Below are positions 1 to 64,000 of a DNA stretch of 64,000 bases, piece after piece (positions within the stretch are counted from its first letter, which is position 1; every line of letters begins with the position of its first letter). Origin of the DNA: Marsupella aquatica (lineage: Eukaryota > Plantae > Marchantiophyta); contig OZ316891.1 in NCBI GenBank assembly GCA_973895155.1, forward strand, positions 523,558-587,557. Direction: 5' to 3'. Under the pieces are notes generated by a model. It ran no database searches. It saw only the letters and a program-made list of their open reading frames with translations, and had not been told where the DNA came from. The position numbers and the translations under genes are program-made.

Positions 1-3000
1 CCGAGATGCATACGACAGAGCTACTCCTATTCCTGGAAATAATTGACGATCAAGTAAATCAACTAGCTGGAGAGTTTATTATAAATCTGGACAAATAATA
101 CAGAGGTACCAGCAACGGACAGAGACTAAAAATACACTCACTAGGTACGATTCCTTCCTCCCCAGCAGCCTTGATTGCGTTCAAAGCATCGGTTACCCGG
201 TCCTTCTTCTCACTGACCTCAACTTCACTGGCGCCCCCAACCTTAAAGATGGCAATCGACAAAGGTCAGCAACAAACTAATGCAAGAAAGGAGAAACTAT
301 CAACTTCTGAGAACAAGAGATAACATTTCATATCCAACATACCTTCATGACAGCAACGCCCCCAGAAAGCTTTGCTAAGCGCTCCTGCAGTTTTTCCTTG
401 TCGTAACCTGAGGTAGCTGACCTAATAGTTTCCCTGCTCTGCAAAGGTCATCAATGACATTCATTAGAATGAACTCGCAAAATAACAAGGGCAAATACCG
501 AGAGCCCATATAAACTGCAAGCCTAATCTTAGCACGTAACTGCTCTATGCGCTCTTCCATCAAATTTTTGTCACCGGATCCATCTAGAATGATTGTCTCA
601 TCTTTGGAGAGTGTCACCTGCAAGGGACCGAAACACATAACTACAGACAGAAAAATCCCCACATGCTACGTAATCGACTTAAGTCTGGCCTGAAAATGTC
701 TCTTGGGTAGTAAATTGTTTAATCATTGAGTTATCTCAGGTGTTAGGCAGAAATATGACGAATCAAAAAAGTAAAACACTTGTGATTGAGATACTGGGAA
801 GGTTACTCCATTGAAAAACACGATCAAGGGGGTGGCATAGAAGCACCAACTTCAAGCAGTTAAAGATATATGAGAAACGCTTATTCACGGATCTGAACCC
901 AATGACCCTATTCTACGACGACGTTTCCATAAAGCAAAATATGTTCTTACTAACCATTTTGGCTCTTCCCAGCATAATGAGCTGAATCTTTTCAAGCATC
1001 AGCCCCAAATCCTCACTGATTAATTGCATCCAATATATAAGGAAATCCGAGCTTAGAGTTGGCAAACACATACAGGCACAAAACTTAAGATTTAAAAGAC
1101 TTCCCTAGAATGTATATACTTGACCACCGGTAAGGAGAGCAAGATCTTGTAAGTAGGCCCTTCTGTTTCTCCAAATCCGGGAGCCTTAATGGCAGCCACC
1201 TGTTGCAAGAACACATCATGGTCAGCAAATACTTACATAATATTGGGGTACAATATGAGAACCATGTAAAGAAAAGAATAGCATAGATCACCCTTGCTCT
1301 TAGTGTCAGGGACAATTCGACCACTTAACTTTATTGCAATAAAAGCAGAAACCTTACATTAACACCAGCTCGCAACTTCTTCAAGATGAGAGTTGCCAAG
1401 GCTTCTCTTTCAACATCCTTAGCCACAATTAGAAGAGAGCGTTGGTCCTGCACCACAGTTCACTTTATGAATGGGTTTGAAGCTTAGAATCTGAGCTCCG
1501 TTTCAAACATCCGATAAAAGGGACTACCAGAGCAGAGAAACGTAAGTGCACTTACTCGCACAACCATCTCCAGAAGTGGCAGGATGGAATTCAGACCTGA
1601 ATTTTCTTGACATGAATCGAAATAACTGGGTTTCCCAATTCCTGTTGTGTAACCACAAGTCAGTTCAGAAAGAAATTTGTAATTTGATTTACAACAAATA
1701 TCAAACAAAGTGGACATATTTGTAAATGCTTCATGCAAGATTCCTCTGGAAAAAAAGACAGAGGGTAAAACCCATTATCGAAAGATTCTCGTCAAGGTCC
1801 AGGTTATTGAACAATTACCACTTTTGAGGACTTAATAGAGGAAGGAGATATGTAGCCTCGGGCAAGCTTCATGCCCACTACAACTGCCAGTTCGTTGTAA
1901 AGAGTTCTTCCGTCCTGCAAAATAATTTTCATCTATTACTTAAAAGAAGGAAGAACAATGGGAAATGCACAAGTTTGCACAGGCAGGACTAGTCCATTGA
2001 TCAATGGTAAGAAATGAAATCCAGACAGCATACGGTAAATGAAGAGTAAAGTACCAGACCAAGGAGAAAGCCAAGGACAATACTAGCTGACCACTGGAAA
2101 ATCTGGAAACTCGTGGCACTAATACGGGTTGAGCCGTGTAGTCACTTACAAAAACAGTAATGACTCCCTCTTTTCCAAATTTTCCATTGCCCGAGCAATC
2201 AAGTCCCCAATCTCGCTCCCCATTTACCGAAAGTGTTCCGACCTAAGATCAAATCAGTTTCAGTAGACCTTCAGGACTGTTGCGTGTACAAACTACGGAA
2301 CGAGAAACCTATCAAGTCACAGCTACTCACTTGGGCGATCTCGTCCGTTGTACTGATCATTTTGGCTCTGGTTATCAAATATGAAACAACGCCATCAATT
2401 GCTAGATCGATGCCACGCCTTAAATCCATGGTCCTGAAGGTCCTATGTACCACGCCTTAAATCCATGACCTTCTTTGAGAAAATGGTCGTCGTGAGTACA
2501 GTTGCCCATGTTGTTCCTGAACCGATGTCGTAGGAGTGTCCGTTGCAAATAGAATCTCGGTCTTCCCTCATCTGTTTCTTCAACAGCAAGAACCAAGAGA
2601 ATTTAATATGTTGGCTCACAAATGCAACCGCTGTTCATAGTTAGTCTCAATTTCTTTGAAAGCTGCTATTACCCTCGAATTCTCCGCTGGTTTCTACAAT
2701 GTCAACTTATGACTGCTCAAGTGCGACATACCATTTCCAGCAGAGTCGTTGGTAGCATTTGCAACTTGCTTCAACAAACTAGCTCCACCGTTCTTTATTC
2801 TATCCTTAAATTCAATGGCCTTTGCCACCGTCACACCATCCTTCGTAACTTTAGGGGAACCGAAACTTTGCTCAATAACCACATTTCGACCCTGTAATAG
2901 AGTTACACATTACCAAAGCTGTCAGTTACTAATAAAAGTGTAACACACCTTGCATACATATAAACATAATTACTTTCCGAGAGACAGACAACAATTACGT

Positions 3001-3143
3001 TGAGCTTCTATACCTTTGGGCCCATGGTAACCTTCACAGCATCTGCTAATTGCTCAACACCTTGGAGCATAAGGGCCCTCGCCTCGACTCGAAAGCTGAT
3101 GTCCTTCGATGCATATTTTCGCACCTGTGCTTGAATTCTGTAC
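1..3143 (-). pseudogene. HSP60: Mitochondrial chaperonin-60 pseudogene with introns retained; 3' part runs off the left edge
   Basis: Exons translate as [34 protein letters not shown] / [28 protein letters not shown] / MDLRRGIDLA / GKEGVITV / DGRTLYNEL..GMKLARGYISP / AAIKAPGFGE / [22 protein letters not shown]. Lesions: the EGCKSVAAGMNA-equivalent segment is missing, an 18-nt duplication and an in-frame TAG near 2445, and frameshifts near 2215, 2180, 1600 and 1167. Confidence 0.92.
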
Positions 3144-3432
3144 TTTCAACACCCAGTCAGACAGCAAAGGAGAGCATCTGACTGCTAACTGCGGTAAGGA
3201 CACGCTCTAGTTTCATTGCTCTGACTCCTAACGTGCTACTCGTGAATGTAGATTTACAATTCACCTCCAACGCTGTAATTTGAGGGTCTGAAATGGAGAA
3301 CACTACTTCCTCGTGCAATAGACCAGGTCTGCCTGCTAGGGACTATATGGTGAATACACATTTCAGATTTTGTCTTATTCAGAATTTTTATCCTTTTGTA
3401 TCATATACATTTTTAATTAATTTGTAAATCAC

Positions 3433-3578
3433 TTTAATTTTAGGTATTGTGGAGTATTTTAAACTTATTTTGGCAGCCCCCTTATAATTTAATAAGGTTT
3501 GTTTGTAGATCCCTTTAATTTTAGGTATTTTGGAGTATTTTGAATTTATTTTGGCAGCCCCCTTATAACTTAATAATG
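3433..3578. repeat. ~81-bp imperfect tandem duplication in AT-rich DNA
   Basis: tttaattttaggtatt(g/t)tggagtatttt..ttattttggcagcccccttataa occurs twice. Confidence 0.75.
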
Positions 3579-4077
3579 TTTGTGATCTCTTAGAGATGAA
3601 AAGAAGAGCTCCACCACTTGAACAAAGTATTATGATGAGTAAGATAAATTATTTTGAATAACATGAACACACATTGTCTTTAAGTTCCCCTCATGTCTTT
3701 CTTTCCTAAGTTTATGGTTTATATTGAAATGAGTATTCACAAGGCACATTGAATTAATTGAAATGAGTGTTATTGGCACATTGAATTTAGTGCACAAATT
3801 GTAGCATCCTGGTGTCATAAAACTTGACTATACTTTTCATTGGTCACTCTGCTTTTCTTGGCAGACACTTTAATTACATTATTTTATCCTTCTAGTTATG
3901 CTCTCATTTTTCATTTACTTTCAGATCACTACAAAAGAGTATATCAAGCATGTTCCAGGATGAGCATGCTATAATGATATATGGGTAGAGGATGGAATCT
4001 TCGGAAGTGGGCAACTGCTTACTCCATTACGTCCGGGTTAAATTTCAACGTTAACTGTTCATAGACAAGAAAGGTGT

Positions 4078-4420
4078 TGTTAGGATTTACTCTTAGGTCT
4101 AGAGTTACGACTGTACCGTAGTTAAGGCTAACCTTAGTCGCAGACTTGGTTAGGTTAGTCATGTTGTGCACACTATAACCAAGCGGTGTTTGCTTGGAGA
4201 GTGGGTACTCAGGCTCATTGTTACGGAGCTAGTTGAGAGATAGAGAGAGCTTGTGCTGTGGATGCGTGGTATGGCCGGTCGGCCTAGAGTGCAGTAAAGT
4301 TCGTGTGTGTTCCCGTGGACGTAGCCTCATGTGGAGGTGAACCATGTATCTCTCTGTGTTGACTCTTGTGCGTTGGATGGTTCATGGGCTTGCCGTTGCG
4401 ATTGTCGTCTATGCTCAACA
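4078..4420 (+). repeat. Copia 5' LTR, 343 bp
   Basis: TG...CA termini, followed 2 nt later by the PBS. Same length as, and homologous to, the solo LTR at 58588-58930. Confidence 0.92.
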
Positions 4421-6077
4421 ATTGGTATCAGAGCATGCCTGGGAGGTGACGAGGTTTTTTTTTGTAACGGTTTTCCTGCGTTCATTGTCGGTGATGCATT
4501 TGGAGTTTCATTGCATGAAACTTGAATGTGTATAGCTGAGCGGATAGATTAGTGAGAGGGCTTTCTATCGGTGTATAGAACTCACTGGTTGGTATCTGTG
4601 GTGCGGAGGAATCGGAGTTTGAGTCGTTCTGAAGTTTTTTTCATGTTCGATGATTTTTCGGGGGGAGAGACCAGAGCTTGTGTTTTCAACGGTGTGAGCT
4701 GTGCGGAGCAGGGGACGTCACATGTTATAGCTCAAGTTGGAGGTTGTGGCGAGCTGGTCGTTTTGGTAGCTGAGTTGCTGCCGAGTGGTTATCGAGTGCG
4801 TCGTGATGATTGAAAGAGGCGTTCAGATTTTTTCACAGGCTATGGAGCTTGTTCCCATCTGAACCGGGTTTTCACGTCGTGACGTCAAACTCGGAGAAAG
4901 AAGCGTGAAGTGCTAAGGCTCAACCGAGAGATCGCGGTGCAGTGGTCGTTTTGAGTCCCGGGATTGGCACTTGATGCGAAGAGAGTGAGTGTGACACGGC
5001 GGAGGTTTTTTCTCTATTGGAGCTGCAGACTGAGCCGGTGAAATTTGGCAACTTCTTCCGTCGGTGGTAGTCACTTTTCTATCGTGTAATTGCGAGCGGC
5101 AAGGTGTGTAACCCCCGGTGTAACCATCATTTTCCTTTAAAATGGCATTTTTGGGGGTTACTTTAGGACAATTGTTTCACCCAGCCTTTGCCCGTCGTTC
5201 ACCCAGCCGGCAGCCACGAGACGGCTTAGCCCTCTCGAAGAGGGCTTCTTTCCCTCAGGGCCCAATTTTTGTGTAGATGGCTGCGTACGCAGCTGCTCCC
5301 CCTTGTGCCCCTGTACGCCCTCCCGCCCGTGGCCCGCCATACGCCCCGGCCCGGCCCTTTATACATGTATTTTTTCCGAAAGGGGTTCTGAACCCCTTTA
5401 AGGCCCGTTTTTAAAGTGTTTTTCCTGGTTTGTTATTGGTTATCCCGGGCCCGGTGACCCTCCGTTTTAACCGCTTGGACAGGGGGAACTGCCCCATGTG
5501 AGACCTACGGTACTGTACAGAGAATATTCTTGAAAAATAGAGAGTTGTTTTTTGGCCGTCCGACAAAGATTCTGCGCGCTGAACGGTAACTTTTCGGTTC
5601 TTTTTCGGCGAGGTTGTAGCCATTGAAGTTAGCAACGCGGCGCGCCAATCGAATTGCAATTCTGATGATGGATTGTACTTGGCTTTTTGGTTATTCCCTG
5701 AGGTGGTCAAAATGGGGGAGTTTCCCAAGGTTTTATCCACCCCGACCCAAATTTGTATAACTTTTTTGTCGAAGTTTGTTTTTGATTTTGGTTTTCAGTG
5801 TTGGACTCCTAGCTTCGTGGGCTACGCGGCGGTGTTTAGTTTTGAGTTTTTTGAGAAGTTGTGGAAAACGTCATTTTTTCATGATTTTCTTATATGAGTG
5901 ATTTGGAGGAGATTTTTGAAGACGTGGAACTTGAAGCACGAGGATCACCGCAAAGGTTTGAGGTGGAGAGAGAGGAGCAGGAGGAAGAGCATGTGATACC
6001 GGTACCATCACCAGTGCGGTGTGTGGTGGAGGAAGCAGTTCTACTACCATGAGCTCACGGTAGTGCCAAAGAAGAAG

Positions 6078-7716
6078 ATGGGTACGTTCAAGCTTGGGGG
6101 ACCCAAGTATGAAGTGACAAAGTATGATGGGTGCTCTGACTACTTGCTCTGGGAGAAGCAGGTGAAGAGAGTGTTCTATGCTTCAGGGATGGGCCAACTG
6201 CTGAGCCCTCATGAAGTTGATGTTGATAAGAAACAATGAGATTGCATGCAGGAGCAGGGAGTGTGGTGTGTTACACTCTATCTCATGCCTCCCATCATCA
6301 AGCAGTTGGGAGCACATAAGGATTGCATGTCCTTGTTTGTGGAATTGCAAAGCAAGTATCACTGCAAGGAGTTGTCGAACTGGCTCTACACTTCCTATAA
6401 AATGATGAGTTTCAGGATGAAGGAAATCGGTACAAAGTTGCAGGACCATGTGGATGCTTTCAACGACATGGTTGTTGACTTGGAAAATCTTGGGAAGACT
6501 TTGAAGAATGAGACGAAGGCCCTGCAGCTTCTCAGGTCATTGCCTCCATCTTACCAATTACTATCACGGGTGTTGTTGCATCATGATAGGGATACCATTT
6601 CATACAATGACGTGGTGAGTTCTCTGCTTAGTGATGATCTTCAACAGAATATGTACATCATGTCATAGCCTTCATCATCTAGTGCTGCCCTCAATGTGAA
6701 CCGTGGGAGGAGTATGCAACAACCAACTGGGGACCGTAGAACCCAGTTTAGATCTAAATCAAGATCTAAGTCCAGGGGCAAATCCCCTCAGAGGAGGCAG
6801 GTGACATGTTGGAAGTGCAAGCAGGTCGGACACTTCAAGCGAGACTATAAGGGAAAGGCAACTGAATCTTCATCGGCAAATGTGGCTAGGGCTGATGGAG
6901 ATGTTGATTTACTCAATGATGAGTATGTATTATGAAGCCAAGGGTATGTCATGTGCACATCATCTAGGAGAGCAGATGATGTGTGGATTCTTGATTGTGC
7001 TTGCTCTTTTCACATTTGTTATATTCATGAGTTTTTCAGTTTTTACTTTGTTTCAAACGGTTCAGTTCTGATGGGAAATGATCACTCCTCTCAAATTGAG
7101 GGTATTAGGTCTGTTAAGATTCAAATGTTTGATGGAGCTGTGCGCACAGTGTCCGGAGTCAGGTATGTACCTGGCATGCGTAAGAATCTGATTTTACGAT
7201 GTGTTGGATTCAAATGGTCATCAATGGAGCGTTATTGATGGTGAACTTCAAGTCAAGTCGAGAGAGACAGTGATTTTGAAGGGGAGCAGACAGAAGAATT
7301 TGTATGTATTGCGGGATAATACTTTATGTGGAGAGGCCAATGTAACCAAGTCTCACGAGGAGATGACTCAACTATGGCATTCACGGCTAGGCCACATGAG
7401 TGAGAAGGGTTTGGCTATCTTACGAAAGAATGGACTCATTTTTTATTTGCAATCTTATAAATTAGAATTCTGTGAGCATTGCATTCTTGGAAAGCATCAT
7501 CGTCGTGCTTTTGGTGTTGGAACTCATCGTTCTAAGGCGGTTCTTGAGTACATACATAGTGACATGTGGGGTCCATCCCCGACTCCCTCACACTCTGGAA
7601 AGTTGTACTATGTATCATTTATTGACGATTACTCAAGATTTGTGTGGATTTATTTCATGACGCATAAGTCTGATGTCTTGTCCATTTTTAAGAAGTGGAA
7701 GGCCTAGGTGGAGAAT
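6078..7716 (+). pseudogene. Copia gag-protease-integrase, N-terminal half, with stops and frameshifts
   Basis: KYEVTKYDG..DYLLW; LLRSLPPSY; Zn knuckle CWKCKQVGHFKRDY; protease WILDCACSFHI; GAG-pre-integrase LWHSRLGHMSE; CEHCILGK; EYIHSDMWGP; FIDDYSR. Stops abruptly after WKA*VEN. Confidence 0.92.
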
Positions 7717-9936
7717 GTCGAGCGCATACACATCGCTACACAACATACAACGTTTGTCACATACATCCAGACATAGTCACACTGTCACATCACAAACACA
7801 AGAGAGTGGAATACAAGTGGAACTCATGTCCACACATGTCCGTACAGTAGTAGAGTTTGAGCGATCTTTCAATGTAATCTTCTCAACAATCGGTACAACG
7901 ATCCTGGTCAATAATACCCCATCGATCCCGCACCGATCCGATCACATATGTATGTCAAGCCAACGCACCTTGCACTACTCAAGGAATCCACGTTACACAA
8001 GCGAAGCTCACAGCCACCATAGCCACAAGCTCCTCTCTCTCCAAGGCTCAACATTGAAAGATAACCTTTCAATGCCTCACAAGAGAGAAGTAACCTCTCA
8101 CACAAACCTAACGGAACCTTATCAACTCATATAGCACACATACCAAACATACGGATATAGATAGTACGATACACTCTAACACTACCTAGAATGGTGTGAT
8201 AGCTATCGTGCGCATACACATCGCTACACAACATACATCACTTGTCACATACATCCAGACATAGTCACACTGCCACATCACAAACACAAGAGAATGGAAT
8301 ACAAGTGGAACTCATGTCCACACATGTCCAAAACCCACAATCGCCCCCCTAGCTGGGAGTAAGGTCCCTAACTCTAGCTAGCCATGAGTTCTACAAGGTT
8401 GATATACACCTTTTTAGGTGTGAAGATTAGGAGGCCGGGTGCAAGTGAGCCCCATCGATCACCTACCTGCAATCCATATCTTCCAAGAGAACACAACCGA
8501 CAACTAGTCAGATTCACCGACATTGAGGACACAACCATGATCCACAGGAATCACCTGCAATCGATCACCTACCTGCAATCCATATCTTCCAAGAGAACAC
8601 AACCATGATCCACTAGGAATCACCTGCAATGGTGGTGTCAAACATGACATGTGTCATCCTCTAGAACACTTATCATAAATCAACATAGTAGCTGCTCCCT
8701 AAGCAGATCCACACAACATACACTTCAAGCTAGCACGAACATGTGCCAAGCTTGGATCTACTGTACCATCAATGTTGGGAAGGTGATATGGTGCACAGTT
8801 GCGCACATGATCCTTCCAAACCATACCATCGCGTCCCTCCAACATCAGGACACCAGAAGGCAACACTTCACGCACACGTAAGATTGTCCGGCTTGTAGTC
8901 ACATCAAGTGTCGTGGGTGCTGTCTGCTGCAAATAAACATAATCACCATGATAAAATTGTCGAATGCTTGCAAGGTAACCTCCTCCACGAATAGTGGCAT
9001 ACCTCAAAGTATCACGATGTTGGGCAATGGCAAGGTTGTCAAAAGCCATGGGCATCACTCTCTGAAATACCCGTGCTCTCTCTGAACACACCTTGACCCA
9101 AACATCAGGATCATCCAAGGTCACAATTGATGCAACATCACGAAGAATAGTCGCTGGCAAATCTGGCTCTCTACCATAGAGCAAAAAGTAAGGTGAGAAG
9201 GATGCAAGTGATGCTTGCCGACTGAAACGGTAGCCCATAGCTAACCAAGGTAGTTGGAGATCCCAATCTCCCAGATGACCAACCTGCAAGCCATACTTAC
9301 GCAATCATCTCTTCATAGTTTGCACCACTCTCTCAGCTAATCCATCTGTTTCAGGATAATCACGAGAGGTAGTACGATGATCAATCAGAGCTTGCCCACA
9401 CAAATTCTCAAACTCTCCACGGAACTCAGTTCCCTGATCAGTCAACACCTCAACTGGTACTCCAAAATGACTGAGTACACAATCCAAAAATCTGGCAACG
9501 CCACTAGCTCAATCCACTTGGAGAAGTGCTCCACCATGACCAAAACATATCGATTATGTCGTTGGGTAAGAGGTAATGGACCAGCAAAGTCCAATCTCCA
9601 TCTGTACCCCAAACCCATGATCGGCAATGGATGCAACTGGGGAGTGGGAGCATTAAATGATGCTCTCACTCTATCACATACCACACACTTAACTATCAAC
9701 TGTTGGACATGAGTGTGCATACCACGCCACCAATACTGTGTCTGCAGCAAGCTGTAAGTGCGCTTCACACCAAAGTGATCCAACTCCTCGTGCGCATGTC
9801 GCACCAAATGTACTCGTTGTGATGGTTTTGGTACCACCAACACCCTACCATCATGCAGTACTCTCAGAAGATGGTTTCCCTCCCATTGAAACCTCTTGGC
9901 TCTCTGTAGAACCCTGTCACGTTCTTTGGCGTTCAC
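7717..9936 (-). mobile_element. Ty3/Gypsy 3' fragment: integrase, PHD finger, PPT and LTR, inverted inside the Copia element
   Basis: Integrase zinc finger AHEELDHFG..YWWRGM..CVVC; LDFAGPLP; VLTDQGTEF; GLAERVVQT; SPYFLLYGREP. PPT (minus-strand AGGGGGG, ~8343-8351), then an LTR starting TGTGGGTTTT at 8339 and ending ..GTACGGACA at ~7837, then ~120 bp of a second LTR copy (7717-7836). Confidence 0.88.
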
Positions 9937-12741
9937 TTGGATGGTTCATGGGCTTGCCATTGCGATTGTCGTCTATGCTCAACAGGTGCGTGGTGCACAG
10001 AGAAACTTGAGTGATCTGCCATCTTCTACCGCACTGTCAAAGTAAATGAGAACGTATTAATTTGCGCAAACATGTGCTTGCTATCACCGGTAACGAAATC
10101 AAACTAAATCAAAATATTGAAAATTCGAGCAGCTATGTATACTGCTTTGAGAGTCATTGCCTAACTAGCAAACTTCCCCAGGATTCTTCTTCCATGATGC
10201 ACCACTCTCTTCAACTCAATTCCATACAACTTTTGGTTTTTTGAGAATACTTGGAAAATGACATAGAACCCTCAATTTAAGGAATACTGAATTATTAGAT
10301 TAATTCTAGTTTTATCTAAATATAATTAGGTAATGAATGATCAGCCTCTTCAACATTTTTGGAGATAAACTCTAAAACCTCAATGTTTTGTGGCAAGATT
10401 CTTATATAAAAGCATCACTACATTGTATCAAGTAACTCTTGATCCATTGTCAAATTCAATATTTAAATTGGGGTGGTACTAAATTGCTTCATATCATTAG
10501 GCAGTCGGAGACTCACATTATTTATCATCTTAATCTATTGTTCATTGTCTCAATGGTTTATTTCAGTTAAAGTCATGATTGTAAACAACTACAGAAACAC
10601 TGTGATAAGACTACAACAAAGACACGCACAGGGTGCGTAAATGAGCCTACAATCATGCAACCAATAATTAATTACATTCCTTTGGTATCTCTTGGTATTC
10701 CTTTATCTATAGTAGTCAATTAGTTAGTGGACCCCTTAGTTTCATGTTCTCCGGGTTATGTTGGTGGATGTGATCAGAGAGTTCTGCTGGTATTGGACCT
10801 TTTTCAGCTTTCAAGTATTTCTCTGTGCTTGTCCATGAGAAACAATTCCACTTTTGATACGTACGTGTTGCATTATTTTTGAGGTGCAGTGAGGGATCAC
10901 TTGAGATACTACAGAAACTCTGTGAGCACTTTGAATGGAGCAGAGAGTATGTAAATGTGTCAAGGTTCACATCTTCGTAATTATCATCCCCTTTAAGAAT
11001 CAACTGTTTGCAGCAACTTTCATTCTTTCGAATTCTCATACTAATGAACCTTAGATACTAGTCCGAGTACCAAAAGCTATCACCTCATGGAGGGAACCCA
11101 AGACCCATTCAATTGGTATCGATTGCAGTACCAAGTTGCATAGTCAGGTCGGTCTTAATCTGTGATCTAGACAAGCTTTCTAGATGGTCAAGAAAAGTTG
11201 GTTGTGAAGAGCAGGAGTCACAGACTGGGCAATGGCCGTTTGTGAAATTAGATTGGCTTTCCAGTAATAAGATCGAGAAAAGCTCAAGAGACAGACCAGT
11301 TTGATTGTCAATGAATATGTCATTTCGATGAATTGGCTTTGAAATACACTGTATAGTCTGGACGTAAGTAGGTCAATGCAGCCAAAGAATTGGAGTTCAA
11401 TCGCCTGCTCATTCAATCATCATCAAAATTGCAAACCTAACTTCGTGCATCTCCATTAATTCCATGACACCCTCGTTAGATTCGACATCTACTGCATACT
11501 TTCAGCATCCCACCTCGCCGGTCATAAGTTTTACAAAGCGAATGTCATGCATCGAGGCTGGTGAAAGAAAAATTGCAATCTCTCTATTTCTCTCCAAGTT
11601 CTAGGTCCCTAGGTTCTAAGTCTCTGTGCACTATCTCAATGACAAATCAGGATGGGCAGTTGGTTATGGTAACTAAAATGGTTATGTCAAATAAAATTAC
11701 ATTATGTTTTATGATATGGCGCCCTAGATTTTACCAAGAACTTGCCACAAACACGAAATTAGGAGTTATTTAAATTTGGAAAAAAGTTTGTTCTTGTTTG
11801 CAGCATGCCATGATGACATGGTGCACTGCGGAGTCTCGAATTTTGAAAGGGACCTCCAATGGGGTCCGTAAAGAGTTTCTTATGTTCTCTTGGTGTTCCT
11901 TTTTCCATGATAACCAAATGGTTTTTTACATTACCTTGGTAAATGTTACAATAGTTGAAGATTTTCTTTCTACCCATGGTTATTCCACAAATCGCTAATT
12001 AAATAGAAAACTCATACAATCTATTGGAAAACACTTATGTATCAATCACAACCCATCCAAAGGTTATTTTCTTTTACCCCCCTTTTCACCTCTTTCTTTG
12101 AATGTTTATTTGAAATGTTATTTTTCAGTTTTCAATTGTTTTTACAGTTACAAGGTCTAACAGTTGTTTGACTTGTTTCAACCACACATAGTATTATTTG
12201 GTGCCTTTTGTATAACAAATCATTCTTGTTTGTGACCAACTGATGTGAGTGCTCGTGCTTCCAGGGATTTTGGAAGGAACTTCCCATGAGGGTCCATAAT
12301 CAAGTCACCTCATACTCGCCATCAGAAGAACATTCCACCTCCTACCACCTACCACTTACCAGACTAATAGAGCAACCCCAGAACATCTACTGTAGCCATC
12401 CTATATAGAAAATCTGATTCCCCTCCGTGGAATCCATCTAAGTCTAATGTCCTCTACTATTTCTTTGGCTCAGAGCAGTGTGTTTAGGGTTTAGTGAGTG
12501 TCTTAGTCTTCTCTTTTGTCATGCTAATTAAATGTAAAGTCAAGAATTTAACTAAGTTGTTTGATTATTCTTTTCTCTTTTGTCATGTAATGCAGTCATT
12601 ACACTTTCATTCTTTTACTATTCACTTTTGAAAGATTCTTTTCTCTTTTTCAACTTAAAAAGTAGTTTAGTTAGGGTTTCCACTCACTCCCCTCTTATTT
12701 TCTTACTGTTCACTCTTGTATGAAATCACATTTTCTACTTT

Positions 12742-12840
12742 TCAACTAAAAACGTTGATGTTTGCGACTTTTCACCCTGACGCTATTGAGTTGTTTCTGT
12801 CTCACTCAACTGAAAACGTTGATGTTTGCGTCTTTTCACT
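12742..12840. repeat. Direct repeat pair (~34 bp)
   Basis: tcaact(a/g)aaaacgttgatgtttgcg(a/t)cttttcac occurs twice, ~64 bp apart. Confidence 0.7.
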
Positions 12841-13006
12841 CAGACTCTAATTTTTTTTTTGTCTTTCACTCCAAGAATATTAAAAATCAGAGTGGTTTTT
12901 TTTGGCAAATGTTTTTTAATTGCGCGAAGTCAGTACGACATTAGGTGGAGGACTAGGAAGGGAGTCGTCGTAGTTCTACGATATGGGACGCGTCCTTATG
13001 GAGTGA

Positions 13007-13106
13007 CTGAGTACATACCTATGCACAATCGGCTGCTCTGCGTTTGCTGCGAAATCCTGAGTACATACCTATGCACAATCGGCTGCTCTGCGTTTGCTGC
13101 GAAATC
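13007..13106. repeat. Perfect 50-bp tandem duplication upstream of INTS7
   Basis: ctgagtacatacctatgcacaatcggctgctctgcgtttgctgcgaaatc x2. Confidence 0.95.
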
Positions 13107-13606
13107 CTGGGAATTCGGTTAGAGATAGGGAGGATAGGTTTGGTCCATTGAGTGTAGCGTTCGGGTTTTCGTTTCTGGCGCTTCTGACAACTGGGTATTT
13201 TGTAGTTTATCTGAACTCCAGTAGTCTCCGAGTTAGCGAGGGATTCCAAATGTCTACTTATTAGAGGAGCGGGGTCTTTCTGCATGAATGTTGTGCGATT
13301 GTCATGGCAAGGCGAGTAATGAGCGCCTAAGAATCGTAGGCCGAGTTGTTGGCTATGAGAGAATGACCCAGGTTTAACGACAAATTTGCACCTGAGAGTA
13401 CAAGGATTTATGCTACTCAATATCTTGCAAAATTTGCAAGGTCCCTCACCCAGTTGATCCGCGTCACAACTATCGATGCGTTCTCGATTTTGAAAGTATG
13501 CTTTCGGTTCGCGGAATAGCCGTCCTTCTTCTCCTTCACGGCCTCAATTTCGCGGCTCTGAAGTTGCATTCCTGAGGCAGAAGAGGAAGAGGAGGAGGAG
13601 TGGTAC

Positions 13607-16600
13607 ATGATGAGCGATATAAGCGCCGGGTCGACCTTGGTGGAGATTGCAGCCGCTCGAGCGCTCCAATGGAACGTGGAATTCGACCGAGGGCTGCGCA
13701 GTTCAAAACCTGGTTTGTGCCTTCCCTAGCGTAAAGCTCTGACGCTTCGTTTTCGTAGTTTACAAGGCCCTGTCACATTTTTTATCACATGTCCAACTCT
13801 TATACTAACCACAGCGGAAATCAAGTCATTGGGGAAGCATCTGAGAAATCAGAGTGGGTGTAAACTATGGGCCGACTTTCGTAGTCTTGACTTAGGAGTC
13901 AAGAGTTGAGTGTTTCGTATGAGCTCTTCCAGTACCAACCCACAGGCTGCTGGAATAGCTCCCTCGATGGTTTTTTTGCTTTTGGATGAACGGTTTTAGT
14001 TGGGCCTCTCGAGAAGCGGCTTTCGATGGTAGGAACGTCGAAGGACCAGTTCTTAAACGTATGTTTGACAGGCTCTCAGATTTGGTCAAATGCCGGCTGC
14101 TGGTCCCACCGCCGCCATTGATTTCTTGCCGGTCGTCTTCTCTCATGAGTGCCACGTTCCTTTTGTGTTGCAGGGGCACAATGTGAGGCTGTCATGAAAC
14201 TGGGGCCCCAACTTGTGCGGTGGAGCCATGATTGTGTCGTAAATGCAAGCTCAGCCAACTTATTCAAGCTTGAGCCGGGTCAAGATCGTGTATTTGCAAA
14301 TGCTATCTTATTGCGGCTTGCAGAAACATTCCGTTCTGGCAATAATTTTGTCCGGGTTTGTGTCTTGAAAGCTCTCATGTTGGAGTTTAAGGGCCGCGGA
14401 TGGATTGGAGAGAGGTTCGCAGTAGATAATTCTGAAAGGATTTTTGTGAGTAAGAAACTTCTTCTTAAAAGCGGCTCTCATTCTCGGGCTCTGAGAAAAT
14501 TTCCTTCTGGCGAGGATGGGCTGCTTACGAAGAAGAGGATTGAGAATCATGCAGAAATGCTGAGAAGGGTCAAGAGCGTGATTGAGAATGGTGATCCCAC
14601 CTCAAGGGCCCTTGCGATCCGAGTACTTGGGTGTTTGGCCGATCTCGGTAAAGACAGTGTGGATGTGCACAACCTTATCTTGCAAGCTGTCCATTCTCCT
14701 CATCGTGAAGAGGTCAGAGGCGGTTCTATTCTCATTACTATCAAAAGGTTAGATGTTTTGCTTTTTCCGGGCAGTCCGATGGATGTCAGAGGTTTGGGAA
14801 TTATTGTGACATCACATGATGCATGGAAATGTCACATGCGTACATTCTCTCGTCCCTCGTAGAGAACCCATGCTGACGGGACAAGTCTTATCGTTGTCGT
14901 TTCAGAAAATGCATATCAAGTGTTGGGTCGAGTATGTTATGTTAGAGCAACTTTTTTGTGAATTCTTCACATTCAAGATGGTTTTCAATTAGTCTATACT
15001 TTGCTTCGTCAGAGTGAATGCAGCTTTATTGCTATGGACTGTCTATCAGAGCTTTCAAATGAATTTGCCGGACACTCCCTAGGGGTTGAGTATGTTATGT
15101 TAGAGCAACTTTTTTGGGAATTTTTCACTCTCAGGATGGTTTTCAATTACCCTGTACTCTTTCTCCTGTACAGGTGAATGCAGCTTTATTTGCTATGGGC
15201 TGTCTATCAGAGCTTTCAAATGAATTTGCCGGGCACTCCCTCCAGAAGGCCTTTGAAATAATTAATGCTATGGAAACACCACCCCAGGTGAAAGTGTTGG
15301 CAGTTCGCCTCTTTTCGAGGCTTGGTAACTCATCTGTGCTTTCTCTGCAAGCTTTTGAGGTCAGTACTGTGCTCAGACTAAACTTCTCGGGGACATGGCA
15401 GGGCTACATTTCGTGTTTTGGTTACCATACTTCAGCTTTCGTCAGATTGGAACCAGTTCAGCTGGGTTAGGACTTCGTGTAGTTTGGATTGTTGTGATGT
15501 GCGACCTCACGGATGTTAAAGAATTTGCCTTCTTTGCCTTCTTTGCCTTGCAAGGTGTACATTAGAGTGGCTCACGTGGGAAATTGTAATATGTAAGTGA
15601 TGGAAAGAAAGGTGCTAAGTTCGACGTTCCGACCTGCAGATGGGAAGGCGAATAATGCTAAGATACCCTCTTCATGAGATTGTAACAACTATGCTCGTAT
15701 CTCTCACAATGCTTGCCGCTGGGTCCAGTGTCATTATGGGCAACCAGGTACAACTCGCCTCTCCCATATAGCACAATTTTCCGTTATACTCTTCCAATTG
15801 AGCCACATTGACAATTTGTAAGGCTCTGCTTCACTAAAATACTTCCTGGTACTTTCAGGTGGATCTCCTACTTACTTATATTGCCGGTGACCCTCGAATG
15901 AATGTCCGTGCTGTAGCTCTGAAATGTTTAAGCAAGTTGGTCCCACAAGTATTCTGCGGTATAGAAGCTAGCGACAATATCTTCGAGGGAGTTTTCGCAG
16001 TTGTGCAAGATATGACTGTACCATCAACTTTGCATACACTTGCGTTTCGAGTTATTCAAAAGGTATTTGTATTTGTAACGCATAGTTGTCGATCAAGAAA
16101 TTCAGGAACTCATACAAAATGTTTTGTGCAGCCCCTTGTCAAGATTCTATCCTGTTCATCACTGCAATTTGCAGAATTATGTTCTGATCCAATGTCTCCA
16201 GAAACGCGTCCTTTGCCGCAACTTTCCAAATTGGCTCCATAAGTTACTTAACTACGTTTTGTCCTGACATCATTTCAGCTGTTTCATCAATGCGTGGCTA
16301 CACTGGAGTTCGCACATCTACTTCGAATCATCGCATGGATAGAATTGGCTGCCTTCTGTGATGTTTGGCCGGTTATCGCACAGGCATTGTCACTTTTGGT
16401 CGATGTAGTCCGCGATATCAAGAAATATAAATTGCAGAGTGGGCCTTCAGATCACTGGGCAGAATTGATGGAGTTAAGCACGCGAGTATGCTTTCTTTTG
16501 TGTGATCAATTGTCTGTAACTGGTTTAGTTGCAAGGAGATCCAGAGAAATGAGAAAGACAGGTTTAGTTTCAGTAATGGAGGAGGAAACCATGGGGGTCA

Positions 16601-19341
16601 CCAAGCGAAAAGTTTCGACGGTTTGTGTATTGTTGCTGAAGTTGGTGCAGGCTTATCCACCTGTGGTCTGGCAAGTGGTAGACAGTTTAGCAGGAGTCAT
16701 GGAAGCACTTACTCGGCGAAACTTAGAGCAAAGGAATGGAAATGAAGATGAAGACTCCGAAAGAATTTCAGACCAGGAGACTATTCTAGGTGACAGGTAT
16801 GGCGAACGACAAGAGCAAAATGACTCAGCGAATGTAGGAATGGAATCTATGAAGGCAAAAGGTTCTACTTATGGTGAGATAGAATTTTTACTGACAGATA
16901 TAGGTAGATGCCTATCTGCGTGTGCATCACTTTCAGAGAACAAGCCAAATATTATAGAGGATATTCACAGGAGGCTACTTCAGTTGGTAGGTGTTTTAAT
17001 TACTGTAGATACTCCATATGCAGCGCTTATTCCAACTCTTCAAGCTCTTATGAAAGCAGCGCTTGCTCTTGATTCCCTAAAAACCCTGACAATATCTGTT
17101 GGACAAGGGCCCGAGATAGAGAAGCTGGCTGACTGCAAAACCTATGCAGGACAAAGAAGCCCTAGACTTCTGGCCCAGAGCAGAAGGACCGTTCAAATGC
17201 TTGGAACCGAACTTTTGCAAGGTGGCAACTTTGGGATCTGTTATGAGGTTGGAAAGCAAGGTGCACTAAGTGCACTATGGGATTTGGCTTATTTTACATT
17301 TGATGGTTTGGTAGAGAAGATCAGTTCTGAGGGTTGCTACTTTTGGTTGAAGGCCCTGTCTTATCTATCAGAAGCAGAGGCTGTTCTTCAGATTGGCAAG
17401 GATGCCGAGAAAGGGGCTAAAGGCGCTAATGAGCGGATGGATGCGTCTGCAACAACAGATGTTCTCATGGACATTACGTCAGGTGGAGACCTAGAGAATT
17501 GCAAGGAGACGTATACTTCAAATTGTTCCGACTCCCAGCAATCTTCCCAAGTCGAAAAGGCTAGCCTGGAACGATTCGGCAAAGCAGCAGCACACGCAGT
17601 GCCCCTTCTCCATAATTCTATAAGCAGTCTATCTGCAGGGGTTTGTCTTGAGCGAATGTTTGAATTTCAGCGGTGGATGCTAACTTTGCGATTGGAAGTG
17701 CTTGAATGTGTCTCTGAGCTGGTTGGTGTATTAGCTCGTATTTCTTCGCTTGATACAGGTATGAAGAGCTCCCTGCATGACAGTGCAAAACTTTGGGATT
17801 GTAAACCTCCGCGTAAAGACTATTTCTGATCTTCCTAGGGCAGTGTAATCGACAGCTGTAGAGAACGCGGCTTGTCAATGACACGAATCTGTAAATGTGA
17901 TGCTGCCGTTTGTTTGTTGAGGAATCTAGACAGGCCTTGCGAAGTCAATCAGGTTCACCAAGAGAACGAACATGGTTCTTATCTCAGGATACAAACTCAC
18001 AGTTGGCTGTGCTTCTGACAGATGCAGGAGTAATTGACCTGGAAGATGAATATAGGAACAATGACATGAAATCCTTGGGTTCAGCTTTGAAGGCCAGCAC
18101 GGAACAGATCCACTTACTGGCGTCAAGGTTGAGGACTTTAAGTGAGGAATATGACTTGCTTTCCATTTCTTTCATGGGCATTGACCAACAGAGTGTCGGG
18201 ATGCTCTCAAGAGCTGCCCTCTTCTGTTCCTTGCTCACATTCTGCTCAACTGGTGTGCTCTCCCCGCAACCGGTCAATTCCTCTTTAAATGTGGGTGCAG
18301 TAGCACTCGATTTGTTTCGTCGACTTGAGCAGACTGAGATTGGAGTTTTGGATGATCTGCTCACTTTTGCTATTCAGAGTGGTGCGGAAGGCAGTAGGGG
18401 CCAAGGATTTGGTGGGGCTTTATCTACTGGGCCTCTAGAACATGCTCTCGTGAATCTTAGCAGTTGGGCTGTCATTTCTGTTTTGGGCGCTCAAAAACAA
18501 CATACTTTGCTCGGTGTTGTACGGGGAACAAGATTGCTGCAGGAAATACTTCAAGAGTGTCTATATCTTCCATGGCCGTCTCCACCGTTCTTCTTCTGTA
18601 CAAGGTAGTTCCGTTTCCGTCGGAATTCTATGATTGTGATTTTCCAAAAAGTGCAGTCCTTCAAAGCAGGTTGGAAGGGACTCAGTTAATGAAGCAAATG
18701 AATATTTTTAAAACTTTCGTGTTTCTGTGCTTGTAATCAGTGTTCAGTATATAACTCGTGGCTTCATCTACAGGCCACGGGCAGGAGTGGAACTTTTCCT
18801 CGCTCAAGGTGGAGCCCATACAGGGGAGACAGAGGACCTTGCGGTTACCGAAGGTTCTGCTCTTGCATTGAGTGTCTGTTTGCAAATAATCCATGCCCCT
18901 CCGGAATCTCTCGTGTACCTGAAAAGACTGATGTGTGGACTGTCAATTCAATCAGCTGAGAGCACTTTGAAGGTTATTGATGAAGTTCATCCTGTTTCAA
19001 AATCAGGACTCGTAGTGAATCAACCCATCCATCCTGCTATGGTAGAACAACTAATCGTACACTCAAAAATGCCGATTGTTCAAACTGCTTCTCCTAGATG
19101 GGGCCGGGGTCAAGGTCAGGGTCAAGCTGTTGCCCACAAAACAGAGGATCCAGCTCCTGATTTGATCTTTTCTGTTTCCCTTGATTCTAAGGGGCAGGGA
19201 TTTGCGTCTTGTACGTTAGATGTCTCTCAAGTCCCGTGTGGTGAGTATCAATTGAATCTTTCCTGTATCTGTATGGATGGCAAGAGTGGGCAATGGATTC
19301 TCCCGCTGTTGAGTGCTCGACCAGGTTTTCGTATTACTTGA
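13607..19341 (+). CDS. INTS7: Integrator complex subunit 7 (EMB1895-like ARM-repeat protein), 8 exons
   Basis: Exons ~13607-13712, 14174-14712, 15174-15359, 15640-15747, 15859-16061, 16280-17758, 18022-18604 and 18774-19341, with GT-AG introns that keep the frame. N-terminus ALQWNVEFDRGLRS..GAQCEAV..FANAILLRLAETFRSGNN..DPTSRALAIRVLG is the INTS7 signature. C-terminal PPFFFCTRP and GFASCTLDVS. Confidence 0.88.
14927..15241 (+). repeat. ~158-bp tandem duplication of an intron 3' end plus the start of INTS7 exon 3
   Basis: gagtatgttatgttagagcaactttt...gtgaatgcagctttat..gctatgg..ctgtctatcagagctttcaaatgaatttgccgg.cactccct is present twice. The upstream copy has a 1-nt deletion and an altered acceptor. 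Confidence 0.9.
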
Positions 19342-20137
19342 GTCGTTCAGTATCTGTAAAACTTTGCGAAACTCAATTCAGCCGTCCTTAATCTCAAGGA
19401 TCGTCCAGGCGGTTGTATTCTTGAAATCGATGATGAAGCGAAATGTTTTTGACTGGCCGTCTTAGCTTTGATTGAAACCGGCCGTAGGTGATCTGTGCAC
19501 TAGGTTTGAATCAAGGCTAGGAAGGCCGGTTTCAATCAAGACTTTGTAGCTAAATACTGTATGCATCTTGGGCTTCTGGTTGGTTTGTGTGATCGAAGAT
19601 ACCCATGTTGGAAACTTGCGTGGCGCAGATTAGGTGTACAGTAGATACAATGTCCTTGGTGAATCCCATGCTTCTTGATATGACTTCATAAAGTGTGGTT
19701 GGACTGTAAAATTTGGTTCAGTTGGGAAGGAGTGAAGAGACCTCAGATTTCAGATGTAGCCAGTTTTCACCAAATGTGGTAAAGGCTTGTCACAGAGGTG
19801 GAATCTAGGGAATTTTCGCCACTAAGGAAAAGGGTTTTGGCTGGCCGATTTTTGTGAAATGTGGTAAAGACGTCACAGTCGTGGAGTCTAGCCACTAAGA
19901 AAAAGGCTGGCAGGAGTCCCAATAATGGGGAGGAAGCAAGGGAAGTAGCGGGGAGAAATTAAGGTGAAATTCAATGGAAGGGAGATGATCCACAAACTCA
20001 TCATCCCAAGTTAATTCAATAAAGAGCTGCAGGCTCAAAGATGTGCAAAAGACCTCATAGCGACAGGACCATCCTCATAAGCCTGAACTTGCAAGTCTGA
20101 TTCATTACACTTTCACCGTCACAGTCCTGAAAGTTGC

Positions 20138-20520
20138 CTCCCTCTCAGAGCAGTCGCGAATTGACTCAAAGTCACGCAACGTTTTAAATGAAGCCGGAGA
20201 TCGGAGTTGTGTATGAGATCGAGTCTTACTAGGTTGACACCGGATATCTTGCCAGTGCTTGAGATTTCCACACTCCGGGTGCTGGATAATATATTACTAA
20301 TGCGCCCAAGTATTTGGCCATCCCGGACTTTCCTTGAAATTGTTTTAAGTATTTGGCCATCCAGGACTTTTTGGCCATCCAGGACTCCTTGAAATTGTTT
20401 CAAGTATTTGGCCATCCCGGACTTTGAGTGTAAGCTTTTATGTTTGTTTATGTCCAACTCCAGTTCTTCCTCTCAGAGCAGTCGCGAATTGACTCAAAGT
20501 CAGGCAAATGTTTTAACTGA
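20138..20520. repeat. Repeat module: ~50-bp terminal direct repeats enclosing 3-4 copies of a 24-bp motif
   Basis: cctctcagagcagtcgcgaattgactcaaagtca at ~20141 and ~20469. aagtatttggccatcc(c/a)ggacttt at ~20308, 20347 and 20402, with a partial copy at ~20371. Confidence 0.8.
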
Positions 20521-21366
20521 CAGATATGAACTCCAAACATTCTCATCATATCTTTGTCCCTTCCAAAGCTTGTAAACTGTGACCAAACGAAGCCTGGGTG
20601 GATAGTCTGATCACCACAATTGCCATGCAGTAAACCTCTTTTTAGTTTCCAAAATATTTACTGAAGCTAGAGTCAACTGAGAAAGTGAGACTGTGAAAAT
20701 GAGAGTCTCACCTCGTAGTGATCGTGATAACCTTGAGGAACTCTGTCTGAAACATTCCAAGCTCCAAATTTTGTGTATATCTTCACGATGTTGTTTATTG
20801 ATTCAACACATGAAAGTTATAAAACAAGGAATTGTTAGATTATGTGCCCAGAACAGAAGGCTGGAGTACACTCTACCAGTCACCCTGCCCAAATGTGTCC
20901 CTCTAAATGTGTTTAGTATATATATATTTTAAGAAGTGATAGGAAATACAGAACATTTCAGTTAGTATTGTGCATTCTCTGAACGTAAAGCAGTGAAGTG
21001 TTCAAATAGCCTGAGGATTGCCCAGGGCAGGGCATATCGAGAGCTACGAGAATCTAAGAAAGTTCAATGCCGCGCTCCCTTGTTCTTCTGCCTCCTAGTG
21101 GTGGAGTATAGTGGAAGCTGGGAAATGGTTCACTGTCGTAGCCACAGTCAGGCACATCCCCTGTTCCTAAGTCAAATGTGACGACATTGTTTTTTGCTTC
21201 AACATTAGATACTTTCCGAGTCATCCCTTGTAGATGTTTATGTAGACGTCAGGGAACCGATGCATGGTTGATCGGTTGCTGCAAGGCATGCCCAGAGAGC
21301 TAGTTTTTGGAAGAGTGACGGGTATCAACGGAGTTTTTTCTGCTGAGGTATCGGACACGGGCACAG

Positions 21367-24300
21367 ATGGCAACGTGTTGCCAAGCAATGCTTCAATGCA
21401 CAAAATCTCCAAGCTCAATCCCTTTACTGATAATATCGGATCAAGCTCCACAGATGGGCTTTCATCCTTGGTGTAATGATCAGGTTCAGTTCAGCTTTGT
21501 CAAGCGCATCGGTCTGAGACAGGGTCTGCTTCAGCCGCTGATGCCTGCGCTATCTCAGGTCTCAGGTCTCTCTCCTGTGTTTCCTGTGTAGATTGAGGAG
21601 GCACTTTGCTGCACGCCACTAGAAATGAATGCCTCGTTTTTCTATTTGAGAGCCTTGAATATGCATGAAATTCTCGCCAAGTCTCTCCAATTCAACTCTC
21701 GGGTAACGTTCGTTTCGGGTTCGTCGGCGTCCGGCCTGTTAGCCTGGTGTTCCAGATGACTTTGGCCCTGGCCCAGGCCCAGGTTATAGAAATCAAGCTA
21801 CGAAACGAGAATCTCGCGGACGCAAGTTTTTAACTAAACAGTCGGCGAGAATTTATGGAGCCAGGGTTCAATTTCAGAGTCATTCAATTGGACGCACTTG
21901 TCTGGCTTGTTTTTGTTCGAAATGCTCTTCCACTTCAATTTTCAGAATCCTTGACGCATCCCCGAAGTAGTTTTAAAGTTCAGGTCATATTCTACGTCCT
22001 GATTCTTAGGGCTTTGAGCTATCTTTTGTGTGAAGAACGCGACATTTGGCATGCGATCGCGAGGAAGGTGCTCGCTCAATGGCGGTCTCAGCATCCGTGG
22101 TGGAAATTTTCCCCCTGGACCAAACGTTACCGCGGAGGCAGAGAATAGTGAAGGTAACCAACTGTCTCACGGTCATACTGTCGTACGTTAAGCATTGGTG
22201 AGCTCTGCAACGCTGCAGGGCTTGATGGTGTCCTTTACGTATGTTACCTTTCTCCGCCCTTGAAAGGTTTTTGAAGTGTACTCTTGTTATCATCAGGAAT
22301 TCGGTGAGGCTGAAAAACCTTTATCCTTTTCTGACAGGCTCGATCTCAAAGTTGGAACTTGGAAGGAGCGGAATTTCCATCAAGAAAAAACCTTCTTACA
22401 ATGGAATTTTTCTGATTCTACTTCTGAATCTTGGAATTTTTATTGGAGATCATTGGCTAGGGGTTGGTGAATTGCCTTCTTCTCTAGTCCCTTGAATAGT
22501 ATGCCAAAGACTGTGTGTCCAGCTTGAGATTGGAGTTCATTTGGTGTACAGGAAGAGCTCTAGCATATCAGCGAGGAATGTGTAGACTTACGTGCTTGAG
22601 CATTTATGTAGTTTAGTGCAACTGTTCCTGCCAATATCTCTTCACTGCTGACTTTCTCATTTGTCCACATTGATAGCCTCAGTGTCATGCACGTGTTGTT
22701 GCTAATGGGGTATGAATTGACACAGGTTTTGTGATGAATGCAGTTCACGGGTATACAAAAGCTTTACTTGTACCATGACATGCCACGCTGGTACCAGTTT
22801 ATTACTTCAACATTTTGTCATCTAAGCTGGTAATCCTCCAAGTCGATAGATTTCGTTCTTTGGCTAAAAGCCACTTGTGTAAAGACAGCCAAGCGAAAAC
22901 TATGGATATGGAAAGTATTAAAACATTTTGGTTGGCAAAATAATATCTGTTGATTACTCTCTTGCTCTGGTTTAGCTTCTTGGTTGAGCAGGTGCACCAA
23001 AAGAAGCTTAGGGCGGAAACTGACTTGCCAGGCCAACCTTAATTTTTCAAGTCCTAATCTTTTAAAATCTTCAAGCATTGGTCCTGGGAGGTTAGGCGAA
23101 CCAAATAGAATCACTGCTTGTATGACATTTCTTGAATCCTTGGGTTTAAGATGATATTTCGAAGTCGAGGATAGCATTTCAACGTAGCTCCTATATGCTG
23201 TTTTGTGCTCTGCACTTTGATCAACGCTGAACAAATCCTTTTCAGTGGCTGGAAGGCATGCTACTTGTGGTCACCTACGTCTTTGAAGGTGGGTTCCGGA
23301 TGTCTTGCAAAAGAAAATTTCATTTCTAGTTTTCCTCAACCTTCACATCTTGGAGCCTTGCATGTGCAGGAACCATTTGTCCAGCAACCTCTTTTTTCTC
23401 TACATCTTTGGTATGTCAAGTTGGTGGATGTGATATCTGAGGCCAAGTGCAGAAGATTGTAATTTTCATCTCCCCATTTCAATCATTTTTTTTCCGTGGA
23501 TTAGTATATCGGAGGAATTGTTAGTAAACGTGGCAGTTGTGAATACTGTTCTCTGCATTCAGTGAAGATTTCAACATGGTAGGTCTTGGTCAGGGTTGGA
23601 ATTCAGGTTTGGATCTGGTACAGCTTACTGTAAAAGTTGTTCTTGCTCAGCAAAATCTTTTGTCGTTGCGTTTGCTCTCTCTAATAAATGTGAAATCGCA
23701 ACAGGTAAGCTCGTTGAAGAAGAGGGTGGAGCTTTTGCAGTGTGGCTGTCATACTTGATTACTGGAGTTGGCGCAAACGTGGTTTCCTGGTTAATCTTAC
23801 CTCGCACAGTGGTTTCAGCTGGTGCCTCCGGTGCTGTTTTTGGTCTCTTTGCAATAAGTGTGTTGGTGAAGGTATGTCCACGATTTCACTCGGCAATTGT
23901 TGCTTTTTCCAAAGTCTGACAATTATGGTGTCGTGGCAACACCAGCACCTTCTCCTCAAGGGCCGTGACTTCTCTGGTTATCAGCGTGGCTAATTCCTTT
24001 CGTTTTCTTCGTTTGCTGACCACAGCTAAGCTTTGACTGGAGAAAAATCTTAGAAGTTCTGATCTTGGGGCAATTTGTGGTGGAGAGGGTAAGATTTGAA
24101 AGTCCTCGTGGGTGACGTGCAAGTCCTTGGTTGTTGTATGTCCTTAGACCTCTGTGGTGACTTTCAAACTTACATGTCGCTTTCTAGATGGAGCTCAGGA
24201 GTGCGCTCATTCGTATCGGTATTGTTATCCTCCTGTGACGTCCCCTATTGAGTCTTCTGCACCTCTGAAACAGCATCCCATTTGGCTTGCAGGTGATGGA

Positions 24301-24451
24301 AGCCGCACAGGCCTCAGCACAGTTAGGAGGTCGTGCCTACAACTCATCAATGAATATAAATCACATTGCTCATCTCTCAGGTGCTCTTGTGGGGGTTGCC
24401 CTAATCTGGGTACTCAAGCAGCTTCCTTCTGGAGAAAACGAACAGAAATAA
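21367..24451 (+). CDS. RBL11: Rhomboid-like intramembrane serine protease, RBL11-like, probably plastid
   Basis: Exons ~21367-21558, 22036-22153, 22338-22462, 22744-22829, 23370-23410, 23705-23871, 24027-24087 and 24293-24451. Translation includes NGIFLILLLNLGIFIGDH, LYLYHDMPRWYQFITSTFCH, WNHLSSNLFFLYIFGKLVEEE, catalytic GASGAVFG and NHIAHLSGA. The two N-terminal transit-peptide exons are less certain. Confidence 0.88.
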
Positions 24452-24931
24452 AACTCTGCAAATATCGTGTCTGTTTCTCTTGATCTTTTTGGGTTCTACT
24501 TCTCTGAAAAGCAGTGACATCCACATACGTGACCAGATTCGCAAAGGAGATATCCCTTCTGTCTTCGAAATGCCACATTGTGCAGACTCCTGTGAAAATG
24601 GCAATTAACAGTCGAACGCCACATTTTTGTAGGACGCTATCATGCTCGAACCTCAGAGTATCACTTAGAATGTTTTGCGTACATATGTCATCAGATCTTC
24701 TGATGTTCGCCATTGATATTCAAGATCAGATATGGAGTGTGTGGCCGAGGGCTGCACAGTAATGGGTTCTTTCTTATTTCGTTTAGAGCGCTCAAGGGTC
24801 ACGGGGCCTAATAAAGCCTTCCAAATCCGAAACGCGAACATGTCTCAATTACCCAAAACTCTAAACTCGAAGGAGCAGATCACAAGAAGCGCTTGTTTTC
24901 TTGGAAATTCTATGATGAGCAACGCAAAAGA

Positions 24932-25013
24932 CGTGGTCGGCAGGATTCGAACCTGCGCGGGCAGAACCCACATGATTTCTAGTCATGCCCGATAACCACT
25001 CCGGCACGACCAC
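24932..25013 (-). tRNA. tRNA-Ser(AGA)
   Basis: Minus strand GTGGTCGTGCCGGAGTGGTTATCGGGCATGACTAGAAATCATGTGGGTTCTGCCCGCGCAGGTTCGAATCCTGCCGACCACG. Acceptor stem pairs, anticodon stem CATGA/TCATG with loop CTAGAAA, long variable arm, T-loop TTCGAAT, TTTT just downstream. Confidence 0.97.
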
Positions 25014-25529
25014 TCTCCCGATTTGCACTCGGTTTTTACATTTATTTATTCATAAATTTGGAGCTGCACAAGTGAGAGAAGGAAAGGGATGCACGGGAGG
25101 GGAGGGGAAGGGCACGGAGGCAACCCTAACCTTCCCCCCCCCCCTAATTAAGAGTTGGCCCTCTCCCAAAAACTTTGGCCTTTACCTTGTGTTTTATTCT
25201 TGGTCCATCCAACTCCCTAATTCCTCTCCACCTGCCCCAGTCATCAATGCCTTCACTTTCAACTATCCTTCCTATGCACCCGCCTTGGGCCTCCTGTTCC
25301 TATGCACCCACCTTAGGCCTGTTTTTTCAATTCTCCCTCTTGCTCACCATCTTCCACACCTACTATCTTTTTGCCGAGAACTTGTTTTTGTGCAACTTGT
25401 CTTCCTGGCCCCTCACTTGAACAAATCCTGCAGCAATTTTTGACTCTCTTTGCCACCTGCAATCTTTGTGTTGACCATCTATGCATCACCAACATTGACT
25501 TTGGGCAAACTAAAAATTAATATCCTCTC

Positions 25530-25881
25530 TGTTAGGGTTAACTCTAGTCTGGGTTAACTTCCAGTTACTTAGGCTAACCACCATTAGGGTGTTGATGATG
25601 ATTAGCCATAACTCTAGCATCTAGCATATAGAGAGGCTAGGGAGAGCTCCTCTTGGAGACTAGTGCTCATTCTTGTGGGAGTTAGCTAGGTGCTAGGAGG
25701 AGAGCTTGTACAAGGAGGCTTGGTGTGGGCATGGTGACCAAAGCTTAGTAAAGGCTCTTGCATTTCATGGACATATCCTTGACAAAGGTGAACCACATAT
25801 ATCTTGTGTCGGCATGTGCATGCTTCATGGTTGTGCTCTTGGTTGTAGAGTGCCGGTTTTTCCAACAATTGGTCTCAAAGC
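25530..25881 (+). mobile_element. Old Copia LTR (338 bp) with degenerate PBS; internal leader probably continues to ~26.5 kb
   Basis: TGTTAG...CCAACA (25530-25867) followed by ATTGGTCTCAAAGC, a 2-mismatch version of TGGTATCAGAGC. Shares blocks gctcatt, gagagcttgt, gtaaag and ggtgaacca with the LTR at 4078. Confidence 0.8.
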
Positions 25882-28800
25882 AAAGCTTGGGCGGTGATGA
25901 TTCGGATAGAGCAATTTTAGCAAGGCAGTGACCCATAAGATTGAGTCTCCCGGTGGTCTCGCTATGTGGACTTATGAGGGGGCATGCTCAAGAGGACTGA
26001 TCGCTTAGAAATTGAAGGTTTGGTCGATTTCTTGATTTGACGCTTATTTCAATGGTTTTTGATTGATCATTTGTTGAATGCAGTGAGTGGTGCATTTGCA
26101 GCAGAGACCTATGAGTGGCGTGTGTTGCTGTAGGGAGAAGAGAGCTCGTTGTTTTGGTGGGCAGAACGCCAGAAACAAGTAAGAGACAACTTTGTACGCT
26201 CGATGTGAAGTTTTCTTGAATTTCCTTGAGCTATGGAGTAAGGAAAGGGCAGTGGACATTTTCTTGACATTCTAATTGCAGTGAGTGTTGATGCAACGAA
26301 AAGCATATTTCACTAGAAGTAGTGGTAGTTTCAAGCCCAAGACTAGCAGCTGCAGAGGTGCAATGTGGAGGAATCAACAAAATTGATTAGCAGCATCAAA
26401 GTTTGCGATGGCGACGAGATTGAGACAATTAATCATCAAGAAAGGGAGGTGGGCATTTTTTGTGTTGCAATCCTTGAGTCGATGACATTTCTTTAAGTGT
26501 ATACAGTCATGTTGTTGTGCCAAGAAAGGTCGTGTAACCGTGCCAAGAAACACATTTTACAGGTCCCTTAAGCTGTTTGATTTTTCTTGGGAGTGACAGC
26601 TTAAGGGACCTCTAAAACTTGCACCTCCATCCTTGACAAATTGCAGCCGTCCAATCTGTGCCCTCATTAGCTGTGGCTTTGGTCCCAGGAATTTGTTGTG
26701 GCAGATACATCTCACCCAGAAACCCTAAACCCTCCTCATACCCAATACATTCCAGATGTTGGTGTCGTAAAGTGAATTCTGTTATTTTGAAATTAATTGT
26801 ACTAGCCCCGACTACCCGTTCTTTGAACGTGAATAGCGGGGACGACAATAAAAATATCACCAAATATTAAAAATTCAGATTCTTTGAAGGTTAATGAAAT
26901 GATAAAAAACCATCATGCAAGTAATCATATATAACATACCATACTCTTTTCTATGCACATCCCTCTTTATATGCACAGATGTTATGGTAAATAAGAATCA
27001 TGACAAAAAGTATACATGCTTAATATTGGCATACATCATGGTCAGGAGTTACCCATCCACATGATGAGCCATGGAGGTACGGTCTAGAGGCTTCACTCTA
27101 GAAGCCTAGACCCAAACTCTAGCTTGTAGTTGGCGCTTTACAAGTAAGATAAACATAATGTCAATTTTGAGACAATTACATGTATAAAAACCTGATGTCA
27201 ATTTTGAGAAAACAACATGGTCTCACCTTTTCAGCGTTCTCTATTATGAAGTTTCTAGATCTGATACTGGTGATTGCTTTGGTGATAGGCAGGTGGACTG
27301 GTCTTTCTAGGAGATATTTGTCTTCAAAAGGAAATGAAGGAAACTTTACTGGTTAGCTCTTCCTTGCTATGTTGAAAAGCCTGCAAAGGAGGTTGACAAA
27401 GCACCTGTCACTTTGACTTGGGAGGGGAAAGGTTTGCGGTCGGGGCAGGGAACCCGGAAAGCTCTGTACTGTCCAAAGATTTATAGATAATGAGACTAGT
27501 AGTGTTCAATAGATGAGTCAGCTGAGTCAACAGACAAGGAGTCCAATAGGGACCTAGTAGCAGCCCAGATGATTCAGAATAGGAGGATTCTCAATGACCC
27601 CCAAAGATGTTTGTCAAAACTAGCTCAGTAAAGGTGTATTGTACAATTTTGTTTTGAGTAAATCTTTAATTCCATAATTGAGGAACCTTCCCCCTTAGAC
27701 TTGAGGAGTACAAAAATTTCAATATTCTGCTATGCTATGGATGCCATGGTGCTAGAAACCAAACATGATATGCAATACAACCTTTTTGGGTTGTTACGCA
27801 AAACCTTTACTGGGAGAGAGGGATATGCCTTGCTAGCCTGTTTGCCTTGCTAGCAAAACTCCTGTTTGCTCGCAACATACAATACCTTCATGAGCGGCCT
27901 GGACTTGGGGGCCCTGAAAGCAAAGTGGAAGGCATGCCTGGCCTTCCACCCTGTACTTGAATTTGAGGATCACGGTGAAATTGCTAAACCCTAAACACCC
28001 TGACTTCTCATTTGCTCCAAAAGACATGGACCTTTCAGAGCTTTTGCCATCAGGTCCTTTTGAGGGCTGATGGAACAGGGCTCTAAATCCTCAACCCTGA
28101 ACCAGGCTAACCTAAACCCAAATCCCCACCTGAACGCAAACTGTCCACTCACAACCCTCAAAACCCAAACAATCAGGGCACTCTGCATGGAGCAATGATA
28201 TTAGGTAGGGCTTTCTTCATTAAATTTTTGAATAGCCATAAGGATATTGTCCTCCTGCGACCAATCTGGTCTTGAGACAATTGAAAAGTCGTAATTGTGT
28301 ATGTATTCTATCAAACGACCACCGATTTTTTTTTCTGAATTAAGTTTTCTCTGAGTGATGCAGATAGCTGTGGCTATTGAGAATCCTCGGGACAATCGTG
28401 CAGTAAATCTGTTCCTTTACCTCTCCTCCATTGGATCAGCGGCACAACTGTTTTGAGAAACTGTTGTAAGACGGGAGATCCCCAGTCGAATCGCATTTCG
28501 AATTTGGGATAGCGCAGTTCGGCTCAGTTCAGCTGAATTCCAAGTGATAGATCAAGGTTTGTGCGAGAAAATTCGAGGGATAGATGCGGTCAAACAGTGT
28601 CCCTTCTCAGGGTTCCTCCTCGCCACCAAGATCTCTACTGAATCCAAGGAGATCCCCGGTGGCTATCTCAAATCCCAGGCTGTCGCAAGCTAGTAGTGAC
28701 TGTAGAATTCACAATCTGCTAAGAATTACTCGTCGTAGCTCATTACATAATGTCGCATAAGTGAGCTGGTAGCGAGCTACGTGTGGCTGCATGCTGACGA

Positions 28801-29630
28801 ATCCAGTGATTCCTATTAGGTTCGCGTTACCACTTTTACACGGCCTCTCGCGACTACCTTTGGGCAGAGAATCCCTAGTAAGGCCTAGCTATACACTTGA
28901 TGTTCGTCTGCGTTTCGACACTAAATTGCTGAACATGCAACAATACTTCTCAACTCTTAGTGCCCAAGGAAGCGGACAGAATCTCTTTTCCAGCCTGGCA
29001 TGCATTTTCGTCTCCCAATCCTGGTTCAAGTCTTGTTCAATTCTTGGATGACGTCTCCTGCTGCCTGCAATATGTACCTTTGCCGTTTTTTTTCAGACAT
29101 GTAAAATTTTTAAGGATATCTCCGTTAAAGAGCCCCTTTTATTGCCCATCACAATCAATTTGGTTTCCACTTGCTTCAATTTGTTGTTCTGAAGGAATTG
29201 TCGAGCTTACATTGTCTGCAATAACTTGTTCACAAGTTCTTCGTTGAAGAAATATCGTCAATTTTCGTTTGGTCTGCAGGACAATTCGGGTGGGCAAGGG
29301 TTCTTTCTTGGAGGGCGATAATGAAGAGCACTTGTGCCAAAGTTTTTCAGAGGGTATTGTGCAGGTATGACGGTCGTTGCTTGGAGATTGGAAAGGAACA
29401 AATTCTCGTACTCTTTCGAACTTAGATTCCTCTGCCCGGGCAAGGCTTCCCCAAAATAGCCTTCGCTTAGTGAATTTTCTCTCCTTACTCCAAGGGGAAG
29501 GAAAGATGAGACTTAAAATTTGAGGGCTCTGCAAGGCTGCACTACTTTGACTGATTTGAAAGTTTGTCAAGCAGGTTCACAACTGTACCGTTCAGCTCTA
29601 TATTCCCGGCGCGGGAACGGAGCTGACTGG

Positions 29631-32600
29631 ATGGAAATTTTGGATATGGACCGCTTTAGGCAACACTCCGCAGCCAGGTATGATTAATTTTGTATATCAT
29701 TTTGTTGGATTATGATGTGACCATATCCTTGAATACATTCTCAACAAAGACGTTTGATTTGCAGAGTTCATCCTTCATCTTCCGGTTTGACTGGTATTGG
29801 CATCAGCCATTGTTCTTGTACAAGGCCTTCAGGTAATGAGACTGGAGCGATTTCAACGTTGTGCGTACCAACTTTTAAACAAAAACTCTTGTTCCAGCAC
29901 CACGGTGTGATATTTCTATTTGCGTGAATTCCTGCTATGAGGCTTATGTTATGAAGACTTGACTTGAACTTTAAGTTTGATTCTTCGTTCATCTCCAAGG
30001 AAGCACAGGGAAGGTGGGGTGGGGGGCTGTCACATTCATGTCATATGTGTCTGCCGACGGATTTTATAAGAGCCAATTTCAAGAATGCGGAATAGGCTTT
30101 ATTTCTGAGTTGTAGGAGAGGGAGGGGGAGTGCTTTCACATTCACGTCATATGTGCCTAATTACAGTGGATTCTCTAGAGCCAATCTACAGATGCTGGCT
30201 AAGCTTTATTTCTGAATTATAGTCTCCCTTAAAAACCCTGCGATTATGGTTTGTGTATTGCTTAGACAGGACAGTGTAGGGAACTTAAAAATGAACGCCT
30301 GCCAAGTTGCCCTAAGAGTCTATCCTATACACAAACCAAGGATAACATGTGACTGCTTGCTGAAGCTTTTTTAGGTGCCAATTCGACAGGCTCTTGACAC
30401 TGTCCTTTCTATGGTTACAGTGACATACCCGAGTATGAAGGAGCTTATTGATACTTGAGCTACCTGGATATGCCTTTCACAATTATTTCAGTATGCTATT
30501 CTAAGATCATTACATTCTTTACAGATAGCCGTTACTCTCAGTTGAAAAGGAGTCAGATAACTTTTGCAAGTTATGTGTACCAAAGATCACAGCAGAGCAA
30601 GGGAGACAATAAAACACATCTTTGGACGGAGGTAGGAATGCACCCTAGAACTCCAGAGACTTACCGGTCTGGTCTCTACTTTTGGACATGCATTGTAGAA
30701 GATCATTGGGAAACATAGTCCTCAAGAAATAAGAACCAATCCATTGCATGTCGGGGAATCTCCTGGTACCAGATCTGATCCTGCGTTGTGGTGCTGACAG
30801 AGGAGGCCCAGAGCTCCGGAGTTCAATCGTAAGATGACAAGAAAAGCAGTTTGGGTGGATGGATGGTCAACTCCAGCATGGGTTAAGGCAAGGGCGAATT
30901 TGATAACCCACTGCAGATTTCATTTTCATGTTAGTTATTCCACGAGAGATCGGTCTCAAGTCACTACAGAAGGGAATGGCAGTAGGCATATGCGTGATGT
31001 TGGTACCACTAGTGAAACAATTGCTGTTTTGAAAGATCGTCTACAGCGAGGCATTACTATCGACTCGTACACATATGTCAAAGTTCTGCAAATATGCTTG
31101 CAACAGAAAGACCTTTCGGCAGCCAAGCAAATTCATGATTGCATCATCCAGAGTGGAATGCAAAAGAATCCATATGTGGCAATCACGCTCTTGAATGTGT
31201 ATATCAAATGCGGAGGATTGTTAGATGCACGTCGAGTTTTTGATCAACTTGAGAAGAAGAGTGTTATTACCTGGAGCGCGATGATAGCAGGATATGCTAA
31301 CAGTGATTGTGCTGAATCTGTACCGGAACTTTTTAATCAGATGCGCCAAGAAGGCGTGCAGCCTAATGAGATCACATATCTGAGCATCTTGAAAGGATGT
31401 GCCAGCCCATTAGCTCTAACTTGCGGAAGAGAAATTCATGAGCGTATTCGACATGCCGGCTTTGAATCAGACGTTCGTGTAGGCACTGCCCTCCTACTGA
31501 TGTACGCAAAATGTGGGTGCATCACCGAGGCAAGGATAGTTTTTGAAAAGTTGACCAATCGAAATCTCATTACATGGAATATTATGATTGGAGCATATGC
31601 AGAGCGTGGTGATGGTGTGGAAGCATATCGACTGTTTCTACAAATGAGACGTGAAGGCTTCAAACCAGATGCATTTACTTATGCTAGTATTCTCAATGCA
31701 TCTGCACGTGAGGGGGCTTTGGAATGGGTGAAGGAAGTTCATGGCCATGCTAGCAAAGCAGGACTGGAGTCGGATTTGCGTGTGGGCAGTGCACTCGTTC
31801 ACATGTATGCACAGAGCGGTAGTATAGATGACGCCCGACTGGTTTTTGACAGAATGGGGAAACGCGATGTAGTCACATGGAATGTAATGATCGGTGCACT
31901 TGCACAACATGGATGTGGGCATGAAGCATATCGACTGTTTCTGCAAATGAGACGTGAAGGCTTCGAGCCAAATGCAATCACTTATGTGAGCATCCTGAAT
32001 GCATCTGCAAGTGCGGGTTCTTTGGAGTGGGTGAAGGAGGTTCATGGGCATGCTAGCAAAGCAGGACTGGAGTCAGATTTGCGTGTAGGCAATGCACTCG
32101 TTCACCTGTATGCAGAGAGTGGCAGTATAGATGACGCCCGACTGCTTTTTGACAGAATGGGGAAACGCGACGTAGTCACATGGACTGTAATGATAGGTGG
32201 ACTTGCACAACAGGGATGTGGGCATGAAGCATATCAACTGTTTCTCCAAATGAGACGTGAAGGCTTCGAGCCAAATGCAATCACTTATGTGAGCATCCTG
32301 AATGCATCTGCAAGTGCGGATTCTTTGGAGTGGGTGAAGGAGGTTCATGGGCATGCTAGCAAAGCAGGACTGGAGTCAGACTTGCGTGTAGGCAGTGCAC
32401 TGGTTCACATGTATGCAGAGAGTGGCAGCATAGCGGACGCCCGGCTGCTTTTTGACAGAATGGGGAAACGCGATGTAGTCACATGGAACGTAATGATCCG
32501 TGCACTTGCACAACATGGATGTGGGGATGAAGCATATAGACTGTTTCTCCAAATGAGACGTGAAGGCTTCGAACCAAATGAATTTACTTATGCTAGTATT

Positions 32601-34613
32601 CTCAATGCATCTGCAAGTGATGAGGGGGCTTTGGAATGGGTGAAGGAAGTTCATGGCCATGCTATCAAAGCGGGACTGGATTCAGATTTGCGCGTGAGCA
32701 GTGCACTGGTTCACATGTATGCAGAGAGTGGCAGTATAGATGACGCCCGACTGGTTTTTGACAGAATGGGGAAACGCGATGTAGTCACATGGAATGTAAT
32801 GATCGGTGCACTTGCACAACATGGATGTGGGCATGAAGCATATCGATTATTTCTCCAAATGAGACGTGAAGGCTTCGAGCCAAATGCAATCACTTATGTG
32901 AGCATCCTGAATGCATCTGCAAGTGCGGATTCTTTGGAGTGGGTGAAGGAGGTTCATGGGCATGCTTGCAAAGCCGGACTGGAGTCAGATTTGCGTGTAG
33001 GCAATGCACTGGTTCACATGTATGCAGAGAGTGGCAGTATAGATGACGCCCGACTGGTTTTTGACAGAATGGGGAAACGCGATGTAGTCACATGGACTGT
33101 AATGATCGGTGCACTTGCGCAACATGGATGTGGGCATGAAGCATATCGACTGTTTCTCCAAATGAGACGTGAAGGCTTCGAGCCAAATGCAATCACCTAT
33201 GTGAGCATCCTGAATGCATCTGCAAGTGCGGGTTCTTTGGAGTGGGTGAAGGAAGTTCATGGGCATGCAAGGAAAGCGGGACTGGATTCAGATTTGCGTG
33301 TAGGCAATGCACTGGTTCATATGTATGCAGAGAGTGGCAGTATAGATGACGCCCGACTGGTTTTTGACAGAATGGGGAAACGCGATGTAGTCACATGGAA
33401 TGTAATGATCGGTGCACTTGCACAACATGGATGTGGGCATGAAGCATATCGGCTGTTTCTCCAAATGAGACGTGAAGGCTTCGAGCCAAATGCAATCACC
33501 TATGTGAGCATCCTGAATGCAGCTGCAAGTGCGGGTTCTTTGGAGTGGGTGAAGGAGATTCATGGACATGCTAGCAAAGCGGGACTGGATGCAGATTTGC
33601 GTGTAGGCAATGCACTGGTTCACATGTATGCAGAGAGTGGCAGTATAGATGACGCCCGACTTATTTTTGACAGAATGGGGAATCGCGATGTAGTCACATG
33701 GACTGTAATGATCGGTGGACTTGCACGACATGGATGTGGGAATGAAGCCCTGGACCACTTTAAAAAATTGACCTTGGACGGTGTGAAGCCCAGCGTGTAT
33801 TTATTCGTGGCACTGTTGTCAGCCTGTTCTCACGGAGGCCTTGTTGATGACGGCCGTAGAGTCTTTTCAGCTATGACGCAGGATTATGGCATCGAGCCTG
33901 ACATTGTGCATTATAACTGCATGGTGGATCTTCTTGGGCGGGCTGGGCACTTGGAGGAAGCAGAGCTCTTCATTAGTGACATGCCAATTGAACCAAATAC
34001 AGTTACTTGGACAGCCTTCCTTGGGGCTTGTAGAACTTATGGTAATGTGGAGTTGGGCGAACGTGCTGCTCAGGAGCTTTTCAAGCTGAACCCCAATAAT
34101 GCCCCTGCATACGTGCTCCTCTCCAACATCTACGCTGCAGCTGGTAAGCAGCAGAAGAAGTCATTGGTGCGCACTACGATGCAAGACAGAGGTATTCGGA
34201 AGGAGCCAGGGCGTAGCTGGATTGAAGTTGATAAGAAGATCCATGAATTTGTTGTAGGGGATAGATCTCACCCAGAAGCGAGGGCGATATATACGGAGCT
34301 CAATAAACTGACTGAAAAGTTGAAGGCTGAAGGCTACATTCCGGATACCCGACTTGTGTTGCACGACATCAATGAGAAGGATAAAGAACTAGCTCTTTGC
34401 TCTCACAGTGAGAAGTTGGCTATTGCTTACGGACTTATGCACATACCTCGGGGAAAACCAATTCGTGTATGGAAGAACCTTCGGGTGTGTTCAGATTGCC
34501 ATACCGCAACCAAATTTATGTCTAAGGTGACCGGACGCGAGATTATAGCCAGGGATGCCAATCGCTTTCACCATTTTAAAGATGGCAAATGTTCTTGTGG
34601 CGATTACTGGTGA
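29631..34613 (+). CDS. PLS-class PPR protein with E1-E2-DYW domain, a putative organellar C-to-U RNA editing factor
   Basis: Main exon 30801-34613 holds 29 L/S/P motifs, E1/E2, PG box PGRSWIEV, HSEKLA, CSDC and terminal DYW. Three upstream exons (~29631-29677, 29765-29832, 30524-30630) join in frame through GT-AG introns; these are less certain. Confidence 0.93.
31620..33740 (+). repeat. Seven near-identical 303-bp coding repeats (L-S-P triplets)
   Basis: The unit ALEWVKEVHGH..DLRVG.ALVHMYAESGSIDDARL.FDRMGKRDVVTW.VMIG.LAQHGCGHEAY.LFLQMRREGFEP is repeated. The variant tttacttatgctagtattctc recurs at 31674 and 32583, 909 bp (3 units) apart. Confidence 0.97.
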
Positions 34614-35270
34614 CCAGATTGAAAGTTGTGTTTGAAAGTGACTCGAAAGCCAATAAAGAACAAATTAAAGCACTGTATTCTGTCAGTTTTGCGGAAGTTT
34701 GTGAAGCGCAAATTAGAGAGGGGATACATGAGTAGAGAGCTGGCCCCTTTTGGCTACTGTCTACTCCCTAAAAAGACACCAGGTTAAACCAACATTGCAT
34801 TAAGGCTCTCCAGCCTTCTTGGGGCCCTACCCTGCCCCTCACAAATCCTGATGTTGCTACCCGCAAGCCCGCTTGAATGCCAATCATCGTTCTGGTGGAA
34901 TCTAAATTGATTAGCCCCCAATTGGTCGACAAACTGAACTTTCGTCCTTTTCAAATTCGACGCTCTTTAGGGTGCGGGACACACCTAGCCTTGAACACTC
35001 GCATTTCCCTCTGTCTTCGTCCCTCATTGTCATTCTCAGCTTTTGTCATTGTCATGTCACGCTTCTGGAAATACTTGATGTGCAAGACATAGTGTTCTGT
35101 TGTTGTCACATTTTCATATGCGCTAGCTTTCTGCCCAAAGGTTATGCGCACAGGAGCTCTTGTTTCTTGTCATCCCGTGCTATCAATGCATGCAATTTTG
35201 TCTTTTCAGTTAAGACCCATTGGGATTGTGTCCTTTCACTGTACATATCTTTTTTTACATTTTCTTTAGC

Positions 35271-35697
35271 ATGGATTGTGTCAACATTGTGATTCAGGAC
35301 CCTCCTTTTGGGAAGTTGTCCTCATTGCCAGTTGTTTGGACTCTTAATCAGACTGTCATTCCTTGGGATGGCCTGACAGACTTTAGGGATGTGGAGGGCA
35401 AAAGAGATTTTAAATTTGAGACATCTGTTTATATTAGGACTCAAAGAAATCAGATTTCAAGAACAAAGATTGGGTAGAGTATAAGATAATCTGGTGTTCT
35501 TATGGCCCGCAAGAAGACAATGTAGATCTATGTGTTCCTCATCTCCAAGGGACACATCCAAAGTCAGAAATTGGGAGCAGCCCCGGTCTATGCAAAAATA
35601 ACTTCAAGAATCATGCAAAAATGAATTGTTCATGCCACTTCATTGCAAAAAGATTCAAGATAAACCCTGACACTGTTCAGATCACCTACACTAACAG
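35271..35697 (+). pseudogene. Mutator-like (MULE/SWIM zinc-finger family) transposase N-terminal fragment
   Basis: MDCVNIVIQDPPFGKLSSLPVVW..IPWDGLTDF, a frameshift, then EYKIIWCSYGPQED..GSSPG..KMNCSCHFIAKRFKINP..ITYTNR|GT. Matches my recollection of the N-terminus of plant SWIM/MULE proteins (VQNPP..W..IP..YWCSFGPE..GCTCHFVVKRL). No DDE or SWIM part is visible. Confidence 0.72.
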
Positions 35698-35814
35698 GTA
35701 CAGACTGCCTTGTGACTCAAAATGAACTTCTATGACTCTTTTCCGGAGTGAACTACATATGGAGGTCTTACAAAGGAACCTAAAGTTTGCTCGTAAAACC
35801 CTTTGCCCTTTTAC

Positions 35815-36130
35815 TGACTAGCTGCTCTAGAACCAACCGCCTCACCCCTACAAAGAATGGTAAATGCCTAAACACTCTGAACTGCAACTGACACCTGCTG
35901 TCAAAAAAAGGTTGTGATGACAAACACCTGCGATAAGGCCTTTGCTCCATGTAAAGAACACCACATGATCGCAGGAAGCAGTTGAAGGTTGGGTGTAGAG
36001 CCCCCAAAACCTCAGCAGCAAACCGGTAGAAGAGATCGGAGGGGTAACGCACAGCGTAGGCCTCTTCCTTCAGTCGTGTTGCCCTCGTTGCGGCATGACC
36101 AGGAACATGACCAGCTGCAGCAAGATTGGC
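35815..36130 (-). mobile_element. CRE-like non-LTR retrotransposon 3' fragment (restriction-like endonuclease C-terminus)
   Basis: PGHAATRATRLKEEAYAVRYPSDLFYRFAAEVLGALHP followed, after a frameshift, by FF*QQVSVAVQSV*AFTIL. This fits the REL pattern AA..K..KY..F.PFAVE..G...RQRVSIALQ. Confidence 0.7.
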
Positions 36131-36962
36131 CTTTGACAATGTTTTTTTCCAACACATTGGCTGCAGATTCCCATATTTGCCAAGCAGGCCGAAAGGGTCC
36201 ATGTCATGGTAGACTGCCTTGGGAGCAAAGCTGAACATCAATTTGTAAATAATGTAAACAAGGGACCGCAAATAGCAGAATGATCTTGAATTAAGTTCTA
36301 ATTTATAACATAACTTTTCACAGATCTGGGAAGAAATGCAGTTCTTGTAACGCCTTCAAAGTGGGACCACTGACCAGAAAGAACAACGCAAGTACTGCTG
36401 CCAATATTGACATTTTTGGGAAATTTATGGTAGGGTAGGAATATTCACTAGCCACTGGGGCCGGCTCTCTTCTTTTGTTTCCCCTTTCACATCTGCACTT
36501 CCGAAACTTTGAACATGCCATGGGCCTAAAATTGCTCTTTAATTCACTTCGATAGTGTGAGATTGCGCTAAGGGATAAAACCAGTTTGGCCAATTTGTTT
36601 GTTGAAGCATCAGACACCAGTCTTCAAGGTTTAGGGAATACACACTAGCAAGGGGCCAGCCCTCTCCTCATGTAACCCCTCTCCCATCTGCACGTCCGAA
36701 ACTTTGCAGTCTTGACATAATCCATTTCTTTAAGATTATTACTTACTTGAATTCAAAATGGAGTGAATTTGAGTTAGAGGGACAATTCCAGTGAGTGAAC
36801 CAATCGACACGCCTATCACTGAAATAAGCAAAAATATCAGTAGCCAATTAATTCAAGGTGAATAACTGAACAGAACTTTTCCCCAGACAATTGGTATGAG
36901 TGAGAGGATTTGGAATGAGACAATAATTATAAGTACATTATTCCAGGTCAAATTTATCGTGG

Positions 36963-39300
36963 TCATATTTCCCATCCGGAGCAGGATCTATAGTTCTTCC
37001 ACCACTCGATCCTGCAAGTAAACTCATCATCTGAATCCCCGTCCTCCAATGGCTCAGTACCCATCACACTTTTGATGTCTTTAATTTTCTTATGACAATC
37101 AAGAACCAACTTCAAAGACTCCTGCGTAGCATCATGGAGAAAATCCCTATCCCTCAACCCCAGCTACAAAACTCCCTAAGAGTTCCCCCGCTCGGAATGA
37201 ACTCCCATCTCCAACATTCCAATCTAGCACAATGTTTCTTGGCTTGTCGAAAGGTCCATCATCGCCTGCATGAATGAATCCAACACATAATTAACCCTGC
37301 AAAAGCTAATTTTGTCTTGAAATTGCTTTTTGGGTAACAAAGACTCAGTAACTTCTTATGAGATGCATCCTCAAATGTTGCCAAGGGGATGCACTTCGGG
37401 TCCTTGGGGATCTTCCCATCAAATTCAGCCCGACAAAACACATGTAGACTGAGATTGCAAACCTGGAAAAGAGACAAAACATGTCAAATACTGAAGCTGT
37501 GAAGGCCAGCGACCTCGCTAATGAAAAATGCCCTTCATTTAAGCCACAAAGTAACAAGTTCTCACCTCAACATCGATATTTGGCATCCACATAGGGGAAC
37601 CCAACAAAATAGATGTTTGAATTTATTCCTCTACTCAATGGCAGCAAAAATCTGTTTCATGTGATTAAATTCTCCACTATGGAGAACAGCCACATACCCA
37701 ACATCAGCCTCATGACTCCAAAGAACCTGAATTTAACTCGTTGCAAGAAGTCTTCAAACTCATCACGTATATCAAGAACAAGTGATGCCTTGTTCTTTTA
37801 TGAGGCTGAAAGGACTCAAGATTCAGGGACACTGAGAATCATCTTTGAAACAGCTTCAGACAAAAGAGATCTAGCAATCGACTCTACCTGTTCCCACATA
37901 GCCCACATGTGCAGCCAGTTTAGTCTCACTATCTAAGAATTGCCCTGGATGGAAATATTGTTTCTGGAGCTTGGGCTTGCACTGCGCTTCAAGTAGATTA
38001 CAACGAAGCAGAGGGCGAAGTGATGTTACCCAGGAGAAAAGCCTCGCTTGATCAAGGCCACATGAGACATTGCCTCTCCCCTTGTCATCCGTCGTTTGTG
38101 CTTCCTTCCGTTCTTTCTCACAATAGTTGTGCATCTCCACATATTTCTTAAAGAAATCCCCAAACTCGTGATTGACAAGAGGAGCAATTTTTGGAACTTT
38201 AATGTTCCAATCAGAGAGCTGCTCCTTCATTATTTCTCACAGCGCAATGTCCTTTGCAGATTTTGACAAAGGTTCTCCAAGTTCCTCCTTGAGCGCAAAC
38301 TTCTTCTGCAATCTGGGAAGCTATGTTTGCAGCCGAAAGAATATAAATGCAAGCATCCAGTGTCATATTTTTTGAATACCAGGAGGGTTTCTTCATGTTT
38401 TGCATCTTCCGTTGGAACAACTTGAAATTCCCTCGATCAATCAAATCCTTGTAGACCGATAAGTCAGTGTTTAGGGTTTTTCTGGACCCGAACTTCTGGA
38501 CCCGATCTGCTTCAAGGACCCATGAATTGTCAACGTGGCATTGAGTCAACCTGTCAATGAACGAAAGTATCAAAGACCTTTCGAGTACAAAACAGAGATA
38601 AGGGAAGCCCGAAATGTAAAGTCAAATACTTAATTCAATGAATAGGAACAGATCGGGTACTCACCAATTCAGGGCATGCATAGCAGATTCAATCTGCACG
38701 AATGTGTCCTTCTCGCCTTGGAAAATCTTTGAGACAACACGAGGATGACATTCGATATCATGAGGATTCTTGATGGCAAGCAGATTCCACGAGTACAGAC
38801 GATGATTTCCGTCAAAAACATAAAACACTTTGTCCTTCAACACAACAAAATCTGGATGAGAATCACACTCTCTCGAAATCTTCATTTTGCAATGCCCATA
38901 TCGGATCCCAGCCCATTTGAATTGTGTCATTGATGAACTGAACGTCACCATTCTCATTTTGTCATCTGTACCTGGGCGTGTCCCCAATGTAACCCTGAGC
39001 TTGAAACTCATTCTTGAGAGTCTCGATTGCATTGGAGTCAGTTTGCAGCAACCTCACGAGCTGCATGTTTTGCATCCGACATAGTGGAATTCAAGGGGGA
39101 ACAAGCTTATACCCAAATTTGTTTAGCCCAAAGTGGTAAAGGGTGATGGTTGATCACCATGGAAAAAGGTTCCCGGAAAGGTTCTGACTTAGAAGAGTCC
39201 ATCGATGGTGGAAAAATCGGACGAGGAGTCTCCAAATCCAAAGCTAGTGCCTTGTTGGTAGTCGAAGACCTCATCTCTCGACACTGAGAAGCTGCAGGCT
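36963..39300 (-). pseudogene. ParB/sulfiredoxin-like domain fused to an N6/N4 DNA-methyltransferase-like fold; intron-containing and frameshifted
   Basis: IPLCRM..VR..LKNEFQAQGY (from 39090); KVFYVFDGNHRLYSW (DGNHR at 38799-38813); GT-AG introns 38551-38664 and 37463-37565; ASLVLDIRD (37762-37788); ADVGYVAVLHSG (37673-37708); MMDL..KPRNIVLDWNVGDGSSFRAGELLGSFVAGVE (core 37198-37236). The 5' boundary is approximate. Confidence 0.68.
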
Positions 39301-39780
39301 GTGAAACTTGGGGGGCAGAAGTCTTGGTGTCGACGGGCTGGGTTGGCGAGCCTCAACCATTCTGCCTGAAAATCTGTGTGGTGGGCAGCAACGCCTGCTG
39401 GGGGAAGGCAGGGGGCATCACCATTGTTTTATGGAACATGCTTTAGGCAAATCAGACGGTCATGAGGACATCTTTTGCGCATTGAGTGGAAGATATTGGA
39501 TCCGAAAACATTCAAAACTAGTGTGTTTATCAACGCACAAAATCATCACCATATAGACCAGATACGAAAAGGGCATTTTGTACTCACATGACATGACTTC
39601 CACCACTCTTGTGAAAGGCATTATTCATATTGTTTCAAAAATTAGAGCTACAATTTTGTGTTTTTCACCAAATTTTGTGAACTCTTACTTTGTTGTACTT
39701 AGAATTTGTTCCTCAATGCCCAAAGAGGCATGGCTCTGTTGTGTGGGCATCGTTATGTGGTAATTTTCTGTGGTAATTCA

Positions 39781-40040
39781 CTTGAGAGGAGACTGATAGT
39801 TCTTTGGGTTCAAATGTTATGATTGACTGCCTTTGTGTGGTAGCTCACCCGAGAGGAGACTGATAATTCTTTTGGTTCAAATGTTGTGATTGATTGTTCC
39901 TTACAATTTTGGTTCAAATGTTGTGATTGATTGTTCCTTACAATTCACAAGAGAGGAGACTTCATAGTTCTTTTGGTTCAAATGTTATGATTGATTGTCC
40001 CTTATAATTACTTGGGTTCAAATGTTGTGATTGACTATTC
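39781..40040. repeat. Tandem array of five GGTTCAAATGTT(A/G)TGATTGA motifs, three preceded by GAGAGGAGACT
   Basis: Copies at ~39807, 39874, 39911, 39975 and 40015. Confidence 0.9.
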
Positions 40041-40267
40041 TTTTGAAACCCCAGACTTCCCTCAAAATTATTGTTTTTGCATCTGAATTGATATGTGTGG
40101 ATCACAGATTTCCCTCAAAAAATTATTTTTAAAAAATTTTAAATTTTTGTTTGTACGTTAATTGATGAGCATATGGGTATGTACCTCTACGTTAGGAGTT
40201 TTTACAGGCTGTGGACCATAGCTTCCCAGAACAAATTCTTTGTAATGCTTATTTTCTAGTATGATTT

Positions 40268-40575
40268 GTTCACTCAACGTCCTAATTTGATGCCACTTGG
40301 CGATCAGAATGCCCAAGAGTTTGTGCTTTGGAAGCTTGCATGGCCTCCAAACACAAATTCGTTGATTACTTACTGTCCTGACTTATCCACTCAACAACGC
40401 CCTCCAATATCACATGGCGATCAGAATGCGCAAACGCGGCCAAGTACCTCCGGGAATGAGATACAAGTTTAATAATACACAGATGGCACAATTGCACACT
40501 CTAACAACGCCCTGCTTTGATGTCACAGGGAGATCAGTATGTGCAATCACTGCCAAGTACCTCAGGAGATAAAAG
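40268..40575. repeat. Three degenerate ~110-bp repeats
   Basis: cactc..caacg.cct..cac.tggcgatcagaatg.(caa..gccaagtacctc.gg) at ~40270, 40387 and 40496. Confidence 0.75.
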
Positions 40576-41546
40576 TATACTATACCATACACAAAAAATT
40601 GAAACCCAGCCTTCCCGTGAAAGCTTCACTTTAGAAAGAAGCGGTCCTCCGTTCGACTTGCTACTTATCACCCCAATCTGCAATATCTTCCAGCTAGGAA
40701 TCTTCCTGCATTTTATCTGTCTCCAGCAGAAGGGCATGCAAGCTGCATCGAGAGATTGCCATGAAAACAAGAGCTCATTGATACCTTCATTGAGAGCTTT
40801 GCATTTTTAAATACTACGAGCTTTATTTCAGAAGCAAATTTCCAAGAAACAACTCGAGTTCTGGCAAAAGCTGCTTTCTGTGGCATGAGTATCTTGTAGC
40901 TTGGGAACTCCTGAACTGCTTCAAGTAAAAGATGGACTGCGCAATCTTTGGATTAAGATTTATCGGTGCAGCGTGTCTTGTACTACCAGTTCAACCGGGC
41001 AAGACAAGTAGAGGGTTCTTATGCAAACTTACCCAATTAATTGTTGGAAGTCTACCCTACATGTTTCGCGAGAGTTCTGCATAGTGTTGACGACACTGCT
41101 TTACTTAATCACCCAGAATAGTCACTGGCTGTATCTGCGCGATTCACCTCAAGCCACGGGCGGTACTATACTTGGTAGTCGAGCTCACGAGGAGATGTGC
41201 AGTACAGTACACAGAAGTTCACGATGGTATGAGGGAACAAACTTAGCACCAAGTCCTGCTGGAACCAAAAGATGGACACCGTACAAAAAAGGAATTGAGA
41301 AAGATAGCGTCACAAAAGCTGTTTCTGTTGCCACGAGGGACTTAAAACCAGATTTCTCCTGGGTTAGCCTTGATCTAATACGACATACACAACGAAGGAA
41401 TTTCTACACTGATCTCTGAATCTGCTTGAAACAACTTGTTCCAGGAGCTTATGGCATCGTTTGCTTTCTTTCCAACGTTAGGAGTGACAGGAAACTAGAT
41501 TCCCAGAAAAAACCTTTTTTGGTCAATGATGTCTTGCACGAATTGC

Positions 41547-42389
41547 TCACATCGAATTGATCATTTTTTTCAGAATTTTCCGTTTTTGTCGATCTTCCAC
41601 CTGCAACGCTCTTTCTGTAAGAACTTGCTTCAAACGGCACATTGACTTACGCACCTGGCAATAGACGGACATTACCCGTAAGTCCACATTCCCAAATTAT
41701 CATTATCCAAGATTCTACACAAGGAAATTATTCCACTCACTACTCCGATGAACAGGAAGACCGTTACCTTTGACATTCGTTCTGGATTGGGCATTCGGAG
41801 GCTTTGCGACAGCAACATCTGCTTTTGTGAAAGTAGCATGTTCTTTTCCTTTAGAAACACGTACCACAGCTTGTGCAGGTCGTCCCACGACTTTAGTCTC
41901 AATTCAGATGCTTTCCAGCCTCTGCCTGCAACAAAAAACACATCGGACATGACGAAACACGATGATCTGACCCAGAAACTACCTCAATTGATCTTACAGT
42001 TCACGGAGTCCATAGCACAAGTGTTACACGAAGACATTCAGCTCTCGTGGAGGCTACATCACTGGAAAAAATCTGTTGGGGTAACTTTCCTACTTGGACG
42101 GAAAAAATTGAGCGATCTAGACCTTACCCACAAGAAATTATCCAGCTCGGTTAGGTGCTACACTTAAAAAAAAAAAACTCCATTAAATCACTGGTACCAT
42201 AGTTAGAGGAATCAAAGGAACGAGCGATTTGAAAAGGGCACGGGAGATACCGTAAACAATCTTCTTATCAGACGCGGGATCTCGGCCACTCTCGAAAAAT
42301 TCTGCCAGTCCGCCACTCATAGGCCGGACTGCTGTACGAGTATGCGCTGAAGCCACCACAGGTCGCAGCAAAGTCCTAAAAGCCTGCAT
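41547..42389 (-). CDS. MRPL47: Mitochondrial ribosomal protein L47 (uL29m), 3 exons
   Basis: Exons ~42389-42251, 41925-41768 and 41654-41547: [63 protein letters not shown]. Confidence 0.93.
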
Positions 42390-45300
42390 TTTGTACTAAA
42401 CTCTCGTTCGATCTATCTCCTGTCAAAGCAATTACTACCTAAGAGATTTCCTAGGAGGGCTCTCCCTAACAATATTGCTCTCCGTCCGTCAGCAGGAGAA
42501 ATCGCAACCGACACGGTAAGAAACCGGGCGAAAAACATAACCCTAATTTTGTTCAGTTGCTTGTTTGACCATTGAAACCAGGAGTCCCAATTGCTGTAAA
42601 GATGTTCAAGTGACCTGCAGGAGTCATAGTTGCAGAAATTTTAGTGCGTCAAATTCAATATCACTGTAGGCCTGAAAAGCCCGTGCAGAGAAAGGGTTTC
42701 GCAAAGCTGAGAGTTCTGTGGTGAGCTTTGATAGAGTGCTTAGCCCCTGCCTCTTCTTCTAACTGGACACTTTCATTTGCGTAGATGAGCCCTAGATGGT
42801 CCTTTATGGTCAACTAATGAGATACCCTGACAATTGAAAATTCTCAAAAATACAATTTGCTCTTTTTGGTACATAGGATTATTCTAGCCCAATGCGAGTG
42901 CATTCAAGATACAGAGACAAAAACAAATGCAGGTGAATCAAGGAGGTTGTGAAGGTGGTTGGTGAAATCTCTTATGTGCGGGAGATATCTTCTGTGTCAT
43001 TGCTACTACGCTCTTGTTGTGACCATGCAGAAGTCTGGCTATTTTGGTTGAGTGATTATTCTTGCAAAAACGTTATCAATTTCTTTAATGTTGTTGTTGG
43101 GAAGGGCAAGAGGAGACGGATAAGAGTAGTCTTAACATCACAAAGTCCAAGCACTATTGGTTGACAAGAGGAATAATTAATTATTTCTCTATTTATTATG
43201 TCTTTTGTTTTGTTTTGTTGTTTCTTTTCCGTTTCCCCTGTTATTTTTTTTCCATTGAGGTCAGGAATAGGGTAGCTTGGGACAGGTGGGTAGATGTGAC
43301 AATTCAAAAAAACTTTATTTTGGGGAAGGGCCAGGTTGATAGCCAGATGAAACTAGGCATTTTCTTGGGTTGAGAGTTATTATGTAATTTCATCTACTAC
43401 TCTGATAACTAATCTGGCCAGTTTTAGTCTCTCCTCATGTTACAAAAGTGAAAAAGGAGGGAACAATGCTCAGCTGCCACATATTGTCTAGAATTATTTA
43501 AGGCTTTTGGATTGAGTGAAATTAAATTATTTAAGACTCTTGGGTTGAGTTAAGATTGGTTCTAAGTTATAATACAAGGTATAATATGTCCTAGAGTACT
43601 TGAATGTGTTACTGTAGGTATTTTTTAACTTGTTTATAATACCTTTTGGAATGGAGCATTAAAGTGAAATAGATTGACTTGAGATCATGGTTTTTGGCAT
43701 GGAGCTAGCACTAAGGGGAAGTTGACATAAGATTGTTTTTGGCTTTTGCTCTTAAAAAGGAGATTTCAGTTTTTGGAGGTTAATTGTCTTTCCCAATTTT
43801 TACTCTTTTTAATGGTGTTGAAGAAGAGAAAAAGGAGGAGCGGGAAGGACTAGGCACTAGGAGGGCAAGAGGGGTAATTAAGCACAAGGAAAGTAAGGGA
43901 GAGGATGGGAGAGGGAAAAACACGGAGGCCAAAAATAAATAAAAAGTTGGGTACAAGAATTTTGGTACAAGAAAACACAGGATGACAACCAGCCTTGGGT
44001 GATGTTTGTGAAAGACGACAATGAAACAGGAGAGGATCGGCTATTACAGTAGTTGCAGATTCGTACTTGTGGTAATCAAATGTGGTAGTGCCGTAATTGC
44101 AAACTAAGCTTGATTCAACCTAACTGTAGTTGGGAACAAATTCTCAAGTCAAATGGGCACTCCCATAGACCGAGTGCCATAAGGGGAGTACAGCACAAGG
44201 AGAGGTAAGGCAAATATGGAAGATCAACTCTTCGGCTTTATTTATGGCCACCACCATCACTAACACTTAAGATCATAGATACTATACTCAGACCATGTAA
44301 ATCCGTGCCTTCTACAATGAGCCGAGTTTTCCGAGACAGGTGGATAATTGGAGCACTACTGTAGATTTTACGTTTTGGATCATGGAGTTTCTGGTCGTTA
44401 CAAGATTTTGTACTGCTGTTAATCAATCATTTTGGCCGACTTCCGGAATTTTCTGCCGTAAATATGAAGTGGACTTGTCGAATTTTATCAAGCTTCAACT
44501 GGTTCTTGAGAGTCTTCTCAAAGCATGAAGTGACGGTAAGGGCGAATCACGTAGAGACTCGTGGCTTCGTCCGAAAATAAAGGTCGACCGGTATGCAAAT
44601 ACAATTATCGAAACAGAGCACAATTTGATTGTCGTCAAGTTAAACCTGCGTTGATAACACGTCGCCAGATAACAATGAGCCGCACATCAGATTTGTGTTT
44701 TAGCCAGCAGGACATTTTCTTCATAATCATGTCGAACCAATGGAACAGGTACTACAAGGGAAATATGATTCCAACTTGATCTGGCAAGACGAATGCGAAT
44801 ATCAGACGAGGACATACAAATTGGTCAAAGCAAGCATAGAAACGATGGAACAAATGCATAATCGTAGCACCTGGACTCTGAATAGAGTGGTAAAAAACAC
44901 TGCATTAGGTGAGATAAAGTAGCATCATCATCTGAACAGCCCAGGATTCTTCAATTTCAAGTTGAAAATAGAATCACGTTGACAGAATGCAGACAGCGTA
45001 TGTAACTTTTTAATCCCCATTGATATGGCTCTGATGCTAGAACACAGCTGTACGATAGGAACTTTACCATCAGATTAGGCTCTCTATGCCTAAATCCAAT
45101 AACAGTCAGGATCAAGTTTTCCCTCCCTGGTCAAGCTAGGGCATAACAATGTTATAATTGCCTATCAAATTGCTGAAGATTGGACTGCAACAACTAAGCT
45201 CGCAGGCTTAGCTCACATACAAGTGAGCTACTATGATAAGACTGGAGAGACAGGACGAGGTACTGAGAAGCAAGTTTGCGAAGGCCCTTACGAGTCTCCA

Positions 45301-45449
45301 GAAGAATTTTCGGCGAGATGCAGATAACTCTTGCGGATTCCAGATCATTCTGCACACCACAGAGCTGACCTTCCGACCAGTCTGTATTTATAAAAAACAA
45401 TTTCGCTCTAAGCTAGAGGAACACTTGGAGATGGGCGTAGAATTAAAAA

Positions 45450-46193
45450 CTAAAACCCGTAGTCGATGGCCAAATCACGGTCTGTAAAGATTCCTCTTTG
45501 TGCCTGAGGACTTTGCTGTTGTTGTTGTTGCTCTTGAGAAGGTTGTGAGAAGACACTGTCTGTATCCGGTAGAAGCAATTTCTCTTCATCATCGGCGAAT
45601 TCGAAGGCAGGATGGGAGAGCAACTTCTCCAGAAGCTGAGTGCCACGTAGAGCATTGGTCAGAGGTAAATGGCCTAGTGGAGTCGGGTCCGCTACATCCC
45701 ACATGAACTCGAGCAGAAACTTCTTATAAGCGCTGTTTCGAGAGTCAGCCATCGGTCTCGTCCATCCTACCTTGGAGAAAAACACTGTCCAGCTCTCGTT
45801 ACAACTTTTCCAGATGCGCCTCTGTACGGAATAACCAAACTTATTGTCGCTGTAGGCTCTCCATAGCCCATCTATTGTCCTCAAGTCTACGTCTGGGATG
45901 AACTGCACCTCGGAGTAATAGACCCATTTGCGTCTCACAGCAACATCACCGGCAAGCACACACAACAACTGCCTCGTCTCAGCATCCGCTGCCTCCCATT
46001 CTCCAGCCGCAAGCTTGTCCCGAAGTGTTTCATAGCTCACGCCAAGCTCCGATTTCAAATCCACCTCCTGCTGCGGCCTGGAAATTGATGCTGCTGAAGA
46101 TGCTGTTGTTCCTACCACTCTCAAGCACACCCTATGGGACGTCGACGTCGTACAGAAGGAGACACTGACAGGGATGATGGTAACTGCACACAT
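45450..46193 (-). CDS. GUN4: GUN4 tetrapyrrole-binding Mg-chelatase cofactor, intronless
   Basis: LRDKLAAGEWEAADAETR..RRKWVYYSEVQFIP..DLRTIDGLWRAYSDNKFGYSVQRRIW..GHLPLTNALRGTQLL..DYGF. The true start may lie upstream at 46297 (see findings). Confidence 0.92.
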   Translation of the reverse strand: MCAVTIIPVSVSFCTTSTSHRVCLRVVGTTASSAASISRPQQEVDLKSELGVSYETLRDKLAAGEWEAADAETRQLLCVLAGDVAVRRKWVYYSEVQFIPDVDLRTIDGLWRAYSDNKFGYSVQRRIWKSCNESWTVFFSKVGWTRPMADSRNSAYKKFLLEFMWDVADPTPLGHLPLTNALRGTQLLEKLLSHPAFEFADDEEKLLLPDTDSVFSQPSQEQQQQQQSPQAQRGIFTDRDLAIDYGF

Positions 46194-46999
46194 TGCCGAA
46201 GCTGCTGCTGCTGCTGTCTCACCGGCAGGCGTGGAGAGCCTGAGGTGACTCCGATTCCGACTCCCATGGAGCCCTTCAGGGCTTCCAGCGACATCATTTT
46301 CGCTCTAGCGCACAATTCTATGACAAAACTCTAAGGGAATTGGAAAGCTCCTGACAAACGCGTGTCCTTCCGGACCAATTGTTAATCTTACTATTTTGCT
46401 CCAATGCACATAGGATGACTCGGCTGCCCGCCCTCCCAGCACCCCACCTGCTCCCCTGCTATTCACTAGAAAGATGGTGATGACTACCACACTCCCACCA
46501 CACCATTTCTCGTCAAGAACCCTTCCTCTTACTCCACTAGAGTAAGCTGTTGTGGATATGGCTGAGGAGTAAGGGCTTCTCTCGATGCGCTCCTCAAATC
46601 ATGTTCTGAAACTTGGTGTCCACGGTCCACCCCGCTACGCTCCCACAGCTCCTCTTTCTGTCAGCTTCTACAGTGGACTCTTGGTGACCCAGCCCATTTA
46701 AATTTTGAATGAGTTAGACTGGCCAACTCTCCAATGGCCCTGCGGTTAAATTCTCTTTTTATTCTAGATGTTCCTGAACCGTCAGAACTTCATACATACA
46801 TTTGAGGAAGACCGTTAGATCTGGCAGTACTTATGGTATGGAGGTAAGTATTTGGCGAATGAGGGCGAAATTCTGTCACTTGTGCCTCTGTCAATCTCCC
46901 ATTGTCAATAAGTGCGGTGACATGTCATAATTCTTTGATAAATGTTTCAGTCATCGTCCTTCCCTTGGGTAATAGGTCATAGTTGGTGGTACTAAATCC

Positions 47000-47121
47000 T
47001 TGCACCAAACTACATATCCTAACCCCTCAATTTTATCCATACTAGCCTGTATGCATGCTGGCGCTTTCCATATTAATAGCTGATGAATGAATTACAAAAG
47101 GACTACTGTAGCTTGGTGCAA
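47000..47121. repeat. Short inverted-repeat-bounded segment, possible MITE remnant
   Basis: ttgcaccaaactaca (47000-47014) and tgtagcttggtgcaa (47107-47121) are 14/15 complementary. No TSD seen. Confidence 0.35.
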
Positions 47122-47702
47122 ATAAAACAAAACGCCTCTACAAATTTGAAAAACTACAGTCTGTACTTGAGTTAACTTGGAGTCCCAGTTGTTGGAGTTG
47201 GTCTAAAGTTTTCCAGGTAAAACTGTTGTTGATTAATCCAAGGAGACTAACCCGAGATGGCTCCCTCTGGATGGGTTGATACGTGGCAAAGCAGAATTGG
47301 CTTCGCCTTACCCCGGTCTAGAGTACCCTAAACCTAGGAGGCCTCGTGTCGAGTGGCTCGTGTCGTGAAAACCCTCCTGTCCCCGACGTTGGTTCCCTGT
47401 CACTCACTTCACTCCCCTCCCCTTTTACGCGAAGAAAAGTGTCGAATGTTGGTAGATTTCACTGCGACAAAGCTTGTAAGGGCGAGGGTGGGCAGGAATA
47501 CCGTGCATTGTGCATTCACTGAAGCGAGGCCAGGCCAGGGAAGGAATCCCTGCTGACCCTACACCAAATCCTGTCTACATTCATATGATGCAATCTTGAA
47601 ACATTTGGGCACTTTCTTTAGTAAACAGTGGGGAGAGCCTATGGGGACAGTCAAGTTGGGTGAATTGGAGATTCCTCACGCGTGCAGTGTCTAAATTTTA
47701 TC

Positions 47703-49477
47703 ATGGAGTGCATCGTTCAGGGTATCTTGGAAACTCAGGTACCTTCCTTTGCACTGCGAGTCCTCGGCTTGTATATTCTCTGCTTGCTCATCACGCGATT
47801 CTTTGGTTTGCTCATTGTTTAGCTTGCGTGAGCGTCCGCATCCAGTCTCTGACCGGAGGTGGTTTCTGCCGCGTACCAGGATTAGGCTGGTCCTAAGTTC
47901 TAACCGTTAGTTGAAGATGAAGAGATTTTATTGTCATTTTCTTCTGGGCTGTAGCCGATACTGAAGCACTTGTGCAACAGCACGTGGTTGCGCTCGAGGT
48001 TTTACTACAGGGCCTGTGTGGAGGCATTTGCGAGACGCTGAAAGTTCATGAAATATTTCTGAAGAGTGGGCCCAACCTTGGTATGTCAATTCCGTCGTCT
48101 CTTAGCCAAGTGTGCAAATAATATCTACGCTTTAAGTAAGACAGGGCACATTCTCAAGTGGAGAAGCTCAATCTCACATCTAGAATCGGTTCAATGAATC
48201 AATCAACGTCCAAACAGACGTGTTGTTTTAGAACTTCACGGCTCTTAGCCTCTATACTATATTCTTTATAAAAGTTGAGTTTATAGAACTCGTATCAACC
48301 TGTTTTTCACTGGTCAAGCAGGAGCTGTGGCTTCTGAGATTCATCTATTATGTTCTCTCTCCCAGGCGGAGCCCGTTTGGTGAGTCCCCCATGACCTACA
48401 TGGAGCTATAAATAATCTTTTGTCTGTTCTATTGTCTCTTACATCGTGCATGACTTTCGTTGCTATTGTTGAGAGTTGTAAACAAGTCTTGTACCCTTTG
48501 TTTGAAGTCGTAAGGAATGAGTACCCCAAGTTAATGGTGTGGAGTTTTGGCGATTTTCTCTAATTTCTCGAGTTTCTCATCCACCACTCCGTGTATGTAT
48601 TATAGCTTGTCGAAATAGCAGCAACGTTGGGAGCAGAATGTACCTTTTATTGAAGCATGTACTAGTTGACAGCTGATTGAGGTCAGAAATGCTATTTGTT
48701 TTGGTTCAAATCGGTTGCAGTTCTGTTTTGCTATGTAAAACTAGTTGACAATTTTCTGTTTGATAAGAGCAGGACTGTGAGACATGTTGGGGGTGCTATG
48801 AGAGGAGCAGGTGCAGATCAGTTACCTGCATTGGTACGAAGTGTTTTGGAAGCGGGCATTGGCACCAATGCTTTACCGTTTCTGTATGCTCTAGGGTATA
48901 AACTGGACGGCGAACTGCTGCGTACTGGCTTCTCCTTTCAATTCCACAGAGTTGTTCCCATCTCTGTCAGAGTTTCATCCATTTCGAGACTACCAAAGTT
49001 GCATGCCGTGGATGAGGCTGTACCAGTGACACCTAACCTTCAGCTGGTGGAGGTCATGGCAGCTGCATCTACGGACAATTACACTGAAGTGGTCAATGCC
49101 ATCTCATCGTTTGCTGAGTTCCTTGCCCCGTAAGTGTCCTTATAAGCATTTCTCCCTGTAAGACGTCTTGAAATGCAGCAATAGCGATTGATCTTGCGCG
49201 CAAAGAAACGACCCTTTTTCTTTATACTTTATCCACTCTAGCAAAATAGTGGAGAGAAACCGAGTTGGTTCAAATAGTTTACATGTATCTGGCTATTTTC
49301 TTATTCGGTGCAGGGATTGCACTAGAAGGGTTCCTTCTGACGCTACTAGGCAATTGACTTCTGGTGTTTTGCAGACTTTTACATCTTTCAAAGCCAGGGG
49401 TGATGACGGGGGTTGTGCCAACTGCAGCCACGGCAGCTGCATCTCTCATCTCGAGGGGAGCCATGAAGATGTCCTGA
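47703..49477 (+). CDS. MED18: Mediator of RNA polymerase II transcription subunit 18, 5 exons
   Basis: Exons ~47703-47738, 47981-48080, 48322-48379, 48773-49129 and 49375-49477: MECIVQGILETQHVVALEVLLQGLCG..KSGPNLG..WTVRHVGGAMRGAGADQ..YALGYKLD..AVDEAVPVTP..LHLSKPGVMTGVVPTAA. Confidence 0.95.
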
Positions 49478-51632
49478 GACTCATGTACATCTCCAGAATG
49501 GCTTGATTGTTCATATGGCACTACCCGATACAGTTGTTCCCATGAAATGCGTTCACTTGCTTCGACACGACAGTACGGGAGATAGTTAGCAAGTTAGTAT
49601 TCTCATTTGGCAACTTGGCATTGGTTTGAAGTGTCGCAACCCTTCATCCAATGATTTTGTGCTCTGAGTAAATCTTGGAGTAATATATTCAGAGTGTCTT
49701 GGAGGCGGAGGTTGGGAGCGAAGGTTATTACTTCGAAGTGGAAGTCACGAGTTTTTCAAAGTCTTGGTAGGGTTTTGCTCATCAGCAGGGATGATGTAAT
49801 GCCAAAGATAGGAGTCGTTGTCATAAATAGAGACAAACGAATGTCAGAGGATTTACCGTCGTTCTTCTCAGAGGAGTAAAGACGCTCAGAGAACAAAAGC
49901 TTGGGTCAGGATCATCTCCTTTTCCAGTCGTTTCTAGATTTCTTAGAGAAGCCAACTAGGGCGGATGACGGTGCTTCACGTAAAGAAGGTGATTTACGCT
50001 CTAGAGGGTATGTTTTGAATCTCAATCCACGTCAATCATTCAGCAATGAGTGATTACGCTGGGGATGGAGAATACTTGCAGTTGGCAAGTACGCAACTGC
50101 AAACGGTTATCTCGAGTTTGTTTGTTGGGCCAGCATACAAAAGCAACCTTGGGTTCGCAATACTCAGTTCATGATTCACGATATATACACAAGAAAGCGT
50201 GTCAAGTTTCTAAGCAAAACCTTCCAGTCCCTTCAAATTTTCGATCACATGCAATTTTCAGAGCCGGTTGGGTTCTCAATTGGAATTGTTGGATCCAAGT
50301 TGCTCTCGCAGCATGAAATCTATTATGTTGCAACGTCTACAGCAGTACTGACCTATATAAGCAATGTTTCGCCTAGTTCAGTGCGGTTTTGAATGGTCCA
50401 ACTGGTTAGTGGAGTTACTTTTCGCCGCGCACATTTGGCTATGACAAGTCAATTCCATATCACCACTTTGAAAACCATCTCAGCTGATCTCTTACGTTCA
50501 CCCAAGAAGCGAAGAGATAAGTCACATACTGCTAAAATAGGATGCCGGTATCTTTGCATGATCCTGTAAGGCTTGAGGATCGAGACATGATGTAATAGAA
50601 TGGAAATTACGAATGTAATAAGATCCCTTCGTGAACATAATTACTTTTTCCTGGCCTAATGAGAGGACTTAAATCACTATCCCAGGTGTCAATTATTCGT
50701 TATTGGTACCTCAAGTGACTAGAATGAACTCTTCGAGGGACGAAGCAGTTCAGGTCCATGCAGATGCGCAGCCTTAACTCCGTCTTGAGGGGAGCGAAGT
50801 TCGGTCAGGCTACACGTTTGGGTAGAGAGTGAGGAAAGGAATCATGATACTCCCGTAGAGGCTTTTAGCTTGGTCCTGCCTTGGGTAGTTGACCTTGAGA
50901 AGGAAGACAGATCCCGGCTGCCAGCCGTCGAAGGTAGTGGGGCAATGAAACAAGTGCAGGCCTGTACGGAAATTTAAAGCCATCAACTACTATACCATCT
51001 TTTGTCGATCAGGAGGTTCCTGATATCTTTGGAACTACCCGAAATGTTTCACTAAAGGAATTGTCGAGGATGCGAACGAGTTGCCCGTTTTACCATCAAT
51101 ACACCGTGGAGGACGGCAGCCATAAAGTTTGCATCTTTACAGGTTTTGGATGAAGTTAAAGTAGCTGTTTGACATGCTGATCGAATGACCACAATTTGAG
51201 CCAAGTTTCCATCGTTTCGTATCAATCTAGATTGTTATCAATATGACTTTGCAATGTCTCCATTGAAAGAACTTTACCATCCCTCTGTCACTTATAACGA
51301 AGGGAAGTCATTGCTTTTGAATAAAACTTTAACCTGGTCCAGATTAAAGGGACTAAACTGAAGCAACCCTCCAAGCCAGCGAAGATGAGAGACAAAAGTT
51401 TCCGGTCATGAATCGCATTAGAAGTGGATTGAGACAGACACAACTGTTAGGCAACAGAACCATTCCAGTTCTCATTTTCTTGGAAATATCCAGAGTATGT
51501 CTCTTTTCATTGTAAAACTCCTCGAGTGGAGCAAAATTTTACAAGCTGACCCAAAAGACAGTCCTCTGACCACTTTTACTGTGTCTATCAAATGTGTCTA
51601 GAATTTCATATTGTTGTACTACACTCCGCAGC

Positions 51633-54600
51633 TCAAGTCAGACACATTCTGAACCCGCTCTGCAGGCTTGTTTCATCTAAATTCTTTCCGATAAAAACCA
51701 TTTTGTTTGTCCTGTCTTCATTTTCTCCCCATGGCCTGTCAGGAGCCCCCTCGAACAAAGAATGGACACCCTGAAAAAAGGCAGCTTTGTCTTAGTCTAC
51801 ATTACCAAACATGCCTTCCTAATGCTGTTTTTTACGAACTTCTTGAACGCATGCCAAAAAAGACAGCCAAGAGAAACATCTACAATATTCCCATCTCCTA
51901 ACAGGACATATGCAACTGCCAGAAGAACGACTAAATACTCCAAAGGGGGAATAAGGATCAAGAACACCAGCAGATGTAAGTGTAAAGCATACCTGAAATA
52001 CAAACCGAGAATCAAAACCCTCAAGTGATAGCACGCCCTTCATCCGGTAAATACTGTCCTGGTTTACACTCAAAAGATCCTCCAGCCAGTCATTGATCTG
52101 CATAATCAAGCAATGCATCTTTGTTGGTAGGACTCGGATTAGAGCCGAAAGCAAGTTTTCCTTATTTCACAACCTGCATAAAACTGTCAGGCAGCTTCAT
52201 TCAATGCTAATCAAGGTTTTTCGCTGGCATTCCTCAGGGACATGGACCCAGCGTACTGGATACTAAAATACAAGCTTACAGATACGCCCCTTTGGCAATT
52301 CTACGATACTTTTCAAGTGTTATGTAAGACATCCTCTGATAACAGATGATGAACTGACTAATACTTAACGATATCAATCTGCCCAGTTAGCGGTCACGAA
52401 GGTACCGACATCATGTGGAAACAATCCATGCAGGATATGATTCTGCCCAGTGAGCGGTCACGAAGGTACAGGCATCAGTTGGAAACAATCCATGCGAAGT
52501 CCCCTCCAGATTGGGCTTTAAATTGCGAAAATAGGATATGACTAATTCGTGATAAACTCCATCAGAGGACAAATGAAGCCTCATACCTTGTCGACATCCA
52601 CACTTCCACCACACACGATACTGACTGAGGAGACACCTGGATCATGAGTATGGTCATGGCCATGATCATGGTCGTGATCATGACTATGACCCTCTGCATG
52701 GTGATGATGGTCATGGTCATGGTCATGATCCTCGTGGTGATCTGTGAAAACCCAAACAAAATCTTAGGTCAGACCGGCTCTAAGATAAATGTACTTAGAT
52801 TCTAGATTTGCTAACATTACAATGCATAGACCACTTCGGTTACCGTCTGACGAGTCCACGTAAGATGACAGGACCGTGAACTCACCAGCTCACGTCCAGC
52901 ATCATTTTGCCCACATGTTAAGATGTATCGATCATATTCGATCATAAGGACAAAACTAAGTTCTAATGACGGGTTCAGAACAATGACTGAAAAAGTTTAA
53001 GACTCAGTCCATATGATATTCTCCCACATTATTCCAATATTGGGCCAAAATTGCATTCAAATCTCACCGTGCTCATGCTCATGCTCAAGATGGCTATGTT
53101 CGTGCCCATGCTCATGCTCCTGCCTAGTACTTTTGGCAGCTGGCTTAATTTCTGCATCAATCCTGCCGTACAAACGCATGTAGAAATATCATCTCACAAA
53201 ATTGGTCTAGCAATTGGCAAACACCATTTTATGCGTTGACGTAACTTCGATACTACAGACAAGTTCCAGTACATTGAGACAAGGGTGTGTGGTACAACAG
53301 CTAACCTCTCCAACTCGTAGCCACCAACTCCAATGACGTAGTCCACATCAACAGCACCATACTTCGCTCTCTTCACAGTGGCCAACCCATTTATTTTCTG
53401 TACCAGATCAGCCACCAGTGAAATAGTCAATACTTTTGGCTCCAACCCCCCTTGGCAATGATATACGTGCAAAGGATTTGACATCGGTTTTCGAGTCACG
53501 TCAAGTTCCATCGTACCTTTATTTGTCGTGACAACCTGTTGAGCTCTGCCTCTCCAACCAAGTCTGTCTGGTAAATTGTCATGACAATAAAATTACATAG
53601 GATCAGCAGTAGAAACTGATCACAATTCATAGATCAGGAGAAATTGCCAACGACCCAGAGAGCCACATACATTCCTCCACAACGGAACAAACCTTGTTTA
53701 GAATGATTCTGTCTGCATAAGCTATTTGCTCGACAGCCTCGTTCACAATTCCATCAGGTTTAACCTCCTCGATATGTTGGGTGACATGCTTAGCATCAAC
53801 TAGGGTGACGACCCCATCCAACTTTACAAGATTTGATAGCTCTTCTTCATAGAAAAATGTTTGAATAATTGGTAAGGGATTTGCCAGCCCTGAACATCAA
53901 CAACAAACGTTAAACCTAATCAGGGTTTCAAGAGCACAGGAGCTAGTGATACTGCAAGTTTTATACGGGAATCCTTGTAAAAACTCAACAAAACCTCGTA
54001 AGTTGATAACATATGAACAACTCACTAACCAGTTGTTTCGATAATAACATGGTCAAATAGATTCCTCTTCGTCGTAAGAAGATCGGACAGCATGCGTAGG
54101 AGATCTCCCCGTACGGTGCAGCAAAGACAACCATTGTTCAAGAGCAATATGTCTTCGGCTCCTGAGAGTTTCGATGCAACGAGAGATCCGTCTATATCTA
54201 CCTCACCAAACTGCAGTCAGCCATGCTTGGGTTAGGAATTTACAAACGAAGGTTTCTTAGAATAGAATTAGCAAACAGGCACCTAAAACCAAAGAGCCGA
54301 CCGTACACACATTCAAAATCAGATGACTACTTCTCTCAAGCAAGACGTTAACATGTCACCTGTGGAAAGGGGACAACAGATGGCTATCATCGTTCAATTT
54401 TTCTAACACTATGAACTAAACAACTAAACCCAGTCCGTAATAACTCACCTCATTCTCAATTACCGCGATCCGCTTTCCATGCTGTGCGGTAAGGACGTGA
54501 TTCAAAAGCGTGGTCTGCACAAATAACGTCGGAACTATTTCAGCGCTAACACCTAATTAGCTTAGTGTCACAGCACTACTTCTAGTCACAACGAATCAGA

Positions 54601-55323
54601 CCTCTTTTTAGGAGATGAATGGACTACGCCAAAAATGTTGTTGAGAATATTAGTAGTATGAACGATGAATTCAGGGACTATAATGAAGTCATTTTTTCGT
54701 GAAACCTCTCTGAGTCAGCCAGTTTTCATAAAGGTGCCAAGAAATTTATCACATAAATACCAAATATTGCCCACAAATTTTCGTAGCCAGATTAGCCATT
54801 CTAGGAATCCCCCACTTCTGCCCACTCAGGTGACAAGGCAGACACCCAAAATCCGTCACAATTCCCACATCATTCAGAGCAAAAACAACCTGGGGAAGAA
54901 TTCGCACGCCTAAAAGCCTACCTTGCCGGACCCTAAAAATCCCGTAATCACGGTGACAGGGATTCGCTCGTCCACTCCCATATCCTCCACGACTTCGACA
55001 ACAGCATCATCACTGACGACACACACGACAGCCCTCTTGCCCTTCCGGCTCCAGAAGGGGCGGCCTGGGGAGGAGGAGGAGGAGGAGGACAGAGCGCCAA
55101 ACCTCGCAAAGGTCGAGGATTTAACCAACTCCAATTGACTCCCCCTTCTAGCTCCTCCTCCTGCACCAGAGCTTTTGATGGGAGAACACGTCACCACTCG
55201 CCACTGCCCAAAACCCACGCTCGCAACCTTACGAGAAGAAGTCGACGCTGAATGAGTTGCGGCACGAGCAAGAGATGCAAAGGAGGGCTCACACCATGCT
55301 GCTGCAGCCGCCACCGTGGCCAT
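51633..55323 (-). CDS. COG0523/CobW-family (ZNG1-like) metal-binding GTPase, probably plastid-targeted, multi-exon
   Basis: Transit-like N-terminus; [14 protein letters not shown]|TT; IAVIENE|FGEVDID; [12 protein letters not shown]; IIETTGLANP; [13 protein letters not shown]; His-rich linker ([30 protein letters not shown]); IYRMKGVL; VFIGKNLD. Confidence 0.93.
52378..52496. repeat. ~64-bp intronic tandem duplication
   Basis: tctgcccagt(t/g)agcggtcacgaaggtac..catca..tggaaacaatccatgc x2. Confidence 0.85.
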
Positions 55324-57014
55324 GGCGCCTTGCCTTCTTCCTCGGCGAAGGAATTCGTCCAATCCAAAATTTGCTCCACTCTGTTTGAGCCTTTCCACAC
55401 TCACGGCTGCTGGTGTTCTGCAAAGAAGCAGGGCAAAACAGCAATGGCGACCCACAGCAGAGTCCCCTCAGCACAATACAAAAAATAGTGGAAGCTACTA
55501 GACCTTCAGAAGCGTACACGTAAAGAACAAAGTAAGTTGTGTCATTGTGTGTCTCTCCCTCAGAAGAACCCGAACGAACGACCCAGACGCCTTGACAGCC
55601 ATTCTCTATCCTGCCTCTCTCCTTATCTGTTTCTCTGGTTCCCATGAAGAATGCGGATCAGTGCTCATGCTTCGGGCTCACAAATCTGTACTACCTTGGA
55701 CTTCGTACTTTCTCATCATTGCTACCCGAGTTTCTCCAGAAGCTGTGTTCGCTCTGCCTCCTGGCCCAGTCCAGTCTGTACTGTACCGGGCAACTCGTAA
55801 TTTAGAGTTGGGTGTGTCAAATTACAACCTTAAGAAAATTCTTATGACAGAAAATTTTAGGGACATAAGATTCTTGGTAGGCATGTGTCAGAGTACAACC
55901 ATATCACAGAAATGTTTAGTCTTATGAGAGAATTTTTTGGGGACATTAGATTCTTAAAGGGCATGTTATTAGGTACTCCTAAGGAGTTATGTCCTGGCCA
56001 TAAAAAACCCAACAACTTTTACATCCTTGTCTGTACCTCCTTTATGGTGCTAGTTTGACCCCGAGTTTGACATGCCCTAGAAGTATCCCCAGAACAAATA
56101 GGGTGTCTCACACTTGACCTCCCAAGTTTATTTTTGGACTGCTTCAACCCCCCTACCCCTAAATTACCGGCCGAGACAGTGACTGAAACCCCAGTCCCAA
56201 GTGGGCACAACCATGGGAATACAGACTTTGACAAAGCAAGTAGCAAACCAGACTTTAAAACTCATCTGGCCCATATCTAGTTCAAACTGGTCACTGGAAA
56301 TGTTTTGTCGTCTATTTTTTTTTCTTTGCATGGAACGGGCAACATGGGATGCACCTTGGAGAATAGTTTTTGTAAGCTCTTCATGCCTCCACGTTCTCAT
56401 CGTGTCTTTTCTAATCCTCCTGTTGCTCAGCAAGTTCAATTCACTTAGACATTCCTACCTGGTCTTACAAATTCAAGACAACGCAATGCTGATCGTCACA
56501 AGGCTTGAAGGGGTGACATTGGTATATGCTGCTCCTGGATATATCCATTCCACATCTAGATTTTGTTCAATAACTAAAGCTTCAGCTGTGTTACTCATGG
56601 GAAACTTTTTGCAGACAAATGTATCAAAGCATATTCCAATGTCCATGTGTTCATTTTTGAAAATGATTTGGGGAATGCTCCCCACAGCTGGATCACTATA
56701 CATGAGCCAACACAAGAGAGGATGCAACCGCCACAACCTTGGAACCTGATATTAATCTTCCATTATTACATCTAAAGACTCTCACTATCACTTCATGAGA
56801 CTTGGGTACAATTGTGTAGGTGATCACTGCAATTACAAACTATGCCAGTCTCAGGTCTGGACTTAAAAGATGGTCATCGACATAAGTAAGATGAAAAAGC
56901 TTCTGATAAAAGGTGAATTACAAAAAACACCTGAGATCACGAAAAAGAGTTGCAGCGCTCAGAGTAAGGAATTCCACTCAGTTGCTACTGAACTATTGCC
57001 GCAAAGTTTGAATG

Positions 57015-58130
57015 AAACAGCCTGAAGATAAGCCATGGAAATTAGGGCCCCTCCAAGAGGGTCACCCTGCCCAGTACTAGCCTTCAGACAAAAGGGTTGT
57101 ACACTACCCGGGACACTACCCTGAATTGAGGTGGTCAGGGTAAAACAAAGGGGGAGTTGTCCCATAGAAAGCCCGAGCAAAAGGGATTAGGAAAGCAATC
57201 TCCCCACCAGCATCCTGAAGCTCTTCAAACATAGCCCACTATGTGACAATGTTGAAGGCATTGGCCACATCTACTTCAATGACTACCCAATCAGGATGGA
57301 CATCCAATATAGAACGCAACCCATGAACCATGCTCTCACAACTGCCAGGGGTGGCCACACCAAACTGATGAGGAAAAAAGTGTGTTGAGAAAAGGAGCAC
57401 ACGTCTACAAGCAAAAACACGGGCTACTAAACGGTACAAAATCTCCCCAATAGCCAAAGGACAAACACCTCTTGTCTCCTTAGGCATTGCCAGGAGGAGA
57501 TAGGCCCCCAAAAGCCGAGCAACAGAGGAAGGAAGAGGCCCCCTGCCACATGGGCACAGACCAAGAATAACTTAGAAAACCCGGATGCCAAGTAGTCTGG
57601 GGAGAAGCAGTCTCTTAGATGCTCAAATCTCGTCCTAGAAACACCACCTGCAGAAAGGCGTGGTAGATGAAGGAGACAGAGGAGAAAAATCTCGTGGAAG
57701 AGGGAGAACTCACTCTACGGGGTTAAACCCCCAACAAAGCTTGGAACCTAGGCCACCACACGGGGATGAAGAGATCCGTAGGTCTGCAATGGTCTCACTC
57801 AAGGAAGGGGCAGGGGAGAGGGGAACAAAAGAGTGAGCAGCCCGGGAGAACTCCCCGGCCTGCCCCAACAAAAGGCACTGCCAGAGACAGCGCTGCATTG
57901 GTGGAACCAGCGGCTCCGGGAGACCCCGAGAAGACCCGAACAACCGCAAAGCAACAACAACCACCGCAGATGGTATTCCTCTTTGAAGCAAGACCCAATC
58001 TCCCGATAAGAACCGTTGGAGCCCGACAATGGACTCACGCTGCCCAGCTGGCCCCCCTCGAGGAGAAAAGGCCAGCACCCAATGAGGGAGCAAGAGAAAC
58101 AATGACCAGGCCCCTACATAATTCCTGTTA
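57015..58130 (-). mobile_element. CRE-like non-LTR retrotransposon reverse transcriptase remnant
   Basis: LLAMPKETRGVCPLAIGEILYRLVAR..HFFPHQFGVATPGSCESMVHGLRSILDVHPDWVVIEVDVANAFN, then STGQGDPLGGAL. Upstream are LLLLPHWVL..RFLSGDW and AGEFSRAA. Frameshifted. Confidence 0.85.
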
Positions 58131-58398
58131 GGAAGAAAGATTTCCTGTCAAGAAAAAGATTATCGGTGTGTAAACTTTTCTACTAGGTGCCACCATTTTC
58201 ATAACCCTGTGCCGAGAAAGTATTACCCTGTAATCATTTTCCCGGACAAGTATTAAGTATGATAATGTCTGTTTGGGCTGGGGTTCTAGTCTGAAAAGTG
58301 TTTACACAAAGCTCAGAAAAATTTTCAGGCTACCTCCAACCAACATTTCCACACTGATCACAGGGTTATAGGCTAGTAACCCCAAGACCAAACCATCT

Positions 58399-58461
58399 TG
58401 ACCCTATGCATTGTTAGGGTCCTGAGCCAAACGGTCATGACCCTATGCATTGTTAGGGTCC
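58399..58461. repeat. Two copies of a 24-bp hairpin-forming motif
   Basis: tgaccctatgcattgttagggtcc x2, each with gacccta/tagggtc arms. Confidence 0.8.
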
Positions 58462-58587
58462 CGTCCAAGGGAAGGCGTAAGGCCTGCCTAAGGGTGGCTT
58501 TACAATACGTTGGGGGCAGTTTCCAAATGTTTTTGTCTCCAAGATCTGATCAGAGCCATCCATTTGAGAGAAACTGCTATTGTTCAC

Positions 58588-58930
58588 TGTTAGATATTGC
58601 TCTAGTCTTGTGACTCATGAGCTAACCACAGTTAGTCTAACTTGGGTTAGGACTTAGCTAATGTTAGCGGTTGTGCTGTTGTGTATTAAGCCAGGGCTGA
58701 TGCCAGACCCTGTGGAACTTAGGCTCATTGTTACGGAGCTAGTTAAGAGATAGGGAGAGCTTGTGCTGTGGATGCTTGGTATGGCCGGTCGGCCTAGAGT
58801 GCAGTAAAGCTCTTGTGTGTTCCCGTGGACATAGCCTCATGTGGAGGTGAATCACGTATCTCTCTGTGTCGACTCTTGTGCGTTGGATGGTTCATGGGCT
58901 TGCTGTTGCGAATGTCGTCTATGCTCAACA
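58588..58930 (+). mobile_element. Copia solo LTR, 343 bp, with perfect 5-bp TSD
   Basis: TGTTAG...CTCAACA flanked by TTCAC (58583-58587 and 58931-58935). The 3' ~210 bp is nearly identical to the LTR at 4078-4420. No PBS follows. Confidence 0.95.
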
Positions 58931-60179
58931 TTCACTTTACAAAACATTGGGGGCATTTTCAACCAAACCTCTTACCAATCCTACATGGAATGCAGTGGGG
59001 CCCAATTTTTGCTTATGTGGAGCACTTTTTTGTCCTAGATTTAGACTACCTCTCTTGGTGGTCTCTTCTTTTGGCCGCTTGGTCCATTTCTATTTTAAGT
59101 CATTTACATTAAAAAGGTACCCACAAGTCCATCATAAGATATTATCTTCTCACATTTAGAAAGACTTTAGCCAAAGATTAGGTGACATTCAGGTGGAGTG
59201 GGTCCTCAATCTGTCTTTTAATCAATTAATCTGGCACCATTGGGTGCACTTGGCTTTACAAGACCTTGAGGACAATAAAAGGATTCAAAAAATGCTTTTA
59301 GCCCCAGGACAGTATATTTAGTGTGTGCAATGTCCCTCCAGTTTGGAGCTATATGGTGAATGCAACTTTCAGTATTTTGTCTTATTCAAACTTCTTTTGT
59401 TATGCATTTTTATTTCAATGTGTCTTACCAAGGTGCATCTGTTGTATAGTTTAAGATTTCCAATTTATTCTGGCACCCCTCTAATTTTTTTAAATCTTTG
59501 CTATATTTTAAGATCATCCACCCTGTAACAAAGCTCCTTGAATTTCTAGCCCTTATTCTCATGAGTACAGAACAAATGATCTAAATAATGTGCACACCTT
59601 ATGTCTTTAAGTACTACTCATGGTTTTGTGTCCTAAATTTATGGTTTTAATCATTTTGAGTGTCATTACCTAAAGTAAGTACATAAATATCTCTACTCAT
59701 GTACATTATATGCACATCACAATACCATAAACTTAAACTTTCCTATTCATTATTATTTTTCTTTACATGTGTACTTTTATTTTTGTATCTTATGTGCACA
59801 ACTTTCAATATCATAGATTGTAACTTATTCCTAGTCAATGTCTTGTTACTGACCCCCATGAGAAGTCTCTTGCAAATTCTCTCCCACAAGGTTGCATCAC
59901 ATCATCACAACCAGCCACAAACAGGAATGATCCTACTTTTAACAATGACAAACATGCACATTCCTGTTTGTGGCAAAAGTAATGTAATTTTGGGGCGCCA
60001 TGCCGTAAATATTAAATGTAAAAAAAACCAAAATACAAAGGAAGAGATGTCATTTAGTAAAATAAAGTTACCATTATGATGTTTGTCAAAGATGTATCAG
60101 TGTTTTATATCAATATGTTTGTATTTTTTAATTATTTGCAAGTTTGAAAAAACCAATTGATAGAAATGTACATAGTTAA

Positions 60180-60620
60180 ATAATCAATCTCCTTAGTACT
60201 TGATAAAATCTGTCAATGTTTGATTCATTGGAAAACTCAAGATCAAGATTTAGAAACATAGACCTCTCATTGGAAAGCTAGAGTAAAATTAAAAACTCAT
60301 CATCTCCTTAGTACTTGACAAAAATCTATCAATGTTAGGTTCATTGGAAAGCTAGAGAATTTTCAGATACTCATGATCTCTCTAATTCTTGACAAATAGT
60401 CTCAATGTCACACATTAGAGAGCTGAAGAGATTGAAAACCTCATGATCTCTTTAGTACCGTGACAAAATCTGACAATGTCGAACTCAATGTTGGAAAGCG
60501 AAAAGAATTCATGAACTCATGATCAAAATTTCTTATACCCACACTCATTGGAAAGGCAAAGAAATTCAAAAACTCATTTAGAATTTTACAAAATATGTCA
60601 ATCTGAGGCTCATTGGAAAC
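60180..60620. repeat. Degenerate ~70-bp tandem array
   Basis: Recurring ctcatgatctc/ctccttagtacttgac aaaatct..caatgt..tcattggaaa(g)ct, about 5-6 copies. Confidence 0.65.
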
Positions 60621-62677
60621 ACTTTCTCGAATAAGAGATATCACAATCTCGTCATTGTCGAAAACTTAGCCGTTGCAAATTGATTTCTTTGATTACATCG
60701 TCATCGCTTGTCCACAAAACGCTTGCTTCCTGACTTGAATTGTTTGCATCCCTCTAGTCTTCAACTGAAGCTCACTATGAAGACATGTTGACGCCAAATG
60801 CAACCTCTATGTCAAAGAAACAATTGTTGGTCTCCCCCTCACACCATAATTTTCTTAAATAAAAAAACTACAAATCCTTCGTGTGAAGTGATGGCTCGTT
60901 CATTTTATGTGTTCTTCCCACCAAATCGACAAGCGCTCTTTTGCCAACAGCTGTTGTCCTCCAGTCTGTCTTGTGGCGGTAATGCTCAATGTAACTCACA
61001 AATTATCAATCAAGAATGGTAAAAACACAATTTTTTCAATGTGTAAGCAAAAATCGTCAAAAAACTCAATTCTTCCACATTCAACCTTTTGTTTGATAAA
61101 TCTCCTCTACCTTTTGAGCGTTTTCTTTTATACAAGTACACACCAACACCATCAGTCACTGCCTTGCTGAAGTCACTTCATCATGCACACAATCCTTGGA
61201 TGAACATGGGGGTCCACAGATTAATTATCTCACCAATACATGATTCTCACCATTTTTCTCACTTTGACTTATTTATCTCACCACTACATGATTCTCACTA
61301 TTGACATTTTTTTCTTTTTTATGAGATTTTTTCTCACCTGGTTTGACATTTGTTTTTCACCTCTATATATTTTCTCAGTTGTACATTTTATCTTTTTCTC
61401 ATCTTGTGATCTATTTTTCACTTTGATATTTTATCTCACTCTCGACATCTTTTCTCTTCTTGTCATTTTTTCCTCATCTTTATATTTCTTCTCACCTCGA
61501 CATCTTTCTCACCTCAATGTCATTTATATTTTAATTAGAACACCGGTATATCACTAAAAAAACAAAAAAAATGAAGCAGGATGCTATAATACAATGTCCC
61601 TCCAGTTTACTTTGGTGAAAAAACTCCCAAGTGCCCCAGACGTCTTTCTTGTAAAGTACTCCTAAGACGAGGCCACATAGGAACAGGAACCTTGGTGTAA
61701 AGACAAGTGACTCGAAGCTAAAGAGGCGGCAAAGACATCAACTGTGGGCCAACCAAGCCCACGAAGAGGGAGGGGGTCCAGCTCCGGAAAATCTAGCAAA
61801 CTCTACTCGAGCATCAAATAATCACAACCCGCAATGATCCCACACCCGTCAACGAAGAGGACCTCTCCTCCTGTTACAGGTCCAAGGGTTCCTTTCTATT
61901 GTGCTCTTTCCAATCATTGTGCAACACTCCGACTTCCTTTGTGGCATATGCACCTATCCAATTATCGTGCCAACATGCCTTTGGTACAGCAGTCGAAGTG
62001 CCACAGGCCTTGAGAAATTGCTCCATGTCCACCGCACCTGGAACAACTACCATCTCGGGCCAACTCCTTTCCCTCCTTCTGTCGCGCTGGGCACCAAAAT
62101 GAAGTCAAGTGGCGGGTCGCTCAAGAAAAGACTCGCCATTGCCCTGCCGTGTGCCAAGCTAATATGAGAGGTCTTGGACCCACAAAACTCAAATCTTTGA
62201 ATGTGCATCTCAAGATCTTTCAATTCAATTTAGGCTTGGAGCTTGGGCGACTGCTTGAGAATGCGTCGTGGTTGCATGTACAATTGTTGTTACAGCAGTG
62301 TTTTATAACCATGTTGTGATTGTGTTCATGTGGGTGCTGGAAGAGTCATCATTTTGGCGGTCTTATTGATGCAGTTGTGTTGTGTTTGCAGAAGTGTCTG
62401 AGTTGTGGCCGTGTTGTCAATGTGAGGTTGTGTGTTCTAGGTGTAAAAGTGATGTCGTTCCAGTCATCCATGTGTCGAAGTTAAACAAGGGAGCAGCCCT
62501 GGTGAGGATTTAGGGTTTTAGGACCCCTTTTTCTTTTTCCTCTCTCGCCCTTTCCCGTCCCCTCCTCCGCCCGGCCCGCCCTCTCCCTCCTGTTGCACGC
62601 ATCTCCCATCTTCCCCCATCCCGTCCCAACCCACCCGGCCCATCCTCATCTCTCGCTTTCCCTCCTTGCCACAGGGA

Positions 62678-64000
62678 TGGAGAAGGAAGACGTAGAAAAT
62701 TCTGCTTTTGCTTGGATTCTGGCTGAAGAGTTGGAACTGGAGGATATCTTGAGAATAGAGAGAGGACTGAAGGCACCCCGTTGGCGTCAGAGGGCCGAAG
62801 CTGCGCAATTTGCTGCTGTCGCCGCAGTCAAGGATGGCCATCTCCGGAATTTCAGCTCGAAGGAGTACCTCGGTCGTGGATCAAGTCCTGTTGCCGATGT
62901 GTACGACAAGCTACTGGGTCGACTCCTGCATGGGCTGGCACTCAACGATTCGAATTGGCAAGTACGTGATCTACCCTCATCCATTTCAAATTCTGAGGTT
63001 CCTTTTCATGAGACCAAGATACTTACTTCTCCCCACTCATGAGCTCAATTGAAGAAGTCACTCGAAGAGCCTGAATTCCATTGCGACTGTTTTCCAGGTT
63101 CGTGTAGCTGCAGTTGATTCGGCTACCACAATATTATTAGCAGCGAAAACTATACTTCCAATGGACACGTGAGTTCTTTTGCCTGTCTATTTCCATTGGC
63201 CTCCTTGATTGATTTCGTTCCCTTCCGGAAGTAATCCTATGATGGTGCCACATTGAATGCTCCAACAGTGGGAATGCGTAGACAAAGTGAAGAACATACG
63301 GAAAATATAGACACATCCTGCCATTTAAATGAGAAAAGACACATTGATTATGTTTCTGCAGGTTTGCGAGTTATGTGTGGGTTGTGCTTGCTGCATGCAT
63401 GGATGTGCAACCAGAAGTACAAGGAACTGCTTCTAGTTGTATTTTACAACGTGTTTTGCATTCCTCCTCTCACGAGAGTCACGTGAGTATTTGTTAAAGT
63501 CTTCTCAAGTCCTTTTTAAGGGATGTGTTTGTGAACCCGTAGCGTACATGTCATGTCAGGGTTAGCGTGTCCAGTGATGTGCCAAGTTTCAGTGTTGGAT
63601 CCATCATGGTGTTACCACGCTGATGACTTTAAACGATAATGATCTTTATTCAGATTAGTGTTGGTTGTTTAACTAAAGGATAATCCACTCTTCCGTCGAT
63701 TTCCTCCAGCTCTTGGTTTTACAACTATTCGATCACTTTGTCGAAGCAGCAATTGGAGCTGATTCCTTGCAGTTGAAGTCCGCGAAGCTTGCTCCAAAGC
63801 CACAGGTGACGGGCCTGGACAATCTACCAAATGGAGAAGTACTTTTGGCTGGGTTGACTGCGGCAATCTGCCTGCATCTGCTCCCATTGCCAGCATCAGA
63901 TGAGTGGATAGGGCAGGAAAAATCGGAACCTGATACAATACCCTTACTTTTGGTCGCGGTGACTGTAGCCCTCGAAGACGCGAATAGAAGACAAAGCCGG
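62678..64000 (+). CDS. Unidentified protein, possibly helical-repeat; truncated by the window end
   Basis: In-frame exons ~62678-62961 (MEKEDVENSAFAW..LALNDSNWQ), 63099-63167 (VRVAAVDSATT..) and 63679-64000 (IIHSSVDFLQLLVLQLFDHF.., open to the end), joined by GT-AG introns. DSNWQVRVAA is HEAT-like. Confidence 0.55.

What the first reader, a model, noticed from the sequence alone, without database searches (positions are those of the whole stretch)
35271..40620. Candidate Mutator-like transposon carrying a ParB-DNA methyltransferase accessory gene
Seen: a MULE/SWIM-family transposase 5' fragment (+, 35271-35697) and a ParB-MTase-fold gene (-, ~36963-39300) point towards each other. Both are decayed, they sit between two intact host genes, and two tandem-repeat arrays lie at the ParB-gene end. 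Known: maize MuDR has convergent mudrA/mudrB genes, and Arabidopsis VANDAL MULEs encode VANC anti-silencing proteins that bind arrays inside their own element. Inference: these are remains of one element family whose second gene is a bacterial-type DNA-binding and methylation-related protein, possibly for self-marking or counter-silencing. I am not aware of a description of such a MULE. I found no TIR or TSD, so co-membership is not proven.
Basis: partly seen in the sequence, partly recalled or inferred. Interest (0 to 1): 0.86.

Follow-up and report, generated by a model that had tools for sequence, protein, structure and literature searches.

The report
Dead ParB-methylase gene beside Mutator fragment
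This plant DNA holds a broken copy of a many-copied gene that joins a bacterial-style ParB domain to a DNA-methylase-like domain that is likely inactive; it lies tail to tail with a probable Mutator transposase fragment, and the two likely, but not provably, came from one jumping element of a design described so far in algae.

Summary
The ParB-methyltransferase gene is real. It has three exons (-, ~39350-36960), with stops, frameshifts and a ~420-codon internal deletion that removes the catalytic motif IV. Its family gave 47 named hits in liverwort, fern and lycophyte genomes; one Adiantum cluster has 23 members at 90% identity, spread over at least 9 chromosome-scale contigs, as expected of a mobile gene. 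The ParB motif is invariant, but 0 of 29 scorable models carry a DPPY-type motif, so methylation is doubtful.

The + strand piece is a multi-copy coding fragment whose frameshift is absent in other copies. Its Mutator identity rests only on weak FAR1/ZSWIM3-type look-alikes and on recall; the DDE core is missing.

Co-membership could not be tested. No genome was held, no TIR or TSD frames both genes, and a ~140-bp inverted repeat brackets the transposase fragment alone. I put one element at about 0.55.

ParB-methylase accessory genes are already reported on Ectocarpus Sola elements, and related genes on red-algal Plavaka and Mutator elements. My searches found no land-plant report. Verdict: new variant of a known kind, a dead copy.

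The parts
30798..34613 (+). Flanking host gene: PPR (PLS)-E-E+-DYW frame with seven 303-bp repeats, open throughout
34635..34777 (+). ~140-bp unit, left arm of an imperfect inverted repeat; either a decayed TIR or PPR 3' flank sequence
   Evidence: joints
35271..35697 (+). Probable first exon of a Mutator-like transposase (predicted WRKY-GCM1-type DNA-binding part only), frameshift near 35440
   Evidence: look-alikes; other copies carry +1 base at 35440
35698..35969 (+). Continuation shared with other copies (possible intron and second exon); a second copy or allele diverges after 35969
   Evidence: tables 2, 5c, 8
35970..36437 (.). Near single-copy spacer; overlaps a 191-codon - strand frame (36355-35780) with no Pfam or PDB hit
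36438..36770 (-). Two copies of the ~140-bp unit (36770-36620 and 36560-36438), inverted relative to 34635-34777
36963..37462 (-). ParB-MTase exon 3: C-terminal methyltransferase part with degenerate SAM-binding motif I at 37251-37165
   Evidence: (only hit in 64 kb, E 0.0045)
37463..37565 (-). Intron 2, GT-AG, 103 bp
   Evidence: other copies differ over 37479-37559
37566..38550 (-). ParB-MTase exon 2: helical region, then a deletion junction at ~37720/37705 (about 420 codons lost, including motif IV), then a short methyltransferase segment
38551..38664 (-). Intron 1, GT-AG, 114 bp; same position in metagenome loci L003 and L004
38665..39350 (-). ParB-MTase exon 1: low-complexity N-terminus and ParB/Srx domain with DGNHR; frameshifts near 39110-39140 and 38870; 5' end approximate
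39765..40047 (.). Tandem array 1 (units of 37-101 bp), shared with other loci that vary in unit number
   Evidence: tables 2, 5, 5c
40280..40620 (.). Degenerate array 2, three units of 113-117 bp, near single-copy at 80% identity
41550..42395 (-). Flanking host gene MRPL47 (3' exons; end approximate)

Best explanation
The - strand gene is a dead, internally deleted copy of a multi-copy seed-free-plant gene for a ParB-domain protein fused to a likely inactive DNA amino-methyltransferase fold, and it was likely the accessory gene of the same Mutator-like transposon whose probable transposase 5' end faces it. SHOWN: gene structure, decay, domain make-up, dispersed multi-copy family, invariant ParB motif, non-canonical motif IV. 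INFERRED: that the gene is transposon cargo (~0.85); that this transposase fragment was its carrier (~0.55). PROPOSED MECHANISM (untested, ~0.4): in intact copies the protein loads on the element's own upstream arrays through a nucleotide-gated ParB domain. The methylase fold would serve as a DNA-gripping or base-flipping module rather than a writer. It would keep the element accessible against host 5mC silencing or help assemble the transposase on its ends, as VANC does for VANDAL and TnpA for Spm.
For: Family: 29 hits and 47 named hits: 31 Riccia sorocarpa models on 8 contigs, 14 Adiantum, 1 Selaginella, 1 Diphasiastrum. One Adiantum cluster at 90% identity has 23 members; the 15 listed lie on 9 chromosome-scale contigs. 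Fold: an AlphaFold model of family member P0005 (pLDDT 88.9) best matches ParB/Srx-fold chains (KorB Z 7.8, rmsd 2.6, 95 aligned; PadC Z 6.8; ParB-CDP Foldseek E 0.048). The family profile hits DpnA (E 8e-9) and CcrM (E 2e-8) in the PDB; PF01555 is above cut-off in 3 of 47 models. DGNHR is invariant in 18 of 18 aligned exons, whereas 0 of 29 scorable models have [DNS]PP[YFW]. In contigs of four public runs, both coding regions and array 1 attract many related contigs while 35914-36693 and 40074-40593 are near single-copy. Other copies carry indels at 35440 and 38867 that undo this copy's frameshifts. In run X1 the collapsed related contigs have similar depth over both genes (about 115 versus about 100-155, against 20-23 for unique DNA). 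Precedent for opposite-strand ParB-MTase cargo: Ectocarpus Sola1-1_Ec32 (PMC12477816, passages read).
Against: No TIR or TSD frames both genes; direct repeats at candidate ends were at chance level. A ~140-bp inverted repeat encloses the transposase fragment but excludes the ParB gene. In runs X2, X4 and X5 depth over the ParB gene exceeds depth over the transposase exon several-fold, and X5 shows no multi-copy relative over 35394-35653 (the tool warns that summed depth is no copy number). The Mutator call is weak: Atlas recognition 2009, below the 2300 guide, with the FAR1 row at 0.89; no homolog. The methyltransferase pieces are modest on their own: 1 of 58 control tiles beat the 5.3-bit hit. 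The single Diphasiastrum locus is a Myb fusion with 7 isoforms, so at least some members may be host genes.
Confidence: 0.5

Rival explanations
1. Two independent insertions side by side: a ~2.1-kb deleted Mutator-like element (about 34635-36770, bounded by the inverted unit) and a separate element, non-autonomous or of another superfamily, that carries the ParB-MTase gene and its arrays.
For: The inverted unit at 34635-34777 and 36770-36620 brackets the transposase fragment only. Depth is higher over the ParB gene in 3 of 4 runs. In algae the same kind of cargo rides on Sola, Plavaka/EnSpm and Mutator elements. Two Adiantum models (P0066, P0071) start with a motif I recall from CACTA TnpA-like proteins.
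Against: No 8-11-bp TSD around 34635-36770. The unit is near single-copy in the runs, and contigs at single-copy depth join the PPR 3' UTR to 36622 on the - strand, so it may be PPR flank rather than a TIR. The CACTA-like motif got no Pfam hit. A chance convergent neighbour within 1.3 kb in a gene-rich window seems uncommon (my estimate, not computed).
Confidence: 0.35
2. Intact family members are active N4C/N6A methyltransferases with a variant motif IV that mark their own element.
For: Fern and lycophyte models keep a DxFAGxG-type SAM motif and PF01555 hits. The first motif-IV residue (D) and a downstream PxWN are conserved. The Ectocarpus paper proposes self-modification.
Against: 0 of 29 models keep the aromatic residue of motif IV, whereas the active Marchantia DN4MT1 enzymes have TSPPY (bioRxiv 2021.02.12.428880, passages read). 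Motif I is degenerate in some Riccia models and in this copy.
Confidence: 0.2
3. The gene is a pseudogene of an ordinary host gene family expanded by duplication, with no tie to transposons.
For: It has spliceosomal introns at conserved positions. The Diphasiastrum locus looks like an expressed host gene. No carrier transposase was seen next to any homolog, because no context could be fetched.
Against: Near-identical copies on many chromosomes, many of them truncated or split. Multi-copy coding and array sequence with near-unique DNA beside it. Published algal counterparts are TE-borne.
Confidence: 0.1

Closest known systems
ParB-like plus N4C/N6A methyltransferase accessory gene of Ectocarpus Sola1-1_Ec32 (PMC12477816; passages read, figures and supplements not seen)
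   Same: Same two-domain order and similar size (1104 aa; full-length plant models here 1000-1200 aa); opposite strand to the transposase; self-binding or self-modification proposed.
   Different: Here a land plant and a probable Mutator-type neighbour instead of Sola-1; motif IV is non-canonical in all plant models scored; sequence homology to the Ectocarpus protein was not tested.
Plavaka accessory genes PAG2/PAG3 of Bostrychia, with homologs reported on Chondrus crispus Plavaka and Mutator elements (bioRxiv 10.1101/2025.02.11.637652; passages read, supplements not seen)
   Same: A ParB-like gene next to tandem arrays and a PF01555 methylase gene inside DNA transposons, including Mutator.
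   Different: There ParB is fused to a 2OG-oxygenase and the methylase to SET, in separate genes, and the arrays are of inverted repeats; here ParB and methylase are one gene and the array shows no folding signal (z 0.69).
Arabidopsis VANDAL/VANC and maize MuDR mudrA/mudrB (VANC: search listing, abstracts and passages; convergent mudrA/mudrB layout recalled)
   Same: A Mutator element with a second gene; VANC binds non-coding regions of its own element and counters silencing.
   Different: No sequence relation to VANC or MURB was tested or is expected; anti-silencing here is analogy only.
Marchantia MpDN4MT1a/b 4mC methyltransferases (bioRxiv 10.1101/2021.02.12.428880; passages read)
   Same: Beta-class amino-methyltransferase fold of prokaryotic type in a seed-free plant.
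   Different: DN4MT1 has the catalytic TSPPY and a host sperm function; this family lacks that motif, has an N-terminal ParB domain and is dispersed in many copies.
Bacterial ParB/KorB/Noc CTP-gated clamps and beta-class methylases DpnA, CcrM
   Same: Predicted fold and GxxR-type motif; profile hits to DpnA and CcrM.
   Different: Low sequence identity in the fold matches (6-21%); no relative found in prokaryote genomes or viral contigs by pattern scan; no HTH identified.

Membership tests
Mutator-like element (MULE) | DDE transposase of the MULE family (PF10551), often with SWIM finger | tested here: inconclusive
   Only a ~140-codon 5' piece remains; no Pfam hit, no homolog; Atlas look-alikes FAR1 0.89, ALS2CR8 0.88, ZSWIM3_N 0.84. 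Likeness to plant SWIM/MULE-type proteins is recalled, not tested.
Mutator-like element (MULE) | Long TIRs, or a non-TIR subtype (PMC6446971) | tested here: inconclusive
   No inverted repeat between 34.6-35.3 kb and 39.4-40.8 kb. A ~140-bp, ~70-76% inverted unit brackets 34635-36770 only; its origin is unresolved.
Mutator-like element (MULE) | 8-11-bp target site duplication | tested here: inconclusive
   Direct repeats at five candidate end pairs were at or below chance and none sat outside inverted ends; true ends are unknown and the copy is decayed.
Two-gene element (transposase plus ParB-MTase in one unit) | Repeated co-occurrence in other copies within shared ends | not testable with these tools
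   No genome held; the 4 metagenome loci are 1.2-1.8 kb; Logan contigs are too short to bridge the genes.
ParB/Srx-fold domain | ParB-N fold with GxxR nucleotide-binding motif | tested here: met
   DGNHR in the window and in 18 of 18 aligned exons; family model matches KorB Z 7.8, PadC 6.8, Srx 6.4 (Z under 8, so middling alone); Atlas first hit 0.95 with PF02195 in 11% of members.
Beta-class N4C/N6A DNA methyltransferase | Motif IV before motif I on a PF01555 fold | tested here: met
   Family profile hits DpnA and CcrM; motif order as expected in full-length models; window keeps motif I region and an upstream segment.
Beta-class N4C/N6A DNA methyltransferase | Catalytic [DNS]PP[YFW] motif IV | tested here: not met
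   0 of 29 models matching my pattern, out of 73 screened, have it (DFPS, DFPT, DMPT, DIPT and similar). The 29 include 7 isoforms of one locus and 11 near-identical Adiantum copies. Deleted in the window copy.
Algal ParB-MTase transposon accessory genes (Sola1-1_Ec32 type) | Homology to the algal proteins and residence inside a defined element | not tested
VANC-type anti-silencing factor | Sequence-specific binding to own arrays and local loss of methylation | not testable with these tools
   Needs binding and methylome experiments.

The most novel reading that the evidence does not exclude
Seed-free land plants harbour an ancient family of Mutator elements whose second gene is a bacterial-style CTP-gated ParB clamp fused to a pseudo-methylase. 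It loads on the element's own tandem arrays and shields it from host methylation: a third, prokaryote-derived anti-silencing solution beside VANC and TnpA, and one that has been domesticated at least once (the Myb fusion in Diphasiastrum).
Probability: 0.27. Interest if true: 0.78.

Novelty: new variant of a known kind. Interest (0 to 1): 0.5.

Why it matters
ParB-type clamps and beta-class methylases are bacterial tools, and their use as transposon cargo is proposed in print only for algae in the papers I could search. A large family across liverworts, ferns and lycophytes, with young near-identical copies in a sequenced fern, makes the idea testable in plants with assemblies and methylomes. 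It also bears on reading 4mC/6mA in seed-free plants: the many 'DNA methylase N-4/N-6' annotations in these genomes may be non-catalytic transposon proteins. This particular copy is dead, so its value is as a pointer to the family.

Tried and rejected
Pfam on 16 local ORFs: 0 hits. Word-based homolog search with the window's ParB exon: 0 of 28 candidates; the exhaustive HMMER search found the family instead. Homolog search with the transposase fragment, meant to compare Riccia locus tags with those of ParB-MTase genes: 0 of 7 candidates, so that test failed. Pattern scans: ParB alignment 0 of 19 viral and 0 of 10 prokaryote-genome candidates; transposase fragment 0 of 35 prokaryote-genome candidates, and 1 of 2 viral candidates passed tblastn but no locus was returned. 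The single-sequence model of the transposase fragment had pLDDT 46.8 and its fold search (best Z 4.5) is uninformative. No RNA holder was listed. Run X5 was laid in the hope of an empty site; it holds the locus as a slightly diverged allele at low depth. Motif scans for WCS[YF]G, CxCHF or a SWIM-type pattern in 81 family proteins found none, so no fused transposase among them. The first C-terminal HMM step failed and printed stale rows; it was redone (weak, E 0.12). One search used wrong intron 2 limits and is superseded. The idea that the right-hand inverted unit follows a lost PPR copy found no DYW remnant. Rfam: 0 hits. Array 1 does not fold better than shuffles and has no excess of perfect palindromes beyond one AT tract. 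The 191-codon frame has no Pfam or PDB hit. The ParB-domain tree (39 rows) puts the window copy with liverwort and unnamed rows at 90/93 support, with no starred clade. Literature: 10 full-text searches listed no paper on a land-plant ParB-methylase transposon gene. The library lacks most subscription papers, Repbase Reports and Iyer et al. 2011, which the Ectocarpus paper cites for green-algal examples. Iyer et al. 2016 (PMC4738411; section 8 and passages read) describes other ParB-linked clades in chlorophytes, chytrids and haptophytes; its supplement was not seen and may list this family.
Full report
SETTING. The window is intron-bearing plant DNA with INTS7, a PPR-DYW gene, MRPL47, GUN4 and LTR remnants. 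A seed-free plant, probably a bryophyte, is inferred from where the homologs lie. No assembly was held. The finding sits in the 7-kb gap between the convergent PPR (stop 34613) and MRPL47 genes.

THE MINUS-STRAND GENE. Pfam saw nothing in the local ORFs (0 of 16). An exhaustive HMMER search with the 130-codon frame 39053-38664 found 29 relatives (15 at E up to 1e-10), nearly all ending at the same place, which is intron 1. An alignment of 18 of them found 47 longer proteins among 7994 candidates scored: 31 from Riccia sorocarpa, 5 Adiantum capillus-veneris, 9 A. nelumboides, 1 Selaginella and 1 Diphasiastrum; a Calypogeia protein turned up. A profile of 25 of them maps five collinear segments on 39105-37723 and nowhere else in the window. 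With both GT-AG introns left out, the window aligns to Riccia P0106 residues 129-581 (score 399; best of 5 shuffles 41) and 1003-1201 (score 65; best of 30 shuffles 45), with 8 stops and 8 frameshifts in all. The two blocks abut at 37720/37705, so about 420 codons are gone, including motif IV.

DOMAINS. The N-terminal domain is ParB/Srx-like. DGNHR is invariant in 18 of 18 rows. A model of member P0005 (pLDDT 88.9) is matched first by KorB, PadC, sulfiredoxin and a plasmid ParB-N (Z 7.8-6.0) and by ParB-CDP (Foldseek E 0.048). These scores are middling singly, but the top rows agree. The C-terminal domain has a beta-class amino-methylase fold: profile hits to DpnA and CcrM; PF01555 above cut-off in 3 of 47 models and below it in 2 more. 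In the window, a motif I profile hits once in 64 kb, at 37251-37165 (E 0.0045); a Riccia-only profile gave 5.3 bits, beaten by 1 of 58 control tiles. Of 73 proteins screened, 29 had a scorable motif IV and none reads [DNS]PP[YFW] (the 29 are not independent). The family thus conserves its ParB nucleotide pocket better than its methylase active site.

IS IT MOBILE? One Adiantum cluster at 90% identity has 23 members; the 15 listed lie on 9 chromosome-scale contigs and include split and truncated models. The 31 Riccia models lie on 8 contigs. In four public runs laid on 34614-42400 at 80% identity, summed depth over 36954-39293 is 149-405 in X1 against 16-31 in the spacer and about 20 at 40074-40593; the other three runs show the same shape. 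Other copies match the exons, differ in the introns, and carry indels such as +2 at 38867 that undo this copy's frameshift. Array 1 is also shared, with different unit numbers at other loci. The tool warns that depth is no copy number; I use it only to say multi-copy versus near-unique.

THE PLUS-STRAND FRAGMENT. It starts at ATG 35271, shifts frame near 35440 and reaches a possible donor at 35698. Other copies have an extra base at 35440 that keeps the frame open, and related contigs cover 35134-35913. Its identity is weakly supported. The ESM Atlas lists unnamed fungal clusters (0.93, 0.90), then FAR1 (0.89), ALS2CR8, ZSWIM3_N, AFT and GCM, with recognition 2009, below the tool's guide. That these are WRKY-GCM1-type domains found at the N-terminus of Mutator transposases is established knowledge, recalled, and FAR1 at the N-terminus of MULEs is tabulated in PMC6446971 (passages read). 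A homolog search, two pattern scans and a structure model added nothing usable. No DDE or SWIM part survives.

ONE ELEMENT OR TWO? For: adjacency within 1.3 kb, convergent layout like Ectocarpus Sola1-1_Ec32, comparable decay, and similar depth of collapsed related contigs in X1 (about 115 versus about 100-155). Against: no TIR or TSD for 34.6-40.6 kb, and higher depth over the ParB gene in X2, X4 and X5, with no multi-copy relative of 35394-35653 in X5. Also against, a ~140-bp unit at 34635-34777 recurs inverted at 36770-36620 and 36560-36438, enclosing only the transposase piece. That unit could be a decayed TIR, but it has no TSD, is near single-copy, and contigs at single-copy depth in all four runs join the PPR 3' UTR to 36622 on the other strand. 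It may therefore be PPR flank; a DYW remnant beside the right copy was not found. An earlier, unchecked note (e1-9727448) reports a Mutator-like element with such a gene in another genome, head-to-head in 9 of 21 copies. I could not test it; it raises the plausibility of a Mutator carrier but does not match this orientation and is not counted as support. I estimate 0.55 for one element.

HOW IT MOST LIKELY WORKS. Intact copies would make a ~1100-1200-aa protein: disordered N-terminus, ParB/Srx nucleotide-binding domain, helical region, long linker, methylase fold. By analogy with ParB and KorB (CTP-gated loading at specific sites; recalled) and with VANC and TnpA, I favour a self-binding regulator that loads on the arrays upstream of its own gene and either holds off silencing or helps transposition, with the methylase fold as a non-catalytic DNA-binding module (~0.4). 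Active self-methylation through a variant motif is the rival (~0.2). No binding, expression or activity was shown; array 1 has no folding or palindrome signal.

WHAT IS KNOWN. A 1104-aa ParB plus N4C/N6A methylase gene on the strand opposite the transposase is described in Ectocarpus Sola1-1_Ec32, with self-modification proposed (PMC12477816, passages). Bostrychia Plavaka elements carry a ParB-oxygenase gene beside arrays and a methylase-SET gene, with homologs reported on Chondrus Plavaka and Mutator elements (bioRxiv 2025.02.11.637652, passages). Marchantia DN4MT1 is a different, catalytically intact enzyme. Ten searches listed nothing on a land-plant version; subscription papers, Repbase and several supplements were out of reach.

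VERDICT. Observation partly confirmed, interpretation partly supported. A real but dead member of a large, apparently undescribed seed-free-plant family of a known kind of transposon cargo; the Mutator link is likely but untested. Interest 0.5.

Noticed in passing
window 40801-40878 (+): A 78-bp plastid rpoC2 fragment inserted in the nuclear intergenic DNA: PDB hits to plastid RNA polymerase beta'' (E 5e-6), and very deep contigs continue into rpoC2 on both sides.
   Followed up: yes
window 30798-34613 (+): PPR-DYW gene with seven 303-bp PLS units at 91% identity, a recent internal expansion; many paralogs attract contigs in the runs.
   Followed up: partly
window 36355-35780 (-): A 191-codon stop-free frame in the spacer, protein-like in its middle part, with no Pfam or PDB hit; possibly a captured fragment or chance.
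   Followed up: partly
window 39353-39766 and 39970-40197: Contigs in X2, X4 and X5 skip these stretches, so the array region is length-polymorphic among alleles or copies.
   Followed up: no
P0069 and P0096-P0101 (Diphasiastrum O6H91_08G053900): Single locus with 7 isoforms fusing an N-terminal Myb domain to the ParB-MTase, with a well-kept SAM motif: a candidate domesticated member.
   Followed up: partly
P0066, P0071 (Adiantum capillus-veneris): Gene models join the ParB-MTase to a C-terminal NIF/FCP1-like phosphatase domain and begin with a motif recalled from CACTA TnpA-like proteins (no Pfam hit); may mark a different carrier or be model fusions.
   Followed up: partly
window 34743-38534: In run X1 this stretch is at about half the unique depth and a contig with 43 differences and 39 gap letters covers 37667-38534, suggesting two diverged haplotypes or a close duplicate.
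   Followed up: no
window 6240-9945: A copia-type gag and pre-integrase remnant on + and an integrase zinc-finger remnant on -, i.e. two LTR retrotransposon relics facing each other.
   Followed up: no
window 35271-35970: CpG is strongly depleted (observed/expected 0.20, against 0.53 in the ParB gene and 0.70-0.93 in host genes), as expected of long-methylated transposon DNA.
   Followed up: no
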